Shown piece after piece: positions 1 through 64,000 of a DNA stretch of 64,000 bases. The notes beneath the pieces were generated by a model. It saw only the letters and a list, made by a program, of their open reading frames with translations. It made no database searches and was not told the DNA's origin. Location: positions 42,984 to 106,983 of the forward strand of contig CBDHGD010000002.1 of NCBI GenBank assembly GCA_965262875.1. Reading direction: 5' to 3'. The stretch is from Halioglobus sp. GTDB taxonomy: Bacteria; Pseudomonadota; Gammaproteobacteria; Pseudomonadales; Halieaceae. A program made the translations under genes and the position numbers. The first letter of the stretch is position 1; every line of letters starts with the position of its first letter.

Positions 1-83
1 GGTGTGCAGATCAAAGTCAATAGAAGTGTTCCCGATACGGGATCATTGAGCAGTGATCTATCCGTTCACAGACCGACAATAAA

Positions 84-138
84 TTATATTGTATTAAAGT
101 ATACATAACTACTTCTAGTATTATTGACAAGTAATTAT
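84..138. repeat. 55-bp perfect direct repeat, copy 1 (just 3' of the parG-like gene)
   Basis: TTATATTGTATTAAAGTATACATAACTACTTCTAGTATTATTGACAAGTAATTAT read at 84-138 and base-for-base again at 1100-1154. Confidence 0.9.
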
Positions 139-437
139 CGGATGGGACCAGTAGGAGCTATCTCCGGCTTATTGTAGGCGGCGAACAGCAAGTTTATAGC
201 TTCGGCTAACATGTGTTCCATGGTGCGGTCTTGCTCGGCGGCCAGCAATTTGAGTTGATAGCGTACGGGGGGCGGATAATGTCCAGTGATGGCCTTGGTC
301 CCTGCCCTACTTGGCTGTGCCATATTGACAGGCATTTCTATGCTTGGGTTGGTTTTATCAGTGGTGCTGACTGATTTGGTGCGGGTGCTTCCAGCGGCTT
401 CGCTCATTGCTTCGTGAATATTAGGACGCTTAGACAT
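135..437 (-). CDS. small ribbon-helix-helix partition adaptor (ParG-like centromere-binding protein)
   Basis: 100 aa directly downstream of parA in the same operon. The N-terminus looks disordered; the C-terminus reads KAITGHYPPPVRYQLKLLAAEQDRTMEHMLAEAINLLF, a beta-strand plus two helices typical of RHH partners of small ParA ATPases. Confidence 0.5.
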   Translation of the reverse strand: MSKRPNIHEAMSEAAGSTRTKSVSTTDKTNPSIEMPVNMAQPSRAGTKAITGHYPPPVRYQLKLLAAEQDRTMEHMLAEAINLLFAAYNKPEIAPTGPIR

Positions 438-449
438 AGGGGCTTCTTT

Positions 450-1082
450 CTAATTTGTAGATAACTCTAATTGTATACAAATATACTTGTATAGGCTATT
501 CACTTCAAGCGCGGCTTTCCCGCACGGATCAGTCTCCGATGTTCCAAGCCCTTGTGCATAAGCATCCTGAAATGCAATTCGGTCGCCAATGGTCACTGGA
601 CAAACTGGCATTCCCTGCTGCTCAAGCCACTGTGCTGTTTCGGTATGACGGCTTCCAAATGGTTTGACTCGAGTCAGTACCGCCGCGCGTCTCTTGTTTC
701 CTGCTAAATTGATCAGGTCGTTTGTTGCGCGGATTGTCTTCAGGTCAATCACCGAAGGCTGAAGTGGTACTAGGACGAGATCGGCAACACGCGCTGCCGC
801 AAGGGCGGCCTGTTCCGTGCGTCCAGCTGTATCAATCAACAAAAGGTTAACGTTCATATCACGGGCGCGCTGAACGACTGCTTCTATCCGGGCAGGCTGT
901 GCGTCAATTACGATAGGCACATCTTCTTGACGTATATCGCTCCATTCGCAAGCACTTACCTGCGGATCGAGGTCGATGATGGCAACGGTCAAACCATCTG
1001 CGATGGCTGTGGTGGCTAGTGAGATGGCCAGCGTGGTCTTGCCAGTGCCGCCCTTTTGACAAATGAGGGCAATAGTATGCAT
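450..1082 (-). CDS. parA: ParA-family partition ATPase (small, type Ib-like)
   Basis: Deviant Walker A QKGGTGKTT near the N-terminus, DLDPQ motif, 210 aa. Confidence 0.9.
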   Translation of the reverse strand: MHTIALICQKGGTGKTTLAISLATTAIADGLTVAIIDLDPQVSACEWSDIRQEDVPIVIDAQPARIEAVVQRARDMNVNLLLIDTAGRTEQAALAAARVADLVLVPLQPSVIDLKTIRATNDLINLAGNKRRAAVLTRVKPFGSRHTETAQWLEQQGMPVCPVTIGDRIAFQDAYAQGLGTSETDPCGKAALEVNSLYKYICIQLELSTN

Positions 1083-1099
1083 AGCTATAAGTATCCTTT

Positions 1100-1154
1100 T
1101 TATATTGTATTAAAGTATACATAACTACTTCTAGTATTATTGACAAGTAATTAT
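1100..1154. repeat. 55-bp perfect direct repeat, copy 2 (upstream of parA, in the divergent intergenic region)
   Basis: Identical to 84-138. Sits 18 bp upstream of the parA start, so it probably holds the par promoter/operator or centromere. Confidence 0.9.
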
Positions 1155-1224
1155 TGTGACAAGAGAAAAATAAAGCGGAAAAATAAAGCGGTAGCTTTTA
1201 TATTTATTAAGTGGTACTATCTAT

Positions 1225-1539
1225 GTGATTAAAAAGCACACATATCGTTGTGCGTTAGGAGCTGAACCCTTGTCTGCAATACCCATCACCAGCCCAAAAG
1301 AAAGGCTGACACTCACCATTCCGCGCTCTTTGAAAAAACGGGTGGAATCTGCTGTTCCCGATCGCCAACGCTCTGCTTTTGCATCTAAAGCCTTGGAGGA
1401 GGCCCTGAAAGTCCTGGCTCGCAAGGAAGCGCTGAAAATGCTGGATGAGCTTCCCATGACTCCAACAGGCGGCGAGGATTCCATGGAAGTTCAGTGCCGC
1501 TATCGGGTGGGCTTTGACAAGCCCAAGAAAAGTGCATGA
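1225..1539 (+). CDS. RHH/CopG-type antitoxin (VapB-like)
   Basis: ERLTLTIPRSLKKRVESAV beta-strand/helix motif. Its stop overlaps the start of the PIN gene (ATGA at 1536). The true start may lie internal to the track ORF. Confidence 0.55.
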   Translation: MIKKHTYRCALGAEPLSAIPITSPKERLTLTIPRSLKKRVESAVPDRQRSAFASKALEEALKVLARKEALKMLDELPMTPTGGEDSMEVQCRYRVGFDKPKKSA

Positions 1540-1970
1540 GTTTGTTCGTTGTTGATGCCAGCGTTTTCAACAAGCTGTTCCTTGATGAGTCAGACAGGCC
1601 GCAGGCAATGGCGTTCTTCAGGCATGTCCTAACAGAAGGTTTGCCATTTGGAGCGCCAGAATACCTGAAGCTCGAAGCTTGTCAGAGCGCATTGCACTAC
1701 GGTCACGATTTTTCGGTACCGTTTGATCTACTCGAAAAATACACAGAGGGCGGTTTCCAGTGGATCGATATCGGCAAGCCGCATTGGCTCAAGGCTCAGG
1801 AAATCAGCCGCGATGGCAACCCAAAAGCGGGATATCCGACACTGCTCGACAGCCTTTACCACGCGACCGCAATTATTGAAGGCGGGACGTTTCTGACTGC
1901 CGATGCGAAACATGCGAAGAAAGCGGCAAAACATGGCCACCTCACGCTACTGGTTGATTGGGTGCCGTGA
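1536..1970 (+). CDS. vapC: PIN-domain toxin (VapC-like)
   Basis: N-terminal FVVDASV, then acidic residues in LKLE, LLDSLY and TAD at PIN-typical spacing. Translationally coupled to the upstream RHH gene. Confidence 0.75.
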   Translation: MSLFVVDASVFNKLFLDESDRPQAMAFFRHVLTEGLPFGAPEYLKLEACQSALHYGHDFSVPFDLLEKYTEGGFQWIDIGKPHWLKAQEISRDGNPKAGYPTLLDSLYHATAIIEGGTFLTADAKHAKKAAKHGHLTLLVDWVP

Positions 1971-2255
1971 AAGAAAAAGCAGGGTGTTCTGTGTCGATTT
2001 AAGGCTGGCTTATCCATAATCATTCAAACACTGCCGCTTCAATTGGTTTTTGACTGCGCTCAAAATCTGGTAATTCAACGCCCTTTTAGTCATAGAACCC
2101 TAATTGCTTCAGAAATTTTTTCAACTGTCCGCGGGGCTTCATCCAGCAACTGCCGTGCCCCTCAAATTGTATACATTTCGATAGCTCTGGAAGTGGCCCC
2201 TCAAAACTACTATCATAAGTCTTGGATCAAAACCCTTAAGGAGATATGATAGCCC

Positions 2256-2807
2256 ATGCCGCGCATTGGATACGCCCGCGTCAGTTCCACCAGTCAGAGC
2301 CTGGAAGTGCAACTTGAAAAACTGACCCGGGTTCAGTGTGACCGGATATATCAGGAAAAACGCAGCGGCCGGACTGCTGACCGCTCTGAATTTAAAAACT
2401 GTATGAACTACATTCGGGAGGGAGACACCCTGATCATCACGCGACTGGATCGTCTTGCCAGATCAGTGGTTCACCTGGCGCAGTTGGCCAAGCGGTTCCA
2501 AAGCGAAGGGATTGATCTGATCGTGCTGGACCAGATGATTGACACCAGCACTTCCACGGGGCGGCTGATGTTCAATATGCTTGCCGCGATATCCGAGTTT
2601 GAAAATGATCTGCGCACCGAACGCCAGGCTGAAGGGATTGCCAAAGCCAAAGAAAACGGGGTGAAGTTTGGGCGGCCACCCAAACTGACCGAAGTCAAGA
2701 AGCAGGAAATATATGCGCGGCGAGAGGCGGGGGCCACGATCGGTCAACTGGCGAAGGAATTCAGACTTGGGGAGGCGACAATCTATCGGGCCCTGAATGC
2801 AGTTTAG
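2256..2807 (+). CDS. serine recombinase (resolvase/invertase family)
   Basis: MPRIGYARVSSTSQ catalytic-Ser motif, ITRLDRLARS, C-terminal HTH (GATIGQLAKEFRLGEATIYRAL), 183 aa. Confidence 0.9.
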   Translation: MPRIGYARVSSTSQSLEVQLEKLTRVQCDRIYQEKRSGRTADRSEFKNCMNYIREGDTLIITRLDRLARSVVHLAQLAKRFQSEGIDLIVLDQMIDTSTSTGRLMFNMLAAISEFENDLRTERQAEGIAKAKENGVKFGRPPKLTEVKKQEIYARREAGATIGQLAKEFRLGEATIYRALNAV

Positions 2808-2916
2808 AGTGCTGCGTCTTCCATTTGCCCGGAAACCCGCTGGTTGGCAGTTTCTCGGGCCCGTTGGGATGGCAGGGCATCACATGCCCGAGAAACCGAT
2901 CAAAAGCAACACGCTC
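2808..2916. repeat. MITE/REP-like block, long version, containing palindromic units
   Basis: Shares both flanks (AGTGCTGCGTCTTCCATTTGCC ... GAAACCGATCAAAAGCAACACGCTC) with 4885-4962. Contains GGCAGTTTCTCGGGCCCGTTGGGATGGCAGGGCATCACATGCCCGAGAA. Confidence 0.7.
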
Positions 2917-3020
2917 CAGGCCTTGTTGTCGGGATATTTTAAAAACCCTTGAGTATCCACTCATTGGTTCCAACCCCCCGTCTTCAGACGGGAGTGCTTT
3001 AGCACGAAAGAATCGGTTAT

Positions 3021-3086
3021 AGTCTTATCCTCCCTAAAAATGAGCCGCCGTAAGGAATAAGGCTCATTTTTAGGGAGGATAAGACT
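3021..3086 (+). promoter_or_regulatory. 26-bp perfect stem hairpin sequestering the tnpA ribosome-binding site
   Basis: AGTCTTATCCTCCCTAAAAATGAGCC (3021-3046) pairs with GGCTCATTTTTAGGGAGGATAAGACT (3061-3086). The right arm holds GGAGGA and ends 1 nt before the ATG, as is known for IS200 translational control. Confidence 0.7.
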
Positions 3087-3503
3087 ATGCAATATGACAC
3101 TGGGAAACACTGCGTTTTCTACCATCGCTATCACATCGTTTGGACAACAAAATATCGCTACAAGGTTCTGCGTGGGGCGGTTCAATTGCGGGTGCGTGAC
3201 ATCATCAAACAAGTTTGCAGCGAGAAAGGCGTCGATATAATCACAGGCGTCCTTTCCAGCGACCACGTTCATATGTTTGTGTCCGTTCCGCCAAAACTGG
3301 CGATCAGTGACTTGGTGCGACTTATGAAAGGACGCTCATCCCACAAAGTCCAACGCGAGTTTACACACCTGAAGAAACGCTACTGGGGCTGTCACTTTTG
3401 GGGGCGTGGGTATTTTTCAACCACCAACGGTGTGATCACAGAAGACTTCGTACTTCAGTACCTGGAAAATCACATCCCTCATCCTACCGACGCCAGTCGG
3501 TAG
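3087..3503 (+). CDS. tnpA: IS200/IS605 Y1 (HUH) transposase TnpA
   Basis: 138 aa with YHIVWTTKYR, the HUH motif SDHVHMFV, and GRGYF near the C-terminus. Confidence 0.9.
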   Translation: MQYDTGKHCVFYHRYHIVWTTKYRYKVLRGAVQLRVRDIIKQVCSEKGVDIITGVLSSDHVHMFVSVPPKLAISDLVRLMKGRSSHKVQREFTHLKKRYWGCHFWGRGYFSTTNGVITEDFVLQYLENHIPHPTDASR

Positions 3504-3533
3504 TGGTTGAGTGGTATTCATTAGAGTGCTATT

Positions 3534-4655
3534 TTGCACATTATGACAGGAAAGCCACCAATAACATTGGGTGATAACACACCTGCGGATCGCAGCATCT
3601 ATGACACGGATCCTGCCCCCGAGGCCGATTTGTGGTTTTTGCCGGGGCCCGACGATGAGGAAGAATACAATCCCGCCGCCGCGCCTTTGCCTCATGCCAG
3701 CCAGAGGCCCCTTGTTGATCTGGCAGGGTGGGTTGCAGCAGAGGCAACACTTGCAGGACCACTGGCACAGGTCAGCGCCCGGCTCGGGGCGCTGGACGAA
3801 CGCCTGCGCCGCACCCCGGATGGTTGGCGGCTGCGGCTGGCGCTGATGGAAACCGCGGCCCTGAGCTGGCTTGCCCCTGATCGGATTTCGGTTGAACGAC
3901 TGTCGCTCTGGCATGCGCTGCGGCTTAGCGGTGTGCAGGATGACCATCAAGCTCTGGCGCATGCGGGATGGGCCGTGCGGCGGCTGTCGGGGGGCGTTTT
4001 GCCACACGTGACCTCGGTTGGTGAGATTGCGCAGTTTCTAGGACGGCAGGATCCCGCAGGCGGTGTCCACAGCATGATCCCCGGACAATCGGATGAGAAG
4101 ATCAGTGACCAGATCGCCAATTGGTGTGACCTCATGGGGCAGGCGCAGGTTTTGCACCCGATCAGCCGCGCCGCTTTCGGGTTGCACCTCTGGGGTCCGG
4201 TCGGGCTCACAGAACGATCCGTGTGGGCTGCACTGGAGGCCGCCGTGCTGGCCGCCCGATCGGCGGTGGCGGGTCAGAGCGGCGGGGCCCTGTTTCTGCC
4301 ACTGGCGCTGAGCGGGATCGCAGGTTTGCGGTCAGGTGGGCTACCGCTAGATCGTCTGCAACGGTTTTACCACGGGGCTGGTTCTGCAACGCTGGCCGCA
4401 CTCCGGCATCTCGATCAGTTGGAAGCCTGGCAGGCGCGGGCCGAAATCACCCTGGCACAGCAATCAGGCCGGACACCAAAACGGCTGACCGGGCTGTTGT
4501 GCAGTTGGCCGATGGTCTCGGCGCCGATGGCCGAAGCTGAAACCGGTACCAGCCGCGCCGCCGTACAGCGCAATCTCAACAGCATGGCGGAAACCGGCCT
4601 GATCAGGGAAATCACCGGACAGGGCAGGTACAGGATCTGGACGGCAAAGATATAA
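3534..4655 (+). CDS. conserved plasmid/ICE protein with C-terminal winged-HTH (DUF1403-like by recollection)
   Basis: RLRLALMETAAL...LWHALRL pattern and a C-terminal TSRAAVQRNLNSMAETGLIREITGQGRYRIW HTH. The start (TTG 3534 or ATG 3543) lies about 22 bp from the IS200 right end. Confidence 0.4.
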   Translation: MHIMTGKPPITLGDNTPADRSIYDTDPAPEADLWFLPGPDDEEEYNPAAAPLPHASQRPLVDLAGWVAAEATLAGPLAQVSARLGALDERLRRTPDGWRLRLALMETAALSWLAPDRISVERLSLWHALRLSGVQDDHQALAHAGWAVRRLSGGVLPHVTSVGEIAQFLGRQDPAGGVHSMIPGQSDEKISDQIANWCDLMGQAQVLHPISRAAFGLHLWGPVGLTERSVWAALEAAVLAARSAVAGQSGGALFLPLALSGIAGLRSGGLPLDRLQRFYHGAGSATLAALRHLDQLEAWQARAEITLAQQSGRTPKRLTGLLCSWPMVSAPMAEAETGTSRAAVQRNLNSMAETGLIREITGQGRYRIWTAKI

Positions 4656-4727
4656 ACCCGCCGTAGCAAATCCGCGATACGTTCAAGGACATGATAAAGT
4701 ACAAAAGGCAGGTTGACCGGGTGGTTT

Positions 4728-4823
4728 TCACAACATGTGCAATTGCTGCGGCTCCCTAAAAGACCCCCGCCGCCGTTTGCGGCTCTTCAGCGCCGGCCTG
4801 GAATAAAGCGCGTTGCACCGGCA
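4728..4823 (-). pseudogene. remnant of a second WGR-domain gene (3' end only)
   Basis: The reverse frame reads ...PALKSRKRRRGSFREPQQLHML* against the intact gene's LALEDRKRRRGYFMEPQQLPML* (6084-6368). An upstream in-frame TAG closes it. Confidence 0.45.
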
Positions 4824-4884
4824 CTAGAGTGTATTGCGTTTTATTGAACTCATTCAATGAAATGCACAGCTTCATTGCATTTTA

Positions 4885-4962
4885 AGTGCTGCGTCTTCCA
4901 TTTGCCCCGGCCAACCAGCGGGGCATCACATGCCCGGGAAACCGATCAAAAGCAACACGCTC
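4885..4962. repeat. MITE/REP-like block, short version
   Basis: Same flanks as 2808-2916, a single GGGCATCACATGCCC hairpin, TA dinucleotides at both borders. Confidence 0.7.
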
Positions 4963-5246
4963 TACGCTTTGCGGGTTTTTTTATGCTTATCATTCAACCT
5001 TTGCCCGGCGGTATCCAGTGCTTTCATACTATCGGAGTACAGCAGGCTTTCAGAGATTTTATCCTGGGCGGTGATCTCGTATTTTGCATAGAGGTCCATG
5101 GTCGTAATCATGTCGTCCAGTTGTTTGGACATCTGTTTTATTTTTTTGTCGTAAGTATCCGTCATCCGAACGATTTTGCGCATTTTGGCTGATTTGACAA
5201 CTCCAAATGTTTTTGACATGGAAAATCTCTGCGATACTTGGCCCAT
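4962..5246 (-). CDS. hypothetical small coiled-coil protein (AT-rich)
   Basis: ORF only; no motif recognised. A likelier start is MRKIV at 5183. Confidence 0.25.
   Translation of the reverse strand: MGQVSQRFSMSKTFGVVKSAKMRKIVRMTDTYDKKIKQMSKQLDDMITTMDLYAKYEITAQDKISESLLYSDSMKALDTAGQRLNDKHKKTRKA
5196..5218. repeat. orphan 23-bp copy of the ISNCY-type element right terminus
   Basis: GACAACTCCAAATGTTTTTGACA matches 14179-14201/2 exactly; no transposase lies next to it. Confidence 0.5.
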
Positions 5247-5318
5247 CTGGCAATCGGTTTTGAGTGGGAAGATGATGACGGTGAGGTTGCACTTTGATTG
5301 CTGCCTTCCGGGAAATCT

Positions 5319-5657
5319 TCAGGCCAGACTGTCAATCCAGCGCGACATCATCTGGGCTGACAGAAAGCATTCGCGCGGGACGCTTGTGTGTTTGCGCATG
5401 GCGAGCCGTTCGGCAAAGGCAACCTGCCTGGAGGTGGCCGGCCGTTCGGACGGCTTTGGCGTCTTTGCGGGCAGGGCGGCGTGATCGGTGATCCATTGTG
5501 AGAGCAGGGCGCGTGATTGCAGCGTATCCCAGGGCAGTACATGCGATGTGCGCAGGGCGATTTGACGGGCGTAGCGCATTTGTTTTTCGGTGGGCGGCAG
5601 GGGATATCCGTTTACCGGTGCGGATTCCGGGGCAGTGTTGTGTGTTTGAGCAGACAT
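5319..5657 (-). CDS. small protein made of two tandem ~35-aa repeats
   Basis: PTEKQMRYARQIALRTSHVLPWDTLQSRALLSQWI and ATSRQVAFAERLAMRKHTSVPRECFLSAQMMSRWI. Start set at ATG 5657, which is preceded by GGAG. Confidence 0.5.
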   Translation of the reverse strand: MSAQTHNTAPESAPVNGYPLPPTEKQMRYARQIALRTSHVLPWDTLQSRALLSQWITDHAALPAKTPKPSERPATSRQVAFAERLAMRKHTSVPRECFLSAQMMSRWIDSLA

Positions 5658-6083
5658 ATGAGACTCCGGGGGCAGCTTACGGGGTGGTTTCATCCATATA
5701 TCTCTAGCAGAATGTCTCGTAAAACACAATATATATGTGTATATTCAGGATAACACACTGCATCTTGTGTTGTTCTTCGGTTTTGAGCGACTTCAAAAAA
5801 CTGAACCAAACGCTTCCTGTTAAAGTCGACATGGATGTGGCCGCTGATCCGCCCTGCGTGACAGGTGAATGCAAATAGTGGCGAACGGGACCATTGGACG
5901 GGCTTCAGCACCGCGATATGGATGTGCTGTGCGTTCATGATCGCGATCGCCTGTGCGCGGCTTCCGTAATTTCGTCTATATGAGAGTACCGCAAAGCGGG
6001 GGGGAAACCCTCATAGATGGCCGCTATTATAACCTTATGGGCGGCGTTGGTTTATCGGTGTCGCTCTGGCTGATTGGTGCGGC

Positions 6084-6368
6084 TCACAACATCGGCAATT
6101 GCTGCGGTTCCATGAAATACCCCCGCCGCCGCTTGCGGTCCTCCAGCGCCAGCAAGGCATCCCCGGCCCCGGCATGGCTCTGATATAAATCCAGCCGCAC
6201 CTGTCCGGATGCGCCAATGCGCCCCCATTCCCGCCGCAGGGTCCATTCGCCAAACAGATTGGGCAACACCGCCATTGCGTAAAACCGGGCCAGATTTTTC
6301 TGGTGGTCGCGTTTTTCCAGATAGCTTTGCATCCATTGCAAATGCGGTTGTGATGCTGTGGTTGTCAA
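6084..6368 (-). CDS. WGR-domain protein
   Basis: ARFYAMAVLPNLFGEWTLRREWGRIGASGQ ... RKRRRGY is the WGR signature. Confidence 0.75.
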   Translation of the reverse strand: MTTTASQPHLQWMQSYLEKRDHQKNLARFYAMAVLPNLFGEWTLRREWGRIGASGQVRLDLYQSHAGAGDALLALEDRKRRRGYFMEPQQLPML

Positions 6369-6480
6369 GAATGTTTACGACCTTGTTTCCAACCGTTTTA
6401 TGCCAACGGCAGCGTCGTCAGAGGAAGAGAATTCTGTGTGTCAGGGGGTTATTTTTTCAAACCATAGGAGGATGTATCAC

Positions 6481-6924
6481 ATGACAACCAACCCATTAAA
6501 AACCGAGGCCCAAACAGATGCAGTGCAGATCAACGCGCCAAGCGAGATCGACTGGACGGCAATTGATGCCAATTGGCAAAAGCGACGTGACGCGGAGGCA
6601 GCGGCGGGCCAGCTGGAGCGGGTGGCCCTGCTTGAGGCACTGCGGGGCAAGGGCATTGTCGTTGTTGAAGCCCGGTATGACGGCTATGCGGACAGTGGCA
6701 ATGTCGGGGAGATCGACTTGAGCCCGGAGGATGCAGATCTGGATGATCTCGCGGGGCGCTTGCAGGATTTCATCTGGAGCACGGCCTATGGGTTGCATCC
6801 CGGCTTCGAGATCGATGACGGCGCGGAAGGCACATTCAGTTGGGATATAACAGCGGACCGTATCGACATTGATCACGCCAACTTTTACACAGAACGCGAC
6901 GAACATTGCCACGAGGATATATAA
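6481..6924 (+). CDS. conserved hypothetical acidic protein
   Basis: ATG 6481 preceded by AGGAGG; no motif I can name reliably. The track's longer N-terminus (6358) lacks an RBS. Confidence 0.5.
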   Translation: MTTNPLKTEAQTDAVQINAPSEIDWTAIDANWQKRRDAEAAAGQLERVALLEALRGKGIVVVEARYDGYADSGNVGEIDLSPEDADLDDLAGRLQDFIWSTAYGLHPGFEIDDGAEGTFSWDITADRIDIDHANFYTERDEHCHEDI

Positions 6925-6925
6925 G

Positions 6926-7408
6926 ATGGCCCATCCTGATCATCACGCCGAAAGCTCGGCACGCAAGTTTGGTGGCCAGCCCTCGGACTATCACGCGGTC
7001 CATGACTGGTTCGACGCGTCCAAGGCGCATCTTGCCTCTCCGCTGCACCGGGCATTGCGCCATCACAGTGCCGGGATATTCGAAGCCGAGCGTATATTCG
7101 GGCGCGCGATTGTAAACCATGACGGGCGCTCTGTGCCGGTGCGCTTCATCGCCGAGCAGCATGTACGCGAGGATTGCCGGCGGATCCCGTCCGTGGCCGA
7201 TTGGTTGCGGCATATTCCGGTGGAGCCCTGGATGGTCAACGGGGTGATCCTGCCGGATACAGAACCGGTGGGTGCTGATCCGGACGCCGACTGGCGCGCA
7301 GCGGTGGCAGCGGGCCAGACCACATTGGGCTTGCGGGACTGGCTTTGCCAGACTGCCCTGCGTCTTAATGAGGCGATGGATCGGGAGGACAGGCTTCCAG
7401 CCGCCTGA
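6926..7408 (+). CDS. conserved hypothetical protein (small family seen on conjugative elements), full-length copy
   Basis: MAHPDHHAESSARKFGGQPSDYHAVHDWFDASK...; the start sits right after the upstream stop. Its 3' 380 bp is duplicated at 32753-33133. Confidence 0.55.
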   Translation: MAHPDHHAESSARKFGGQPSDYHAVHDWFDASKAHLASPLHRALRHHSAGIFEAERIFGRAIVNHDGRSVPVRFIAEQHVREDCRRIPSVADWLRHIPVEPWMVNGVILPDTEPVGADPDADWRAAVAAGQTTLGLRDWLCQTALRLNEAMDREDRLPAA

Positions 7409-7424
7409 CCAATCGAAAGAGCGG
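7028..7424. repeat. ~397-bp direct repeat, copy 1
   Basis: Matches 32753-33149 with 4 substitutions I could see, all synonymous in the encoded protein. Confidence 0.9.
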
Positions 7425-7428
7425 ACTT

Positions 7429-7462
7429 CCCTCTCGCAGGCATAGAAATAAGCCTTGCCGGG
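7429..7462. repeat. palindromic unit (degenerate)
   Basis: CCTCTCGCAGGCATAGAAATAAGCCTTGCCGG fits the CTCTCG-hairpin-TGCCGG pattern of the family. Confidence 0.5.
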
Positions 7463-7701
7463 GCAAGGGAGCCGCTTTTGTTCTCTTCAGCACTTCATGC
7501 TTATTAAGGCGCGCGGGCAGTTTTTTACCAGAAACGGCTGGAAATGCGGGGAAAACTGGGGCAATATCGGGCATGGCAGTGGGGTGCTTTCTGTCCAGTG
7601 TATCGGATGGCTGTTATACCATATTCTTTACACTATATCAGATGGTTACGCTACCACTGCCAGCTCAGAATCACCAATCCGATGAATAATTCGGGTTAGG
7701 C

Positions 7702-8118
7702 ATGGGTGCGGATATGCATACTGCCAGTATATTCCCATCAATGGATCGTTTGAACGAAGCGTTGACGGACACGCAAAACCGTAAGGTTTTAGCGGTGCAT
7801 CCCAGCGGCCAAAATGAGGTTTGCTTAACTATGACTGCAGCTATGTTGCGCGCATCACGTCATCTGCGTTTGTTGATCACAGGCGCCGAAAAACGTACCG
7901 CGTTGAATCGTGCTCTACGTACACAAAATGTGGCACTGGCACCGATCAAAGCGTTGATGACAACCCATAACCCCATTCAAGTTCACTTTCATATTAGGAT
8001 AAACCATGTCTATTCATCCAATACTTCAAAGCGTTACCAGCAAGATTCAAAAGCGATCAGAAGCATTGCGTACGGCCTATCTAGATCGGATGGATCAAGC
8101 ACGCAAGGACGGCCCTAA
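7702..8118 (+). pseudogene. pgl: 6-phosphogluconolactonase, 5'-truncated remnant
   Basis: Homology starts abruptly at FGLGMGADMHTASIFP (the GMGxDGHTAS motif that normally sits mid-protein), right after an in-frame TAA at 7687. The N-terminal half is absent. Confidence 0.6.
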
Positions 8119-9814
8119 GCGTGCGCATTTGACATGTGGAAACCAAGCTCACGCCTATGCCCCGATGGGGAATGATCAGGATCGTTTGATCGAAGGTCAG
8201 GCGGGTAACATCGGAATTATTACTGCCTATAATGACATGTTGTCTGCCCATCAGCCGTTCAAGGAATACCCGGATCTGATCAAAGAAGCAGCGCGCAGGG
8301 TTGGTGCTACAGCGCAAGTAGCCGCAGGCGTGCCTGCTATGTGCGATGGAATTACCCAAGGCCAGACAGGCATGGAACTATCCCTATTCAGCCGCGATAC
8401 AATTGCAATGTCTGCCGCTATTGGGCTGGCACATAATGTTTTTGACAGCACCATCTATCTGGGTGTCTGCGACAAGATTGTTCCAGGGCTTGTGATTGCT
8501 GCCGCCACATTTGGTCACTTGCCTGCGGTGTTTCTGCCAGCGGGCCCAATGACCACAGGAGTTGCCAATGACGAAAAGGCCAAAGTGCGCCAGGGTTTTG
8601 CCGAAGGCAAAGTTGATCGCGCGGCTTTAATGGCCTCTGAAATGGCCAGCTATCACGGACCTGGGACGTGTACATTTTATGGCACGGCCAACACCAACCA
8701 AATGTTGATGGAATTCATGGGTCTTCATTTGCCTGGTTCTAGCTTCGTTAACCCTAACACGCCGCTTCGCGACGCGCTTACGCAGTTTGGTGCACGCCAA
8801 GCCTTGGCAATTTCAGATCTGGGATCGCAATATACTCCCGTTGCACAGATATTGGATGCGCGTGCCTACATCAATGGTATTGTTGGGTTGATGGCAACAG
8901 GTGGATCAACAAATCTGTTAATCCACCTGCTAGCAATGGCGCGCACCAGTGGTATCATTTTGGATTGGTCAGATTTTGCTGAAATTTCCCAAGCGGTGCC
9001 CCTGTTGGCACGCGTTTATCCAAACGGGTTGGCGGATGTAAATCATTTCCATGCCGCAGGTGGTTTGGGTTTGGTTATTTCGGAATTGTTGAATGCCAAA
9101 TTGTTGCACGATGATACGCAAACCATCATGGGCAAGGGGTTGACTGAATATACAAAGGACCCAAAGTTGGTAGATGGTGAACTGGATTGGGTTGCTGGGG
9201 TCAGTGAATCCTTGAACAGCAAGATCATCGCGACCTCAGCCACCCCGTTTCAAGCGTCTGGTGGCCTTTCCAATCTGAAAGGTAATCTTGGCAGTGCCGT
9301 GATGAAAGTGTCTGCTGTGGCTGAAGAGCGCCGTATCACCAAGGCGCCCGTTCGTGTGTTTTGTGATCAGCAATCTGTGCTGGATGCGTTTCGGGCCGAA
9401 GAATTCAAATCCGATGTGATTGTCGTTGTGCGCTATCAGGGGCCACGATCAAACGGGATGCCTGAACTGCACAATCTGACGCCTTGTTTGGCGGTGCTGC
9501 AAAGGCGAGGCATTAAGGTGGCCTTGGTCACCGATGGCCGTATGTCTGGCGCATCGGGTAAAGTGCCCGCTGCCATTCACGTGGCACCTGAGGCTTTGGA
9601 TAATGGACCAATTGCCTACTTGCGCGATGGTGATATCGTAACCGTGGATGCTGTTTTGGGTGTTTTAATGGTTGAGGACGATACTATTTTTGAGCGCGAG
9701 ATTAAACATCCAGATCTGAATAATAATAACATCGGCTTGGGCCGTGAATTATTTGAAACGTTTCGCAAAAATGTGGGGCCTGCAGAAACGGGCGCTTCGG
9801 TTTTTAATTTATAG
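8006..9814 (+). CDS. edd: phosphogluconate dehydratase (Entner-Doudoroff)
   Basis: 602 aa; [36 protein letters not shown] and [10 protein letters not shown] match Edd/IlvD-family signatures. Confidence 0.95.
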
Positions 9815-9820
9815 GAAAAT

Positions 9821-10474
9821 ATGATGAGTAAAATTACACCAATCGAAGCGAGTATTAGAACTTTAGAAATCTGCGAATTAGCACCAGTTATTCCTGTGCT
9901 GGTGGTTGATGACATATCAACAGCACAAGATTTGGGAATGGCGTTGGTTCGGGGCGGATTGCCTGTCCTAGAAGTTACTTTGCGCACGGAATGTGCATTG
10001 GATGCAATCGCCGCCATGGCCAATATCGAAGGTGGTATTGTTGGGGCAGGGACGTTAATCACGCCTCAAGACGTGGAAAATGCGGTGGCTGCTGGCGCAA
10101 CTTTTGGCGTATCACCTGGCGCAACGGATACTTTGATTAAGGCCTGCGAACAAGCTGGTTTGCCACTGCTGGTAGGTGCAACATCTGCAAGCGAGGCAAT
10201 GGCACTTTTGGAACGCGGATACACTGTACAAAAGTTTTTCCCAGCCGAGGCCGCAGGCGGAGCGCCGTTTTTAAAGTCAATCGCGTCACCACTACCCCAA
10301 ATTACTTTTTGCCCAACGGGTGGTATATCATTAAACAATGCAGCTGAATATTTGGTGTCTCCAAATGTAAAATGTGTTGGTGGGTCTTGGGTCGCGCAAA
10401 AAAATGCCATCAAGGATCGCGACTGGGCCGAAATTGAACGATTGGCCAGCGAAGCAGTTAAGGTATTGTCGTGA
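9821..10474 (+). CDS. eda: KDPG/KHG aldolase
   Basis: LPVLEVTLRTE, GAGT, KFFPAE and FCPTGGI motifs. Confidence 0.9.
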   Translation: MMSKITPIEASIRTLEICELAPVIPVLVVDDISTAQDLGMALVRGGLPVLEVTLRTECALDAIAAMANIEGGIVGAGTLITPQDVENAVAAGATFGVSPGATDTLIKACEQAGLPLLVGATSASEAMALLERGYTVQKFFPAEAAGGAPFLKSIASPLPQITFCPTGGISLNNAAEYLVSPNVKCVGGSWVAQKNAIKDRDWAEIERLASEAVKVLS

Positions 10475-10647
10475 GCAAAGACGTTCGTATTTTCTGGCAA
10501 ACCTTGCAGGATGATTGGGCACGTTTACGCTCCATTCATTTGCGCGATTTGTTTAAGATCGTCGCACTCATTTTGCCTCCCTTGGACCACCATGTCAGCG
10601 CAGGCTGTTGGTGCGACCGTTGTCAGAAAAAATTAGACGTAAGTTGA
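10471..10647 (+). pseudogene. pgi: possible glucose-6-phosphate isomerase N-terminal stub
   Basis: A GTG overlapping the eda stop, then W..L....W..L..IHLRDLF, which resembles a Pgi N-terminus for about 28 codons before it diverges and stops. 58 codons, below the track threshold. Confidence 0.4.
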
Positions 10648-10709
10648 ATGCCTGGTCAGGAGTGCTTTCCTGACCAGGATCAGTACCAAATTCGTGGAGA
10701 ATTCAGATG

Positions 10710-11720
10710 CTACGAAGTTCCGTATTTGGCATGTTTCCGCCTCTGGACTTCTCTGACGCGTTCGGTCGCTTCTTCCGACCCATCGTGGAAAGACCCAAAC
10801 CACTCATCCCAAGGCATTTCCGTTGTTCCGTAGTTACACTCAAAAAAGCGGTGGTGCAGTTGGTGGTGAAACTGGCCGGCCGCCATGAGTTTTTTGTCTT
10901 TCAAGAGAAGTTTCTCGAAGCCGGCGTGAGAAAACGCGGGCCCGAGGGCGTGAGAGTAGATATGAAACAGAAAGATCACTGGGTGACTTGGGACAACGAA
11001 ATGAATCAACACAGTCGTGAAGTAAAACAAGCTTTCACCGGGATGCATCGATAGCCCAGACCACGGTCCGACATTGATGTTTCTGTGGTGAACATAATGG
11101 ACGCGAGAGTAAAGCGGTGGCCAATGCAGCATACGGTGAATCCAGTAAAAATGCATAGATCGAAATGGCGAAATGAGAAACACGCTGAAGATGATCCAAT
11201 ACGGCGCATCGGAAAAAGAAAGTACAGGTGCGTATCCATTCGCCGCACCCCAAAAATAGAGCGCTTCCAACAATGTCCAAGCCGTGAGACCGCCTGCGAA
11301 ACTCCAGAACATGTTATCGCGAACCTGGTCTCTAAATGCATACATCCCGTTGTTCTTCATCATTGGGCGCGCATCGAATTTGAGCTTGTCTCCTTGGGCT
11401 GTAAAAGTGAACAAGAAAAGATGCAATGCGCCGGCGACGACCAATAGCAGGACGAGATTGCGGACATAGATGGTCGCAATCCAGTCAAAAGAGAGCGACT
11501 TCATTGTCTCCATGTCCGGCTGGAAATAGTTAAACACGATGAGTGAAAAGGACATGAATAGTGTTGCGGTGGATAGTGTGACCCAACGTTTCGTCAACCA
11601 GATGAACGCTGCTTTTGGTTTAGGTGGCCATGCCCAAACGGGCGAGTGACCGATGGGCAGCTTGGGATGGTATTTCCATTTTGTGCGCTTTGGCTTTTTG
11701 TTATCAGTGCTTGCAACCAT
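10710..11720 (-). CDS. fatty acid hydroxylase / sterol desaturase family membrane protein
   Basis: Histidine boxes HRMLH, HYVHHRN and HHQLHH, plus several hydrophobic segments. Confidence 0.8.
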   Translation of the reverse strand: MVASTDNKKPKRTKWKYHPKLPIGHSPVWAWPPKPKAAFIWLTKRWVTLSTATLFMSFSLIVFNYFQPDMETMKSLSFDWIATIYVRNLVLLLVVAGALHLFLFTFTAQGDKLKFDARPMMKNNGMYAFRDQVRDNMFWSFAGGLTAWTLLEALYFWGAANGYAPVLSFSDAPYWIIFSVFLISPFRSMHFYWIHRMLHWPPLYSRVHYVHHRNINVGPWSGLSMHPGESLFYFTTVLIHFVVPSHPVIFLFHIYSHALGPAFSHAGFEKLLLKDKKLMAAGQFHHQLHHRFFECNYGTTEMPWDEWFGSFHDGSEEATERVREVQRRKHAKYGTS

Positions 11721-11780
11721 ATTGCTTTCCTATCGTTTCGGTATGCAAGAGGCGTTTGCCCACTTTATCTGCAACCAGAC

Positions 11781-12620
11781 CTACGTGTGCAGAGGGCGCC
11801 TCTTGTCGATTGCTTCCAACAGCTTTTCATGTTCGCCCTCCAGCATCGCCGTCGACGCTGATGGGTCTGGGAATGAGCCCTCTTTGACTGCTTGCCGATA
11901 AGCCACTACCGCCTTTTTTCGCTCTTTGTTCAGCTTGTTGCGGATTGTTCTGACATCGCCGAACGCCCTTGCATGTCGCAGTGGGTTTTGATGTTCACCG
12001 CAAATATCTTCGGTGAACATCAAGATAATGTCACCGCCAGATCCGGATCCAATGGCGTGGGTGATGAGTGAGGTGTTGCGACTGATTGCGGTTACCGCTT
12101 CGGCCGCTACGCATTCCATTTCAACGGCGACCGCGCCAGCGTCCTCGAGCCGACGTACATCCTCAAATATCGTGATCGCTTCCTCCACGGTCTTGCCATA
12201 GGCGCGCAGACCACCGGTCGTGATGGATCGTCTCGGTACTAGGCCCACATGGCCCTCCACAGCAAATCCCTCTTTAGCCAACACCTCGACAACGTCCATT
12301 CTACGCAGGGTGTGAATCTGATCAGCCCCCGCTATTGCGACCCTAGCGGTCTCACGCAAAACGTCGTCTGTGGTCAGGAATTCGAAGCCGCCGAGAGCCG
12401 CCACAATATAAGTATTGGGTGCGACGGCCCGAGCTTTTTCTATGATTGAGCCAGAAACGCTTAACATATCAATGCCAGCCTCTGCGGCGGCTTCCGCCTC
12501 TTCCGGGTTCACAGCATGTAGTTGCGCGAGCGGGGTTCCAGCCGCCTTGGCCGCTCTGATGTCAGGAAGCGTCAAGTTTCGCGACTCATATCGGCGACCG
12601 TAGGTATAGATTTTTCTCAT
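11781..12620 (-). CDS. PanB-family (ketopantoate hydroxymethyltransferase-like) enzyme
   Basis: GHVGLVP...GG, LEDAGAVAVEMECV and AIGSGSGGD follow the PanB pattern GHLGLTPQ / LE.AGA..L.LECV / GIGAG. The N-terminal GDS motif is not conserved. Confidence 0.6.
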   Translation of the reverse strand: MRKIYTYGRRYESRNLTLPDIRAAKAAGTPLAQLHAVNPEEAEAAAEAGIDMLSVSGSIIEKARAVAPNTYIVAALGGFEFLTTDDVLRETARVAIAGADQIHTLRRMDVVEVLAKEGFAVEGHVGLVPRRSITTGGLRAYGKTVEEAITIFEDVRRLEDAGAVAVEMECVAAEAVTAISRNTSLITHAIGSGSGGDIILMFTEDICGEHQNPLRHARAFGDVRTIRNKLNKERKKAVVAYRQAVKEGSFPDPSASTAMLEGEHEKLLEAIDKRRPLHT

Positions 12621-12810
12621 TTATCGCTTTTCTGGGCCAAGATCACAGCCGCTGGAACCAATGGCATGCCCGAAGTTGCAGCGCAGTCAGCCCTAAACTG
12701 GTTGAAAAAATTGGGGCTATCCTATCTTCCCATAAAATGGTGGTGCAGAACCGCTCAGATGTCAACATCAAAATATTCGACTGTCGATAACATGGGATAT
12801 GACCGCTTTA

Positions 12811-14202
12811 TGTAACATTGCATCTGTCCGGTTTTAAGGTTCTCCGCAAGGAGAAGCAAAATGAACCAGACAGCAATATTACAGGAAGTAAGACAAATGA
12901 AGTTTTCAGAATACTATGGCCAAACCAAAGCGCGCAAATTGAGCCAGAGAGAGGCTGCGGGCCTTCTGGGGATGTCGGAGCGTAGTTTTCGACGATACGG
13001 TAAGCGCTTTGAGGCAGAAGGTGCTGACGGGCTGTTTGACCGCCGTCTTGCCAGGGTACCCCAGAACCGTGTTCCAGTTGATACGGTGAGTAAAATGCTG
13101 ACACTGTTTGATACCCGATATTGGGATTTCACCCCAAAGCATTTCCACGAGAAACTGGTATCAGAGCATGACTTCAATCACAGCTATAATTGGGTGCGTC
13201 TGACACTGCAAGCACGTGGCAGAGTGACGAAAGCATCACGGCGTGGGGCCCATCGCCGCAAGCGCGAGCGTCGCGCTCTTCCCGGGATGATGTTGCATCA
13301 AGCGCTGCCCGGCAGGGCCATGAAATGGCCTGAGAGGGGCGGGTCAAGCCATGAGTGGGTTCCGGGCAAATGGTGGGATCTGATCGTGACGATGGACGAT
13401 GCCACCAGCGATATCTACTCGGCGTTTTTTGTTGATGAAGAAGGGACGATGAGCAGTTTTGCGGGTGTGAGTGATGTTATTGTTTCAAAAGGTTTATTCT
13501 GTTCTCTCTATGCCGATAGAGGCAGCCACTACTGGCACACACCTGAGGCTGGCGGCAAAGTTGACAAGAGCAACCCGACCCAATTTGGGCGGGCTTTAAC
13601 CCAGCTTGGCATTGAATTGATACCGGCCTATTCGCCTGAGGCCCGCGGCCGCTCGGAACGCATGTTCGGGACGCTTCAAAACCGATTGCCTCAAGAACTG
13701 CGCTTAAACGGCATTACGACGATGGAAGAAGCCAATCGGTTTTTGATCGAAGAGTATCTGCCAGGCCATAATGAAAAATTTGCAATCAAGCCATCCGGTG
13801 ATGGATCAGCCTTTGTGCCGTTTGCTGGCGATCTGGCCAACGTTCTATGTGTGCAGGAAGAACGCGTGGTCGGAAAAGACAACACCGTTCGCTACAAAAA
13901 CCGGTGTCTTCAGATACCCGCAGATTGCCATCGGAACCACTACGTCAAAGCCCGTGTTCGGGTGCATGAATATCCAAACGGCCAGTTGGCGGTGTTCCAT
14001 GGCCCCAGAAAGCTTGCCATGTATGAACCCGATGGAACGGAGATTAAAGATGTTAAAGAACAGGCTGCGTGAACCGCTTCGACCAGCCGAACCACGGGTG
14101 AGGGTCTTGCTCGCCTACGGCTCCCAAAACCCTCACCCGTGGAAAACAGAAGCGGACAACTGCCATGGTACATAAACCGGACAACTCCAAATGTTTTTGA
14201 CA
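12811..14202 (+). mobile_element. ISNCY-type insertion sequence (rve/DDE transposase)
   Basis: Imperfect terminal inverted repeats: TGTAACATTGCATCTGTCCGGTTT on the left, and the complement of AAACCGGACAACTCCAAATGTTTTTGACA on the right. CGGACAACT is repeated subterminally. Confidence 0.7.
12861..14072 (+). CDS. ISNCY-family transposase (HTH + integrase-core)
   Basis: N-terminal HTH LSQREAAGLLGMSERSFRRY, then DLIVTMDDATS, YADRGSHY and SPEARGRSERMFGTLQNRL. Confidence 0.8.
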   Translation: MNQTAILQEVRQMKFSEYYGQTKARKLSQREAAGLLGMSERSFRRYGKRFEAEGADGLFDRRLARVPQNRVPVDTVSKMLTLFDTRYWDFTPKHFHEKLVSEHDFNHSYNWVRLTLQARGRVTKASRRGAHRRKRERRALPGMMLHQALPGRAMKWPERGGSSHEWVPGKWWDLIVTMDDATSDIYSAFFVDEEGTMSSFAGVSDVIVSKGLFCSLYADRGSHYWHTPEAGGKVDKSNPTQFGRALTQLGIELIPAYSPEARGRSERMFGTLQNRLPQELRLNGITTMEEANRFLIEEYLPGHNEKFAIKPSGDGSAFVPFAGDLANVLCVQEERVVGKDNTVRYKNRCLQIPADCHRNHYVKARVRVHEYPNGQLAVFHGPRKLAMYEPDGTEIKDVKEQAA

Positions 14203-14401
14203 CATCAAAATATTCGACTGTCAGATTTTGCAAAACCGCATGTTTTCAAGGCTGGATTACTTGTGGCTGCGGCGCGTTTTTTCTTTGCAACGGCAGCCTA
14301 AACGTAGGATTTGACACTCTGCGGAATAGACCCCGAATTGTTAATCTGTTACCAGCTTGAACTGTAATAATTTTTGGAATTAAAACGGGTAAGGATACGG
14401 C

Positions 14402-14776
14402 GTGAAAATATCTGCATCAGAGGCAGCAAAGAAGGTTGGAAAAAATGTTTCAACCATCACAAATGCCATAAAAAACGGCAAGTTACCGGCGAAAAAAAGG
14501 AAGGGCAAAACTGGCTGGGTTATCGAGACATCGGAACTGTTCAAGATATGGTCCGCTGTTTCAAACGACAGTGACGTTACTTCGACAACATCAGGAAGCG
14601 AAACCGATGTGTTGCAGGCGGAAATTAACCGGCTTCGTGAGATGCTCGACGAAACAAAAGCGGATCGTGATCGCTGGCGAGAGCAAGCAGAATGGACCAA
14701 GCCAGGGGGTTTTTGGCCCAAGAGGCTCAAAACTGCGAAAGGGGCCAAATTATATAACTGGTTGATAAAACGGTAG
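14402..14776 (+). CDS. HTH (excisionase/MerR-like) DNA-binding protein with coiled-coil tail
   Basis: ISASEAAKKVGKNVSTITNAIKNGKL HTH, GTG start, C-terminal LQAEINRLREMLDETKADRDRW. Confidence 0.4.
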   Translation: MKISASEAAKKVGKNVSTITNAIKNGKLPAKKRKGKTGWVIETSELFKIWSAVSNDSDVTSTTSGSETDVLQAEINRLREMLDETKADRDRWREQAEWTKPGGFWPKRLKTAKGAKLYNWLIKR

Positions 14777-14978
14777 TCACAAAGACGCTTTTGAAACAAA
14801 CTTGCAGTTTTCAAAAACTGTGGTTTCACAGGCTCACGCCTTTGCAAAATGTTTCAGCTGGCGGACGATCTTGGATCCATCAAGCGGGATTTTCTTGGCC
14901 GCGCGCATCAGTTAGGCCGAGACAGGCGGGTATGATGCTGTTATGGATGTCGGTAGAGTGACTTTGAAAGGTTCAACA

Positions 14979-15206
14979 ATGAGCACACTGACTTTTGATA
15001 AACTGTCCTTTGTGGACAAGCTGAAGGCTGGCGGGGTTTCGGATGAGCAAGCGCGTATCCATGCCGAGGCTTTGGAAGTGGCTTTGAATGAAACCGTCGC
15101 CACGAAAAGCGACTTGCGCGATCTTGAAATGCGTATGGTCAAATGGCTTATACCGCTTTTGCTTGGACAGGCTGCACTTGTCGCGGCTCTGGTGAAATTG
15201 CTTTAA
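14979..15206 (+). CDS. DUF1640-like coiled-coil protein with C-terminal membrane anchor
   Basis: FDKLSFVDKLKAGGVSDEQARIHAEAL...DLRDLEMRMVKWLIPLLLGQAALVAALVKLL. Paralogous architecture to 50151-50582. Confidence 0.5.
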   Translation: MSTLTFDKLSFVDKLKAGGVSDEQARIHAEALEVALNETVATKSDLRDLEMRMVKWLIPLLLGQAALVAALVKLL

Positions 15207-15643
15207 CCACGGCTAACCTGCTTAAAGCACTGACCCTTCACATCATCTTCGAAAAGCCAGTCCGCTCTCTGGTATCCGTCTGGAAACTTTGGTAAGGGTT
15301 CGCCACTGGAATTTTTTATATGGGTTTTCAATCCCCCAGATTGTGGGTTCCAGTGGGTTTGTTCTGTGTTTGGTGGTTGTCAAAGTCCACTGCTGAACAC
15401 GGAACAATACTCCCGAATATAAAATTTCAAACTGTGGCACCATGGTTACTTTGGAATCTAAAATGCGCTCAGATGCTTTTGTAAGGCGAAAATGTGTGTT
15501 TCAAGTGTAAAGGCACAGTTTTTTCTGGAGTGTGCCATGGCATTAAGTTTTTTTTGGGGGGGGCGAACTTGCTTACGTCAACATCTGAAAAGCGAATATG
15601 CCGACTTTCCAGTAACACAACCATTCATAAGGATATTGAGACA

Positions 15644-16762
15644 ATGAAAAACACCTTACTAACAACCACGGCCTTGGCCCTAACCAGCTTTGCGGGGACT
15701 GCAAGTGCAGTTGAAATTGCAGCAGGCGCTGTAAACCTCGAAATCAGCGGTTTTTTTAGAGCGACTGCTGCAATCTCCAATGTCGACCTCGGCGCGGGTT
15801 CTATTTATGACGGAAAAGACTACGATGGCTTTGACATTCTAACGAACTCTGAAATCCACTTCAAACCATCCATCACTTTGGACAATGGCATCAAAATTGG
15901 TGCAGACATCGAACTTGAAGGTAACACTTCTAGCGACCAAATCGACGAGTCAACAATCTTTGCTATTGGCGGCTTTGGTCGCGTAGAATTGGGATCAAAA
16001 GACTCTGCTGGTAAACTAATGCAAGTCGGTGCACCAGACGTGTCTATGGTTTATGCGAACTCTACATCTTTGGGAAGCTTTGTCCCTTTCTCTGGCCCAT
16101 CGACTTTCTTTGATTTTGCGGGTGATGCAGAACGTCTCACTTACTTTACGCCAGATTTCGGCGGTTTCAAAGTTGGCTTATCATATGCGCGTAATGCCAG
16201 CCAAGAGAGTGGCAAGGTAGACAACAACGAGGAGGCTGCAACTGATTTTATTGACCTTGGCATTACCTACAACGGCACAGTCGGGGAAGTAGGTATTGCC
16301 TTCTCTGCACGTTATGGAACCTCTGATGGCTTGAATATTTCTCAGGCTGATGCCGACGATTTAGCAGACGCTTTAAATGATGTTAATATTATATCTTTTG
16401 CTCGTGAGCTTAATCCGACAGTTGCGGGTGTTGGCCTTAAACTTGGCTTCGGCGACTTCTCAATCGGTGGTGGCTATGTAGAGGTTGACTCTGATATTGG
16501 TGGTCTCTCTAACGCTAAAACATACGATATTGGCGTAAGCTATGCGAATGGCCCAATGGGCTACTCATTGACATATGTCAAAGGTAAAAGCGTTGCCGAT
16601 CTAATAGAAAATACATCTATTGTTGCTGCTGCGACATACACATTGAATCCAAACTTTAAGGTTGGCGTATCCTTGGCATCTGTTGAAACAGATCTGGTTG
16701 GCGGCACTAATGGTGACATTGATGGGACTATTCTTGCTCTAAGCACTCAGTTTAACTTCTAG
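15644..16762 (+). CDS. outer-membrane porin
   Basis: Signal peptide MKNTLLTTTALALTSFAGTASA, alternating beta-strand pattern, terminal ...LSTQFNF. Start moved to ATG 15644. Confidence 0.8.
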   Translation: MKNTLLTTTALALTSFAGTASAVEIAAGAVNLEISGFFRATAAISNVDLGAGSIYDGKDYDGFDILTNSEIHFKPSITLDNGIKIGADIELEGNTSSDQIDESTIFAIGGFGRVELGSKDSAGKLMQVGAPDVSMVYANSTSLGSFVPFSGPSTFFDFAGDAERLTYFTPDFGGFKVGLSYARNASQESGKVDNNEEAATDFIDLGITYNGTVGEVGIAFSARYGTSDGLNISQADADDLADALNDVNIISFARELNPTVAGVGLKLGFGDFSIGGGYVEVDSDIGGLSNAKTYDIGVSYANGPMGYSLTYVKGKSVADLIENTSIVAAATYTLNPNFKVGVSLASVETDLVGGTNGDIDGTILALSTQFNF

Positions 16763-16788
16763 GTTAAACCGCTTATTGAAACTATTAA

Positions 16789-16816
16789 AAGGGAGGGCTT
16801 CGGTCTTCCCTTTTTC
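16789..16816 (+). terminator. rho-independent terminator after the porin gene
   Basis: AAGGGAGGGCTTCGGTCTTCCCTTTTTCC: a GC stem followed by a T-run. Confidence 0.6.
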
Positions 16817-16839
16817 CATGAAACTAAAAGAATAAACAA

Positions 16840-17664
16840 ATGAAATCAATCGTCTGGCTGGCCTCCTATCCGAAATCCGGCAACACTTGGCTGCGTGTGT
16901 TTCTGGCGAATTATGTGCGCAACAGCGCAGAACCCTGTCCCATCAATAAGATACACCATCTGGGGATAGGGGACTCCAGAGCCACGGCCTATAACATGGT
17001 CGCGAATGAGCCGTTTGATATCAACGATCCTATTCAAACCGTTAAATTACGGCGCGCCGTGCTACAGGCGATTGTGAACAACCGTGCAGATGTGAACTTT
17101 GTTAAAACCCACAATCAAAACGGCGTTGCTTTCGGGGTTCAATTGATCCCGCCCGAATTGACCCGATCCGCCATTTATATCTTGCGCAACCCTTTGGACA
17201 TGGTTGTGTCTTATGCCGATCACTATGGAGTTTCGATAGAGGATGCTGTCGTTGTCATCGGCCATAAGGACACAACGTTGCCAGGCGGGGATGAAAATGC
17301 CCATCAATTCCTCGGCAACTGGTCGAACCATGTGCTTGGCTGGACAAAGGCGCGGAAATTTCCGGTTTTGGCATTGCGCTATGAAGATATGCTGAAAGAC
17401 CCCTATGAAGCCTTTGATCAGGTTGTGCATCACATTGGTTTACCCATTGATCGCAAGCGACTTGAACGGGCGGTGCAGTTCTCGGATTTCAAAGCTTTAC
17501 GTCAACAGGAAAGCAAAACCCCTTTTATTGAAAAATCAGACAATCATGAACAGTTTTTCAGGTCTGGCAAATCAGGCCAATGGAAAACCGAACTTACAAG
17601 TGAACAGGTTGACAAGATTTTCAAGGCCCATGGCGGGGTCATGAAAAAATACGGGTATCTGTGA
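16840..17664 (+). CDS. sulfotransferase-domain protein 1
   Basis: PAPS-binding 5'-PSB motif YPKSGNTWLR and 3'-PB-like ILRNPLDMVVS. Confidence 0.8.
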   Translation: MKSIVWLASYPKSGNTWLRVFLANYVRNSAEPCPINKIHHLGIGDSRATAYNMVANEPFDINDPIQTVKLRRAVLQAIVNNRADVNFVKTHNQNGVAFGVQLIPPELTRSAIYILRNPLDMVVSYADHYGVSIEDAVVVIGHKDTTLPGGDENAHQFLGNWSNHVLGWTKARKFPVLALRYEDMLKDPYEAFDQVVHHIGLPIDRKRLERAVQFSDFKALRQQESKTPFIEKSDNHEQFFRSGKSGQWKTELTSEQVDKIFKAHGGVMKKYGYL

Positions 17665-18524
17665 TGCGTTCTTTGCGGCGTATTGTATGGATCGGATCCT
17701 TTCCCAAATCTGGCAACACATGGGTGCGGGCCTTTTTGGGCAACTATTTCCAGCCAACAGGAAAAAATCTGTCAATCAACGAGTTGTCTTCGATAACCAC
17801 ATCGGATGTGCGTCAAGACTGGTTCGATAAAGCAGCAGGGCGACCGTTCGTTGGAAAAAGCTTTGATGAGTGGCTTCTCCTGCGTCCAGACGTTCTAAAA
17901 CTGATTGCACAATCACAGCCCAATAACAGGTTTGTCAAAACACATTCGAAAATAGCCCGTATAGGGAATATTGATTTAATTATGCCCGAGGTCACGGCGG
18001 CGGCAATTTGCATCCTGCGCAATCCTTTTGATGTCGCTGTTTCTTTTGCGCGTCATGCAAGCATCCCGATTGACGTCTCGATTGACCGGATGTGTGACCC
18101 TCGCAATATGGTCGCAAGTCAGAACGGGGTTATAGAGGTTCTGGGGCGTTGGGACGATCATATTCAAAGCTGGACAACGGCCCCCGGATTACCCCGTCAT
18201 ATTATGCGTTATGAAGATATGGTGCATAATCCCGAAGGGGCATTTCAGGGATTGTTGCAGTTTTTACAAGTGCCTGTTCAGCACAAAAAAATGCGGCAGG
18301 CATTAGAAAAATCGTCTTTCAAGGTTCTTCAAGAACAGGAACGCAAAGACGGTTTTCTGGAAAAACCGCTTGGTATGGAAAAGTTCTTTGTTTCGGGGAA
18401 ATATGGCGAATGGATGAAGGCTTTGACCCCGGAGCAAGTGGCGCACATTCAGGATGAATTTGGGGCCACAATAGAAGCGTATTTCCCCGAAGTCGGGAAA
18501 GAGGCACAAGAGTTGCGCCATTAA
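17661..18524 (+). CDS. sulfotransferase-domain protein 2 (tandem paralog)
   Basis: FPKSGNTWVR and ILRNPFDVAVS. Its start overlaps the upstream stop (GTGATG). Confidence 0.8.
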   Translation: MMRSLRRIVWIGSFPKSGNTWVRAFLGNYFQPTGKNLSINELSSITTSDVRQDWFDKAAGRPFVGKSFDEWLLLRPDVLKLIAQSQPNNRFVKTHSKIARIGNIDLIMPEVTAAAICILRNPFDVAVSFARHASIPIDVSIDRMCDPRNMVASQNGVIEVLGRWDDHIQSWTTAPGLPRHIMRYEDMVHNPEGAFQGLLQFLQVPVQHKKMRQALEKSSFKVLQEQERKDGFLEKPLGMEKFFVSGKYGEWMKALTPEQVAHIQDEFGATIEAYFPEVGKEAQELRH

Positions 18525-18610
18525 ACCCGCCCGCATATGGAGTACCGCATAACTGGGATTTGAAAACAGTTTGAAAAAACGGGTGGGGATACTTGTGTCT
18601 AAAAATATTC

Positions 18611-18632
18611 GACCCTATTGTGAATCGGGTCT
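18611..18632 (+). promoter_or_regulatory. conserved motif GACCCTATTGTGAATCGGGTCT, site 1
   Basis: The core TTGTGAATCGGGTCT is identical at three sites, always in the same orientation relative to the downstream gene. This copy ends 32 nt before ATG 18665. Confidence 0.5.
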
Positions 18633-18664
18633 TTTAACCAAAACGACGCTCTCGGAGGAGATCA

Positions 18665-19624
18665 ATGAATAATTTTGCAGTACGCGTTTCGTTGATCGTC
18701 GACGAAGCAGAAGGCATTCGCTCTTTTCGGCTCGAAGCCGACAATGGCAAACAGCTTTCTGAATTTCGTGCAGGATCCCATATAGACGTAAAGGTCGGGC
18801 CCGACATCACGCGGCCGTACTCGCTTTGCGGTCCGCAAAACGATCCGGATCACTATCTCATCGCCGTGAAGAGGGAGCCTGAGTCTCGGGGCGGATCGGT
18901 GGCCATGTTCGACAAAGTTGTCGTCGGGAGCACATTGGAGATCAGCCACCCGAGGAACAACTTCGAGCTCGACGAAAAAGCTGGTCATACGGTTCTGTTG
19001 GCAGGTGGAATTGGGATTACGCCAATTATTTCAATGGCTGACAGACTAGGTGATCTGGGTCGATCCTTTGAACTGCACTATTTCACCCGGTCGCCAAAGG
19101 CGACTGCATTCCACGACCGTCTTTCCAAGGTCAACTACACTTCAAATATTCACTCCCATTATTCCTTGGACCCCGAGGACACGAAAACCTATTTGCAGAA
19201 GTTGCTTTGGAAGCGCCCAGAGGAAGGACAAATATATTTGTGTGGACCAAAGCCCTTCATGAGTTTGGTAGATGATGTGGCTGCTTCCACCTGGCCACCG
19301 GACTCGGTGAAAAGAGAGTACTTCACCGCAAACTCAGAATTTTTGGGAAGTGCACGTGACAGTTTTGAAGTCACGTTGGCGCGGAGTGGGGGAACATATT
19401 ACGTGCGGAGCGATGAGACGATTCTCGATGTTCTTTACGATAACGGGGTTAACGTGAACTACTCCTGCGAGCAAGGCGTTTGCGGCACCTGCCTCACGGG
19501 CGTTGTCGAGGGAATACCTGATCACAGAGACAATTTTCTGACCGAAAAACAAAAAGAGGTCAACGATCGGATGTGCATTTGTGTCTCTCGCGCAAAATCA
19601 GGCAAGTTGGTTCTGGATATCTGA
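18665..19624 (+). CDS. PDR/VanB-family oxidoreductase (flavin + NAD + 2Fe-2S)
   Basis: RPYSL flavin motif, LLAGGIGITP NAD motif, C-terminal CEQGVCGTC...C ferredoxin cluster. Confidence 0.85.
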   Translation: MNNFAVRVSLIVDEAEGIRSFRLEADNGKQLSEFRAGSHIDVKVGPDITRPYSLCGPQNDPDHYLIAVKREPESRGGSVAMFDKVVVGSTLEISHPRNNFELDEKAGHTVLLAGGIGITPIISMADRLGDLGRSFELHYFTRSPKATAFHDRLSKVNYTSNIHSHYSLDPEDTKTYLQKLLWKRPEEGQIYLCGPKPFMSLVDDVAASTWPPDSVKREYFTANSEFLGSARDSFEVTLARSGGTYYVRSDETILDVLYDNGVNVNYSCEQGVCGTCLTGVVEGIPDHRDNFLTEKQKEVNDRMCICVSRAKSGKLVLDI

Positions 19625-19672
19625 CAACAGCATCCTGACAATGCCGGCTCGGGCGTATACAGAGGGCGCGAT

Positions 19673-21322
19673 TCACCGCGCGGCTGCCTGCCGTGCGACC
19701 GATTGCAGCTGTTCAAATACCTCGAGGCGGGCCTTGTGGGTTTCCTGTGTTGCGCCTTCTTGTGGTTCGTAAATGGACGCAAATGAGGACATTCGTTCCA
19801 TTGCTTCGTGGACATCTGCGTGGATGCCGCAAGCAACGCTCGCCAGGATCGCTGAGCCTAAAAGCACAGGCTCTTCGGTGGCTGGTGCTGCGAGTTCGAT
19901 GCCAGACGCGTCTGCCAGGACTTGCCGGATAAAGTCGCTGCGGCCTGCACCCCCACTTATGACGATACGCTCGATTTTTATCCCAGCTTTCGCTTGCGCT
20001 TCAATGATCTGACGCAACCCGTAGCCTATACCGAAGAGACCTGCGACGTAGAGAGCAATGAGACTCTCCAAATCGCGCTCCATGCCCAACCCTGCGATAA
20101 CCGCGCGAGTGTGCGGATCGGCGTGCGGCGCGCGGTTTCCGAGAAAATCAGGGACGACATGAAGCCCAGCCGCAAGGTCGCAAGAGGTGCTTTTTGGATT
20201 GTCCAACAGTCGTTTTTCTGCCTGCTGTAAAAGCCACTCCGGCAGTGACTGGCCAACCTGCGCGGCTTGTGAGGCAGCATCCGAAGCAAAGGGGTGAAAC
20301 TCCAGAAGATGGTCAATCGCAGCGCCGGCGGCAGATTGACCGCCTTCGTTGAGCCAGAGACCTGGCACCATGGCCGAGTAATACGGCCCCCAAACACCTG
20401 GAACAAAGACCGGATTGGAAGTGGTCGTCATTGTGCAGGAGGACGTGCCGAAAACGTAGGCCAGATTTGCCTCCGCCCCACCGCCGCCCTGCGCTCCTAC
20501 GGAACCGATGCCGCCTGCGTGGGCATCGATCAGACCCGCCGCCACGGTCGTTCCCGCGGGAAGTCCGATATCTTCTGCGGCTTCTTGGGTCAGACCTTCG
20601 CCCAGTGGAGTGCCTGCTGCCACCACATTCGTACCGATCCGTTCGAAATTCTCAACCTCTAGCTCCTCGAGACCTACGGCCCTGAAGAACTCGCGATCCC
20701 AGCCGCCTTCATGAGCGAGGTATGTCCACTTGCACGTGACGGTGCAGATCGATCTGGAATCGTCCCCAGTTGAGCGCCAGGTCAAAAAGTCTGTCAGGTC
20801 CATGAAGCGCCAGGCCGTGGAAAAAACTTCTGGCCGGTTTTCCTTGAGCCACAACAGTTTTGGCACCTCCATCTCCGGAGAAATGCGGCCGCCAACATAG
20901 TCCAGTACCTTTTGGCCGCTTGCGTTGATACGCTCTGCCTGGTCTAGGGCGCGATGGTCCATCCAAAGCATAATATTGCGGTCAGGATGGCTCGGGTCTC
21001 CAACAGGTAAAGGCGCACCATTTTCGCCCAACACAACCAGCGAACAGGTTGCATCAAAGCCAATCCCGCGAATTTGCTCTGGCGAAACTCCTGCCATCGT
21101 AACTGCTGTGCGCACAGACGTGACGACGGCTTGCCAAATATCGGCGCTGGATTGTTCAACGACGTTCGCGCTCTCGCGAAAAACGGAGACAGGGTGGCTG
21201 CTGGCAGCCATCATCTGACCGTCCAATGTGAAGACGCCCGCTCGGGCACTGCCGGTTCCGACATCTATTCCCACCAAATACTCTTGGGTTTTCTCAGGCT
21301 CTACTGACACCGCTTCTCTCAC
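19673..21322 (-). CDS. FGGY-family carbohydrate (pentulose/ribulo-) kinase 1
   Basis: YLVGIDVGTGSARAGVF N-terminus, GLIDAHAGG, ISGGAGRS. Confidence 0.85.
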   Translation of the reverse strand: MREAVSVEPEKTQEYLVGIDVGTGSARAGVFTLDGQMMAASSHPVSVFRESANVVEQSSADIWQAVVTSVRTAVTMAGVSPEQIRGIGFDATCSLVVLGENGAPLPVGDPSHPDRNIMLWMDHRALDQAERINASGQKVLDYVGGRISPEMEVPKLLWLKENRPEVFSTAWRFMDLTDFLTWRSTGDDSRSICTVTCKWTYLAHEGGWDREFFRAVGLEELEVENFERIGTNVVAAGTPLGEGLTQEAAEDIGLPAGTTVAAGLIDAHAGGIGSVGAQGGGGAEANLAYVFGTSSCTMTTTSNPVFVPGVWGPYYSAMVPGLWLNEGGQSAAGAAIDHLLEFHPFASDAASQAAQVGQSLPEWLLQQAEKRLLDNPKSTSCDLAAGLHVVPDFLGNRAPHADPHTRAVIAGLGMERDLESLIALYVAGLFGIGYGLRQIIEAQAKAGIKIERIVISGGAGRSDFIRQVLADASGIELAAPATEEPVLLGSAILASVACGIHADVHEAMERMSSFASIYEPQEGATQETHKARLEVFEQLQSVARQAAAR

Positions 21323-21339
21323 TTTCTTGATAATGTGGC

Positions 21340-22068
21340 TCAGAGATCAACGCTATTGGGCAAGATCACCATGTCTCGGATCACAACGCCTCGTTGACGG
21401 CTTAGCATGAACAGAACAGCTTCAGCCACTTCGCGCGGTTGCATCAGTGAGCCATTGGCAAGCGCTTCTTCCATTTTCTTTTTGGGCCAGTCGTCCAACA
21501 GCGCTGTTACGACAGGCCCGGGCAAAACCGCACCCATGCGGATACCGTGCTCGGATACCTGCCGGCGGGTAGCGTGCAAGAACGCCTGAACCGCAAATTT
21601 CGACGCCGTATAGATTGGTTCCCAGAGGACAGGCACAACACCCGCAACGGAACTCGTAAAGACGATATCGCCCGTTTCTCGCTCGATCATTCGCGGCAGG
21701 ACGGCATGGACGCACCGAAAAGCCGCATTGATATTGAGATTTAGCATCTGGTCCCACTCATCGGGATCACCATCAGCGGCCGCTCCACCTACATAGGCCC
21801 CCGCGTTAGCATGAAAAATATCAAGCGGACCAACCAAGTCTTCTATGCGCGGCAGTATCGAAGAGACTTGCGCCCCGTCGAGAAGATTGACGTTCAATGA
21901 TTTTGCGTTAGGACCAAGCTCTTCACATACTTCATTCAGACGATCTTCAGCATGATCGATGAGTACAACTTGTGCCCCCTCTTCGATCAAAATCCGGGCG
22001 CATTCCCGCCCTATACCCGAGGCTGCGCCTGTAATCGCTGCCGTTTTGTTTTCCATCAACTTTGCCAT
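21340..22068 (-). CDS. short-chain dehydrogenase/reductase (polyol dehydrogenase-like)
   Basis: [10 protein letters not shown] cofactor motif and YTASKFAV catalytic YxxxK. Confidence 0.85.
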
Positions 22069-22292
22069 GTGTTGCCTCCCCTCCGTCCGTGTGTAAAACG
22101 TTCTTTATTGCTCATCTGGTACCGAACCCAATGGCTTTCGATGAACCATTCAAAGCGCTTCCTAGCCTTGACGATGGTGCAGTCGATATGGCCTTGATTT
22201 CATGGTGTGCGATTCCAATCCGCCTAATATCCATTAGGCGACGTTTGATATCTGTCGCTTCCAGTAAACTGCGACCCATCTCGACCAAGTTG

Positions 22293-23444
22293 CTAGTTGT
22301 GTGCAATTGCGACCCCTGTTTCAGGGTTGAAGAGATGGATGTTTGAGAGATCTACGCTTGTGGAAATGACGTCTCCGCTCACCACGGATACGTTGCCTGG
22401 GATGCTTGCCATGAATTCAGTGTGGGTCTTGGCCCCCAGGTCTTCGACATCGTCATGAACGCCGGCAAATTGTCTAGGTCGTACGGGCTTTGACTCAACG
22501 TGAAAGATGACATGATTTTCGCTTCCTAATCTTTCGACCAGATCTGCCTTAATCTCGATTTTTGCATTTTGAGTATCAGGATCGTTGTATCGAAAATCGG
22601 TTGGCCGAATACCGACGATCAGCTCTCTCTCTTGCAGCCCCGACAAGTCACGGTTTTGGGGTATCGGGAAACTAATATCCCCAACATTGATCGCGTTATT
22701 TTCGATTTTCCCATGTGCAAAGTTCATTTCCGGTGTTCCGATGAATCCGGCCACAAACAGATTGACCGGGCGCGCGAAGAGCTCTTCAGGACTGGCGATC
22801 TGTTGTATCTTCCCGTCGAGCATGACACAGACCCGGTGCCCGAGCGTCATGGCTTCAGTTTGGTCGTGGGTGACATACATGGTCGTTGTACCCAATTGCT
22901 CCCGAAGGCGTAAAAACTCTGTTCGCATATGAACACGCAGCTTCGTGTCCAAATTGGACAACGGCTCGTCCATCAGGAACGCCATTGGATTTCGGACCAA
23001 CGCCCTTCCGATGGCCACTCTTTGACGTTGACCGCCAGACAACTGCATGGGCTTTCGATCCAGAAACCCGCTCAAACCCAGAGTTTCCGCAGCTTTAGTA
23101 ATCCGGTTTTCGGCCTCTGCTCGGTCAACCTTGCGCAGCTTCATTCCGAAGCCCAGGTTCTCGCGCACGCTCATATAAGGAAAGAGAGCATAAGTCTGGA
23201 AGATCATCGACAAGTCGCGGTCTTTGGCCGCGACCTCGTTCACAACCTTGCCGTCAATCAATATATCGCCGCTTGTGATACTCTCGAGGCCGGCGACCAT
23301 TCGTAGCAATGTGGACTTGCCACATCCTGATGGGCCGACAAGAACCAGAAACTCTCCGTCCGAGACCTCCAGCGAGAAGTCTTTTAGGACGGTTGCGTAC
23401 TGCCCATAGGTCTTCGTTACGTTTTTTATTTGTATTCGAGCCAT
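22293..23444 (-). CDS. sugar ABC transporter ATP-binding protein (MalK/UgpC-like)
   Basis: GPSGCGKST, LSGGQRQRVAIGRAL, MDEPLSNLD. Start set at MARIQIKN to avoid overlapping the upstream permease. Confidence 0.9.
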   Translation of the reverse strand: MARIQIKNVTKTYGQYATVLKDFSLEVSDGEFLVLVGPSGCGKSTLLRMVAGLESITSGDILIDGKVVNEVAAKDRDLSMIFQTYALFPYMSVRENLGFGMKLRKVDRAEAENRITKAAETLGLSGFLDRKPMQLSGGQRQRVAIGRALVRNPMAFLMDEPLSNLDTKLRVHMRTEFLRLREQLGTTTMYVTHDQTEAMTLGHRVCVMLDGKIQQIASPEELFARPVNLFVAGFIGTPEMNFAHGKIENNAINVGDISFPIPQNRDLSGLQERELIVGIRPTDFRYNDPDTQNAKIEIKADLVERLGSENHVIFHVESKPVRPRQFAGVHDDVEDLGAKTHTEFMASIPGNVSVVSGDVISTSVDLSNIHLFNPETGVAIAHN

Positions 23445-23469
23445 GCCGAACCTCCTTCTTGGTTGGACG

Positions 23470-24264
23470 TTAGTCGACCGCTCCAAAGGTCAGTCCGCGT
23501 ATTAGGTTTTTTTGTGTGACGATCAGGAGAATTACGATCGGGGCCATCAGCACCGTGGCTGCAGCCATCAGAGGTCCAATTTGGAAATTTTGGAAGCCCA
23601 TAAAGGACAGGATTGCGACTGGGCCGGTCTTGACCGAACCTCCCGCCAAAGTGAACGCGAATGCGAGTTCATTCCACGAAAAGATAAACACCAATATGCA
23701 GGTTGCGGTCAAACCCGAACGAACCATGGGCAAGGCGACAAACCCAAGCGTGTACCAGGTCCCGGCACCTTCGATATATGCCGCTTCAAGGATGTCACGT
23801 GGTATTTCGCTAAAGAAGCTCCGCAACATGAAGAACGCAAGCGCGATGCTAACAATCACATGCATTATAATGAGCGCAGTGAGCGTATCGAGGAGCCCGA
23901 ACTTTCGAAACAGTAGGAAAAACGGCAGCATGACGACAAACGGCGGCAGCATCCGTGTGCTTAAGATCCAGCCTTCAAATAACTCCCGTCCGCGAAAATC
24001 GCGTGTAGCGCAGACAAAGGCTGCGGGTACCGCCAGCAACATGATCAATAACGTTGAGATTGCCCCAATTATCAAGGAATTTACAATGCCGGTCATGAAG
24101 TCTTCTTTTTGGAAGACCGCCGCAAAGTTATGCAGGCTCATCCCGAAAAAATTGTCGGTAACGGTAAGCGGCGATTTGAGCGCGACGCCTACGACGTACA
24201 CTATCGGAGCAAACCATATTGCACAAAAAACGATGAGAAAAATCGCTCTGGCGGAAAGCTTCAT
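23470..24264 (-). CDS. carbohydrate ABC transporter permease (MalG-like)
   Basis: Multi-pass membrane protein with an EAA-like loop (EAAYIEGAG). Start at MKLSARA, preceded by GAGG. Confidence 0.85.
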   Translation of the reverse strand: MKLSARAIFLIVFCAIWFAPIVYVVGVALKSPLTVTDNFFGMSLHNFAAVFQKEDFMTGIVNSLIIGAISTLLIMLLAVPAAFVCATRDFRGRELFEGWILSTRMLPPFVVMLPFFLLFRKFGLLDTLTALIIMHVIVSIALAFFMLRSFFSEIPRDILEAAYIEGAGTWYTLGFVALPMVRSGLTATCILVFIFSWNELAFAFTLAGGSVKTGPVAILSFMGFQNFQIGPLMAAATVLMAPIVILLIVTQKNLIRGLTFGAVD

Positions 24265-24278
24265 TTGAAATACCTCAC

Positions 24279-25160
24279 TCAATTGAACTTTCCGATCAAA
24301 CGCTTCAGAAATGGTTGTGTCCAAAGCAGAATGACAATCAGCAGCATCAAAGCGAGCGCAGAGGCCTCGCCAAAATTAAGGTTTTGGAAGGCAATTCTAT
24401 AGAGCAGCATATTGAGCGTTTCTGTCGCATTGCCTGGGCCTCCGCCAGTGATCACCCAGATCGTGTCGAAGGAGCGGAACAGGTCGATGCTTCGAAAGAG
24501 AACCACAACCAGAATGAGCGGCTTCAGCATGGGGATGACGACGTATCGGCATACGTCCCAGTAGCCTGCCCCCTCCATTTCCGCCGCTTCTATAGGATCT
24601 TTCGGAATTGCAGACAGGCCAGCCAAGAAGATAAGGATTACAAATGGTGTCCACTGCCATACGTCGACAGCAATGAGTGAAGGCAAGGCAAGTGCCGGTG
24701 ATGCGGTCCAGTTTTGCCCAGACAGCCCAATGGACTCCAAGATCGTGTTCAGAGCGCCACCGGCAGGATTTAGGATCAGTCGCCAGGCCAACGCAAGCGC
24801 CACAGGCGTGAGGCCAAATGGCAAGATCAAAATTGTCGTGAATAAGCGATGGCCGCGGATTGGATTCCAAAGCGCAAGGGCGACGATGGCCCCAAGGACC
24901 AGCTGGATGGTCAATGAGCATGCGACCAACGCAAAAGTTAGGAAAACTGACTTGAGAAACGCTGCGCGACCAATAACCTCGGCGTAGTTTTCAAACCCAA
25001 CATACCCCGTCTTGAAAGGATCAACCAAATCGAGCGCTTGACCGCTATTCCAAACGTTGGCGAGAAACGGATATAGCGTAAGCGCCAAAAGGTAGATCGT
25101 AATGGGCGTGAGCATTAGGCATCGCGCCCAAGCCTCGGAACTCAAGTTGAACTTCTTCAT
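24279..25160 (-). CDS. carbohydrate ABC transporter permease (MalF-like)
   Basis: EAAEMEGAGYWDV loop. Start moved to MKKFNL (ATG 25160); the track's 83-aa N-terminal extension looks non-coding. Confidence 0.85.
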   Translation of the reverse strand: MKKFNLSSEAWARCLMLTPITIYLLALTLYPFLANVWNSGQALDLVDPFKTGYVGFENYAEVIGRAAFLKSVFLTFALVACSLTIQLVLGAIVALALWNPIRGHRLFTTILILPFGLTPVALALAWRLILNPAGGALNTILESIGLSGQNWTASPALALPSLIAVDVWQWTPFVILIFLAGLSAIPKDPIEAAEMEGAGYWDVCRYVVIPMLKPLILVVVLFRSIDLFRSFDTIWVITGGGPGNATETLNMLLYRIAFQNLNFGEASALALMLLIVILLWTQPFLKRLIGKFN

Positions 25161-25444
25161 CCGATTGCCCCACTTCGATGCCCAATTGTTGCGCCGATCA
25201 CGTCGTCGGGAAGACCAAGCAGATGTTCTGAAAATAAGGCGACAACACTGCCGTTTAGCATGCCCGAGATTGCCCTGAGAGAGCACAGACCACGTGCGGC
25301 ACTGCTGATCGATAGATAAACGCAAAACCGTACCGTTGTATGATTGCTCAGAGAAATCTTCATGTCCTTTCTGGTGAGCCATGAAACCCACCGGCAGTAT
25401 GGAGGCCATTGTTACCTGAATACAATTGTTGCAGGCACAATACT

Positions 25445-25465
25445 AGACCCGATTCACAACAGGGG
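25445..25465 (-). promoter_or_regulatory. conserved motif, site 3 (CCCCTGTTGTGAATCGGGTCT on the gene strand)
   Basis: Lies within the 643-bp non-coding gap upstream of the permease genes; one mismatch to the 18-nt core. Confidence 0.4.
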
Positions 25466-25803
25466 AATTGCATGAATAGCACATTGGGTTTGCAGAAATG
25501 AGTATTGTCTGATTCAACAGTTCCAGAAGAGTAATCTGGAGGACATCATCTTGGAAAAACCACTATCATTTCAATCCCTTGTATCAACCTTCTCCCTGGT
25601 AGTGATGACTACTGAATCACTTCAAATTCCCCGTGTAAAGCACAAAGTGTCAAATCCTTGGGCCGTTGGTATTACATATGGTGTGGACCGCGCTTTTGTC
25701 AATCCAACGTAGCATTCGGATCCGATGAACCCAGTTTTCTTATCTTCTTGAATTTCCATCATGTTTTTCTATTGTCTCAAACCGAGAACAATCCTCATTG
25801 TAC

Positions 25804-27438
25804 TTAGGACGGCATAAATATCTTGCCAGCATTTTGCAGGGCACAATATGCCTCAAACCGTTTGTCATGAATCTCGCGCAAATCTCCGTCGACTGGGTGC
25901 ACAATGCTTCCAAACGAAGACATACTTCTCATTGCCGTTGGGACATCCGCGTGTATTGATCCAGCGACCGCGCCAAGAATGCCAGCTCCGAGCAAAACGG
26001 GTTGGGAAGCGCTTGGAACGGCTACTGGCAGTCCGGTCGCGTCTGCGATGATCTGGCGCACCACATCGCTAGAGCCAGCGCCACCCGAGATCACGATTGT
26101 GTCGGTGCTGACGCCATTTTGCGTTTGTGTCTCGATAATTTGCCGTAGCCCATAAGCCAGGCCGCAAAGACCAGCGATGTAGAGAGCCATAAGGTTCTCA
26201 AGATCACTTTCAAAACCAAGACCCGCGATAACCGCTCGCGACTTTGGATCGGCAAATGGCGAGCGGTTTCCATTGAAATCAGGAACGACGATGATTTGCC
26301 CGGCAAGTTCGACAAGTTTTGACGGTGCCCGACACTTCAAAGCACGTTCCGCAAGCCAGTCTGGAACCGAAAGGCCTGCCTGGTCCGCCAGATCCTTTAC
26401 CTCATCATACGCAGCGTGTTGGGTCAATAGATGTTCGATGGCAGAACCTGCTGACGACTGACCGCCTTCGTTCAGCCACAGGTCCGGCACCATACCCGAA
26501 TAATATGGACCCCAAACTCCAGGAACAAAATGTGGATCCTGCGAGACGCTCAGCGTACATCCAGACGTACCAAATACATACGAGAGCCGACTGGTCACTG
26601 ATCCGATTTTGTCCGGTGCTCCAAGCGAGCCAACACCTCCGGCGTGAGCGTCCACCAACCCAGTACCCACCGGCGTGCCGGCACGCAGTCCAAGGTCTTC
26701 GGCGGCTTGTTCACTTAGCCCGGCCCCCAATGGGGCTCCGGGTTCAATGATCTCAGTGCCGATACGTTCAAACCCTTCGTCGGCCAAGACACCCAAACCG
26801 ATAGCTCTGTAGAAACCGGGGTCCCACCTCTTCTCATAGGCATCGTAAGCCCATTTACACGCTGCCGTGCATGTGGACCGCGAAAGACTGCCGGTTGCGC
26901 GCCATGTCAAGAAATCGGTGAGGTCAAAGAACTGCCATACGGCCTCGAAGGTCGCCGGTCGGTTTTCCTTCAACCATAGAACTTTTGGCAACTGCAATTC
27001 TGGAGAAACCTTGCCGCCGACGTACTTTAGGAGCTCGTGCCTTGTTGCGTTGATTTTTTCGGCTTGCGGGACGGATCGAAGATCCATCCATACAATAATG
27101 TTTCTTTCATCTTCTTCGGAGGGGCCGACTGGTAGCGGTATACCTCCTTCGCCGACAGCCACGAGTGAACCCGTTCCAGTGAACCCCACTCCGGAAACCC
27201 TCTCAGGCTCAATGTGGATCTCATCCAGCGCTGTACGGGTGGCATCGCATAAAGCCTTCCAGATTTGTTGACTCGACTGCTCGACTATGGACCCGGATTC
27301 TCGATAGGTAACTATGTCGGACGTAGACATGGCGAGCATCTGTCCCGAGAAATCGAAGACACCCGCACGGGCACTTCCGGTTCCAACATCTATTCCCACC
27401 AAGTAGCTCATATCACTAATAACGTCTTTCAAAATCAA
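25804..27438 (-). CDS. FGGY-family carbohydrate kinase 2 (paralog)
   Basis: YLVGIDVGTGSARAGVF, GLVDAHAGG, ISGGAGSS; collinear with 19673-21322. Confidence 0.85.
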   Translation of the reverse strand: MILKDVISDMSYLVGIDVGTGSARAGVFDFSGQMLAMSTSDIVTYRESGSIVEQSSQQIWKALCDATRTALDEIHIEPERVSGVGFTGTGSLVAVGEGGIPLPVGPSEEDERNIIVWMDLRSVPQAEKINATRHELLKYVGGKVSPELQLPKVLWLKENRPATFEAVWQFFDLTDFLTWRATGSLSRSTCTAACKWAYDAYEKRWDPGFYRAIGLGVLADEGFERIGTEIIEPGAPLGAGLSEQAAEDLGLRAGTPVGTGLVDAHAGGVGSLGAPDKIGSVTSRLSYVFGTSGCTLSVSQDPHFVPGVWGPYYSGMVPDLWLNEGGQSSAGSAIEHLLTQHAAYDEVKDLADQAGLSVPDWLAERALKCRAPSKLVELAGQIIVVPDFNGNRSPFADPKSRAVIAGLGFESDLENLMALYIAGLCGLAYGLRQIIETQTQNGVSTDTIVISGGAGSSDVVRQIIADATGLPVAVPSASQPVLLGAGILGAVAGSIHADVPTAMRSMSSFGSIVHPVDGDLREIHDKRFEAYCALQNAGKIFMPS

Positions 27439-27446
27439 TCCACGAT

Positions 27447-28103
27447 TTAGCCATTCGCAAGAAGTGGTCCAAGCGCGCTCATGTGGCCAACGACGATTTC
27501 CGCGCCTGCAGCATATAGTTTTTCATCATGACCATTGTTGATGTGACTGCCACCACTAAAGCCAATAGCGCGCGTTCCGGCAGCGACTGCACCCTGAATT
27601 CCGGAAAGACTGTCATCAATCGTAACACATTCACTGGGGTCCACGCCGAATGCCTTTGCGGCAAATTGGAATAGATCGGGTGATGGTTTACCGTGTGTCA
27701 CATCTTCTGCACTAAAGACATTCTTGCCAAAGAAGCGAGCGAGGTTTGTCACAGCCAATGTGACAGCGAGGCGACTGTGGCCGGAGTTGGAAGTCACACA
27801 AATGGGTGTTTTTAAGTCTTCTAAGAACTCAACAACCCCATCGATAGCTTTTAAGTCGGTACGAAACAATTTCATCAATCGACGCTCGTGTTCACAGACA
27901 TAACCGTCTGGCAGAATAATGCCGAAAGCTTCCAACACTATGCGCGGGTTATCTTTGAGGCTTTTGCCGGCGAACGTCTCATTTGTTTCTTCTTCTGACA
28001 GTGTTAAACCGTGTTCGGATAGGATCTCGGAGGTTACTCTGGCGGACAGAATTTCGCTGTCTGCAAGAACCCCGTCACAATCAAAGAAGATCAATTTAGG
28101 CAT
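27447..28103 (-). CDS. HAD-superfamily hydrolase (phosphatase/phosphomutase-like)
   Basis: FFDCDGVLADSE (DxDxV) motif I, TSNS motif II, IDDS motif IV. Confidence 0.8.
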   Translation of the reverse strand: MPKLIFFDCDGVLADSEILSARVTSEILSEHGLTLSEEETNETFAGKSLKDNPRIVLEAFGIILPDGYVCEHERRLMKLFRTDLKAIDGVVEFLEDLKTPICVTSNSGHSRLAVTLAVTNLARFFGKNVFSAEDVTHGKPSPDLFQFAAKAFGVDPSECVTIDDSLSGIQGAVAAGTRAIGFSGGSHINNGHDEKLYAAGAEIVVGHMSALGPLLANG

Positions 28104-28194
28104 TCGATTTCACCGAGGTAACTTGGGCGACAGTTGTCTTGGCAGCCTCTTTCAATGAATTGGAGCAGACGGCCAAGAAAGAACAACTATCTAG

Positions 28195-29523
28195 TCAGCC
28201 ATTCATGATTTTGGTCACTTCGGCGTTTGCATTTTCCAATGCCACATCTACGTCACCTGAACTCGTCAATGCATTGACGAGTTCGACCGCAATAGCGTCA
28301 ACGACTTGCGGGAACTTTGGCTCTCCAAAAGGCACGCGTTCTGCTTGTACGCTGGCCAGGCTCTTTGATATCTCGGCTGAGCTGTTGCCAGGATAAAAGC
28401 CAACAAATTCCTCATCTGCCCAGACGGACGCGCGAGCCACTGGTGACCCGGTCGAAACGCCGACAGTCCTCGACACATCTTGAGACGTAGCCCATGCGGT
28501 GAACATCGCCGCCGCCTCCGGGTTGCTGGCATTTTTCGGAATACCATAGAGCCAGAACCAGTAGTTTGGCCCTGGCGCGTTCGCGCCCTGTCCTGGCCAA
28601 GCGAAGACATCGACCTTGTCAGTGATCACACTTTTTTCTTTGTCCAGCGCGACGCCAAGCAGACCGCTTGCATCAGTATACATCGCAGCATTGCCTTCCT
28701 TGAACAAGGTTGAGGCTTCGAGCCACGACATATTCGCGGTCCCTTGCGGACCGCTATTTCTCAGCAACTTGTTGATGTAGATGTCGGCAGCGCCTTTGGC
28801 TGCATCACTGTTGAGGACTGCCTTACCGTCCTTAAAGAAATCGCCACCATTGCTCAGCAGGAATCCTGTCCAAACCCAAATAATGTCGAGACCCCGGCGA
28901 CCGCGCCCAACCATTCCAGCCATCTCGCCATTGTTTAGAGCAGCTGCAGCGTCAATCATCTGGTCAAGCGAGTCCATGCTTCCAATACCCGCTGCATCGA
29001 AAACATCCTTGCGGTACATCACGATTTCACATTCCGTACTTACGGGCAGTGCGTAGAGCGAGCCGTTTAAGGAGCCAGAACCTCGTCCCGACGCAAAAAT
29101 ATCATCGATCTGGTACCAGTTGGGATCAACGATATTCGCATCAGCAAGGTATTCACCCATGGGGGCCAACCAATCTGCCGCCATGTACTGGCCAGCTTGG
29201 AGATTGCCGACCATCAACCCATCATAGTTCCGGGTGCCTGCCGACAATTCGACCGCTGCTTTCTGGAAATAGTTGTCTTCGGTAAACACGTCGAACGTAA
29301 CCTTCATTCCGGTCAGTTCTTCAAACTGAGGAACAAGCGGTTCAAGCGCACTTGTCCACCAATGATTGACCATTAACAAGCGCAATTCCGTGCCCTCATG
29401 GGCTCTCCAGTTCGCTCCTTGTGCCATGGCGCTTGACGCGAAGCCGACGCATCCCAAACCAAGTCCAGCAGCAAACTGTCTGCGGTTGAGGTGTATAAAT
29501 TTCTGTTTGTTGGAATTTATCAT
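28195..29523 (-). CDS. sugar ABC transporter periplasmic substrate-binding protein
   Basis: Signal peptide NRRQFAAGLGLGCVGFASSAMA, family-1 SBP length. Start set at ATG 29523, preceded by AAGGAA. Confidence 0.85.
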   Translation of the reverse strand: MINSNKQKFIHLNRRQFAAGLGLGCVGFASSAMAQGANWRAHEGTELRLLMVNHWWTSALEPLVPQFEELTGMKVTFDVFTEDNYFQKAAVELSAGTRNYDGLMVGNLQAGQYMAADWLAPMGEYLADANIVDPNWYQIDDIFASGRGSGSLNGSLYALPVSTECEIVMYRKDVFDAAGIGSMDSLDQMIDAAAALNNGEMAGMVGRGRRGLDIIWVWTGFLLSNGGDFFKDGKAVLNSDAAKGAADIYINKLLRNSGPQGTANMSWLEASTLFKEGNAAMYTDASGLLGVALDKEKSVITDKVDVFAWPGQGANAPGPNYWFWLYGIPKNASNPEAAAMFTAWATSQDVSRTVGVSTGSPVARASVWADEEFVGFYPGNSSAEISKSLASVQAERVPFGEPKFPQVVDAIAVELVNALTSSGDVDVALENANAEVTKIMNG

Positions 29524-29559
29524 GATGTTCCTTATCACTCACGTAAACGCCGAACCAGT

Positions 29560-29582
29560 AGACCCGATTCACAATAGAGTCT
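29560..29582 (-). promoter_or_regulatory. conserved motif, site 2 (AGACTCTATTGTGAATCGGGTCT on the gene strand)
   Basis: Ends 37 nt before the SBP ATG. An AT-rich TTTATTTTATAG lies just upstream on the gene strand. Confidence 0.5.
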
Positions 29583-29722
29583 ATAAAATAAATGCACCTC
29601 TGTCGAGACTTTTATCAGACAATTGTCGATAACATGGGATATGACCGCTTTATGGTAACTGCCCAGGTACCCTAAGGAATAATTCTCTTGCCTGAGGAAT
29701 CCCGATGTGATTCATTAAGATT

Positions 29723-30014
29723 ATGATTTTTTCAAACGCACCCAAAGGTTATGTTTCCGTTGAGGCTTATGAAGAGCTGAAGCAGAAGAATGCACAAACG
29801 ATAGCCCTGCTTGTGGCTCGCATTGAAGACCTTGAGCGTCGCCTCAGCTTGAACAGCAGCAACAGTAGCAAGCCGCCTTCAAGCGACGGCCTAAAGAAGC
29901 CCAAGGCTGAACCCAGAACCAAAAGTCTGCGGAGAAAATCCGGTAAAAAGTCAGGCGGGCAGAAAGGCCACAAGGGAAGCACCCTGTGCCAAACGGCAGA
30001 TCCCGATCATGTTG
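29723..30014 (+). pseudogene. IS66-family transposase, N-terminal 97 codons
   Basis: ...LNSSNSSKPPSSDGLKKP...GGQKGHKGSTL is typical of the IS66 TnpC N-terminus. The frame then runs into the inverted copy. Confidence 0.75.
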
Positions 30015-30467
30015 TTCCCCACAGTGGCCGCAAAGGCAGACATGTGCCCTGTGTTCCGTTGTCACCAGGGGTTGTGGCTCGGGCAGGTCAAACACCTGTC
30101 GTGCGGCGTAATCCTCTGCCATTGATGGCGACAGCGGTGTGCCACATTGCCCGCAGACAGAAGGAAAGTGATCTTCAACATGATCGGGATCTGCCGTTTG
30201 GCACAGGGTGCTTCCCTTGTGGCCTTTCTGCCCGCCTGACTTTTTACCGGATTTTCTCCGCAGACTTTTGGTTCTGGGTTCAGCCTTGGGCTTCTTTAGG
30301 CCGTCGCTTGAAGGCGGCTTGCTACTGTTGCTGCTGTTCAAGCTGAGGCGACGCTCAAGGTCTTCAATGCGAGCCACAAGCAGGGCTATCGTTTGTGCAT
30401 TCTTCTGCTTCAGCTCTTCATAAGCCTCAACGGAAACATAACCTTTGGGTGCGTTTGAAAAAATCAT
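30015..30467 (-). pseudogene. IS66-family transposase, N-terminal ~151 codons
   Basis: Same N-terminus, continuing through ...CGQCGTPL...RQVFDLPEPQPLVTTEHRAHVCLCGHCGE (zinc-finger region) up to the junction at 30015. Confidence 0.75.
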
Positions 30468-30535
30468 AATCTTAATGAATCACATCGGGATTCCTCAGGC
30501 AAGAGAATTATTCCTTAGGGTACCTGGGCAGTTAC

Positions 30536-30955
30536 TCCCGAAACAGATAAATTGCCAACGTAGGGAATATAAATTTGTCCCGCATCATTCACAACAACAG
30601 GAAGTTGCGAACTTCTACTGCCAGCAGTAGTAAACAATCCCTCTAACGAACTTTCCCAGATTCGTATTGTCAGACGATCCCCCACCCCTATACGTGTGCC
30701 ACCGGGATCACGTGAGCCACCAAGCGTTGAACCCATATTATAAGATAACGGGGCTCCCACCGCACGAACCACTGCTGGGGTCAGTGCTATCACCGAGAAA
30801 TTTCTGGTGGCGATATCTTCTGCCGTTGTATCCTCATTCAGGGTGATATCTACAGAATTTGGTCCTTGTCCAGGCAGGGATGCACAACCAGCAAGAAGAA
30901 CTAGAGCTGACACAATAGCGATAGAGCAACGGCCCAATTGCAATGGAATGCGCAA
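30536..30955 (-). pseudogene. polysaccharide export lipoprotein (Wza-like), 3'-truncated by the IS66 fragment
   Basis: Lipobox LLAGC, then IGVGDRLTIRIWE and VVNDAGQIYIPYVGNLSVSG (Poly_export motifs). The frame enters the IS end at 30535. Confidence 0.65.
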
Positions 30956-30960
30956 AAGTA

Positions 30961-32559
30961 TCAGAACTCCATATCCAGACTAACCCCGAGGCCCCAGGCC
31001 AGACGCGCGTCCAGGTAGAGGTTGTCTGTCAAGCGGGCGGTGACATAGGGTCCCGCCATCCAGCCTTTGCCTTCGGTGTTCTCCTTGGCCGCGCTGGAGG
31101 TCAGGCTGTCGTATTGCAGCAGGCCACCCACCAGCAGATCGGGCGAGACCAGATAGTCCGCGCCCAGATAGGCAATGGCAAAATCACCGTTGGAGCCGGC
31201 ACTGCCGTTGAACTTGTTGAGGCTGCCTTCAAACCAGACATCAAAGCGGCGGCTCTCGTGATACGCCGTCCCGCCTTTTGTCACTTGCAGATGATCGGCG
31301 GCGCGGGTGACCTGGTCCAGGCTGGTGGCAAATTTGTAAGTCCCCGAACCAAGGCTGAGGAAGTTAAACTCGAACGGTTTGAGTTTGGTAATCTCGCCGG
31401 TGGCAAAGCTCAGCTGTTCCGAGCCAACACCGCGTTGCAGCCGGTTGATGCGGCGCGACAGTTTCGGCTGGTTGGCCAGAATGAGGTTGGTCCGCGTGTG
31501 CATAAACCGGTTGATGCTCTCGACTGTTTTTTGAACAGAGACATCGGATGTCACGGTGATGGTCACGGTGTCGGTGGCTGTTTGCCCCCGTGCATCGGTG
31601 ACGGTCAGTTTAAACACCAGCGCGCCGTTATCAGTCTGCCGGGTCGGTGCGGTGAAGGTCGGGCTGGCGGCGGTCGCATCGCTCAGGGTGACAGTCGTGC
31701 CGTCAGTTTGCGTCCATGCGTAGGTCAGGGTGTCGTCTGCATCAATATCGGTGCCGCTGCCATCCAAGATCACAGTATCGCCCTCGTTCACGGTTTGATC
31801 AGTGCCGGCATTGGCGGTTGGCGCGTCATTCACATTGGTGACGGTGATATCGAAGGCTGGCAGGGAAGCGCTGAGGGTGCCGTCGGAGACCGCGATCACA
31901 ATCCCCGATGTGGTGCCGACATCATCATTGTCCGGTGTTCCGGTCAAGGCACCTGTTGTGGTGCTGAATGTGGCCCAGCTTGGCTGTTTCACAATCGTAT
32001 AGGTTAGGGTGTCGCCCGCGTCCGCATCGTTTCCGGTCGGGGTGAAACTGTAGGCTGCGTCCTGCGCCACGCTGGTTGCGGGCGTGCCGGAGATGGTTGG
32101 CGCGTCATTCACATTGGGGATGACCCCCACAGTGGGAACAACAAGATCTGGAAGGGGTACCGGGTTCCCCGATTGGTTCATGACGGCAAGGCTTATTTGC
32201 AGGTCGGGGCTACCATCTCTATGGCCTTCCGGCACAGTGATGGTAAGTTCCGACGTATTACTACCACTGTCGGTGATCCGTCCACCACCAGTCGGGCGTG
32301 ATCCAATCGTCCATTTGTAGGTGTAGGGCCCATCGAGGACGGGGAGAACCTCAACGGCGAGTGTCAGGCTCTGGCCCGCTTGGATCATCGGAGATCCATC
32401 TAGCGTGAAGGAAGCGGTGCGCGGCTGGTTGGATATCTCGGCACTGGCGGTGACTGCCGAGAGCGTCAGGGAAAGCAGGAGGGCGGTGCAGAGTAACACA
32501 GGAGCCATCCCCAATCCCCGTGCAGAAGAACCCGCGATGAGCCGTAAAAAACCGCTCAA
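30961..32559 (-). CDS. autotransporter-type adhesin with cadherin-like/PKD-like repeats
   Basis: Signal peptide; repeated NVNDAPT...DADAGDTLTY modules; C-terminal beta-rich segment ending ...SLDMEF. Confidence 0.7.
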   Translation of the reverse strand: MSGFLRLIAGSSARGLGMAPVLLCTALLLSLTLSAVTASAEISNQPRTASFTLDGSPMIQAGQSLTLAVEVLPVLDGPYTYKWTIGSRPTGGGRITDSGSNTSELTITVPEGHRDGSPDLQISLAVMNQSGNPVPLPDLVVPTVGVIPNVNDAPTISGTPATSVAQDAAYSFTPTGNDADAGDTLTYTIVKQPSWATFSTTTGALTGTPDNDDVGTTSGIVIAVSDGTLSASLPAFDITVTNVNDAPTANAGTDQTVNEGDTVILDGSGTDIDADDTLTYAWTQTDGTTVTLSDATAASPTFTAPTRQTDNGALVFKLTVTDARGQTATDTVTITVTSDVSVQKTVESINRFMHTRTNLILANQPKLSRRINRLQRGVGSEQLSFATGEITKLKPFEFNFLSLGSGTYKFATSLDQVTRAADHLQVTKGGTAYHESRRFDVWFEGSLNKFNGSAGSNGDFAIAYLGADYLVSPDLLVGGLLQYDSLTSSAAKENTEGKGWMAGPYVTARLTDNLYLDARLAWGLGVSLDMEF

Positions 32560-32752
32560 AGGTCTTGACTTATGTCTAGAATTGTGGGGGGGGGGTATTT
32601 CTATACATATCCAAAGCTTCCTTTTTGCGTCTTTCCCTAAGCTTTAGGTCAAAAATATCCGTTAGGCAACAAGCTAGGGTAATCAATTGAATGGTTTTTG
32701 GCTTGAAAATTGGAAGAAAACGTAACTGCCGGAGGCTTCCGCGTTGAATTCA

Positions 32753-33133
32753 CATCTTGCCTCTCCGCTGCACCGGGCATTGCGCCATCACAGTGCCGGG
32801 ATATTCGAAGCCGAGCGTATATTCGGGCGCGCGATTGTAAACCATGACGGGCGCTCTGTGCCGGTGCGCTTCATCGCCGAGCAGCATGTACGCGAGGATT
32901 GCCGGCGGATCCCGTCCGTGGCCGACTGGCTGCGGCATATTCCGGTGGAGCCCTGGATGGTCAACGGGGTGATCCTGCCGGATACAGAACCGGTGGGTGC
33001 TGATCCGGACGCCGACTGGCGCGCAGCTGTGGCAGCGGGCCAGACCACATTGGGCTTGCGGGACTGGCTTTGCCAGACTGCCCTGCGTCTTAATGAGGCG
33101 ATGGATCGGGAGGATAGGCTTCCAGCCGCCTGA
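32753..33133 (+). pseudogene. 5'-truncated duplicate of the 6926-7408 gene
   Basis: Encodes the last 126 residues identically; there is no upstream coding continuation. Confidence 0.8.
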
Positions 33134-33149
33134 CCAATCGAAAGAGCGG
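32753..33149. repeat. ~397-bp direct repeat, copy 2
   Basis: See 7028-7424. Confidence 0.9.
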
Positions 33150-33168
33150 GATCAACCCGCTCTTTTTC
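33143..33168. terminator. bidirectional hairpin terminator between convergent genes
   Basis: AGAGCGGG-ATCAA-CCCGCTCT followed by TTTTT. Confidence 0.6.
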
Positions 33169-33609
33169 CTAATCCTTTTTTGGCGGATCATCACGATTAA
33201 CAGACTTCGTTTGCCGTCTTTGCATTTGCGCCCGAACGTCCTCAACAATCTGTTTGGTAAAATTCGGGGGTAAAACACCATAGGCAATCTTATTCGGCTC
33301 ACGACGGTTTACAGGTCGCAAATCGCTTCCCGGCCAGATGAAGTAATTCACATCATTGGTAACCACCCATGAGCGCTCATGATCAAGGCCGAGGCTCTTT
33401 TTGATCTGCGGCGGTATCTCTATGGCACGGGTGCCTTCAACGGGTTGATGATGCGTTATAGGGGCGACAATCACGCGATTGTTTTTGGTCGCCAGAACAA
33501 TCGCGCAAGGTCTATCCTTACGCCCTTCCTCGGCACCTGTCCGGGCTTCTCTGTGCCACAAATAGGCGTAGTTAATTACCAACCCGCGCTTGGGAGTAGG
33601 AATATCCAC
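33169..33609 (-). CDS. putative toxin partner of the Phd/YefM antitoxin (PemK/MazF-like fold suspected)
   Basis: Start overlaps the antitoxin stop. GLVINYAYLW...GRKDRPCAIVLA resembles the G-x-hydrophobic...RP-x-hydrophobic-V pattern. The assignment is weak. Confidence 0.4.
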   Translation of the reverse strand: MDIPTPKRGLVINYAYLWHREARTGAEEGRKDRPCAIVLATKNNRVIVAPITHHQPVEGTRAIEIPPQIKKSLGLDHERSWVVTNDVNYFIWPGSDLRPVNRREPNKIAYGVLPPNFTKQIVEDVRAQMQRRQTKSVNRDDPPKKD

Positions 33610-33875
33610 TAGCGTTCAAGGACAGGGTGTTTTGTTGCTGTGATACCGCTCATTTCTCTGGCGGCATCATCAAGAGCCTGTTTCAAATCATCCGGCAAAT
33701 CTGCCGGGTGACAAGATACCCTGTCATCTATAGATTTGTACCGCTCATAATCCTCTGCGGAAATCAGAACAACGCTTTCGCGTCCATAGCTTGTTACCAT
33801 CACCGCTCCGCGTTGTGCTTGGGATTGGTAGCGGCCAAAATTCTTCTGCAATTCCGAGGCTGTTACTGTTGTCAT
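33609..33875 (-). CDS. Phd/YefM-family antitoxin
   Basis: TVTASELQKNFGRYQSQAQRGAVMVTSYGRESVVLISAEDYERY. Confidence 0.75.
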   Translation of the reverse strand: MTTVTASELQKNFGRYQSQAQRGAVMVTSYGRESVVLISAEDYERYKSIDDRVSCHPADLPDDLKQALDDAAREMSGITATKHPVLER

Positions 33876-34080
33876 AAAACCAGCTCCTTTTTCCGTATAT
33901 TACACAACTTACGGAAAAAAGCAAACGGTGTTGACTGTTATGTTGTGGCATGCGGGTTCCGACCCAGTCCCAAAATTTCGCGCCACCCAGCCTCAAAAAG
34001 TCAAAGAAAGCTTTGTTTCCAGGTGATCCCGTTCCCGAAGGGGGAAGGGGGTTTTAACCATCTATCACAAGGAAACACCT

Positions 34081-34461
34081 ATGAAACTTCTGACCAAAAC
34101 CCACCGTATGCAACTGCTCGCCAACGGGCGCACTATGGCGCAGGCGGATATTTCCGGAACCGTAAAACCGGTTGTTAAACTGTTCATGCCGGATGGCGGG
34201 GCCACGTGGCTGCTGGCCTGGTTGGAACCGGAGGATCCTGATATCGCTTTTGGACTCTGCGATTTGGGCCTAGGTTGCGCTGAACTCGGCACCGTCACCT
34301 TAAGCGAGATTGCCAACTTGCGTGGGGTCTTGGGTCTGCCGCTTCTCGGGCATGTAATACCCTTCCAGCCAATGGTCGAGCGTGATCGCTTTTTCAAGGC
34401 GGATCGCAGCCTGTCTGATTATGCCAAAGTGGCCCGTGACGCAGGCTATATTGCCGCCTGA
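34081..34461 (+). CDS. DUF2958-domain protein carrying an 11-codon palindromic-unit insertion
   Basis: PVVKLFMPDGGATWLL...AFGLCDLGLGCAELGTVTLSEI...GLP[LLGHVIPFQPM]VERDRFF. Confidence 0.75.
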   Translation: MKLLTKTHRMQLLANGRTMAQADISGTVKPVVKLFMPDGGATWLLAWLEPEDPDIAFGLCDLGLGCAELGTVTLSEIANLRGVLGLPLLGHVIPFQPMVERDRFFKADRSLSDYAKVARDAGYIAA

Positions 34462-34672
34462 CACAGACCACTAACACAGACACGGAGACATGGGCGCGGG
34501 GCTGGCATCAGCGGTCCCGCGTTCATCCACGCCAGATTGCAACCATCAGTCTTTTCCGGCCCCGTCATCGCTTCCCGACAACTGTCGCGCCCGGCTCCCT
34601 AAAGAAAAGAGCGGGGCTTTTGGTTTTTGTGATTCCAATGGGGGATCGAGAAACACAAAATGGAGAAACACG

Positions 34673-36079
34673 ATGACCACCCAAAATATGAACACCCTGC
34701 TGAGCGATTGCCGGATTGCCCTGAACAAGCTGACCCTGCATCCGCGCAACGTGCGGGCCGGCAGTATTACGGCCTATGCGGCGGCGGCGATCACACCGCT
34801 GGCGGCCAATATCGCCCTGCGCGGCTTGCTGCAACCGCTCGTGGTGCAAAAGCTTGAGGATGGCACTTACGGCGTTGTTGGCGGTGGCCGCCGTCTGGCC
34901 GCGCTCAAGACACTGGCGGAAGATAAAGCCGCCAAAGGCTTCGGGAAATCCATGAAAGTGGCCTGTCGGGAGATGTCCGGCGACGAGGTTGCGCTGTCCA
35001 CCGTGAGCTATTCGGAGAATGCGTTGCAACTGCCGATGGATGCGCTGGATCGCTATGAGGCGTTTGCCGCGATGCGCGATCAGGATGGTGCAAGCATTGA
35101 TCTGATCGCGCGCAGTTTTGCGATTACAGAACGGCAGGTGAGGGAAGCCCTGCGTCTGGGCAATATCCACGTCGATATCCGCGATGCGCACCGATCCGGT
35201 CAAATCAACCTTGAAGCCTTGCGGGCGTTCGATGCGCACCCGGATCCAGAGGTGCAGCTGGAAACCTTCACCGGTCTCGCACAGGAACACGGGGCTGTCA
35301 CATCCTGGCAGGTGCGCCAAGCGTTTCAAAACCGCTGGGTGCGGGTTGGCGATGCGGTTGGCGCGTTTGTGCGCGAAGCTTATATCGCCGCAGGGGGCGA
35401 GGTTCTGGCCGATCTGATCGAGGAGGACAGTATTCTGGCCGACAACAGCCTGATCACCAAACTGCTGGCCGAAGACCTTCAGGCGCGCGCGGAGGCAGAA
35501 CGGGCGCGGCTTGGCTTTGCCTGGGCGGAATATCGCACAGAAGCCCGCCGGGACAGTTTCAGCGATTACGGGCGGCTCTATCCTGAGGCGCTTGATCTCG
35601 ATGACGCCACGCAAGCCAGGGTGGATCAATTGACCGAAGAGTTGGATGCGATCAGTGCAGACTATGAAGCGTCCCCGGATGCCGAGGCCGAAGCCGCACT
35701 TGAGGCCCGTCACGCGGTGCTTGAGGCGGAGATCGATGCGTTGACGCAAGGCTACAGCGCAGGCGATCTGGGGCTTGGCGGTGTTATCGCGGTCTGGGAC
35801 CGGTGCGAGGTGAAGTTTTTTGGCGGCATGGTACGGCCGGAACAAATGCCGGATCGCAATACGGACGATCAGGTCGGGTCCGGGGACGGCACCACGGCCA
35901 ATACCGCACCGGACACAGCTGTCGGGCCAAAGCTGTCTGCCAAGCTAGCGGGCGATATGGCACATATCCGTACAAGGGCTGTGGGGCTGGCCCTGGCGTA
36001 ATCGCCCGAAGTGGCGGGCGATTACGCCTGCTATACGCTGATCCGTCAGGTTCTGGGGGATTGGAACTATAGCAATGCG
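34673..36079 (+). pseudogene. ParB/Srx-like N-terminal domain protein, 5' part (nonsense codon, then transposon interruption)
   Basis: LHPRNVR...GGGRRLAALKTL ParB box. An in-frame TAA at 35999-36001 is followed by 26 more open codons up to the insertion point. Confidence 0.7.
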
Positions 36080-36150
36080 CCCCTATGTAGCAAACGCACC
36101 AAAGGAGGCTAATAAATGACTCCACAATATGGGCAATCTGTGATCTTTTC

Positions 36151-37032
36151 ATGTTCATGTTCAATTTTTACAAGGCTTGTTTTTCTAAAGCGTTTTCTGG
36201 AAAATTCTGGATGGTTGAAAAGTGGACGGGTGGTTTATCTATACTTGCTCTCGTTTTTACACGGCTATTGCCAACGCCAGAGTGGATGGCGACAATGTTA
36301 GAAACAGACGGCCCACTATATTTTTTCTTGGTAATATTCGTCCTTACGGTTTTCTTGGGCTTAGTTGCCGCGCCTTATGCACTTTACAAAGAGCAGTTAG
36401 ACGCGCGTATTGAGAGCGAAGCGAAAAGAAAACCGACCCTTAATGTTTTTCTAAAAAATTCTACTTCTTCAGACGTTTTGCGTGGTGCTACTTCTCAAGC
36501 ACTTTCTGGGAGTAGACAAACTGTAATTACTAATTCAATTCCGAGTGTTTTAAGTGTTACCTGTAAAAATACAGGCGAAACCAAAGCATTAAACTGTGTC
36601 GCCAGAATAGTATCTGCAAAGCAAGTAGACGCAGAGCCAGACAGAGTTTTAGACATAACAGAATCTATAATCCTACCTTGGGATCAGTGTGATCCAGAAA
36701 AAAGCTTAACCAAAGATATGCCCCCAAGTGATATATCCAGAATTTGGATTGCCAGTATCAATGCCAGCGGCCACTTGTGGATTTTTAGGGAAACTGGGAA
36801 ACTTCCAGTGGAATACCAAAGGTTTTTCGGATCTGCTGGAAAATACGAAGTTATTATACAGATTGACTCAGACAACTGCCCACCAATCCAGACAATGATC
36901 CGCATGATTTCACGTGAATATGAAGGCACTGGGAGTGGTGTACATAAGGGCGAAGGGGAGATTTCTATTTTATCACAAGGCTCTCCACGCCTACCGCCCC
37001 CGGACTCAACCACTACCGACTGGCGTCGGTAG
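36151..37032 (+). CDS. hypothetical membrane protein (2 N-terminal TM helices + beta-rich domain); last 6 codons come from IS200
   Basis: LSILALVFTRLL and LYFFLVIFVLTVFLGLVAAPYAL hydrophobic helices; no motif recognised. The frame runs into the IS200 end at 37014. Confidence 0.45.
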   Translation: MFMFNFYKACFSKAFSGKFWMVEKWTGGLSILALVFTRLLPTPEWMATMLETDGPLYFFLVIFVLTVFLGLVAAPYALYKEQLDARIESEAKRKPTLNVFLKNSTSSDVLRGATSQALSGSRQTVITNSIPSVLSVTCKNTGETKALNCVARIVSAKQVDAEPDRVLDITESIILPWDQCDPEKSLTKDMPPSDISRIWIASINASGHLWIFRETGKLPVEYQRFFGSAGKYEVIIQIDSDNCPPIQTMIRMISREYEGTGSGVHKGEGEISILSQGSPRLPPPDSTTTDWRR

Positions 37033-37429
37033 GATGAGGGATGTGATTTTCCAGGTACTGAAGTACGAAGTCTTCTGTGATCACACCGTTGGTGGTTGAA
37101 AAATACCCACGCCCCCAAAAGTGACAGCCCCAGTAGCGTTTCTTCAGGTGTGTAAACTCGCGTTGGACTTTGTGGGATGAGCGTCCTTTCATAAGTCGCA
37201 CCAAGTCACTGATCGCCAGTTTTGGCGGAACGGACACAAACATATGAACGTGGTCGCTGGAAAGGACGCCTGTGATTATATCGACGCCTTTCTCGCTGCA
37301 AACTTGTTTGATGATGTCACGCACCCGCAATTGAACCGCCCCACGCAGAACCTTGTAGCGATATTTTGTTGTCCAAACGATGTGATAGCGATGGTAGAAA
37401 ACGCAGTGTTTCCCAGTGTCATATTGCAT
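37013..37429 (-). CDS. tnpA: IS200/IS605 Y1 transposase TnpA
   Basis: 138 aa, identical to 3087-3503. Confidence 0.9.
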   Translation of the reverse strand: MQYDTGKHCVFYHRYHIVWTTKYRYKVLRGAVQLRVRDIIKQVCSEKGVDIITGVLSSDHVHMFVSVPPKLAISDLVRLMKGRSSHKVQREFTHLKKRYWGCHFWGRGYFSTTNGVITEDFVLQYLENHIPHPTDASR

Positions 37430-37567
37430 AGTCTTATCCTCCCTAAAAATGAGCCTTATTCCTTACGGCGGCTCATTTTTAGGGAGGATAAGACTATAAC
37501 CGATTCTTTCGTGCTAAAGCACTCCCGTCTGAAGACGGGGGGTTGGAACCAATGAGTGGATACTCAA
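37014..37567 (-). mobile_element. IS200/IS605-family element, copy B (inverted relative to copy A)
   Basis: Identical to 2949-3512. Confidence 0.85.
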
Positions 37568-38321
37568 CCATAAAAGCCGCGCTAAACTTACCACGCGATA
37601 GCTTATTGCGAATATTTGCCTCTTTATCTCCGATTAATTCAGACAACTGGGCATATGTAAGGGCATGTCGTCCGTGCAGTTCTCGCGCGTTCTAAACGTC
37701 CAGTACAAAACGGCTTGGGTTATGGCGCACAAATTACGCGAGGCTTTAGGTGCCGAAGTTCAGAATACAGAGTTAAACGGTGAAGTTGAAATTGACGGGG
37801 CATATTTTGGTGGTCACATCAAACCCGCCAATGAAAAGGTAAACCGTGTTGATCGCCGTAAGAAAGAACACCAAACGGGCCTGAGACGCGTTGTAATCGC
37901 CCTGCGTGAGCGTAAGGGCCGTACACTGACCTTTATCCGCAAAAGCGAACAAGAGGGCGTAGAAATCGCAAATGAGGTTGTTGACCAAGACGCTATGATG
38001 TTTGCAGACGAAGCAACCCACTGGGACGCACTGGACGATACGTTTGAATGTGGCCGCATTAACCACAGTGAGCGTTATTCTGAAATGAATGGTAAGCACA
38101 CAAATTGGGTTGAAAGCTATTTCAGCCGCCTACGTCGCATGGTGCAAGGCCAGCACCACTTTGTATCGCCTAAGTACCTACACCAGTACGCAACACATGC
38201 TGCGTGGTGTGAAGATCATCGGTTGGAGGATAACAAGGTTTTGACGTTCCGCGCGTTGCGGAGTGCCTTGTTTTCGCCAGTTAGCGGCAACCTAAAGGGT
38301 TATTGGCAGAAGGTCACCTAA
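37568..38321 (+). pseudogene. IS1595-family (ISXO2-like) transposase, N-terminus lost and frameshifted
   Basis: SSVQFSRVLNVQYKTAWVMAHKLREAL...GEVEIDGAYFGG...NHSERY...NWVESYFSRLRR. The zinc-ribbon N-terminus is missing, with the IS200 abutting at 37567. There is a stop at 37635 and an apparent frameshift near 37650. Confidence 0.7.
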
Positions 38322-38384
38322 TAACCATCATTGAATATTTCAAATAATGAACTATATTAGTGGTACGCAGGAGAGTAAAAAACC

Positions 38385-38828
38385 ATGAAAAACAGTGAAA
38401 CTGTTGCAAACAAGTTTGTTGAGCTTGCTGCGCTAGCAGATGAGTCCCTTACACCTATGCAGATTCTAAAATTAACTTATATTGCTCATGGATGGATGCT
38501 TGGATTATACAAGAGACCTTTAATTAAAGATGAAGTTCAGGCTTGGCAGTATGGCCCTGTAATTTCTACTTTATACAACAAACTTCGAAACTATCGAAGT
38601 GCACCAGTCTTACGTATAGTCCCCTATGGAGACGAAACTCTCGATGAAAAGGAGGCCAATATAGTCAAACAAGTTTATGATAAATATGGCCATCTTAGCG
38701 GGCCAGCCCTATCAAGGCTAACACATGCAAAGGATACCCCTTGGGATTTGATTTACGAAAAGGGTAGTTTCGGCTTGGTCATATCAAATGACCTAATAGA
38801 AGATCATTACGCGAGCATGTCTAATTGA
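38385..38828 (+). CDS. Panacea/DUF4065-domain protein (SocA/PanA-like antitoxin)
   Basis: LTPMQILKLTYIAHGWMLGLYKRPLIKDEVQAWQYGPVISTLY matches the DUF4065 core (KL.KL.Y...G...w.yGPV). Confidence 0.75.
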   Translation: MKNSETVANKFVELAALADESLTPMQILKLTYIAHGWMLGLYKRPLIKDEVQAWQYGPVISTLYNKLRNYRSAPVLRIVPYGDETLDEKEANIVKQVYDKYGHLSGPALSRLTHAKDTPWDLIYEKGSFGLVISNDLIEDHYASMSN

Positions 38829-39217
38829 GTGAAGATGATGATATTAATAAGAAAATTCCAGATCAAACCCCTGATATGGATGCCGCAAGGGGTCGTCGAG
38901 ACAAGCGGGGTACCGCAGAATCCAAGCAACTCTCAAGTGGAAAATCTGCAAACGAAATAAAAACTGAGGCAGAGCAGGCAGAAGCTGATAGAACTGAAAA
39001 GTTCCGCAATCATTTTGAGTGTCTAGCTATAATAACGTTATACATTGTTTGGGTAAGTATTGTTATTGTTGGACTCACTTGGCTCTATCACCTAATTGCT
39101 CCGCCCTGCTGGCCCAGACTGCCAGATGAGCAGGTTGGTAATATTCAAGCAATTGTTACGGGTGGTATTATTGCTGGAATTGCTGGTGGACATATGAAAA
39201 AACGTTTAAACCAATAA
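38825..39217 (+). CDS. putative membrane toxin partner (2 C-terminal TM helices)
   Basis: TTG start overlapping the upstream stop. Charged N-terminal half, then LAIITLYIVWVSIVIVGLTWLYHLI and AIVTGGIIAGIAGG. The start codon is uncertain. Confidence 0.45.
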   Translation: MSEDDDINKKIPDQTPDMDAARGRRDKRGTAESKQLSSGKSANEIKTEAEQAEADRTEKFRNHFECLAIITLYIVWVSIVIVGLTWLYHLIAPPCWPRLPDEQVGNIQAIVTGGIIAGIAGGHMKKRLNQ

Positions 39218-39559
39218 CCACAACCCACCCTCACTAGCCCAAGCCCCACGCTTTACCCCACCTGACAAAGCCACATGCACTGACATGCGAAGCCCTTCAT
39301 GGCTAACACCTTTGGCTTTCCCAACATAAGCAACAACCTCTGGCCCCGCCTTAGGCCCATCACGCAATGCCTTTGCAATGTATCGGGATAACTCACCACG
39401 CTTAAACACGCGCGGCCTGTACTGCCTGATAAGCTGATTGTCTGGGTTATAGCCCTTTTGCAGTAGCAGGGCGTTGATATGCTCAAGCCCCGCCTGATCG
39501 CCTCGTATGGCTTCTAGGCGCATGTGCAATAACATACTTATAATGGAACTATCTTTCAT
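39206..39559 (-). CDS. hypothetical protein at the right end of the insertion
   Basis: ORF only; no motif recognised. Confidence 0.25.
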   Translation of the reverse strand: MKDSSIISMLLHMRLEAIRGDQAGLEHINALLLQKGYNPDNQLIRQYRPRVFKRGELSRYIAKALRDGPKAGPEVVAYVGKAKGVSHEGLRMSVHVALSGGVKRGAWASEGGLWLLV

Positions 39560-39627
39560 GGTGGTAATTTACTTGATTAACACCGCAAAAGCGTCAGGAA
39601 ACTTGGTGCGTTTGCTACATAAGGCCG

Positions 39628-40272
39628 TAGCAATGCGACCAGCCTGCGTGCAGATGTGGCCAGTCGGGGACCAGACGAGGTGAGTGGCTCGCTGGCGCAG
39701 ATCGAGGAGGTGTTAGCAACGCTGCGGGACGGGCTGGAGCTTGACTGGATCGAGATCGAGGGTGCGGACGGGTTTGCCACATTCCGGGCATTGCCTGAGG
39801 GATCCCGCGCGGATCTTCTGGCCTATGCGGTGGCGCAGACGCTGGAACCGAAGCTGGTCACGGAGTTGCGCGATCCGGTGCGCGAGACGGTCGAGATCGC
39901 GGTTCTGCCCAACCTGCGCGCTGTCTGGACGCTCGACGCGGCGTTCCTGAAGCGTCTGGCCAAATCAGACCTGCTGGAAATCCTGCGTGATATGGATATG
40001 CGCACCGAGGCGCAGACCTACCAAAAGGCGAAGAAGACAGGGCTTGTGAGCTATATGGTCAAGTTGTTTGCCGAACCCTTTGCCACGCTGACCGATCGCC
40101 AACGTCAGGCCGTCAACAGCTGGTGTCCGTCGGTGATGATGGCCGCGCTGCCAACGGAAACCCGCCGTTCCGAGCGTCAGGTGCAATTGCAACAATTCTC
40201 AACCCCGCTGGATCTGGCGTTTATCGTGGCCATGGCAGCGCGGATCACAAAGGCGGATGTGGTGCTGGACCC
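39628..40272 (+). pseudogene. ParB-like gene 3' part, running into a short N6-methylase-like N-terminal fragment
   Basis: The frame continues from the duplicated SNA codons. It ends with QFSTPLDLAFIVAMAARITKADVVLDP, which resembles the TP..LA.....D.VLEPSAG start of the methylase/helicase genes of conjugative elements. Confidence 0.6.
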
Positions 40273-41894
40273 GCGCCTTCATGGCGGGCGAAAAAGCCAT
40301 CCTGATTTTCTCGGATGCAGGTGGCACCGGACGCTCCTACCATGCGGCAGCTGGCGGGTCATCCACTGTGGGGTCATCCACTGCCTCGGCAGGGCTTGCT
40401 TGCAAGCGCCGTCGGACTGGCAGGGCCAAACTGGCCCGAGAAGTCGAGAGAGGGGCAGACGGGTCATCAGCCGGGGCCACAACCCCGAAACGGCGGCGGC
40501 ATTATCTCATGGAACCGGGCTGGCGGGCGGATGCGGCGATCCAGGGGCTGGGGCGCACCCATAGGGCGGCGCAGGTCTCGGCGCCGCATTTCCGGGTTTG
40601 CACGACGGATGTGCACGGCGAAAAACGCTTTACCTCGACCATTGCGCGGCGGCTCGATACATTAGGCGCGCTCACCAAAGGCCAGCGCGAAACTGCCTCG
40701 CAGGGCATGTTCCGGGCCAGTGACAATCTGGAAAGCCCGATTGCGCGGGCCTGCCTGCGCAGTCTCTACAGCGATATTGTGCGCGGCGAGGCCGTGAACC
40801 CACGGAACGGCGATACGCTGACCTATGAGACATTCTGCGACTGGACGGGATTGAGGCTGGTCACACGCGAGGGCGCGCTGTTGGAAGAACTGCCGCCAAT
40901 CCAGCGGTTTCTCAACCGGGTGCTGGCCTTGCCGATTGCGCTGCAGAATGCGGTGTTCTCTGCACTGATGGAAAAGATCAATCTGGCTTTAGCCCGCGCA
41001 CGCGATGCGGGGCGGCTGGATGTCGGGCTTGAAACCTTGCGCGGCGACCGGATTACGGCGGGCGCGGCACAGGAATTGCGCTGTTGCGAGACCACAGGAG
41101 CCATCACATCGCTGGTGCCGGTCAAGGTGGAACAGCGCCGGAGCTATCTTTCTGCGGCGGCGGTACTGGAGCAGCATCCATCGCTGACACCGATGCAGAA
41201 TACCGCCAGTGGCGCGGTGGCACTGGTCAGCCCGCGCCCGCGTCAGGTGTTTGACGAGGCGGGCGGGGTTGGCTTTGAACGGCGCATTATTCGTCCGACG
41301 GGCAGCGGGTTTATCGAAGAGCAGCAACTCACCCGCTCCAACTGGGAAGATGTGGACAGCGCGGCATTCCGTAAGCTCTGGGATGCGCAGGTGGCGGAGT
41401 TGCCCGAGATGGAAGTCACCGAGCTGCATCTGCTGACCGGGCTGATCCTGCCGATCTGGAAGCAGATCCCGGGGCAGAACACCCGGATTTACCGCGTGCA
41501 GCCCGAAAGCGGCCCGGCGTTGCTGGGGCGCGCACTTGATGCCGGTCAGGCGGCGGTTTTGCGCGGGCGGTTCATGGATCTGGCGGTGGCGACGCCGGAA
41601 GAGATGCTTGCCGTGGTGATTAGCACGGACCGGGCGGTGGAGCTCGGCGCGGGTCTCAGCCTGAAACAACGCCGTGTGGCGGGGTAAAAACGGCTGGAAC
41701 TGACAGGGGCAGGGACAGCAGAAATGGCCTGGCTGAAATCTTTGGGCTGCTTTACCGAAATCCACCAGTACCAGCTGCGGCTGTTTGTGCCGATGGATGA
41801 CCCGGCAGCCGATGACCCGGCAGCCGATGACCCGGTTTCCGATGAGAATGCGGCGCTGCGGATTGTGACCGAAATCGTGGCCCGGCAGGCTTGA
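40257..41894 (+). pseudogene. Strawberry-notch (Sno)-type helicase, C-terminal third only, with in-frame insertions and a premature TAA
   Basis: GEKAILIFSDAGGTGRSYHA ... RRRHYLMEPGWRADAAIQGLGRTHRAAQVSAPHF ... GEKRFTSTIARRLDTLGALTKGQR. An in-frame TAA lies at 41685-41687, followed by 69 more open codons. Confidence 0.75.
41796..41835 (+). repeat. 15-bp tandem repeat x2.7 (GATGACCCGGCAGCC)
   Basis: Read directly; encodes DDPAA DDPAA DDP. Confidence 0.85.
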
Positions 41895-41931
41895 GCCGGG
41901 TCATGGGTCGGGGCAGCACGGTCTTTTTTCT

Positions 41932-42210
41932 TCAGCAATCTCCTCTTCTGGCCGGACGCGCGGTCACGCCCGGCTCGACAGGGTCGATTATGACAACGGG
42001 ACTGGCCTCACCGCAGTGCCGGCAGTGTATTCCGGCCTGGAAACAGCCGATGGTGGTGGCGCTGCCAAGCTGTTTGATCAGGTCGGAAACGCGCAGGGTG
42101 GCACGGCGGCAGCAGGCAGTTTCTCGGGCCAGTTGGCCCTGTCAACCAGCGGGGCACTCCAGGCGCAGATCGCCACCAGGCAGGTCGCGGAGCTGTGTAT
42201 CGGGGGTCAT
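41932..42210 (-). pseudogene. small zinc-ribbon paralog P2, interrupted by a palindromic unit carrying an in-frame TGA
   Basis: MTPDTQLRDLPGGDLRLEC[PAG*QGQLARETA]CCRRATLRVSDLIKQLG...CRHCGE. Its start overlaps the P1 stop (ATGA). Confidence 0.4.
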
Positions 42211-42458
42211 TGATGCACCACCGTGTCAAGATGAATATCGAATTGTCTGGAGCCGTTGCATTTGCGGCACCGGATTCTGGCAATCACATCGCTGACTGCC
42301 GCGCCATGGCCAAGCCTGTGTATCAACTCCTGAACCGGAAATTTGGCGCTGTGTCCGCAATCGCGGCATTGGATCGCGAGGCTGTGGCTGGAAATCATTG
42401 TCAGCAGTGTGCCGTGTTTTATCATCTGCCTTCCGTGCCCTTTCTGCCGCGCATTCAA
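42207..42458 (-). CDS. small zinc-ribbon protein P1 (CxxC...CxxC)
   Basis: ...LAIQCRDCGHSAKFPVQELIHRLG...IRCRKCNG; paralog of 47164-47451. Confidence 0.5.
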   Translation of the reverse strand: MNARQKGHGRQMIKHGTLLTMISSHSLAIQCRDCGHSAKFPVQELIHRLGHGAAVSDVIARIRCRKCNGSRQFDIHLDTVVHQ

Positions 42459-42564
42459 AGAAAAAGAAATCTTCCCGGGAGTGTGTTTTCAACCGGTTTC
42501 AGGAGGCCAGAATGGCAAAGTCACAACAGAAATTCAACATCTATCAACATGTCACCGATACAAT

Positions 42565-42620
42565 CCTTGCAGAACTGGCCTTGCAGAACTGGCCTTGCAG
42601 AACTGGCCTTGCAGAACTGG
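42565..42620 (+). repeat. 14-bp tandem repeat x4 (CCTTGCAGAACTGG) inside ardC copy 1
   Basis: Read directly. The three extra copies add 42 bp, which stays in frame. Confidence 0.9.
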
Positions 42621-42713
42621 AGGCCGGCACCGTGCCGTGGCGCAAGCCCTGGAGTGGCGGTGGCGGTCTCTCGATACCGGTGCGCGCCACTGGCGAGAGT
42701 TATCGCGGCATTA

Positions 42714-42826
42714 GAGCGTGTTGCGCTTAATCGGTTCAGCTGTGGGTATGGCACGCGATAGGATACACCATATCTGTCAAGCATGTTGCGAAACGCTTGT
42801 TGAATTCAATTTGGCGCAACATGCTC
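42714..42826. mobile_element. 113-bp MITE with TA target duplication inside ardC copy 1
   Basis: TIRs GAGCGTGTTGCGC / GCGCAACATGCTC, flanked by TA on each side. Removing the element plus one TA restores GGC ATT AAT GTG (G-I-N-V), as in ArdC copy 2. Confidence 0.65.
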
Positions 42827-43802
42827 TAATGTGCTGATGCTGTGGTGTGCGGCGCAGATGCGGGGCACTGTATCGCCGATGTGGATGACCTATGTGCAGG
42901 CGCAAAAGCTTGGCGGGCAGGTGCGCAAGGGCGAGAAATCCGCAACAGTCGTAAAATTTGGCAAAATGGTGAAAGACGGCGAGACCGATCCGGTGACAGG
43001 GGCGGCAGGGGATGATCGCCGCATTCCCTATGCGCGCGCCTACCGCGTGTTCAACGTCGAGCAGATCGACGGGCTGGATGCAGACTGCATTGCGCCGCCG
43101 GAACCACCGCGTGATTTTGGTACAAAGAATGACCCGGTGCTGGATGCCTGGTTTGCCAGCCTGGGCGTGCCGATCAAGCACAGTCCGGAGCCACAGGCGT
43201 ATTATGCGCCGGCGCGGGATCGTATCCATATGCCGCCGGTCCAGACATTCGAAAGCCTGCATCGGTATTTTCATGTTTTAGCCCATGAACATGCTCACGC
43301 GACAAAGCATTCCAGTCGGCTCGACCGCCACCACAGCGGTAAAACCAGGGTGCAGCGTTACGCACAGGAAGAGATTGTCGCGGATCTCGCCGGGGTGATG
43401 GTTTGTGCGCGGCTCGGAATTACGCCCTCGTTTGATCAGAGCGCGGCCTACCTTCAGCACTGGGTTGATGTGTTGAAAACCGACCACCGGGCTATTGTCA
43501 AAGCCGCAAGCATGGCACAGGCCGCCGCTGACTGGATGTTTGATGCGGCTGGTGAGTGTCCACCCCGGATAGAAGAGATTGAACCGCCCCTTGTCGAACC
43601 CGCATGGCGGAGCCGTGGCAGGGGGTGCCAGGGATCAAGGTTGCCTGATCACAAAGAGTGCTGCCCCGGACGCAAGGCTTGAAAGCAAAAGAGTGCTTTT
43701 TGAATTTTTGTCCCTAATGGGGGCAAGAAAGAACCGACAGTCGTACAATCCAGAGATGGGTGGCGCCTGTCATCTCAACTCAAAACATAGGAGATTACAA
43801 AC

Positions 43803-44138
43803 ATGTATACCGGAACACTGACAAAAATGGATGCGGACGATGCTTTTGCTGGCGAGATTGCCTCGCTGGACTTCGACTTTAACTTCACCATGGTGCCAAA
43901 CGCATTCAAGGCGAATGACAAACATCCAGATTACGTTATCGAAGGCCGCTCCCCACGTGGACGCCTCGTGCGCATCGGATCGGGCTGGGCCGCCAAAAGC
44001 CGGGCTGGCAATGAATATTATTCGCTGGCGTTCAATCTGCCGGGTCAGGCCGCGGTGCGGGTGAACGCAGTGATCGACGACGACGCCAGCAAGGGCGAAT
44101 ATCGCATCATTCCGATGATCACTGCGGTCGCAGCCTGA
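43803..44138 (+). CDS. DUF736-family protein
   Basis: ...DKHPDYVIEG......IGSGWAAKSRAGNEYYSLAFNLP pattern typical of DUF736 on conjugative elements. Confidence 0.7.
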   Translation: MYTGTLTKMDADDAFAGEIASLDFDFNFTMVPNAFKANDKHPDYVIEGRSPRGRLVRIGSGWAAKSRAGNEYYSLAFNLPGQAAVRVNAVIDDDASKGEYRIIPMITAVAA

Positions 44139-44177
44139 CAGGATGGGCGGCGCGATGTGACCAGCGCCGCCCGTTAA

Positions 44178-44221
44178 AGTTGAACGACTTTTCTTTGAGA
44201 CCAAAATTAAGTCGTTCAACT
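44178..44221. repeat. short (internally deleted) copy of a MITE with GTTGAACGACTT termini
   Basis: AGTTGAACGACTT-N18-AAGTCGTTCAACT. Confidence 0.6.
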
Positions 44222-44323
44222 ATTTGAACACTCCATTCCCTGAGCAGCGTCCCGCTCGAAAGTGCGAGGACGCTTTTTTATGGGTGATCCCGATGGGGGA
44301 TTGTTGAATGAAAGGAAATCACC

Positions 44324-44737
44324 ATGTCGAAACCCGATAAAACCGTCCATATGAAACGCCTGGACGACAAGCGCTGCCGTGAGTTGCAAGTGTATTACGA
44401 TGCTGGCGGACAGAACGTCTGGAATGGTCGCCCAAAGCCGAAAGGCATTTATTTTGCATCCCACTGCTTTGAGCAGGCCGAAGGATCCACGACGCGCAGA
44501 TGGCAGAGCGGACCCGCTGCCTCGGCAGGGCTTGTTTACAAGCCCAAGAGAGGGAAGGGCGATGGCTATATTCTGGTTGTGCCGCTGGAACGCTACAGTG
44601 CCAAACAGCTGCGGCTTGTGCGGGGGCGTGTCGAAGCGAACGCTGCCATGATCCACGGTATTCTGGATCGCGGGGACCGGTTTGATGCCCTCGTTGCGAT
44701 CCTGCGCGGCACCATGGAAATCATTGCCGTCGCGTAA
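44324..44737 (+). CDS. hypothetical protein containing a palindromic unit in frame
   Basis: ORF preceded by GGAAATC. The unit GCTGCCTCGGCAGGGCTTGTTTACAAGCCCAAGAGAGGG lies at 44517-44555. Confidence 0.4.
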   Translation: MSKPDKTVHMKRLDDKRCRELQVYYDAGGQNVWNGRPKPKGIYFASHCFEQAEGSTTRRWQSGPAASAGLVYKPKRGKGDGYILVVPLERYSAKQLRLVRGRVEANAAMIHGILDRGDRFDALVAILRGTMEIIAVA

Positions 44738-44822
44738 TCTCCACCTTTGGCCGCCCGCGTGCCGGGGTTTTCTGATGCGCGGACTGCTCTCACCTTCAAA
44801 CTTGAAATCCAAGGAAAATATC

Positions 44823-45638
44823 ATGACCACTCCCGCTTTGGCTGAAAAACCTGCCACTTCTGAAAAACCACAACCTTTGCCCAAGGTCAGCTTCACATTC
44901 ATATCGGATCCCGGGCACAGCTGGTTGATCCTCTCCCCTGCCTGGCTCGATGCTGTTGGCCTGACGCTCGCAGATATATCGACCTGTAGCTATCAGTGCG
45001 CCGATGGCATTCTGGCACTCGAAGAAGATTGCGATGCACCTGCGTTTATCAAGGCCTTCGAGGCGCGTTTTGGCGCGTGTTGTGATCTGCTTGAAGCCCA
45101 TCATGACGTGACAGAAATCCGCAACTGGCCGTGTATATCACACGCCATCTCGGCATCTCCGTGTCGGGAGGTCCCTGCCGTAATCGCACGAGAGAACACC
45201 GCAGACCTCAAAATCGCATTAAGCGATCTGCACCGGCTGGAGCATTTATCGGAATCCATGTGTGGTGCCGATATCATGGAGTATCTCGAAGGTCCGATTG
45301 CTTTGCTCGATCAGGTTGCCGGTTGTGGCCGTACCGCCGACGTGATCACCTACGAGATCCAGCGCTTCCCGATGATTGCAGACGGCGAGGATGGCTATAC
45401 GCTGTTTGATGCGGTCGATCACGCAGGCCAGACCTGGGCGTTCATCGATGTCACGGTCACAAAACGGGTCAATGACTGCCTGGTGGACGAGGTCGCGAGT
45501 GTGGACTGCATCCCGCGTATTGATGCGTCCGACGCGGTGATGAAAGCTTTTGCCAGCGCATTTCCGATGGCCACAACCGAGGATCATCTGGATGCTGTGG
45601 CGCATTTAGGCCCAAACAGCGTGGCTGGCGCCGCATAA
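44823..45638 (+). CDS. conserved hypothetical protein
   Basis: ATG 44823; FISDPGHSWLILSPAWLDAVGL...LALEEDCDAPAF; the family is not recognised with confidence. Confidence 0.45.
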   Translation: MTTPALAEKPATSEKPQPLPKVSFTFISDPGHSWLILSPAWLDAVGLTLADISTCSYQCADGILALEEDCDAPAFIKAFEARFGACCDLLEAHHDVTEIRNWPCISHAISASPCREVPAVIARENTADLKIALSDLHRLEHLSESMCGADIMEYLEGPIALLDQVAGCGRTADVITYEIQRFPMIADGEDGYTLFDAVDHAGQTWAFIDVTVTKRVNDCLVDEVASVDCIPRIDASDAVMKAFASAFPMATTEDHLDAVAHLGPNSVAGAA

Positions 45639-45677
45639 CGCCTGCATGGAAACGAAGGGCATCGAAACTGCGGATAA

Positions 45678-45790
45678 AGTTGCGCGACTTTTCTTTGATA
45701 TCGTATCTCCTGCGCTTTTTCAGAGACCGCATATGCATCAGCTTGTGCATTCCGGGAAAGCGCGGGAGGCTAAACTTAAGTCGTTCAGCT
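45678..45790. repeat. full-length copy of the GTTGAACGACTT-type MITE
   Basis: Collinear with 55909-56083 except for the palindromic-unit insert present there. Confidence 0.6.
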
Positions 45791-45889
45791 CTGGCATGCC
45801 GCCGCAGGATCATCCTTCCATTTTGGCAACTGGATTGTTCTCTTGTGCGGGAACGGTCCTTTCGGGCTGACGGGTTTCCAGGGGCAGAC

Positions 45890-46104
45890 ATAGGTCGCCC
45901 TGCCCCGTAGGACTGACAGATACCGTAATGGGGCTTGGCCTCGCCGCAGTGCCGGCAGCGTATTCCAGCTTGAAAATAGCCAAGCGTGATGGCACTTCCA
46001 AGCTGTTTGATCAGGTCGGAAAACCGTTGGCCCTGTCAACCAGCGGGGTACTCAAGGCGTAGATCGCAATCAGGAAAGGCTCTGATCTGTGTATCGGGGG
46101 TCAT
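45890..46104 (-). pseudogene. zinc-ribbon paralog P3, same interruption as P2
   Basis: MTPDTQIRAFPDCDLRLEYPAG* ... SDLIKQLGSAITLGYFQAGIRCRHCGE. The end is uncertain. Confidence 0.3.
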
Positions 46105-46252
46105 TGTTTTGCCGCTCCGTGAGGGGTGTCGTTCAGGATGTGTGCAACATCAACATGGCACAAAAAACGCCGCAAGTAATGCTTACGGCGTTTTTCTAAA
46201 GTCACGGATGCACAGCTTCACTTGTTTTGTGTGGCTACGCGTTGCGTTTGCT

Positions 46253-46687
46253 CTAGGCAGCGAGTGCTTTTGAGTACATTTTTTTCGCTGATTCAGTGTT
46301 TTCTTCCAAAGCTTTTGCAGAAAGTTCAGCAAACTCGTTACCTTGAACCAGGAATTTTTCATAAGCTGCCGAGCAATTAGAAGCGGCCACTTTGTAAAAA
46401 TCAGCAACATCAGTTGTCTTTGTCAGTGCCTTTGCGCTGTCGAAAGCAGTTGCAAGATTTGACAGGTAGTTATCATATGCTTTTTTAGCTAATTCTTCAC
46501 CGCTTTTGATGACTGCTGCGTTGTAGTCGATCAGGTTTTCCGCGAATTTTACAGAAGTATCTGTAGATTGTGCGCATGTATCTTGAGCTTCAGTTTTTGT
46601 TGATGCCGGTGTTTCCGTTGCGTGTGATGCCGGTATTTCCGGTTTTGCTGCTGCCGGGGCTTCCGTTACTTGTACTGTCTTGGCCAT
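46253..46687 (-). CDS. phasin-family protein
   Basis: 144 aa, Ala/Lys/Glu-rich and helical; FAENLIDYNAAVIKSGEELAKKAYDNYLSNLATAFDSAKAL resembles alphaproteobacterial phasins. Start set at ATG 46687. Confidence 0.6.
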   Translation of the reverse strand: MAKTVQVTEAPAAAKPEIPASHATETPASTKTEAQDTCAQSTDTSVKFAENLIDYNAAVIKSGEELAKKAYDNYLSNLATAFDSAKALTKTTDVADFYKVAASNCSAAYEKFLVQGNEFAELSAKALEENTESAKKMYSKALAA

Positions 46688-46922
46688 TGTTTTTTCCTTT
46701 GTAAGATTTACCAGTTTGGAAGTGTGTATTCCCTGTTTCATGAGGCAATACAACCAATAAATTATGCGCCGCAATATTCATCTGTCAGCATCAATTTTTG
46801 GGCATAACCCCTGCGGTGAAAATTACTGATTCAAATCAGTGTCAGCGGTGTGTCTCTGCGGCTTCAAAGAAAAAGAAATCTTCGTGAAATTGCGTTTTGT
46901 TTTTGGGTTATTTTGCCACCAC

Positions 46923-47100
46923 CTCTCGACTTCTCGCACATGTGATGCGCCATTGGCCGGCAGGGCCAACGGGCTTTTCGACTTCTCGCGCATGTGATGC
47001 GCTGCCAGTCCAATAGGGTATGTGATGCCCTGCCATCCCAACGGGCCCGAGAGGCTGCCAGTCCAGCGGAGCATGAAATGCCCCGCTGGTTGGCAGGGTC
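46923..47100. repeat. array of four palindromic units
   Basis: GCACATGTGATGCGC, GCGCATGTGATGCGC, GGGTATGTGATGCCC and GGAGCATGAAATGCCCC, each with CTCTCG/TTCTCG leaders and TGCC...CCARYGG tails. Confidence 0.8.
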
Positions 47101-47163
47101 GGCTTGCCGTTTACCGGATCATGTGGCTACAGTCTCTGAATAGATCATAAGGGAAAAGCACAG

Positions 47164-47451
47164 ATGGCGTTTACGGGGCGGCGGCGCAAGACTGAGCGGA
47201 AGCGTACAGCGCATCCGGCGGTTCGAATTGAACCTGATGCCGCACTGCGGGTTGAGGGCCAGCGGCTGGAACATTTTTGTTACGCGACAACGCTCCGGAT
47301 CACCTGCGCCTGCGGGCATCAGGGTATTTTGCCTGTGAGCGCGCTCCGTGATCGCTATCCCCGTGGAACCCGGATTAGCGAAGTGCTTGGACATGTGCGT
47401 TGCTCACGCTGTCAGGGCAGTCGCATTCAATCGGTCAAGACGCTCGACTGA
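47164..47451 (+). CDS. small zinc-ribbon protein P4
   Basis: ...LRITCACGHQGILPVSALRDRY...VRCSRCQG. Confidence 0.45.
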   Translation: MAFTGRRRKTERKRTAHPAVRIEPDAALRVEGQRLEHFCYATTLRITCACGHQGILPVSALRDRYPRGTRISEVLGHVRCSRCQGSRIQSVKTLD

Positions 47452-47660
47452 CACAGCGGCGGCCTTTTTGAGGCCTGTTTTTTTCTTCAGCACTCACCTG
47501 ATCTGTCAGGTTCAGTGTCCCGCTCTGGACATATGCGGCAGAACAATTGCTATAAACCGAGAAAACCCGTGACAATTCAACTTTGTTGACACATGCCATT
47601 CAAAATGGGAGAGACCCCGAAGGGCTGTAAACCCGATGATTTCAACGAAGGTGTCAAAAC

Positions 47661-48227
47661 GTGTTTTTCAAGAGCAAAACAACTTCCGGCTCAAAGGCCG
47701 CAGAAACCCCCAAACCGGCAGCACCCAAAGCGTTGGTTGCGACAAGTCCCAAGCCAAATCATTTCAAGGCACCTGCCCGGAAGATCAAGCCGCCTGCCTC
47801 GGTTCTGTCGTCTGATCTGCACATTATCGGCACCGTAAAGACCATCGGAGATATTCAGGTTGATGGCACTGTCGAAGGCAATGTTCATGCGGACCTGCTG
47901 TGCATCGGAGAAAGTGGTGCCATAAAAGGTGAAGTGGTTGCGCGCGATCTTGTGGTAAACGGTCACATCGTTGGCAACGTGCGCAGTCTGAAAATACACC
48001 TGACCACAACCGCCCGTGTTCAGGGCGACATCATTCACAAGACCCTTGCAATCGAAAACGGTGCTTGCTTCGAAGGATCGGCCCAACATCAGGATGACCC
48101 TCTTATTCAAAAAGATCCCAAACCCAAGCCCAAAAGCCAGCCCGCGCCACGCGTGGAGGCTGGTAAAGGTCGTCAGGTTAAAGCCAGAAAAGCACCCAAT
48201 GCAAACCGCCCGAAATTGTCCGAATAA
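47661..48227 (+). CDS. bactofilin-family cytoskeletal protein
   Basis: Central beta-helix repeats: IIGTVKTIGDIQVDGTVEGNVHADLLCIGESGAIKGEVVARDLVVNGHIVGNV...VQGDIIHKTLAIENGACFEG. Pro/Lys-rich tails. GTG start. Confidence 0.8.
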   Translation: MFFKSKTTSGSKAAETPKPAAPKALVATSPKPNHFKAPARKIKPPASVLSSDLHIIGTVKTIGDIQVDGTVEGNVHADLLCIGESGAIKGEVVARDLVVNGHIVGNVRSLKIHLTTTARVQGDIIHKTLAIENGACFEGSAQHQDDPLIQKDPKPKPKSQPAPRVEAGKGRQVKARKAPNANRPKLSE

Positions 48228-48980
48228 GTCAACTTATGGCGCATAAAGTCACAAATACACCCCAAAAAGGCAGGGTTTGTCATATCCGTATTCGGGTTAT
48301 GCGGCTCTTTGAGGGGCTGAGCGCGACACGCTAACATACGGGGGTGCCGTCCGGTGTCGTCGCGTTTTCCAGCTCCTGGCCGAGGCCTATGCGGCCGCGT
48401 AGTGCCAGCCTGTCACCAGTCGCGCCGCCTGTCATGACTCGGGGAGGCGCGCCTGTTTTTCTTCAGCAATGGTTTGTTCTGTGAGGTCAGTCAAGCGACC
48501 CTCACGCATGGCCCCGGCAAGCCGGAACCACGCGAGACGGCCCCGCGCGGGTGCCGCGCAGGCAGGCCGCAGCGCGGCCAGGCGTCATCCCAGCCGATTG
48601 CCAACCACTCACCGCAGTCTTCAGGTGATCCGTTGTGCAATGGTTTCAAGCCTGCTGCCTGTCTGTCGCAGATAAAAACCAGCGTCAAGGATCACAAAAC
48701 TTTTACAGGGGAGCGTCAGGACTGCTCTGATACGGTGCCGTTCCCCACACCGGCCGCCTTGCAAACACAGCCCTGCTTGCAGGCGGGCAAGCAGGGCCGC
48801 GTCTTTCAGGCGACCTGTCTCCTTCGGGGCTTCAATGCATGTGCCAGGCGTCATCCCCTGAAAAACTTTTGCGCCCGGCAAGCCGGCGGCTGCGCCGTCC
48901 CTGACACTGGTTTTTCTCCACGCCTGCCCGTCAGCAGGCCACCGCAATCGGGCGGGTGGTAAATTAAGGAGTTAAACCCA

Positions 48981-49892
48981 ATGCTGACAGCTTATGACGA
49001 AATCGAACTTTTCGGCTTGACCGAAACTGCCGACGATCTGCCTATTCCCTGCGATGATACTTTGCGCGATGCGATCGTGCGGGAAACCTTTGAAAGCTTG
49101 TTTTCTGGCCTATCAGGAACGGGCTTGCATAAAGAAATTGAACCGCTGGCGCATGGGTTGGCAACGTTACTATACCGCCGCCGCAATGTGATCGAGGTAG
49201 AATTAACCAGGCACACAGACGCTTTGCAAGGCTTAATCCGTCTTAAAGACGGGAGCGAAATCACCACAACTGCAATTGGGGACGCCCAAACAAAAGCGGA
49301 AACAATGCGCGATTTACGCGATGCGCTTGACCTTATGGCAGAAACCGCCGCCCAATGCTACGAGTTGGAAACGGGCAACGCATACAATCCACCAAGCGGC
49401 GGGCGGGGTAAACGCAACGCCCATTTATCGGGCGCAATGTTTGAAGCTAAGGACTGGCTGGAAGCGCATGAGGCGCAACAAGCCGAACAATTCAAAATTG
49501 AAGGCGCACCGCTGGCCATTGCTGGTGATCGGGACTGGGTGGACATTGACGCAATCTGGGAGCGTCTCGACCGTATCCGCGACAGATTCCGTGAAAGCTA
49601 TAACAGCGACCTTATTTTGTATCACAAGGCCGACAAAAAAGGCGTGGATGCCATTGCGGCGGCATGGGCGCGTAATCGCAAAGTTGCACAAGTGACGTTT
49701 CAACCGAATTGGCGGGCCTTTGGGAAATCCGCAGGGTTCAAGGCGATAGACCAGATGCTGGACACGCCAAAGCCGCTTGGCGGCGTGGTGATCTTCGGCA
49801 GCGCAGGCATTGCGCTTAATCTGGCCGACAAGGCCGAGGCCAAAGGCATTAAGGCGATGCGGGTTAAACGGCCAGAGCAGAGCGACATCTGA
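48981..49892 (+). CDS. protein with C-terminal DUF2493 (SLOG-like) domain
   Basis: LAIAGDRDW...LILYHKADKKGVDAIAAAWARNRKVAQVTFQPNWRAFGKSAGFKAIDQML...VVIFGSAGI. Confidence 0.65.
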   Translation: MLTAYDEIELFGLTETADDLPIPCDDTLRDAIVRETFESLFSGLSGTGLHKEIEPLAHGLATLLYRRRNVIEVELTRHTDALQGLIRLKDGSEITTTAIGDAQTKAETMRDLRDALDLMAETAAQCYELETGNAYNPPSGGRGKRNAHLSGAMFEAKDWLEAHEAQQAEQFKIEGAPLAIAGDRDWVDIDAIWERLDRIRDRFRESYNSDLILYHKADKKGVDAIAAAWARNRKVAQVTFQPNWRAFGKSAGFKAIDQMLDTPKPLGGVVIFGSAGIALNLADKAEAKGIKAMRVKRPEQSDI

Positions 49893-50150
49893 AACAACGC
49901 CGCCTTGCATTTGTGCAGGGCGGCACCACGGATGGGGCAGGGCGAACGATGCGCAAAGGACACTTCTTACGAAGTGACTGTTAATCATGCTTGCCGCGCC
50001 AAGATGGGCTTGAACAGCCCTCTTGGCGCGGCAATTGGTGAAACACTGGCTGGTTGCATCAAGGATCAAGCGTCGAAGGCGGTGTGTGGCTGTCGGTTAG
50101 AACTGGAATACTCCAGAATAATCCTTTATATATAAATCAGGAGATCAAAC

Positions 50151-50582
50151 ATGGCACATGCCTTACAAATAGATACATTGGCTTTTTCTAAAAAGCTCAA
50201 AGAAGCGGGTGCGGATGATCGGTTGGCGGATGCCATTGTTGAAGGCCTCACCGCCGCTGATACCTCGGAACTTGCTACAAAGTCAGATGTTGCTAAAGTT
50301 GAAAGCGGCCTCAAGCAAGATATTCTCAAAGTCGAAAACAAGATCGATAAAGTTGAGAGCAAGATCGTCGAGGTGAAAGCTGAACTCAAGCAAGACATCG
50401 CCGAAGTCAAAGGCGAGTTGAAGGCTGATATTGCCGAGGTCAGAACCGAGATTGCCGACGTCAAATCCGATTTAACAACGCTTATTATGCAAAGCAGTAA
50501 CCGCACAATTTACATCATAGGCGGGCTGATTGGCTTGCTGTTCGCTATCGACAAGTTACTGCCGCTCGCAGGGCTTGAATAA
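50151..50582 (+). CDS. DUF1640-like coiled-coil membrane protein with internal 11-aa repeats
   Basis: FSKKLKEAGADDRLADAIVEGL...; repeated K.DIAEVK.EL heptad-like blocks; C-terminal TM IYIIGGLIGLLFAI. Confidence 0.55.
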   Translation: MAHALQIDTLAFSKKLKEAGADDRLADAIVEGLTAADTSELATKSDVAKVESGLKQDILKVENKIDKVESKIVEVKAELKQDIAEVKGELKADIAEVRTEIADVKSDLTTLIMQSSNRTIYIIGGLIGLLFAIDKLLPLAGLE

Positions 50583-50598
50583 GAGCCTGCCACAGAAA

Positions 50599-50622
50599 GC
50601 GGCCTTTCGAGGCCGTTTTTTT
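50599..50622 (+). terminator. rho-independent terminator
   Basis: GCGGCC-TTTCGA-GGCCG followed by TTTTTTT. Confidence 0.7.
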
Positions 50623-50904
50623 ATGTCCGGTGATTTTCGGGGGACTTGCCTTGTCTTTAGAATGCCGCCAAAAATGGCGGCGCGGCGCGGGTTACCCACA
50701 ACCCTTCGTCGTTCGATACTTGGGGTCTCTCGCCTACGGGCGCAAGGTCAGAACAAAATCTCCCATGGTCGATTGCGTTCTGACTGGATAACCCGCCCCG
50801 CCGATAGACGAGGCGTTCCTGACTGGATCGCCAGCTTCAGAAAGTGGCGCAGCCTTACAGCAAAAGACCAACCCGAAAGACGGTGTGGATACGATAGCAA
50901 GCGG

Positions 50905-51192
50905 CTATGCGTTCACCGCCGCTTTAAGGGCGGTGGCGGCACGAATGCTGACAGCCTTGTCAGCGTCCTTGCTGATCATCTCGCCGGTTGCCGGACTGCG
51001 TAACTCGCGGGCAGGGCGGTCACGGGTTTCAAACTTGGCAAGATCGGGCAGAGCCACAGCATCCCCTGCTGTCAGGCGTTTGCTGACAACTTTGGCAAGC
51101 GCATCCAGAACTTCGCTTGCCGTCTTCTGGGTGCATCCAGTTTCCTCTGCCAGATCTTTTATCAATGCGCTTTTGGGGATGGGTCGTGCCAT
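50905..51192 (-). CDS. HU-family DNA-binding protein
   Basis: ALIKDLAEETGCTQKTASEVLDAL...FETRDRPARELRSPATGE; 95 aa from ATG 51192. Confidence 0.85.
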   Translation of the reverse strand: MARPIPKSALIKDLAEETGCTQKTASEVLDALAKVVSKRLTAGDAVALPDLAKFETRDRPARELRSPATGEMISKDADKAVSIRAATALKAAVNA

Positions 51193-51557
51193 ATGGGGTT
51201 CCTTTGCGTGTGTTTCTGCTCGTGTGGCCTGAGCCACTTGCGGCAAACTATGCAGGGGATGGTACTGATTGCAAGTCTTGTTTGCTTGGGCCATACCGTT
51301 TGATCCGGGTGGGCGTTGTCGTCTTCTTTGCCAGGGTAAGCAGTCATGCCATCTGATCAATCCGGTGGCACTGTCTTTGCCTGCGGCGGCATAAACAATG
51401 TGGTTTATGTTGCTGGATCAGCGCAGACCTGCCTTGTTTCTTAAGATGGATCAATAAGCCTTGGCGCAGAGTGGACAAGGGTCTGCCCTATAGCAACGTA
51501 TGCTCATTCCAGAATCCTTGTGCTTATAGACAGGTCATCGCATACAGCGAGCGTGGT

Positions 51558-51599
51558 GCATTAAGGAGCCAATATGACGTCATATTGGCTCCTTAATGC
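51558..51599. repeat. 42-bp perfect palindrome
   Basis: GCATTAAGGAGCCAATATGAC|GTCATATTGGCTCCTTAATGC, centred on GACGTC. Each strand reads AAGGAG-N6-ATG. Confidence 0.9.
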
Positions 51600-51738
51600 T
51601 TAAGTGGAGCAGACCCTCTTCAAGTCAAAAATTCCCCTTGGCCAAGGCCAATTCCGCGCGGAAGACAATTTTTAACGTGACCCCTCGGCTCTCCCCAAGG
51701 CTTTTCAATTTCCCATCGAAACAAGGAAGGACCTTACG

Positions 51739-51963
51739 ATGACCCATAAATATTACAATGTTTGTATCGCCACCACAGGCAAAGACGACAAAACCTACTT
51801 CACCAAAGTCGGCGCGGCGTTTCCCGGCAAAGACGGCAGCAAAGCCATCATGAACATCAAACTCGATGCCCATTCCCTCAACGGCGAATACGTCCTCTTT
51901 GCCTCTCGGGCATGTAATGCCCTGTCGGCCAGCGGCACCCAAAACCAAAACCGGCAACGATGA
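51739..51963 (+). CDS. small hypothetical protein with a palindromic unit in its 3' part
   Basis: MTHKYYNVCIATTGKDDKTYFTKVGAAFPGKDGSKAIMNIKLDA...; unit at 51902-51935. Confidence 0.35.
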   Translation: MTHKYYNVCIATTGKDDKTYFTKVGAAFPGKDGSKAIMNIKLDAHSLNGEYVLFASRACNALSASGTQNQNRQR

Positions 51964-51990
51964 CGTCGTCGAATAACCCAACTCCCAACT

Positions 51991-52019
51991 GGGCGGCCCA
52001 AAGTGGCCGCCCTTTTTTC
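51991..52019 (+). terminator. rho-independent terminator
   Basis: GGGCGGCC-CAAAGT-GGCCGCCC followed by TTTTTTC. Confidence 0.7.
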
Positions 52020-52409
52020 TGTTGCAGCATTCTTACGGTGCTGTTGTCGTTGATCCGGTTGAGCGAAACGATAACAGTGTTTTAAAGCAACGGGTTGCTT
52101 TAACGGATCTCGACCGATCCTGTTTTTGTGGCCCTTGGGGTTCGGGCAAGCCGAACGCCACTTCGGGCTATTGGGGGCCTGTTCCGGCCCCCTTTCCAAA
52201 TTGTGGGGCTTCCCCATGCTCGCTTTAAAAATCAAAGATTTTGAAACCTGCGCGTGGGTCCAGTCCCGCGCTAAAGCGCGAATTTTGAAATTCCCCGCCC
52301 CTTTCTTTCATCGCATTCAGATTTTCAGAGCAGCGCCCTTACGGGCTTGTCTCAAAATATGAACCATTTGGGGAATAACCTCAAACACAGCGCAAAAGGA
52401 AACGTCAAA

Positions 52410-53285
52410 ATGGCAAAAGTTGATATGCACGCAGTAATTACAAACCAAGTAATAGCATTATTAGAAGCTGGCACAGTGCCTTGGGTTAAGCCTTGGAGTA
52501 TTGGCGGTTGCACATCCATGCCGCGTCGATCAACCGGGGCGTTTTATCAGGGCATTAATGTTTTAATCCTTTGGATGAAATGCACGGAAATGGGATATTC
52601 TTGCGACCAATGGTTAACCTATAAGCAAGCGGCAGCTCTGGGCGGCCAAGTCGTCAAAGGATCAAAGGCAACGCGGGTGGTTTATTACAACAAGACTATT
52701 GCTAAAGATGAAAACGACAAGGAAACAATCATTCCATTTCTGAAATCCTATAGCGTCTTTAACGCCAGTCAAATTGAAGGATTGCCGGCACAATACGACC
52801 TTGAGCCAGCAGAACCAGAGGTTTTTGAAAATGAAATCATTGAACAGGCTCAAAATTTTGTTGATGGGACAGGTGCAGAAATCAAACATGGGGGCAATCG
52901 TGCATTTTATGCGCGGAAACGAGACCAGGTGACCATGCCGGAGTTGAAACATTTTCACAGTTCAGAGGCGTATTTTCAAACATTGAATCACGAACTCATT
53001 CATTGGTCAGGTGCGAAAGCCCGGCTTGACCGGACCAAAGGCAAAAGGTTTGGTGATAATGCTTATGCCTTCGAAGAGCTGGTCGCTGATATGGGCGCGG
53101 CGTTTCTCTGTGCGCGTTTAAATATATCTCCGAACATGGAACAAACGGCGGCTTATATTCAAAGTTGGCTAAAAGTCTTGCGCGAAGATAAGAAGTTTAT
53201 TTTCCGCGCCGCGAGCCAGGCATCAAAGGCGGCTGAATACCTATTCGATCTAAATCCGCAACAAAATGAGCAGGAGGCCGCATAA
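52410..53285 (+). CDS. ardC: ArdC-type antirestriction protein, copy 2 (intact)
   Basis: LLEAGTVPWVKPW, YQGINVLILW, WLTYKQAAALGGQVVKGSK, zincin HELIHW. Start set at MAKVDMH. Confidence 0.85.
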   Translation: MAKVDMHAVITNQVIALLEAGTVPWVKPWSIGGCTSMPRRSTGAFYQGINVLILWMKCTEMGYSCDQWLTYKQAAALGGQVVKGSKATRVVYYNKTIAKDENDKETIIPFLKSYSVFNASQIEGLPAQYDLEPAEPEVFENEIIEQAQNFVDGTGAEIKHGGNRAFYARKRDQVTMPELKHFHSSEAYFQTLNHELIHWSGAKARLDRTKGKRFGDNAYAFEELVADMGAAFLCARLNISPNMEQTAAYIQSWLKVLREDKKFIFRAASQASKAAEYLFDLNPQQNEQEAA

Positions 53286-53482
53286 GCGCACCCTGCGCGG
53301 AACGCGGCGCGGATGGCGCTGGAAGGGTGCCTTTGGCATGGCCAGTTTGCCCTTTAAAAACACACAAAAACAACAGGTTAACACCCGTATTCTGCTTGTA
53401 AAAGCACCCCGAATATGGTAAAAATAACCAAATAAAACAACGCTTTAACCGAAGATATCTATGCAAATAGAAAGGGTCTGAA

Positions 53483-53962
53483 ATGTCAGAGAAACGCAAG
53501 AGGCTGCCAAGCCGACGCCCGTCCGAAGTGCGTAAAATCAAGATGCAGAATGGCCAGTCATTATATGTGACTTTGGGATATGACCCCATGGTTCCGGATG
53601 CGCCAAAAGAAGTGTTTTATGATCGCGGGTTTCGGGAGGGCGCAGAGTTGCAATTCATCGCCAACGATATGTGCATCATGATCTCTTTGCTGTTGCAGGC
53701 GGGGTATACAGCCAAGGATATTTCCAAGTCGCTTTCAAAAACCACTGTGGAAACGCCAACGGGTTTCTCGACTTCTCGCGCATCACATACCCGAGAAGCT
53801 GCCAACCCAACGGCTGAGGTGTCACAGCACGGCTCGATCGTAGGGTTGATCGTGGAGCAACTACAGATTGCCCCGTCATGGATGAAGGAAGCCGGGAACC
53901 GCACCGGCATCAATGCCGATGTACATAAAGCGATTACAGGAGGTCATCATGCAAGATTATAA
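53483..53962 (+). CDS. hypothetical protein (TSCPD-like N-terminal pattern, weak) with a palindromic unit in frame
   Basis: RLPSRRPSEVRKIKMQNGQSLYVTLGYD...EVFYDRGFREGAEL...MISLLLQAGY. Unit at 53764-53813. Confidence 0.35.
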   Translation: MSEKRKRLPSRRPSEVRKIKMQNGQSLYVTLGYDPMVPDAPKEVFYDRGFREGAELQFIANDMCIMISLLLQAGYTAKDISKSLSKTTVETPTGFSTSRASHTREAANPTAEVSQHGSIVGLIVEQLQIAPSWMKEAGNRTGINADVHKAITGGHHARL

Positions 53963-54542
53963 CGCAGTGTCAAAATGGCATTTCGAGAGCGAGATCGGCG
54001 AGAAGCGCGGCATGGTGTCCCTGGCCGAGCAGGACGGGATCACGGCGTTGCGTGTCAGGTTCGCCGATGGCGATACAGAGACCGCCACCATAGCATTGAC
54101 GCTGGCGCAAGCCGAGTTCCTGATCGATGCGTTGCCCGCAGCTTTGAACGTGGTGCGGGCGCGTCAGGAACGCCGGGCTTGGGAGGCGTCGCTGTATGAT
54201 CCCTTTGCCGATATTTGCGCGGATATTCCAGATAAAAACGGGGTGCCGCAAACCGGCCCGTCTCAGCCGGCCTCAAAGGCTGTGGCAAAAACACCAGCGC
54301 AAAAAGCATCCGCTGCGGGTGATGCCGAGGCAGTGGATGCGCCTGGCGGCATGGCAAAGCCGGACCTGCCAATCCCTGCGCGGCGCGGTGCGCCCTGGAC
54401 GGCGGCGGAAGAAAAGCAGCTGGCAGAGAGCCACGGCGCGGGGCAAAGCGTTGACGCGCTGGCGGATCAGTTTGACCGAAGTCCGTTCGCGATCACAAAG
54501 CGGCTGGAAAAACTCGGCCTCATTGAAGCGAAAGCCGCATAG
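53949..54542 (+). CDS. hypothetical protein with C-terminal Myb/SANT-like HTH
   Basis: APWTAAEEKQLAESHGAGQSVDALADQFDRSPFAITKRLEKLGL. Confidence 0.4.
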   Translation: MQDYNAVSKWHFESEIGEKRGMVSLAEQDGITALRVRFADGDTETATIALTLAQAEFLIDALPAALNVVRARQERRAWEASLYDPFADICADIPDKNGVPQTGPSQPASKAVAKTPAQKASAAGDAEAVDAPGGMAKPDLPIPARRGAPWTAAEEKQLAESHGAGQSVDALADQFDRSPFAITKRLEKLGLIEAKAA

Positions 54543-54571
54543 CCAGAAATCAAACTCCAGGAAATAGCAGG

Positions 54572-54602
54572 GCGCGGGATTGATCCTATCCCGCGCTTTT
54601 TT
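54572..54602 (+). terminator. rho-independent terminator
   Basis: GCGCGGGAT-TGATCCT-ATCCCGCGC followed by TTTTTT. Confidence 0.7.
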
Positions 54603-54926
54603 CATGCGCGGCGTCCAGTGCGGTTTTGCCGGACGTAAACGCATTGGGCCAGGTGACTGTCTTGCGTTGTTGTTTCAAAATATAGTTGACCTCAAGGGTC
54701 CAGTCAAAGGTATCTGCGGGTCTGCTGATACTGATGAAGGCCGGGCCTTTTTTGTCATGAGCAGAGTTTCATACGGGCTGAATTCGATTTCGTCTGTCAT
54801 AGGGTTGAACGCCTCAATTCCGGTCTCGTGTGCATTTTTCCCGGAATGCACAAGCTGTCATATGTGGTCTCTAAAAAGATTTATCACAGGCCTTCAAAAT
54901 GTCAAAGAAAAGTCGTTCAACTTTAC

Positions 54927-55508
54927 TCACTCCGGTTTTGTTTGAATTGATTTTCCAGGGTCGTTTGGCGTCGCCCCCTCTCTCGGGGATGTAATGCTTT
55001 TCCGGTGCAACGATATTTTTGGGGACCCGGCGTTTTGGCGTTCCCGCCTTTTTTTTGCGATTTTTACGCGCCGCTGCAATTTCACCTGGTAGAATGCGCG
55101 GTCATCGTTTGTAACCTCGCCAGCAGGTTCCATATTCAGGTTGTAGCGTTTGGGTATGGCACACATGGCGCTGATGTATTGTAAGGATCCCAGATACTGA
55201 CCGAGGATTGTGTTAAGCACTTTCTTCGCTTCGCTGCCTTCTTCGATGTTATAGCGTTTTTTCATATCCGCGTCGAAGCCTATGGCGGCGGGAAAGGCGT
55301 AGGGGCTTCGGAAGTAGACCGGCAGTTTCGCGTGGGTTTCGAGATTCAGAACCGCGCACAGACGGGTGCGTATATCGTCGATGAAACCCGGGTGGAACTT
55401 CATGTAGTGCAGCTTGTCGTCGTTTTTCGGATGTCTTGACGTCCTGGCCGTGTCGATGCCGGTTGTGTCGGTTTGTGTTTTTTGCGGCATTGTTTTTGCT
55501 TCATTCAT
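54927..55508 (-). CDS. ProQ/FinO-like RNA-binding protein (tentative)
   Basis: KLPVYFRSPYAFPAAIGFDADMKKRY...LGQYLGSLQYISAM...RYNLNMEPAGEVT resembles the FinO-domain pattern. Basic C-terminal tail. Confidence 0.45.
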   Translation of the reverse strand: MNEAKTMPQKTQTDTTGIDTARTSRHPKNDDKLHYMKFHPGFIDDIRTRLCAVLNLETHAKLPVYFRSPYAFPAAIGFDADMKKRYNIEEGSEAKKVLNTILGQYLGSLQYISAMCAIPKRYNLNMEPAGEVTNDDRAFYQVKLQRRVKIAKKRRERQNAGSPKISLHRKSITSPREGATPNDPGKSIQTKPE

Positions 55509-55783
55509 TGTTGATTGATCCGTTGGTACAATCTGTGGGCTGCCCTGAATGCAGGAAGGCTCTTTGCCGGGGTACCGATAGCTTCTCCGCTACGCGGGTT
55601 GCGACCCTTGCGGGCCCGGTACTGTTTCAGGTTGAAACTGCCGAAGCCTCGTAATTCCACCCGCCGTCCCTGTTCAAGCCCCGCGATAATCTCTTCAAAG
55701 ATGGTGGTGACCGCCCGTTTGGCATAGGCGTCTGTTAGCGCATATTCCAGGGCGATCTTTTCGATGATTTCACGGCGCGTCAT
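55505..55783 (-). CDS. IHF/HU-family DNA-binding protein (IHF-beta-like)
   Basis: MTRREIIEKIA...RVELRGFGSFNLKQYRARKGRNPRSGEAIGTPAKSLPAFRAA. Confidence 0.8.
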   Translation of the reverse strand: MTRREIIEKIALEYALTDAYAKRAVTTIFEEIIAGLEQGRRVELRGFGSFNLKQYRARKGRNPRSGEAIGTPAKSLPAFRAAHRLYQRINQQ

Positions 55784-55908
55784 GGCCTGTTTTCCAGTTT
55801 TGTGGATGGGTAAAGCCTCTCGAAATTGCCGATCGTCCCCGTTTGTAACAGGCTTACGTGACCGGATCAATCACACATCCAAAAGGCACACACATCCAAA
55901 AGGCTTTG

Positions 55909-56083
55909 ACCTGCACGACTTTTCTTTGATATCATATCTTATGTGCTTCGCTGGACTGACAGCCTCTCGGGCTGGTTGGCCCTGCCGGCCAATGGCGCAT
56001 TTCATGCGCGAGAAGTTCAGAGACCGCATATGCGTAGCTTGTGCATTCCGGGAAAGCACATGACCAAAATTAAGTCGTTCAGC
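55909..56083. repeat. GTTGAACGACTT-type MITE copy carrying a nested palindromic-unit insert (55950-56015)
   Basis: Collinear with 45678-45790 on both sides of the 66-bp insert. Confidence 0.6.
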
Positions 56084-56088
56084 AATAG

Positions 56089-56210
56089 TTGGCAGTTTCT
56101 CGGGCCCATCGGACTGACAGCGCATCACATGCGCCGCTGGACAGTCAGTTTCTCGGGCCCGTTGGGATGGCAGCGCATCACATGCGCGAGAAGTCGAGAG
56201 CCCGTTGGCG
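56089..56210. repeat. array of two palindromic units
   Basis: Two copies of GGCAGTTTCTCGGGCCC...CAGCGCATCACATGCGC. Confidence 0.8.
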
Positions 56211-56260
56211 CGGGATTACCCGGAAATCCATATCCGCTGATGCAACGGTTTCATCCGCGA

Positions 56261-56497
56261 TCACTTGTTGCGATCCTTGCCGGTACAATGGCGGTTGTGC
56301 TCTTCGAGCAATGTGGTGATGTCGAGGCGTTTTTGCTTTGCGGTTGTGATGAGCAGAAGCAGGGCGCGCAATTCCTGCGTGTCCATCGTGTTGAGCCAGT
56401 GCAAATCATTCTGGCTGATGCGGGCGTGGAGTCTTTGCATCATCGGCAGGTGGCCTTCACTGACGGGTCGTGTGGATTTCGGGTGTGGCTTTGGCAT
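56261..56497 (-). CDS. small hypothetical protein divergent from traA (possible relaxosome accessory factor)
   Basis: Call rests on position only (divergent from the relaxase across the oriT-like region). 78 aa from ATG 56497; no motif recognised. Confidence 0.3.
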   Translation of the reverse strand: MPKPHPKSTRPVSEGHLPMMQRLHARISQNDLHWLNTMDTQELRALLLLITTAKQKRLDITTLLEEHNRHCTGKDRNK

Positions 56498-57054
56498 GGA
56501 TCGGTTTCCAATTTCGGGGTCATGCCGCAAGGTGCCACAGTTTGCCGCTTTTGCCAATCCTGTAAAATCACATAAACTGCACGTTTCGCCAAAACTCGCC
56601 AGCCTTGCCAAAAGCGCATAGGCTGCCAAAACGTGAGCAGCTGAACGCCAGATTTTCGGCCTCATGCGGGTGCGGTTTTCGGGCTGGCTTGCGGCATCCC
56701 GATCCAGACGCAAATCCCGCCGCGTGATTTTGGCATCAAATTCGGGCCTCGGCGTGCGTTGTTTTCTGCCCCGAATTGACCACCCCATCAAGGTTGTTTC
56801 CGGGCTTGCCGCGCGTCCGGTTCTGCGCTTGCCATCCGCATGACCGTTCCACGGATTGCAAGGTTTTGAGTGCGCGCAAATCTGCCAATCTTCCTTGTTT
56901 TCTTAGCATTCCCGCGCCAGCGGGCAGGCTTTGACCAAATAGGTCGAAGCCTTTTCGAGCGATTGAGAAACGCCTCTGATGTTTCAAACTGTTGTCGGGT
57001 TTACCGGCAAATTCCAAGGGCGCATCTTTGGACAGGTTTGCGGGAAATGTGCCC

Positions 57055-57156
57055 GCGTTGCCCCAAAAGCCAATCCTATATGAAAAACGAAGTTTTTAGG
57101 AAGGCGCGTTGCCCCAAAAGCCAATCCTATATGAAAAACGAAGTTTTTAGGAAGGC
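57055..57156. repeat. 51-bp perfect tandem repeat x2 upstream of traA
   Basis: GCGTTGCCCCAAAAGCCAATCCTATATGAAAAACGAAGTTTTTAGGAAGGC twice, followed by a partial third GCGTT. Confidence 0.9.
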
Positions 57157-57164
57157 GCGTTTGT

Positions 57165-57186
57165 ACATTGAATTTGTATTCAATGT
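57165..57186. promoter_or_regulatory. 9-bp stem hairpin, candidate oriT inverted repeat
   Basis: ACATTGAAT-TTGT-ATTCAATGT, ending 22 nt before the relaxase ATG. Confidence 0.4.
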
Positions 57187-57208
57187 GAAAGCGGTGTATT
57201 TAGAGGCC

Positions 57209-60200
57209 ATGGCAGTCTATTATTTCAATCGCAGTTCACTAGGAAGAAAGTCAGGTGGAAACGCCGTGGCTGCAGCTGCCTATCGCCATGCGACGCGGAT
57301 GACCAATGGGCAGAGCGGGGAGACGAGAGACTATTCCGGCAAGAAGCCAGAGCTGGTTCACGCGGAGATTACCCTGCCCGCAGATGCGCCCGCCTGGGCG
57401 GCAATGCGCTATAGTGGAGAAGACGTTGATGCGGCGTCCATGCAGCTTTGGAATGATCTGGAACTTCGCGAGGATCAACACAACAGGCGCGCTACTGCGC
57501 AATTGGCAAACAGCTTCACCTGCGCGCTGCCGGCAGAACTGTCGCATAAACAAAACATCGTTTTGGTGCGGGATTTTGTGCAGACATCGCTGGTGGGTGG
57601 TGGTGCCGTGGCGGACTGGGTTATCCACGATAAAGGTGACGGAAACCCCCATGCGCATGTGATGACCACACAGCGCACATTGGGGGAAAACGGGCTGGAT
57701 CAGAAAATCCGCACCTACGTGGATCGGCGTCAGGACATCGTAAATCTGCGGTTTAACTGGGCCTGTGCCGCCAATACTGCGCTTGAAACGGCCGGGTTCG
57801 AGGCGCGGATTGATCATCGGCGGCTGGATGTGCAGGGCATTAAACTGGGAGCGATCAGCTTTAATGCGGAGATCGCCGCAAACATCGAACAGGGTGATGC
57901 CGCCTACCGTGTGAAGCAACGGGTGATTGAGGCGCGGCTGGAAAACGAGACTTACCTGATGGCGCATCCGGAGCACATGCTGACGGTTGTGGCGGCGTCC
58001 AATCCCTTGTTTACCAAGGCTGATCTGGAGCGCGGGTTTCAGCAGTATCTGCCGACCAGTGTGGGGATTGACGGCATCGAGGGGCTGATGGGCCTGGCGA
58101 TGGCCAGTGACGATCTGGTGCGTCTGGATCGCAAGTCATCGCGGGGTGAGGCGTTCATGACCACGCGGGCCGTGGTGGAGATGAACCGCCGGATGGAGCG
58201 CGATGCGCTCACGATGGCGCAAAGCCGGTTGGTTCTGGGGGCTGGCCATGGGTACGAGGCGTTGCCGGATACGCTGTCAAACGCGCAGCGTATGGCGGTG
58301 CGGTCGATGGTGTCGTCCCGGCGTCTGACCCTGGTGACGGGTTATGCAGGGGCGGGTAAAACCTTTGCGGTCAAAGCAGCCGCAAAGGTCTGGGCAGCGC
58401 GCGGGTTTGCGGTTCTGGGTGGTGCGATTTCGGGAAAGGCCGCACAGGAGTTGAGCGGCATCGAGGGGCAGGTTGCGACGCTGGCGCAATGGGAGGCCAA
58501 GTGGGATCGCGGCGCGCGGCCGGCACAGGGGCGGTTTATCTTTGTGATGGATGAGGCCGGCATGGTCGGCACGGCAATCTGGTCGCGGATGCAGGCGCGG
58601 ATTAAGGCGATGGGCGGCAAGCTGATTGCGGTGGGGGATGCCGCGCAGTTGGCGCCGATACAGGATACGGCGGCGTTCAAGCATCTGACGAAGCTGGTGG
58701 GCCAGGTGACCATCGGTGCGGTGCGCCGGCAGGAGGATGCGGGCGACCGGCGGGCCACGGAAATGCTGTCGCGGGGCGGGGCGCAGGCGGCTCTGGCGAT
58801 TGATCACTATGCGCGCAAAGGGGCCATCCGGTTCGAGAAGAACCTTGGGAAGGCAATTGATGCGCTGTCCAAAGCTTATTTCGAGCATGAGGGCATGGAC
58901 CGCATTGCGCTGACGCATCTCAATGCGGATGTGGACGCTCTGAATGCGGCCATCCGGATCGAGGCTCTGGCGCGGGGGGTGGTGGATCACAAATCGCAGG
59001 TTTCCTATGCGCGCTTTGTGCCGGGCGCAGGGGCTGAGCCTCTGGTTCTGGGCATCGGGGACCGGGTGCGCTTTACCCGCCCTTACCGGGAGGCTTCGGT
59101 GACCAAATCGTCGTTTGCTTCGGTTATCGCCGCCTCGGAAACGCAGCTGATTTTAAGTGTGGACGGTCAGAGCGGGGTTGTTGCAATTGATCCGCGCCGG
59201 TTTTTGCATTTTGACTACGGCTATGCGGCCACGGTGCATAAATCGCAAGGCATGACGGTGGCCAATAATGTCGAGGTTTTGGTCACGTCGCAGTTTGACG
59301 CGCATCTTCTGGATGTCGCTCTGAGCCGTCACAAACAAACGGTCCGGATGTGGGTGCCGCAGGACAGTGTTGAGGGTCTGGCTGACATCAAGGGAATGGT
59401 GCAGCGCTCCAGCCTGATCGATGTGGTGCAGGCGAATGACCCCCCTGTTTTGGGCCGGATGTCGCGGGATATATCAGATGTGGCGGTGGGTGCACGGGTG
59501 GACCGGATTGCGGCGGATGCCCAAGGGCACATGACCGTGCCGCAGGGTCATCTGCCGCAGGGTCATCTGCCGCAGGGTCATGTTCTGGTGACGGGGTTGG
59601 CTGGCGATGCGCATCTTACCCAACAGGGGATGCGCATGGCGGGGCTGCTGCGGGCCGGATATGAGCCGGGCCAGGCGGATCTGGCGGATGATCCGCGTGG
59701 CTACGCAACTGATCCCTTGAAAGTTGTCGATGATCTGCTGGCGGAACAGGGGGTGTTCAGGGCCGCTGATGTGGCGGCACGGCTTGGCGCGGTGGTGCGT
59801 GCGCCGGATCTGTTTATGCGGCTCTTTGCGCAGGCGATGTCGCATCCCGATCTTGTGATCCTCAGCGAAGAAGGTTTGCGCGGTGAAGGGCGGGTGTATT
59901 CCTCAAACGCCCAGATAGCGCAGGTGGCCGGATTGATGGATCGCGGTGTCACTCTGGCGGTCGGCCAGGGGTTCGGGGCGGTGGATCCGTCAGTGGTTGT
60001 GGCAGCCTGGCAAGCTGCGGGGCTGGATTCTGCGGTGTGCGCGGGGCTGGAGTATGCGCTGTGGCCCTCGCGCATTGCACTTCTGGAGGAGATCGGCACC
60101 CGCCAGAGCGTGCGCGTTACGCAGGTTTTGGCGGAAATTGCGCGGCAAACCGGCACCCGGGTGATTGTGGTCAGTGCGGATGCACGCGCCGCCACGCGGT

Positions 60201-63200
60201 TTGCGGCGGCTGCAACGGCGGCTGCAACCAGTGCGCCGGCAGCGACCGCACCGACGGTAACGACCGCACCGGCGGCAGGCATCGAGGGGCTGGGGCTTTA
60301 TGCCTTTGGCAACCGCTTGCGTCAGGGGTCTTTGTCTTTGCGCACGGGGGATATTCTGGTGGTACCGGAGGCGTCCGGGTTGCATGTGGATGATCTTGAC
60401 CTGCTGACGGGGTTTGCGGAGACGAGTGGTGCCAAGCTGGTGTTGCACTCCGATCCATCGCTGGACGCGACAGGGTCGGTGCTGCGGCATCTGGGCGCAC
60501 GGGTTGAGACATCGGTGCTGGGCGGGTTTGAGGCGATTGCACCGGATCTGCGCGGGTTGCTTGAAGGCGGCGCGGCGCTTGAGGCGGCTTACAAAGCACT
60601 TTGGAACAAGGATGTCTTCATTGGCTCGAGCAACGATGAACTACAGGTCGATGAATATGTAGCCAGTTTTATCGCTGACGAGGCCGTGGATAAGCTCGGT
60701 GTGGCCAGCGCGGCGCGGATGCGCGATGCGCTCAATCTCCGGATTGAAGCGGCATTGCAGGAGAAGGATGGGGTCTCGAAGGAGCAGATTTACCAGATTG
60801 AACGCTTTGAGGCCCCTGCGCTGGCCGTGCATGAAGGTACGGTTCTAAAGCTGTGTCGTGATAATGTAGAGCATGATCTGAACGCGGGTGCGCGCGGTGT
60901 GGTCCGTTCTGTCGATGAAACGGGTCAGGTGACGGTACGGTTCGTCAAAGGGCGTTTTGGGGCGCAGGATGTGACGTTTGCGCCCGGCGCGCAGGCCGCC
61001 GGACTGGACTATGGCACTGTGTTCAGTGCGCGCGAGGCGCGTGGGGTTAATACCGACAGCCTGCACGGATTTGCCGGGCGCGGGTTGCAACGTCCGGATC
61101 TGATTGCCATGCTTAATAATCCATGTGGCAAGTTCAGCCTGTCGCTGCCGGTTAATCCGGACGCTCAGGGTGAGGGGGCCGGGTTTTTAAGCCGGGCGCT
61201 GGCGCGGGAGGGACGTGCCTCGGTGCTGGATTACGGATTTGATCCCAAACGGGCACTGGCAGCCGCAGCGGAAGCCGTGCGTGCGCCTGTGCCCGCGCCT
61301 GTGCGCGCGCCTGCTTTGGAACTCAGTGCAGCCGATCTTGCGATCAGGGCCGATACAGCGGCGCATTTCAAGGCGCAGCCCGCGTTTATCGTTTCTGCGC
61401 TGGTGCGGGAAAACAGCCGGTTTGATCACGGGCAGTTGCAGCGCCATATTCAAAAGCTGTTTCCGGCGGAATATCTAGATATGGAAGATCCGGGCATGGA
61501 TCATCCGGGCATGGATCATCCGGCGTTTGACCATAAAGCCTTCACCGATCAGGTGCTGTCAGAGACGTTAAAGAGCGGTGCGCTGATTAAGGCAGGGTTC
61601 AGCAGTTTTGACGGGGCACCGCTTTACACCACGCGGGTGCAGGCGGAGATCGAGGCGCGGGGATTGGAACAGGGCAAGGCGCTGGCGCGGTCAAAGCTCA
61701 CGGGCATTGGTCAGGTCATTGACGGTCAGGGCATTGACAGTCAGGCCATTGACGGTGGGGATATGGCCGGTCTGCGCAGTGACGTGGCCCATGTTGCGGG
61801 GGCGGCGCGGTTGAGCCTTGCCACAGTTGATCCGGGGCCGCAGAAGGATGGGTTCTTGCAGCAAGCGGGTGCTGTCTGGCGGGCGCGGGGCTATCAGGTG
61901 ATTGCCACCGGCACCAGAGGGGTTTTTGCGGAGCAAGCGGCTGAGCGGCTTGGTGACACTGTTCAACATGCCTCATTGGCGGCGCTGGAAGCGCAATGGG
62001 CGATGGGGCGTCTGCCGGAAGAGAAGTTTGTCGTCTTTCTGGATCAGGCGGACCGGGTTCAAAGTCCGCAATGGATGCGGGTGCAGGGCCGCGTGGCCGA
62101 AATGGGTGGCAAGTTGATTGCGCTCAGGCATTCCAGTGGTCTTTCGCCGGTTGGCTCCGTCAGTCTTTACCGCCTGCTGGCGCGCGAGGTTGGTGTCGAG
62201 CAGCGCGATCGCATTGCGCATCAGGTTTTGGAAGACGAGCGGATTGCCACCGCTTACCTGGATGAGCCGGGCGCACCGGCGGCGCGTGCGCTTGATATTT
62301 ACCACAACAAAGGTGCTGTGCGCTTTGCCGGTCGGGCTGAAGGCGCGCAGGCGGCACTCGCGCGGTCTTATTGGGCCGGCGAGTATCAGCCATCGCCGGA
62401 ACAGAGCGGCGAGGTGCGGTTGGCGATGGCACATGCGCGGGTAATGGTCACAACGCTTGATGCGGCCATTCGGGCTGAAGGGCAGCGTCTCGGGCGCCTG
62501 GGCGCGGGGGAGACCTGTTGGGGACGGCAGATCAACATTGGCGAGGTTCTGGAAGCCAGGAGCGACATTGCCCTGGCAGGTGTCACGGCGGGCGGGCGCG
62601 GGCGTGTGGTGAAATTGGGGCCGGAAAGCATTGAGCTGGAAATACCGGGACACCGTGACACCGTCGAGATTTACACCAGCGCGCGTCTGGCGCAGTTCAG
62701 CTCGAGCATTGCCACAACCATCCATGATGCGGAGGTCCGTATGGTGGATCGCGGCTATCTCTATGCCAGCCGGGGCATGGATCAGGAGATGTTCCGCGCC
62801 GGTATGACGCGGCACCGACAATCGCTTGAGCTGCATGTGCCCGAGACCGCGTTTCGGGATTACGAAGCCCTGCAAAAAGCCGTGCAGCGCAATACGGATC
62901 TGGAGATGCTGGATGATGTCAGCAGCGGTGTCAGCAGCGGTGTCAGCTCCGAGGACAGATCGCGGGATATGGTCATCGCGCCAGACATCAGTGCGCGGGC
63001 AGACCGCAGCGGTGCGGCCCTGTGGTCGGGTGGTGAGTTTGGTTTTGATGCACATCTGCAAGCCACGGCGGGGCGCATCGCGGGGCTGTTGTCGATTGAT
63101 TATAGGCCGGGCGCGCCGGTGCTGGGGAACGATCCACGCGGTTATGCCAGCGACCCTTTGAAACTGGTGGATGATCTTCTGGCGGAGCGCTCGGTCATCA

Positions 63201-64000
63201 GGGCGTCCGATGTGGCACGCCGCTTGGGCGGCGTGGTGCGCGATCCTGACAGTTTTGTGCGGCTCTTTGCCGAAGCGATGGCGCATCCCGATCTGGTGGT
63301 GCTCAGCGAAGAAGGTTTGCGCGGCGAAGGGCGGGTTTATGCGACGCTGGCCCATATCAGGCGCGAGCTTGATTTGGTGGACAAGGTGTCTGCCCTTGCG
63401 CTGGCGCAAAGCGACCCGAACGCGGGCAGCGACCCGAACGCGGGCAGCGACATACATCCGGCGCGCGGGCGGGTCGCGGCGGCGGCCCGCACAGACCACG
63501 GGCCGATGTCACCGGATCAGGAACGGGCGTTGCGTCATGCGACCTCGCCTGCGCGTTTTGCGATGATTTCCGGCATTGCCGGCTCGGGCAAATCCTCTGT
63601 ACTGAAAGGGGTGCGCGAGGTCTACGAGCGCGAAGGCTGGACTGTTGTTGGCGCGGCCCTGGCCGGCAAAGCGGCGCAGGGATTGCAGGCGGCGTCGGGT
63701 ATTCAGAGCACTACGCTGGCCGCACTTGGTTTTGCCGCCGCGCAGGAGCGCATCACCCTTGGTCCCAAAAGCCTGTTGGTTGTTGATGAGGCGGGTATGC
63801 TGAATGCGGATCATTTCGGGATGGTGCTGGAGTTGGTGGAGCGCACCGGGGCCAGTCTGCGCCTCGTTGGCGATCCACGCCAGTTGCAACCGCGAGGGCC
63901 GGGGGCGATGTGGCGGGCGTTTGCCGACCGGATTGGCACCGTTGATCTCACAACCGTCTGGCGTCAGCACGATCCGCTGGATCGAGAGGCCACATGTAAT
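57209..64000 (+). CDS. traA: giant MobA/MobL (MOBQ) relaxase-helicase, TraA-like, 3'-incomplete in the window
   Basis: I translated this frame by hand from ATG 57209 to 64000 and met no stop. N-terminus MAVYYFNRSSLGRKSGGNAVAAAAYRH; His motif HDKGDGNPHAHVM. Walker A GYAGAGKT at 58340, Walker B MDEAGM at 58547, VHKSQGMT at 59234. A second intact Walker A, GIAGSGKS, at 63572. The ORF is absent from the supplied track. Confidence 0.9.
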   Translation, partial: MAVYYFNRSSLGRKSGGNAVAAAAYRHATRMTNGQSGETRDYSGKKPELVHAEITLPADAPAWAAMRYSGEDVDAASMQLWNDLELREDQHNRRATAQLANSFTCALPAELSHKQNIVLVRDFVQTSLVGGGAVADWVIHDKGDGNPHAHVMTTQRTLGENGLDQKIRTYVDRRQDIVNLRFNWACAANTALETAGFEARIDHRRLDVQGIKLGAISFNAEIAANIEQGDAAYRVKQRVIEARLENETYLMAHPEHMLTVVAASNPLFTKADLERGFQQYLPTSVGIDGIEGLMGLAMASDDLVRLDRKSSRGEAFMTTRAVVEMNRRMERDALTMAQSRLVLGAGHGYEALPDTLSNAQRMAVRSMVSSRRLTLVTGYAGAGKTFAVKAAAKVWAARGFAVLGGAISGKAAQELSGIEGQVATLAQWEAKWDRGARPAQGRFIFVMDEAGMVGTAIWSRMQARIKAMGGKLIAVGDAAQLAPIQDTAAFKHLTKLVGQVTIGAVRRQEDAGDRRATEMLSRGGAQAALAIDHYARKGAIRFEKNLGKAIDALSKAYFEHEGMDRIALTHLNADVDALNAAIRIEALARGVVDHKSQVSYARFVPGAGAEPLVLGIGDRVRFTRPYREASVTKSSFASVIAASETQLILSVDGQSGVVAIDPRRFLHFDYGYAATVHKSQGMTVANNVEVLVTSQFDAHLLDVALSRHKQTVRMWVPQDSVEGLADIKGMVQRSSLIDVVQANDPPVLGRMSRDISDVAVGARVDRIAADAQGHMTVPQGHLPQGHLPQGHVLVTGLAGDAHLTQQGMRMAGLLRAGYEPGQADLADDPRGYATDPLKVVDDLLAEQGVFRAADVAARLGAVVRAPDLFMRLFAQAMSHPDLVILSEEGLRGEGRVYSSNAQIAQVAGLMDRGVTLAVGQGFGAVDPSVVVAAWQAAGLDSAVCAGLEYALWPSRIALLEEIGTRQSVRVTQVLAEIARQTGTRVIVVSADARAATRFAAAATAAATSAPAATAPTVTTAPAAGIEGLGLYAFGNRLRQGSLSLRTGDILVVPEASGLHVDDLDLLTGFAETSGAKLVLHSDPSLDATGSVLRHLGARVETSVLGGFEAIAPDLRGLLEGGAALEAAYKALWNKDVFIGSSNDELQVDEYVASFIADEAVDKLGVASAARMRDALNLRIEAALQEKDGVSKEQIYQIERFEAPALAVHEGTVLKLCRDNVEHDLNAGARGVVRSVDETGQVTVRFVKGRFGAQDVTFAPGAQAAGLDYGTVFSAREARGVNTDSLHGFAGRGLQRPDLIAMLNNPCGKFSLSLPVNPDAQGEGAGFLSRALAREGRASVLDYGFDPKRALAAAAEAVRAPVPAPVRAPALELSAADLAIRADTAAHFKAQPAFIVSALVRENSRFDHGQLQRHIQKLFPAEYLDMEDPGMDHPGMDHPAFDHKAFTDQVLSETLKSGALIKAGFSSFDGAPLYTTRVQAEIEARGLEQGKALARSKLTGIGQVIDGQGIDSQAIDGGDMAGLRSDVAHVAGAARLSLATVDPGPQKDGFLQQAGAVWRARGYQVIATGTRGVFAEQAAERLGDTVQHASLAALEAQWAMGRLPEEKFVVFLDQADRVQSPQWMRVQGRVAEMGGKLIALRHSSGLSPVGSVSLYRLLAREVGVEQRDRIAHQVLEDERIATAYLDEPGAPAARALDIYHNKGAVRFAGRAEGAQAALARSYWAGEYQPSPEQSGEVRLAMAHARVMVTTLDAAIRAEGQRLGRLGAGETCWGRQINIGEVLEARSDIALAGVTAGGRGRVVKLGPESIELEIPGHRDTVEIYTSARLAQFSSSIATTIHDAEVRMVDRGYLYASRGMDQEMFRAGMTRHRQSLELHVPETAFRDYEALQKAVQRNTDLEMLDDVSSGVSSGVSSEDRSRDMVIAPDISARADRSGAALWSGGEFGFDAHLQATAGRIAGLLSIDYRPGAPVLGNDPRGYASDPLKLVDDLLAERSVIRASDVARRLGGVVRDPDSFVRLFAEAMAHPDLVVLSEEGLRGEGRVYATLAHIRRELDLVDKVSALALAQSDPNAGSDPNAGSDIHPARGRVAAAARTDHGPMSPDQERALRHATSPARFAMISGIAGSGKSSVLKGVREVYEREGWTVVGAALAGKAAQGLQAASGIQSTTLAALGFAAAQERITLGPKSLLVVDEAGMLNADHFGMVLELVERTGASLRLVGDPRQLQPRGPGAMWRAFADRIGTVDLTTVWRQHDPLDREATCN

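What the first reader, a model, noticed from the sequence alone, without database searches (positions are those of the whole stretch)
57209..64000. Giant open-ended relaxase ORF (missing from the ORF track) with four tandem linker+RecD-like helicase modules, the two inner ones degenerate
One plus-strand frame is open from ATG 57209 to the window end: 2264 codons with no stop. The track lists no plus ORF in this frame here, which fits the ORF being dropped for lack of a stop.

Residues 1-250 are a MobA/MobL relaxase (AAAAYRH Tyr; HDKGDGNPHAHVM at 57624-57662).

The four modules are:
- Module 1 is a normal TraA helicase: GYAGAGKT (58340-58363), VMDEAGMV (58544-58567), GDAAQL, VHKSQGMT (59234-59257).
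- Module 2 (about 59400-61200) starts with the linker DDPRGYATDPLKVVDDLLAEQGVFRAADV. Aligned by eye, its Walker A position reads EEIGTRQS, Walker B reads VVPEASGL, GDxxQL reads HSDPSL, and the HKSQG position reads FSAREARG.
- Module 3 (about 61200-62870) reads VDPGPQKD, VFLDQADRV, LRHSSGLSP and IHDAEVRM at the same positions.
- Module 4 (about 62870 onward) starts with the linker NDPRGYASDPLKLVDDLLAERSVIRASDV and has intact GIAGSGKS (63572-63595), VVDEAGML (63779-63802) and GDPRQLQP.

Ti-type TraA has a single helicase. F-type TraI has one vestigial helicase plus one active one. An active-dead-dead-active arrangement on a MOBQ relaxase is not an architecture I know.
Basis: partly seen in the sequence, partly recalled or inferred. 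Interest (0 to 1): 0.8.

Follow-up and report, generated by a model that had tools for sequence, protein, structure and literature searches.

The report
Giant four-helicase conjugative relaxase gene
This is the first 2264 codons of a roughly 3000-residue DNA-transfer enzyme from a marine roseobacter mobile element, which carries four helicase-like engines in a row (the two inner ones switched off but kept); I found no paper describing this layout, and databases label such proteins only "AAA family ATPase".

Summary
Frame +1 from ATG 57209 stays open for 2264 codons to the window end. It encodes a MobA/MobL (MOBQ, Ti-type TraA) relaxase followed by four RecD2-like SF1B modules. Modules 1 and 4 keep the ATPase motifs; modules 2 and 3 have lost them.

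- The modules are not four equal repeats. They form an A-B-A'-B' pattern from duplication of a two-helicase unit (aa 243-1356 aligns collinearly with the orthologue's aa 1333-2418, E 1.5e-84).
- The "linker" is the conserved N-terminal subdomain of the helicase module.
- The protein is not unique. At least 38 database clusters of 2700-4000 aa have four modules, mostly from Rhodobacterales. Most keep P-loops in all four.

Only this clade (including Cognatiyoonia, Yoonia and Tateyamaria) shows active-dead-dead-active.

The dead modules fold confidently as RecD2/TraI-like (pLDDT 83-86; Foldseek E about 1e-17). They are under purifying selection (dN/dS about 0.2, against 0.8 in a junction).

Most likely they act as passive ssDNA clamps or recruitment modules between two motors, like F TraI's vestigial helicase; this is inferred, not shown. 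No description was found in the searchable literature. Verdict: a new variant of a known kind, of moderate-to-high interest.

The parts
57054..57161 (.). Perfect 51-bp tandem duplication (2.1 copies) in the intergenic region upstream of the relaxase start. The orthologous contig has a single copy. This is candidate promoter or oriT-proximal DNA, function untested.
   Evidence: TRF: 100% matches, score 216. Sequence. Single copy in L001.
57158..57193 (.). Inverted repeat with a 9-bp perfect core (ACATTGAAT nnnn ATTCAATGT), immediately before the RBS and ATG. It is conserved in the orthologous contig. Candidate operator or oriT arm, inferred only.
   Evidence: the repeat finder I1. Same core in L001 at about 3815-3838.
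57209..64000 (+). 5' part (2264 codons) of the giant relaxase gene, cut by the window end. The full length is expected to be about 2990-3000 codons.
   Evidence: No stop in the frame. P0001 is 2995 aa and aligns with 85% identity to query aa 20-2264 over its aa 1-2178.
57263..57847 (+). MobA/MobL (MOBQ) relaxase domain. Catalytic Tyr motif AAAAYRH at 57269-57289. HUH motif HDKGDGNPHAHVM at 57626-57664.
   Evidence: PF03389, 164-168 bits. TIGR02768. PDB 4ht4 NES nicking enzyme E 1.5e-13. Motif coordinates.
57959..59398 (+). Module 1 (type A), an intact SF1B helicase. Motifs: I GYAGAGKT, II VMDEAGMV, III GDAAQL, IV VRRQ, V VHKSQGMT, VI LSRHK.
   Evidence: AAA_30 E 6e-39. F TraI active helicase region 5n8o E 8e-21. 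Motif alignment.
59399..59575 (+). Junction between modules 1 and 2. It is fast-evolving and ends at an in-frame 15-bp x2.9 repeat (HLPQG x3, 59538-59581) that runs 6 nt into module 2.
   Evidence: dN/dS 0.81. TRF.
59576..61198 (+). Module 2 (type B, catalytically dead). It has a conserved N-subdomain (DDPRGYATDPLKVVDDLL...) and degenerate 1A and 2A/2B. Walker A reads EEIGTRQS, Walker B VVPEASGL, motif III SDPSL, motif V FSAREARG. An Ala/Thr/Pro-rich insertion sits in 1A.
   Evidence: AAA_30 E 1e-6. Aligns end to end with intact B modules. AF2 pLDDT 85.9, pTM 0.71. Foldseek RecD2 E 7e-17, TM 0.56-0.61; TraI E 5e-12. dN/dS 0.22.
61199..62878 (+). Module 3 (type A', catalytically dead). A clade-specific helical pre-region (aa 1331-1450) is followed by N-domain, 1A and 2A/2B. 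Walker A reads VDPGPQKD, Walker B FLDQADRV, motif III RHSSGL, motif V IHDAEVRM. Motif VI (TRHR) is retained.
   Evidence: Matches module 1 at E 5e-36. AAA_30 E 1e-8. AF2 pLDDT 83.3, pTM 0.75. Foldseek RecD2 E 4e-18; TraI E 8e-15. dN/dS 0.21.
63020..64000 (+). Module 4 (type B', intact), cut by the window end after motif IV. N-subdomain NDPRGYASDPLKLVDDLL. Motifs: I GIAGSGKS, II VVDEAGML, III GDPRQLQP, IV VWRQ. In the orthologue, motifs V (LHKSQG) and VI (ATRYR) follow.
   Evidence: AAA_30 E 3e-44. RecD2 3e1s E 2e-12. Lowest dN/dS, 0.06-0.11. P0001 continuation.

Best explanation
What it is. The gene encodes the relaxase of an integrated or plasmid-borne conjugative element of a marine Roseobacter-group bacterium. 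An N-terminal MOBQ (MobA/MobL, Ti-TraA type) transesterase nicks oriT and binds the 5' end of the transferred strand. It is followed by four RecD2-like SF1B modules.

How the architecture arose. A two-helicase unit (type A + type B) was duplicated once, long ago. In this clade the two inner modules (B and A') then lost every ATP-binding and hydrolysis motif. The outer ones (A and B') stayed complete 5'-3' motors.

How it most likely works. The dead modules keep the full N/1A/2A/2B fold and are under purifying selection. They most likely work as F-plasmid TraI's vestigial helicase domain does. That is, they would be passive ssDNA-binding clamps that lengthen the DNA-binding tunnel and raise processivity. 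They may also carry T4SS/coupling-protein recognition surfaces.

Shown versus inferred. Shown here: domain identities, motif states, fold predictions, the duplication history, selection on the dead modules, and the conjugative gene context. Inferred by analogy: ssDNA clamping, processivity, the recruitment roles, and that both outer modules are active motors.
For: Identity:
- MobA_MobL and four AAA_30 matches.
- TraA_Ti above its cut-off.
- Similarity to the NES relaxase, F TraI and RecD2 in the PDB.

Duplication history:
- Module 1 matches 3 and module 2 matches 4.
- The collinear A-B versus A'-B' alignment has E 1.5e-84.
- Across 38 four-module proteins, each module's nearest neighbour in another protein is the same ordinal module in 36-38 of 38 cases.

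Motif states:
- Table for 45 proteins, pattern counts, cultured isolates.

Fold of the dead modules:
- AF2 pLDDT 85.9 and 83.3.
- Foldseek top hits are RecD2 (E 7e-17 and 4e-18) and F TraI 5n8o (E 5e-12 and 8e-15).

Selection:
- dN/dS is 0.22 (module 2) and 0.21 (module 3), against 0.81 in the junction and 0.06-0.17 in the active parts.
- The dead modules stay full length and alignable down to about 35-45% identity. The module 2 N-subdomain is as conserved as the active domains, at 51-59%.

Context:
- ArdC, ParB-like, Sno helicase, HU and ProQ/FinO lie upstream.
- T4CP, VirB10, VirB8 and VirB6 lie downstream in the orthologous contig.

Precedent: TraI's vestigial helicase binds ssDNA, clamps through its 2B/2B-like subdomain, and carries translocation signal TSA (PMC5422253).
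Against: - No biochemical data exist for any member, so the clamp and recruitment roles rest on analogy.
- The ssDNA-contacting motifs Ia, III, IV and V are also degenerate in modules 2 and 3, so DNA binding is not demonstrated by sequence.
- The structure models used alignments containing intact homologous modules, which favours the helicase fold.
- dN/dS comes from a single orthologue pair.
- In sister lineages different modules have decayed: FpFp, FxFx, and one protein with three dead modules. Some module loss may therefore be tolerated rather than selected.
- The stop codon, motifs V-VI of module 4 and the roughly 570-aa C-terminal tail lie outside the window.
- No oriT could be identified.
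Confidence: 0.6

Rival explanations
1. The inner modules are primarily protein-interaction or secretion modules, not DNA clamps. They would act as docking platforms for the coupling protein and relaxosome partners, like translocation signals TSA/TSB. Alternatively they could be spacers that position the two motors.
For: - The best-conserved parts of dead module 2 are the N-subdomain (dN/dS 0.14; 51-59% identity at deep divergence) and 2A/2B (dN/dS 0.18). The former nucleotide-binding 1A is less constrained (dN/dS 0.36).
- In TraI the 2B/2B-like subdomain of the vestigial helicase is the translocation signal.
- The DNA-contact motifs are eroded.
Against: - In TraI the same subdomains do both jobs, so the two roles are not exclusive.
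- No partner is identified.
- The full RecA-like 1A/2A cores are retained, although a docking module would not need them.
Confidence: 0.22
2. The inner modules are non-functional remnants of the duplication, decaying slowly and carried along because in-frame deletion is rare.
For: - Different lineages have lost motifs in different modules, including a protein with three dead modules.
- The dead modules evolve about twice as fast as the active ones.
- Variable in-frame repeats lie at the module junctions, and module 2 carries a low-complexity Ala/Thr/Pro-rich insertion.
Against: - dN/dS of about 0.2 is far below neutrality and below the junction's 0.81.
- About 1100 residues are kept without a stop, frameshift or truncation in every clade member, down to 38% overall identity and across several genera.
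- Confident folded models.
Confidence: 0.12
3. The long ORF is an artefact: an assembly expansion or chimera, or a fusion of separate genes by sequencing error. Alternatively the protein is not a conjugative relaxase at all.
For: - The gene has 62-64% GC, against 46-57% in the rest of the window.
- The window ends inside it.
- No oriT or integrase was identified.
Against: - The same uninterrupted architecture is found in independent metagenome, MAG and isolate assemblies.
- The modules share only 25-39% identity, so they cannot be collapsed or expanded by an assembler.
- TraA_Ti scores above its cut-off.
- T4CP and T4SS genes lie next to the orthologue.
Confidence: 0.03

Closest known systems
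Ti-type conjugative relaxase TraA (TIGR02768; MOBQ relaxase-helicase of pTiC58 and rhizobial plasmids)
   Same: The N-terminal 735 residues (MobA/MobL transesterase + N-subdomain + SF1B helicase) match the equivalog model end to end at 858.6 bits, against a cut-off of 590. Module 4 also matches the single helicase of annotated plasmid TraA proteins at 36-40% identity. The context is a conjugative element with T4CP and VirB-type T4SS genes in the orthologous contig.
   Different: Ordinary TraA has one helicase and about 1100-1500 aa. This protein has four helicase-fold modules and about 3000 aa. The subfamily models PRK13889 and PRK13826 are not reached: 631 bits against 1015 and 588 against 1317. 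No PLSDB plasmid has a collinear multi-module match.
F/R1 TraI and R388 TrwC (MOBF relaxase-helicases); TraI = transesterase + vestigial helicase + active helicase + CTD
   Same: A relaxase is fused in one chain to RecD2-like SF1B modules, and a catalytically dead module is retained alongside an active one. Both dead modules here hit TraI 5n8o by fold: E 5e-12 and 8e-15, TMq 0.53-0.56. Module 1 hits the TraI helicase region by sequence. TraI provides the functional precedent of ssDNA clamping and translocation signals.
   Different: - The relaxase domain is MobA/MobL (MOBQ), not TrwC (MOBF). TraI_TIGR scores 81 bits against a cut-off of 930.
- The order differs: here active-dead-dead-active, in TraI dead-active.
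- Here there are two dead and two intact modules.
- The inactivation arose independently, within a duplicated two-helicase unit.
Two-helicase relaxases of Rhodobacterales (for example P0027, Roseobacter sp. HKCCA0434, 1738 aa; P0043, Solirhodobacter olei, 1592 aa; annotated 'AAA family ATPase')
   Same: Same MobA/MobL + type A + type B layout. The query's module 4 is most similar to their second module (up to 52% identity in the P-loop domain). They look like the pre-duplication state.
   Different: They have two modules instead of four. In 9 of the 62 two-module proteins both modules keep full motif sets ('FF'), and in 43 the second is partly eroded ('Fp'). I found no description of these in the literature either.
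RecD2 (Deinococcus radiodurans), the archetypal SF1B 5'-3' helicase
   Same: It is the best structural match for both dead modules (E 7e-17 and 4e-18, TM 0.55-0.61 over about 540 columns), covering the N-domain, 1A, 2A and the SH3-like 2B. Module 4 matches it by sequence.
   Different: RecD2 is a free-standing active enzyme. Modules 2 and 3 lack the Walker A, Walker B, III and V signatures.

Membership tests
MOBQ / MobA_MobL relaxase | Match to the MobA/MobL transesterase profile above the curated cut-off | tested here: met
   PF03389 scores 164.3 bits against a cut-off of 26.7, over aa 19-213. NF041496 MobQ scores 160.7 bits, below its cut-off of 200.
MOBQ / MobA_MobL relaxase | Catalytic Tyr motif I near the N-terminus and the HUH motif III (NPHxH) | tested here: met
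   AAAAYRH at aa 21-27 and HDKGDGNPHAHVM at aa 140-152.
MOBQ / MobA_MobL relaxase | Site-specific nicking at a cognate oriT | not testable with these tools
   The MOBQ nic core TGCGCCCT lies at 57017-57024 (-). It occurs 3 times in the window against 3.7 expected and is not conserved in L001, so no oriT is assigned.
Ti-type TraA (TIGR02768 equivalog) | Score above the equivalog cut-off | tested here: met
   858.6 bits against 590.45, with aa 1-735 matching model positions 1-734 of 751.
Ti-type TraA (TIGR02768 equivalog) | Architecture of one relaxase + one helicase (about 1100-1500 aa) | tested here: not met
   Four AAA_30 stretches. The orthologue is 2995 aa. PRK13889 and PRK13826 are below their cut-offs.
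F-type TraI / TrwC (MOBF relaxase-helicase) | TrwC-type transesterase domain and a TraI equivalog score | tested here: not met
   No TrwC Pfam hit. TIGR02760 scores 81.4 bits against 929.85 and PRK13709 scores 84.6 against 2212. Both match helicase regions only.
F-type TraI / TrwC (MOBF relaxase-helicase) | A catalytically dead RecD2-like module retained next to an active one | tested here: met
   Motif loss in modules 2 and 3 with a retained RecD2/TraI-like fold. This is a functional resemblance, not family membership.
SF1B (RecD2/Pif1/Dda-like) helicase | Walker A GxxxxGK[ST], Walker B DE, motif III GDxxQL: modules 1 and 4 | tested here: met
   Module 1: GYAGAGKT/VMDEAGMV/GDAAQL. Module 4: GIAGSGKS/VVDEAGML/GDPRQL. 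Motifs V-VI of module 4 are seen only in orthologue P0001.
SF1B (RecD2/Pif1/Dda-like) helicase | Walker A, Walker B and motif III: modules 2 and 3 | tested here: not met
   Module 2: EIGTRQSV/VVPEASGL/SDPSLD. Module 3: VDPGPQKD/FLDQADRV/RHSSGL. The same loss is seen in all clade members, including the isolates.
SF1B (RecD2/Pif1/Dda-like) helicase | N/1A/2A/2B fold: modules 2 and 3 | tested here: met
   Predicted structures only. Foldseek gives RecD2 E 7e-17 and 4e-18, followed by RecD, Pif1, Dda and TraI.
SF1B (RecD2/Pif1/Dda-like) helicase | ATP-dependent 5'-3' unwinding activity | not testable with these tools
   Requires biochemistry.

The most novel reading that the evidence does not exclude
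These proteins form an undescribed class of giant (2.7-4.0 kaa) multi-helicase MOBQ relaxases in marine Rhodobacterales conjugative elements. They were built by duplicating a two-helicase unit. Individual modules were then switched off in lineage-specific patterns: motor-clamp-clamp-motor here, motor-partial-motor-partial elsewhere, and motor plus three dead modules in one case. If the whole chain is translocated like TraI, they would be larger than the 1756-aa F TraI, which is known to be translocated, and would make a natural series for studying how active and vestigial helicase modules cooperate on one ssDNA.
Probability: 0.5. Interest if true: 0.72.

Novelty: new variant of a known kind. 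Interest (0 to 1): 0.6.

Why it matters
Relaxase-helicase fusions drive DNA unwinding during conjugation. The only structurally understood one, F TraI, owes its exceptional processivity to an active helicase paired with a vestigial one.

Here the same idea has evolved independently on a MOBQ scaffold and is taken further, with four RecD2-like modules, two of them dead but conserved. Related proteins show other on/off combinations. This provides:
- a natural experiment on what vestigial helicase modules are for;
- a test of how large a protein a T4SS can handle, at about 3000-4000 aa;
- a correction to current annotation, because RefSeq calls these proteins 'AAA family ATPase' (whether MOB-typing tools built around ordinary relaxase sizes handle them correctly was not tested);
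- a marker for a group of roseobacter conjugative elements that is absent from curated plasmid collections.

Tried and rejected
- Megablast of the gene against PLSDB plasmids: no match.
- Protein-pattern scan of GTDB genome contigs: 21 pattern hits, none confirmed, so the source genome was not identified.
- Whole-protein self-BLAST returned nothing usable. Segment-against-segment BLAST worked.
- Sequence search of modules 2 and 3 alone against the PDB: no hit even at E 1. Fold comparison was needed.
- Pfam on the junctions, on the module 3 pre-region and on the roughly 570-aa C-terminal tail of the orthologue: nothing significant. The only matches were a sub-threshold DUF4314 hit in module 2's 2B region and a sub-threshold SH3_13 hit in orthologue P0001's module 4 2A/2B segment.
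- oriT call from the MOBQ nic core TGCGCCCT: rejected. There are 3 matches against 3.7 expected, and the site is not conserved in L001.
- Search for element boundaries: no tRNA in the window and no integrase among the ORFs tested. ICE versus plasmid is therefore not settled, though the first 30 kb or so look chromosomal.
- Six literature searches and four papers read (65, 70, 71, 72). None describes a relaxase with more than two helicase-like modules. Only open-access literature and bioRxiv were searched.
- 'Four equal tandem repeats' was rejected in favour of A-B-A'-B'.

Full report
OBSERVATION

The plus-strand frame starting at ATG 57209 is open for all 2264 codons to the end of the window. 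The nearest upstream in-frame stop is at 56867. Only the HUH motif is displaced by 2 nt, to 57626-57664. ATG 57209 is the right start. The TraA_Ti model aligns from residue 1. The orthologous contig L001 carries the same ATGGCAGTTTATTATTTT in frame, and its gene was simply called 19 codons short.

WHAT THE PROTEIN IS

Pfam finds MobA_MobL once (aa 19-213, 164 bits). It finds AAA_30 in four separate stretches: aa 356-542, about 972-1098, about 1529-1707 and 2100-2263. The E-values when scanned separately are 6e-39, 1e-6, 1e-8 and 3e-44. NCBIfam TIGR02768 (Ti-type relaxase TraA) scores 858.6 bits against a cut-off of 590 over aa 1-735. By sequence against the PDB:
- the relaxase resembles the NES nicking enzyme (4ht4);
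- module 1 resembles the helicase region of F TraI (5n8o);
- module 4 resembles RecD2 (3e1s);
- modules 2 and 3 alone hit nothing.

THE MODULES ARE OF TWO KINDS

Segment-against-segment BLAST shows module 1 matching module 3 (aa 243-718 vs 1380-1879, 26% identity, E 5e-36). It also shows module 2 matching module 4 (aa 800-1083 vs 1947-2223, 39%, E 1e-48). Matches between the two types are weak, apart from the shared P-loop of modules 1 and 4. Query aa 243-1356 aligns collinearly with aa 1333-2418 of the orthologue P0001 (E 1.5e-84). P0001's module 2 aligns with the whole of its module 4 (E 1e-54). The layout is therefore A-B-A'-B', a duplicated two-helicase unit.

It holds most of the invariant columns of the B-module alignment and is modelled with high confidence. 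It is homologous to the region before the helicase in ordinary TraA proteins.

THE FAMILY

The homologue search returned 193 proteins. The closest, P0001, is 2995 aa and 85% identical over 99% of the query, so the full protein here is about 3000 aa. A custom P-loop HMM finds four modules in 38 of the 120 listed clusters (2732-3930 aa) and two modules in 62 (about 1300-2500 aa). Named members are all "AAA family ATPase" from Ruegeria, Aestuariivita, Roseobacter and Solirhodobacter. In the query's own clade they come from Cognatiyoonia sp. IB215182 (WP_320243172.1, 2964 aa), Yoonia sp. R2-816 and an uncultured Tateyamaria.

In all four-module proteins, identity between modules 1 and 3 and between modules 2 and 4 exceeds identity across types. 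Each module's nearest neighbour in another protein is the same ordinal module in 36-38 of 38 cases. This indicates one old duplication.

A scan of 1.84 billion representative proteins with modules 2+3 gave 779 hits, 36 of them at E below 1e-30. The dead pair is matched collinearly in only three 50%-identity clusters, and about 15-20 further giant representatives reach up to 4009 aa. No PLSDB plasmid has a collinear multi-module match; the best places span about 2.2 kb of ordinary traA.

MOTIF STATES

Among the four-module proteins:
- The commonest state (22 of 38) has both A modules fully intact. Both B modules keep the P-loop and an acidic Walker B but have lost motif III.
- The query clade alone (QUERY and P0001-P0005) is intact-dead-dead-intact.
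- P0006 and P0122 are similar but with a weakened module 4.

The isolates confirm the pattern, for example Cognatiyoonia with GYAGAGKT / EISTANTA / LPADHAQAT / GYAGSGKT. Other decay patterns exist, including P0131 with one intact and three dead modules.

In the window, module 2 reads EEIGTRQS / VVPEASGL / SDPSL / FSAREARG. Module 3 reads VDPGPQKD / FLDQADRV / RHSSGL / IHDAEVRM. Motifs Ia and IV are also degenerate in both. Module 4 is closest to the second, intact module of two-module relaxases such as P0027 (52%).

THE DEAD MODULES ARE FOLDED AND CONSTRAINED

AlphaFold2 models were built on alignments of homologous modules. They gave mean pLDDT 85.9 (pTM 0.71) for module 2 and 83.3 (pTM 0.75) for module 3. 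Foldseek against the PDB puts RecD2 first for both: E 7e-17 and 4e-18, TM 0.55-0.61 over about 540 columns. RecD, Pif1, Dda and F TraI follow (5n8o: E 5e-12 and 8e-15).

Nei-Gojobori dN/dS between the window gene and its L001 orthologue:
- relaxase 0.11
- module 1 0.17
- module 1-2 junction 0.81
- module 2 0.22
- module 3 0.21
- module 4 0.08

Within module 2, the N-subdomain (0.14) and 2A/2B (0.18) are more constrained than the former nucleotide-binding 1A (0.36).

At deeper divergence (P0004-P0006, P0122) the dead modules remain full length at 32-45% identity. This compares with 32-65% for the subdomains of the intact modules. The module 2 N-subdomain holds 51-59%.

Caveats: the models may lean on intact homologues in the alignments, and the dN/dS rests on one pair.

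CONTEXT

The first 30 kb or so of the window look chromosomal: ilvD/edd-type dehydratase, porin, FGGY kinases and an ABC solute-binding protein. From about 34 kb there are mobile-element genes:
- ParB-like
- Sno-type Helicase_C_4
- two ArdC/MPTase genes
- a SLOG protein
- ProQ/FinO
- HU

In L001 the orthologue is followed by HigBA, a VirD4/TraG-type coupling protein, and VirB10, VirB8 and VirB6 homologues. In the Tateyamaria MAG it sits beside a VirC1/ParA-like gene and close to groES/groEL. No tRNA or integrase was found in the window.

The 417-bp region upstream of the start contains a perfect 51-bp tandem duplication, which is single-copy in L001. It also contains a conserved 9-bp perfect inverted repeat just before the RBS. 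A MOBQ-like nic core is present but is no more than chance.

MECHANISM

Shown: a MOBQ transesterase, two complete SF1B motif sets (modules 1 and 4), two motif-less but RecD2-folded modules under purifying selection, and a conjugative setting.

Inferred: the relaxase nicks oriT and is led to the T4SS by the coupling protein, and the outer modules translocate 5'-3' on the transferred strand. The inner modules would act like TraI's vestigial helicase domain. That domain binds ssDNA, clamps it with its 2B/2B-like subdomain, contributes to TraI's very high processivity, and carries translocation signal TSA (PMC5422253).

The stronger constraint on the N-subdomain and 2A/2B of module 2 fits either a clamp or a recruitment role. 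I cannot separate the two.

The neutral-remnant reading is disfavoured by the selection and retention data. The artefact reading is disfavoured by the independent assemblies and by the low identity between modules.

COMPARISON WITH WHAT IS KNOWN, AND NOVELTY

The N-terminal third is a bona fide Ti-type TraA; the whole protein is not. TraI is the functional analogue but belongs to a different relaxase family (MOBF), with a different module order and number.

[quoted passage not shown] Neither the marine mobilome survey (PMC11104534) nor the polyvalent-protein survey (PMC5512222) describes such proteins, and the six literature searches found none.

I therefore rate it a new variant of a known kind. 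It is real, conserved, present in RefSeq under an uninformative name and, as far as I could search, undescribed. It is not a new principle, because TraI already shows the pairing of active and vestigial helicases.

Noticed in passing
window 57054-57161: A perfect 51-bp tandem duplication (2.1 copies) lies 48 bp upstream of the relaxase start. Each unit contains a small AAAAAC-GAA-GTTTTT hairpin. The orthologous contig L001 has one diverged copy, so the duplication is recent.
   Followed up: partly
window 57158-57193; L001 about 3815-3838: A 9-bp perfect inverted repeat (ACATTGAAT nnnn ATTCAATGT) directly precedes the RBS. It is conserved in the orthologue and is a candidate operator or oriT arm.
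   Followed up: partly
window 59538-59581, 61488-61523, 61709-61756, 62917-62947, 63410-63451: In-frame, mostly perfect short tandem repeats (periods 12, 15 and 18 bp) encode the peptide repeats HLPQG, DHPGM, GQxID, SSGV and SDPNAG. All lie in junction or loop regions between or before helicase subdomains. Copy number differs from the orthologue P0001.
   Followed up: partly
window 58001-64000 versus the rest: The relaxase gene has 62-64% GC and a strong positive GC skew (+0.16 to +0.23). The rest of the window is 46-59% GC, apart from one 63% block at 40-42 kb.
   Followed up: no
window 42831-43682 and 52347-53285: There are two ArdC-N + zincin metallopeptidase (MPTase-PolyVal) genes in the same element. 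The first matches only the C-terminal part of the ArdC-N profile, so it may be truncated.
   Followed up: no
window 39656-41687: The Sno-type Helicase_C_4 ORF (40257-41687) matches only profile positions 83-271. It is overlapped by another long ORF (39656-40564) in a different frame, and a GC jump from 48% to 63% occurs at about 40 kb. This may be a frameshifted or fragmented large helicase gene.
   Followed up: no
L001 3916-12903 (P0001): The database gene call for the closest orthologue starts 19 codons too late, at a GTG. The conserved ATG with MAVYYFE... lies upstream in frame.
   Followed up: yes
P0131 (3352 aa); P0020-P0050 and P0123-P0129: Other family members show different states. P0131 has one intact and three motif-less modules. 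A large subgroup carries an extra N-terminal extension of about 430 aa, so that module 1 starts near aa 790.
   Followed up: partly
P0001 aa about 2420-2995 (beyond the window): The C-terminal tail of about 570 aa after module 4 has no Pfam match, and its role is unknown. It could be a relaxosome or T4CP recruitment domain.
   Followed up: partly
window 30961-32559 (-): An ORF with PKD/Ig-like repeats and an autotransporter beta-domain lies at the apparent border between chromosomal-looking genes and mobile-element genes. No tRNA or integrase was found nearby.
   Followed up: partly
window 46253-46774 (-) and 47661-48227 (+): Phasin-like and bactofilin genes lie among the mobile-element genes.
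   Followed up: no
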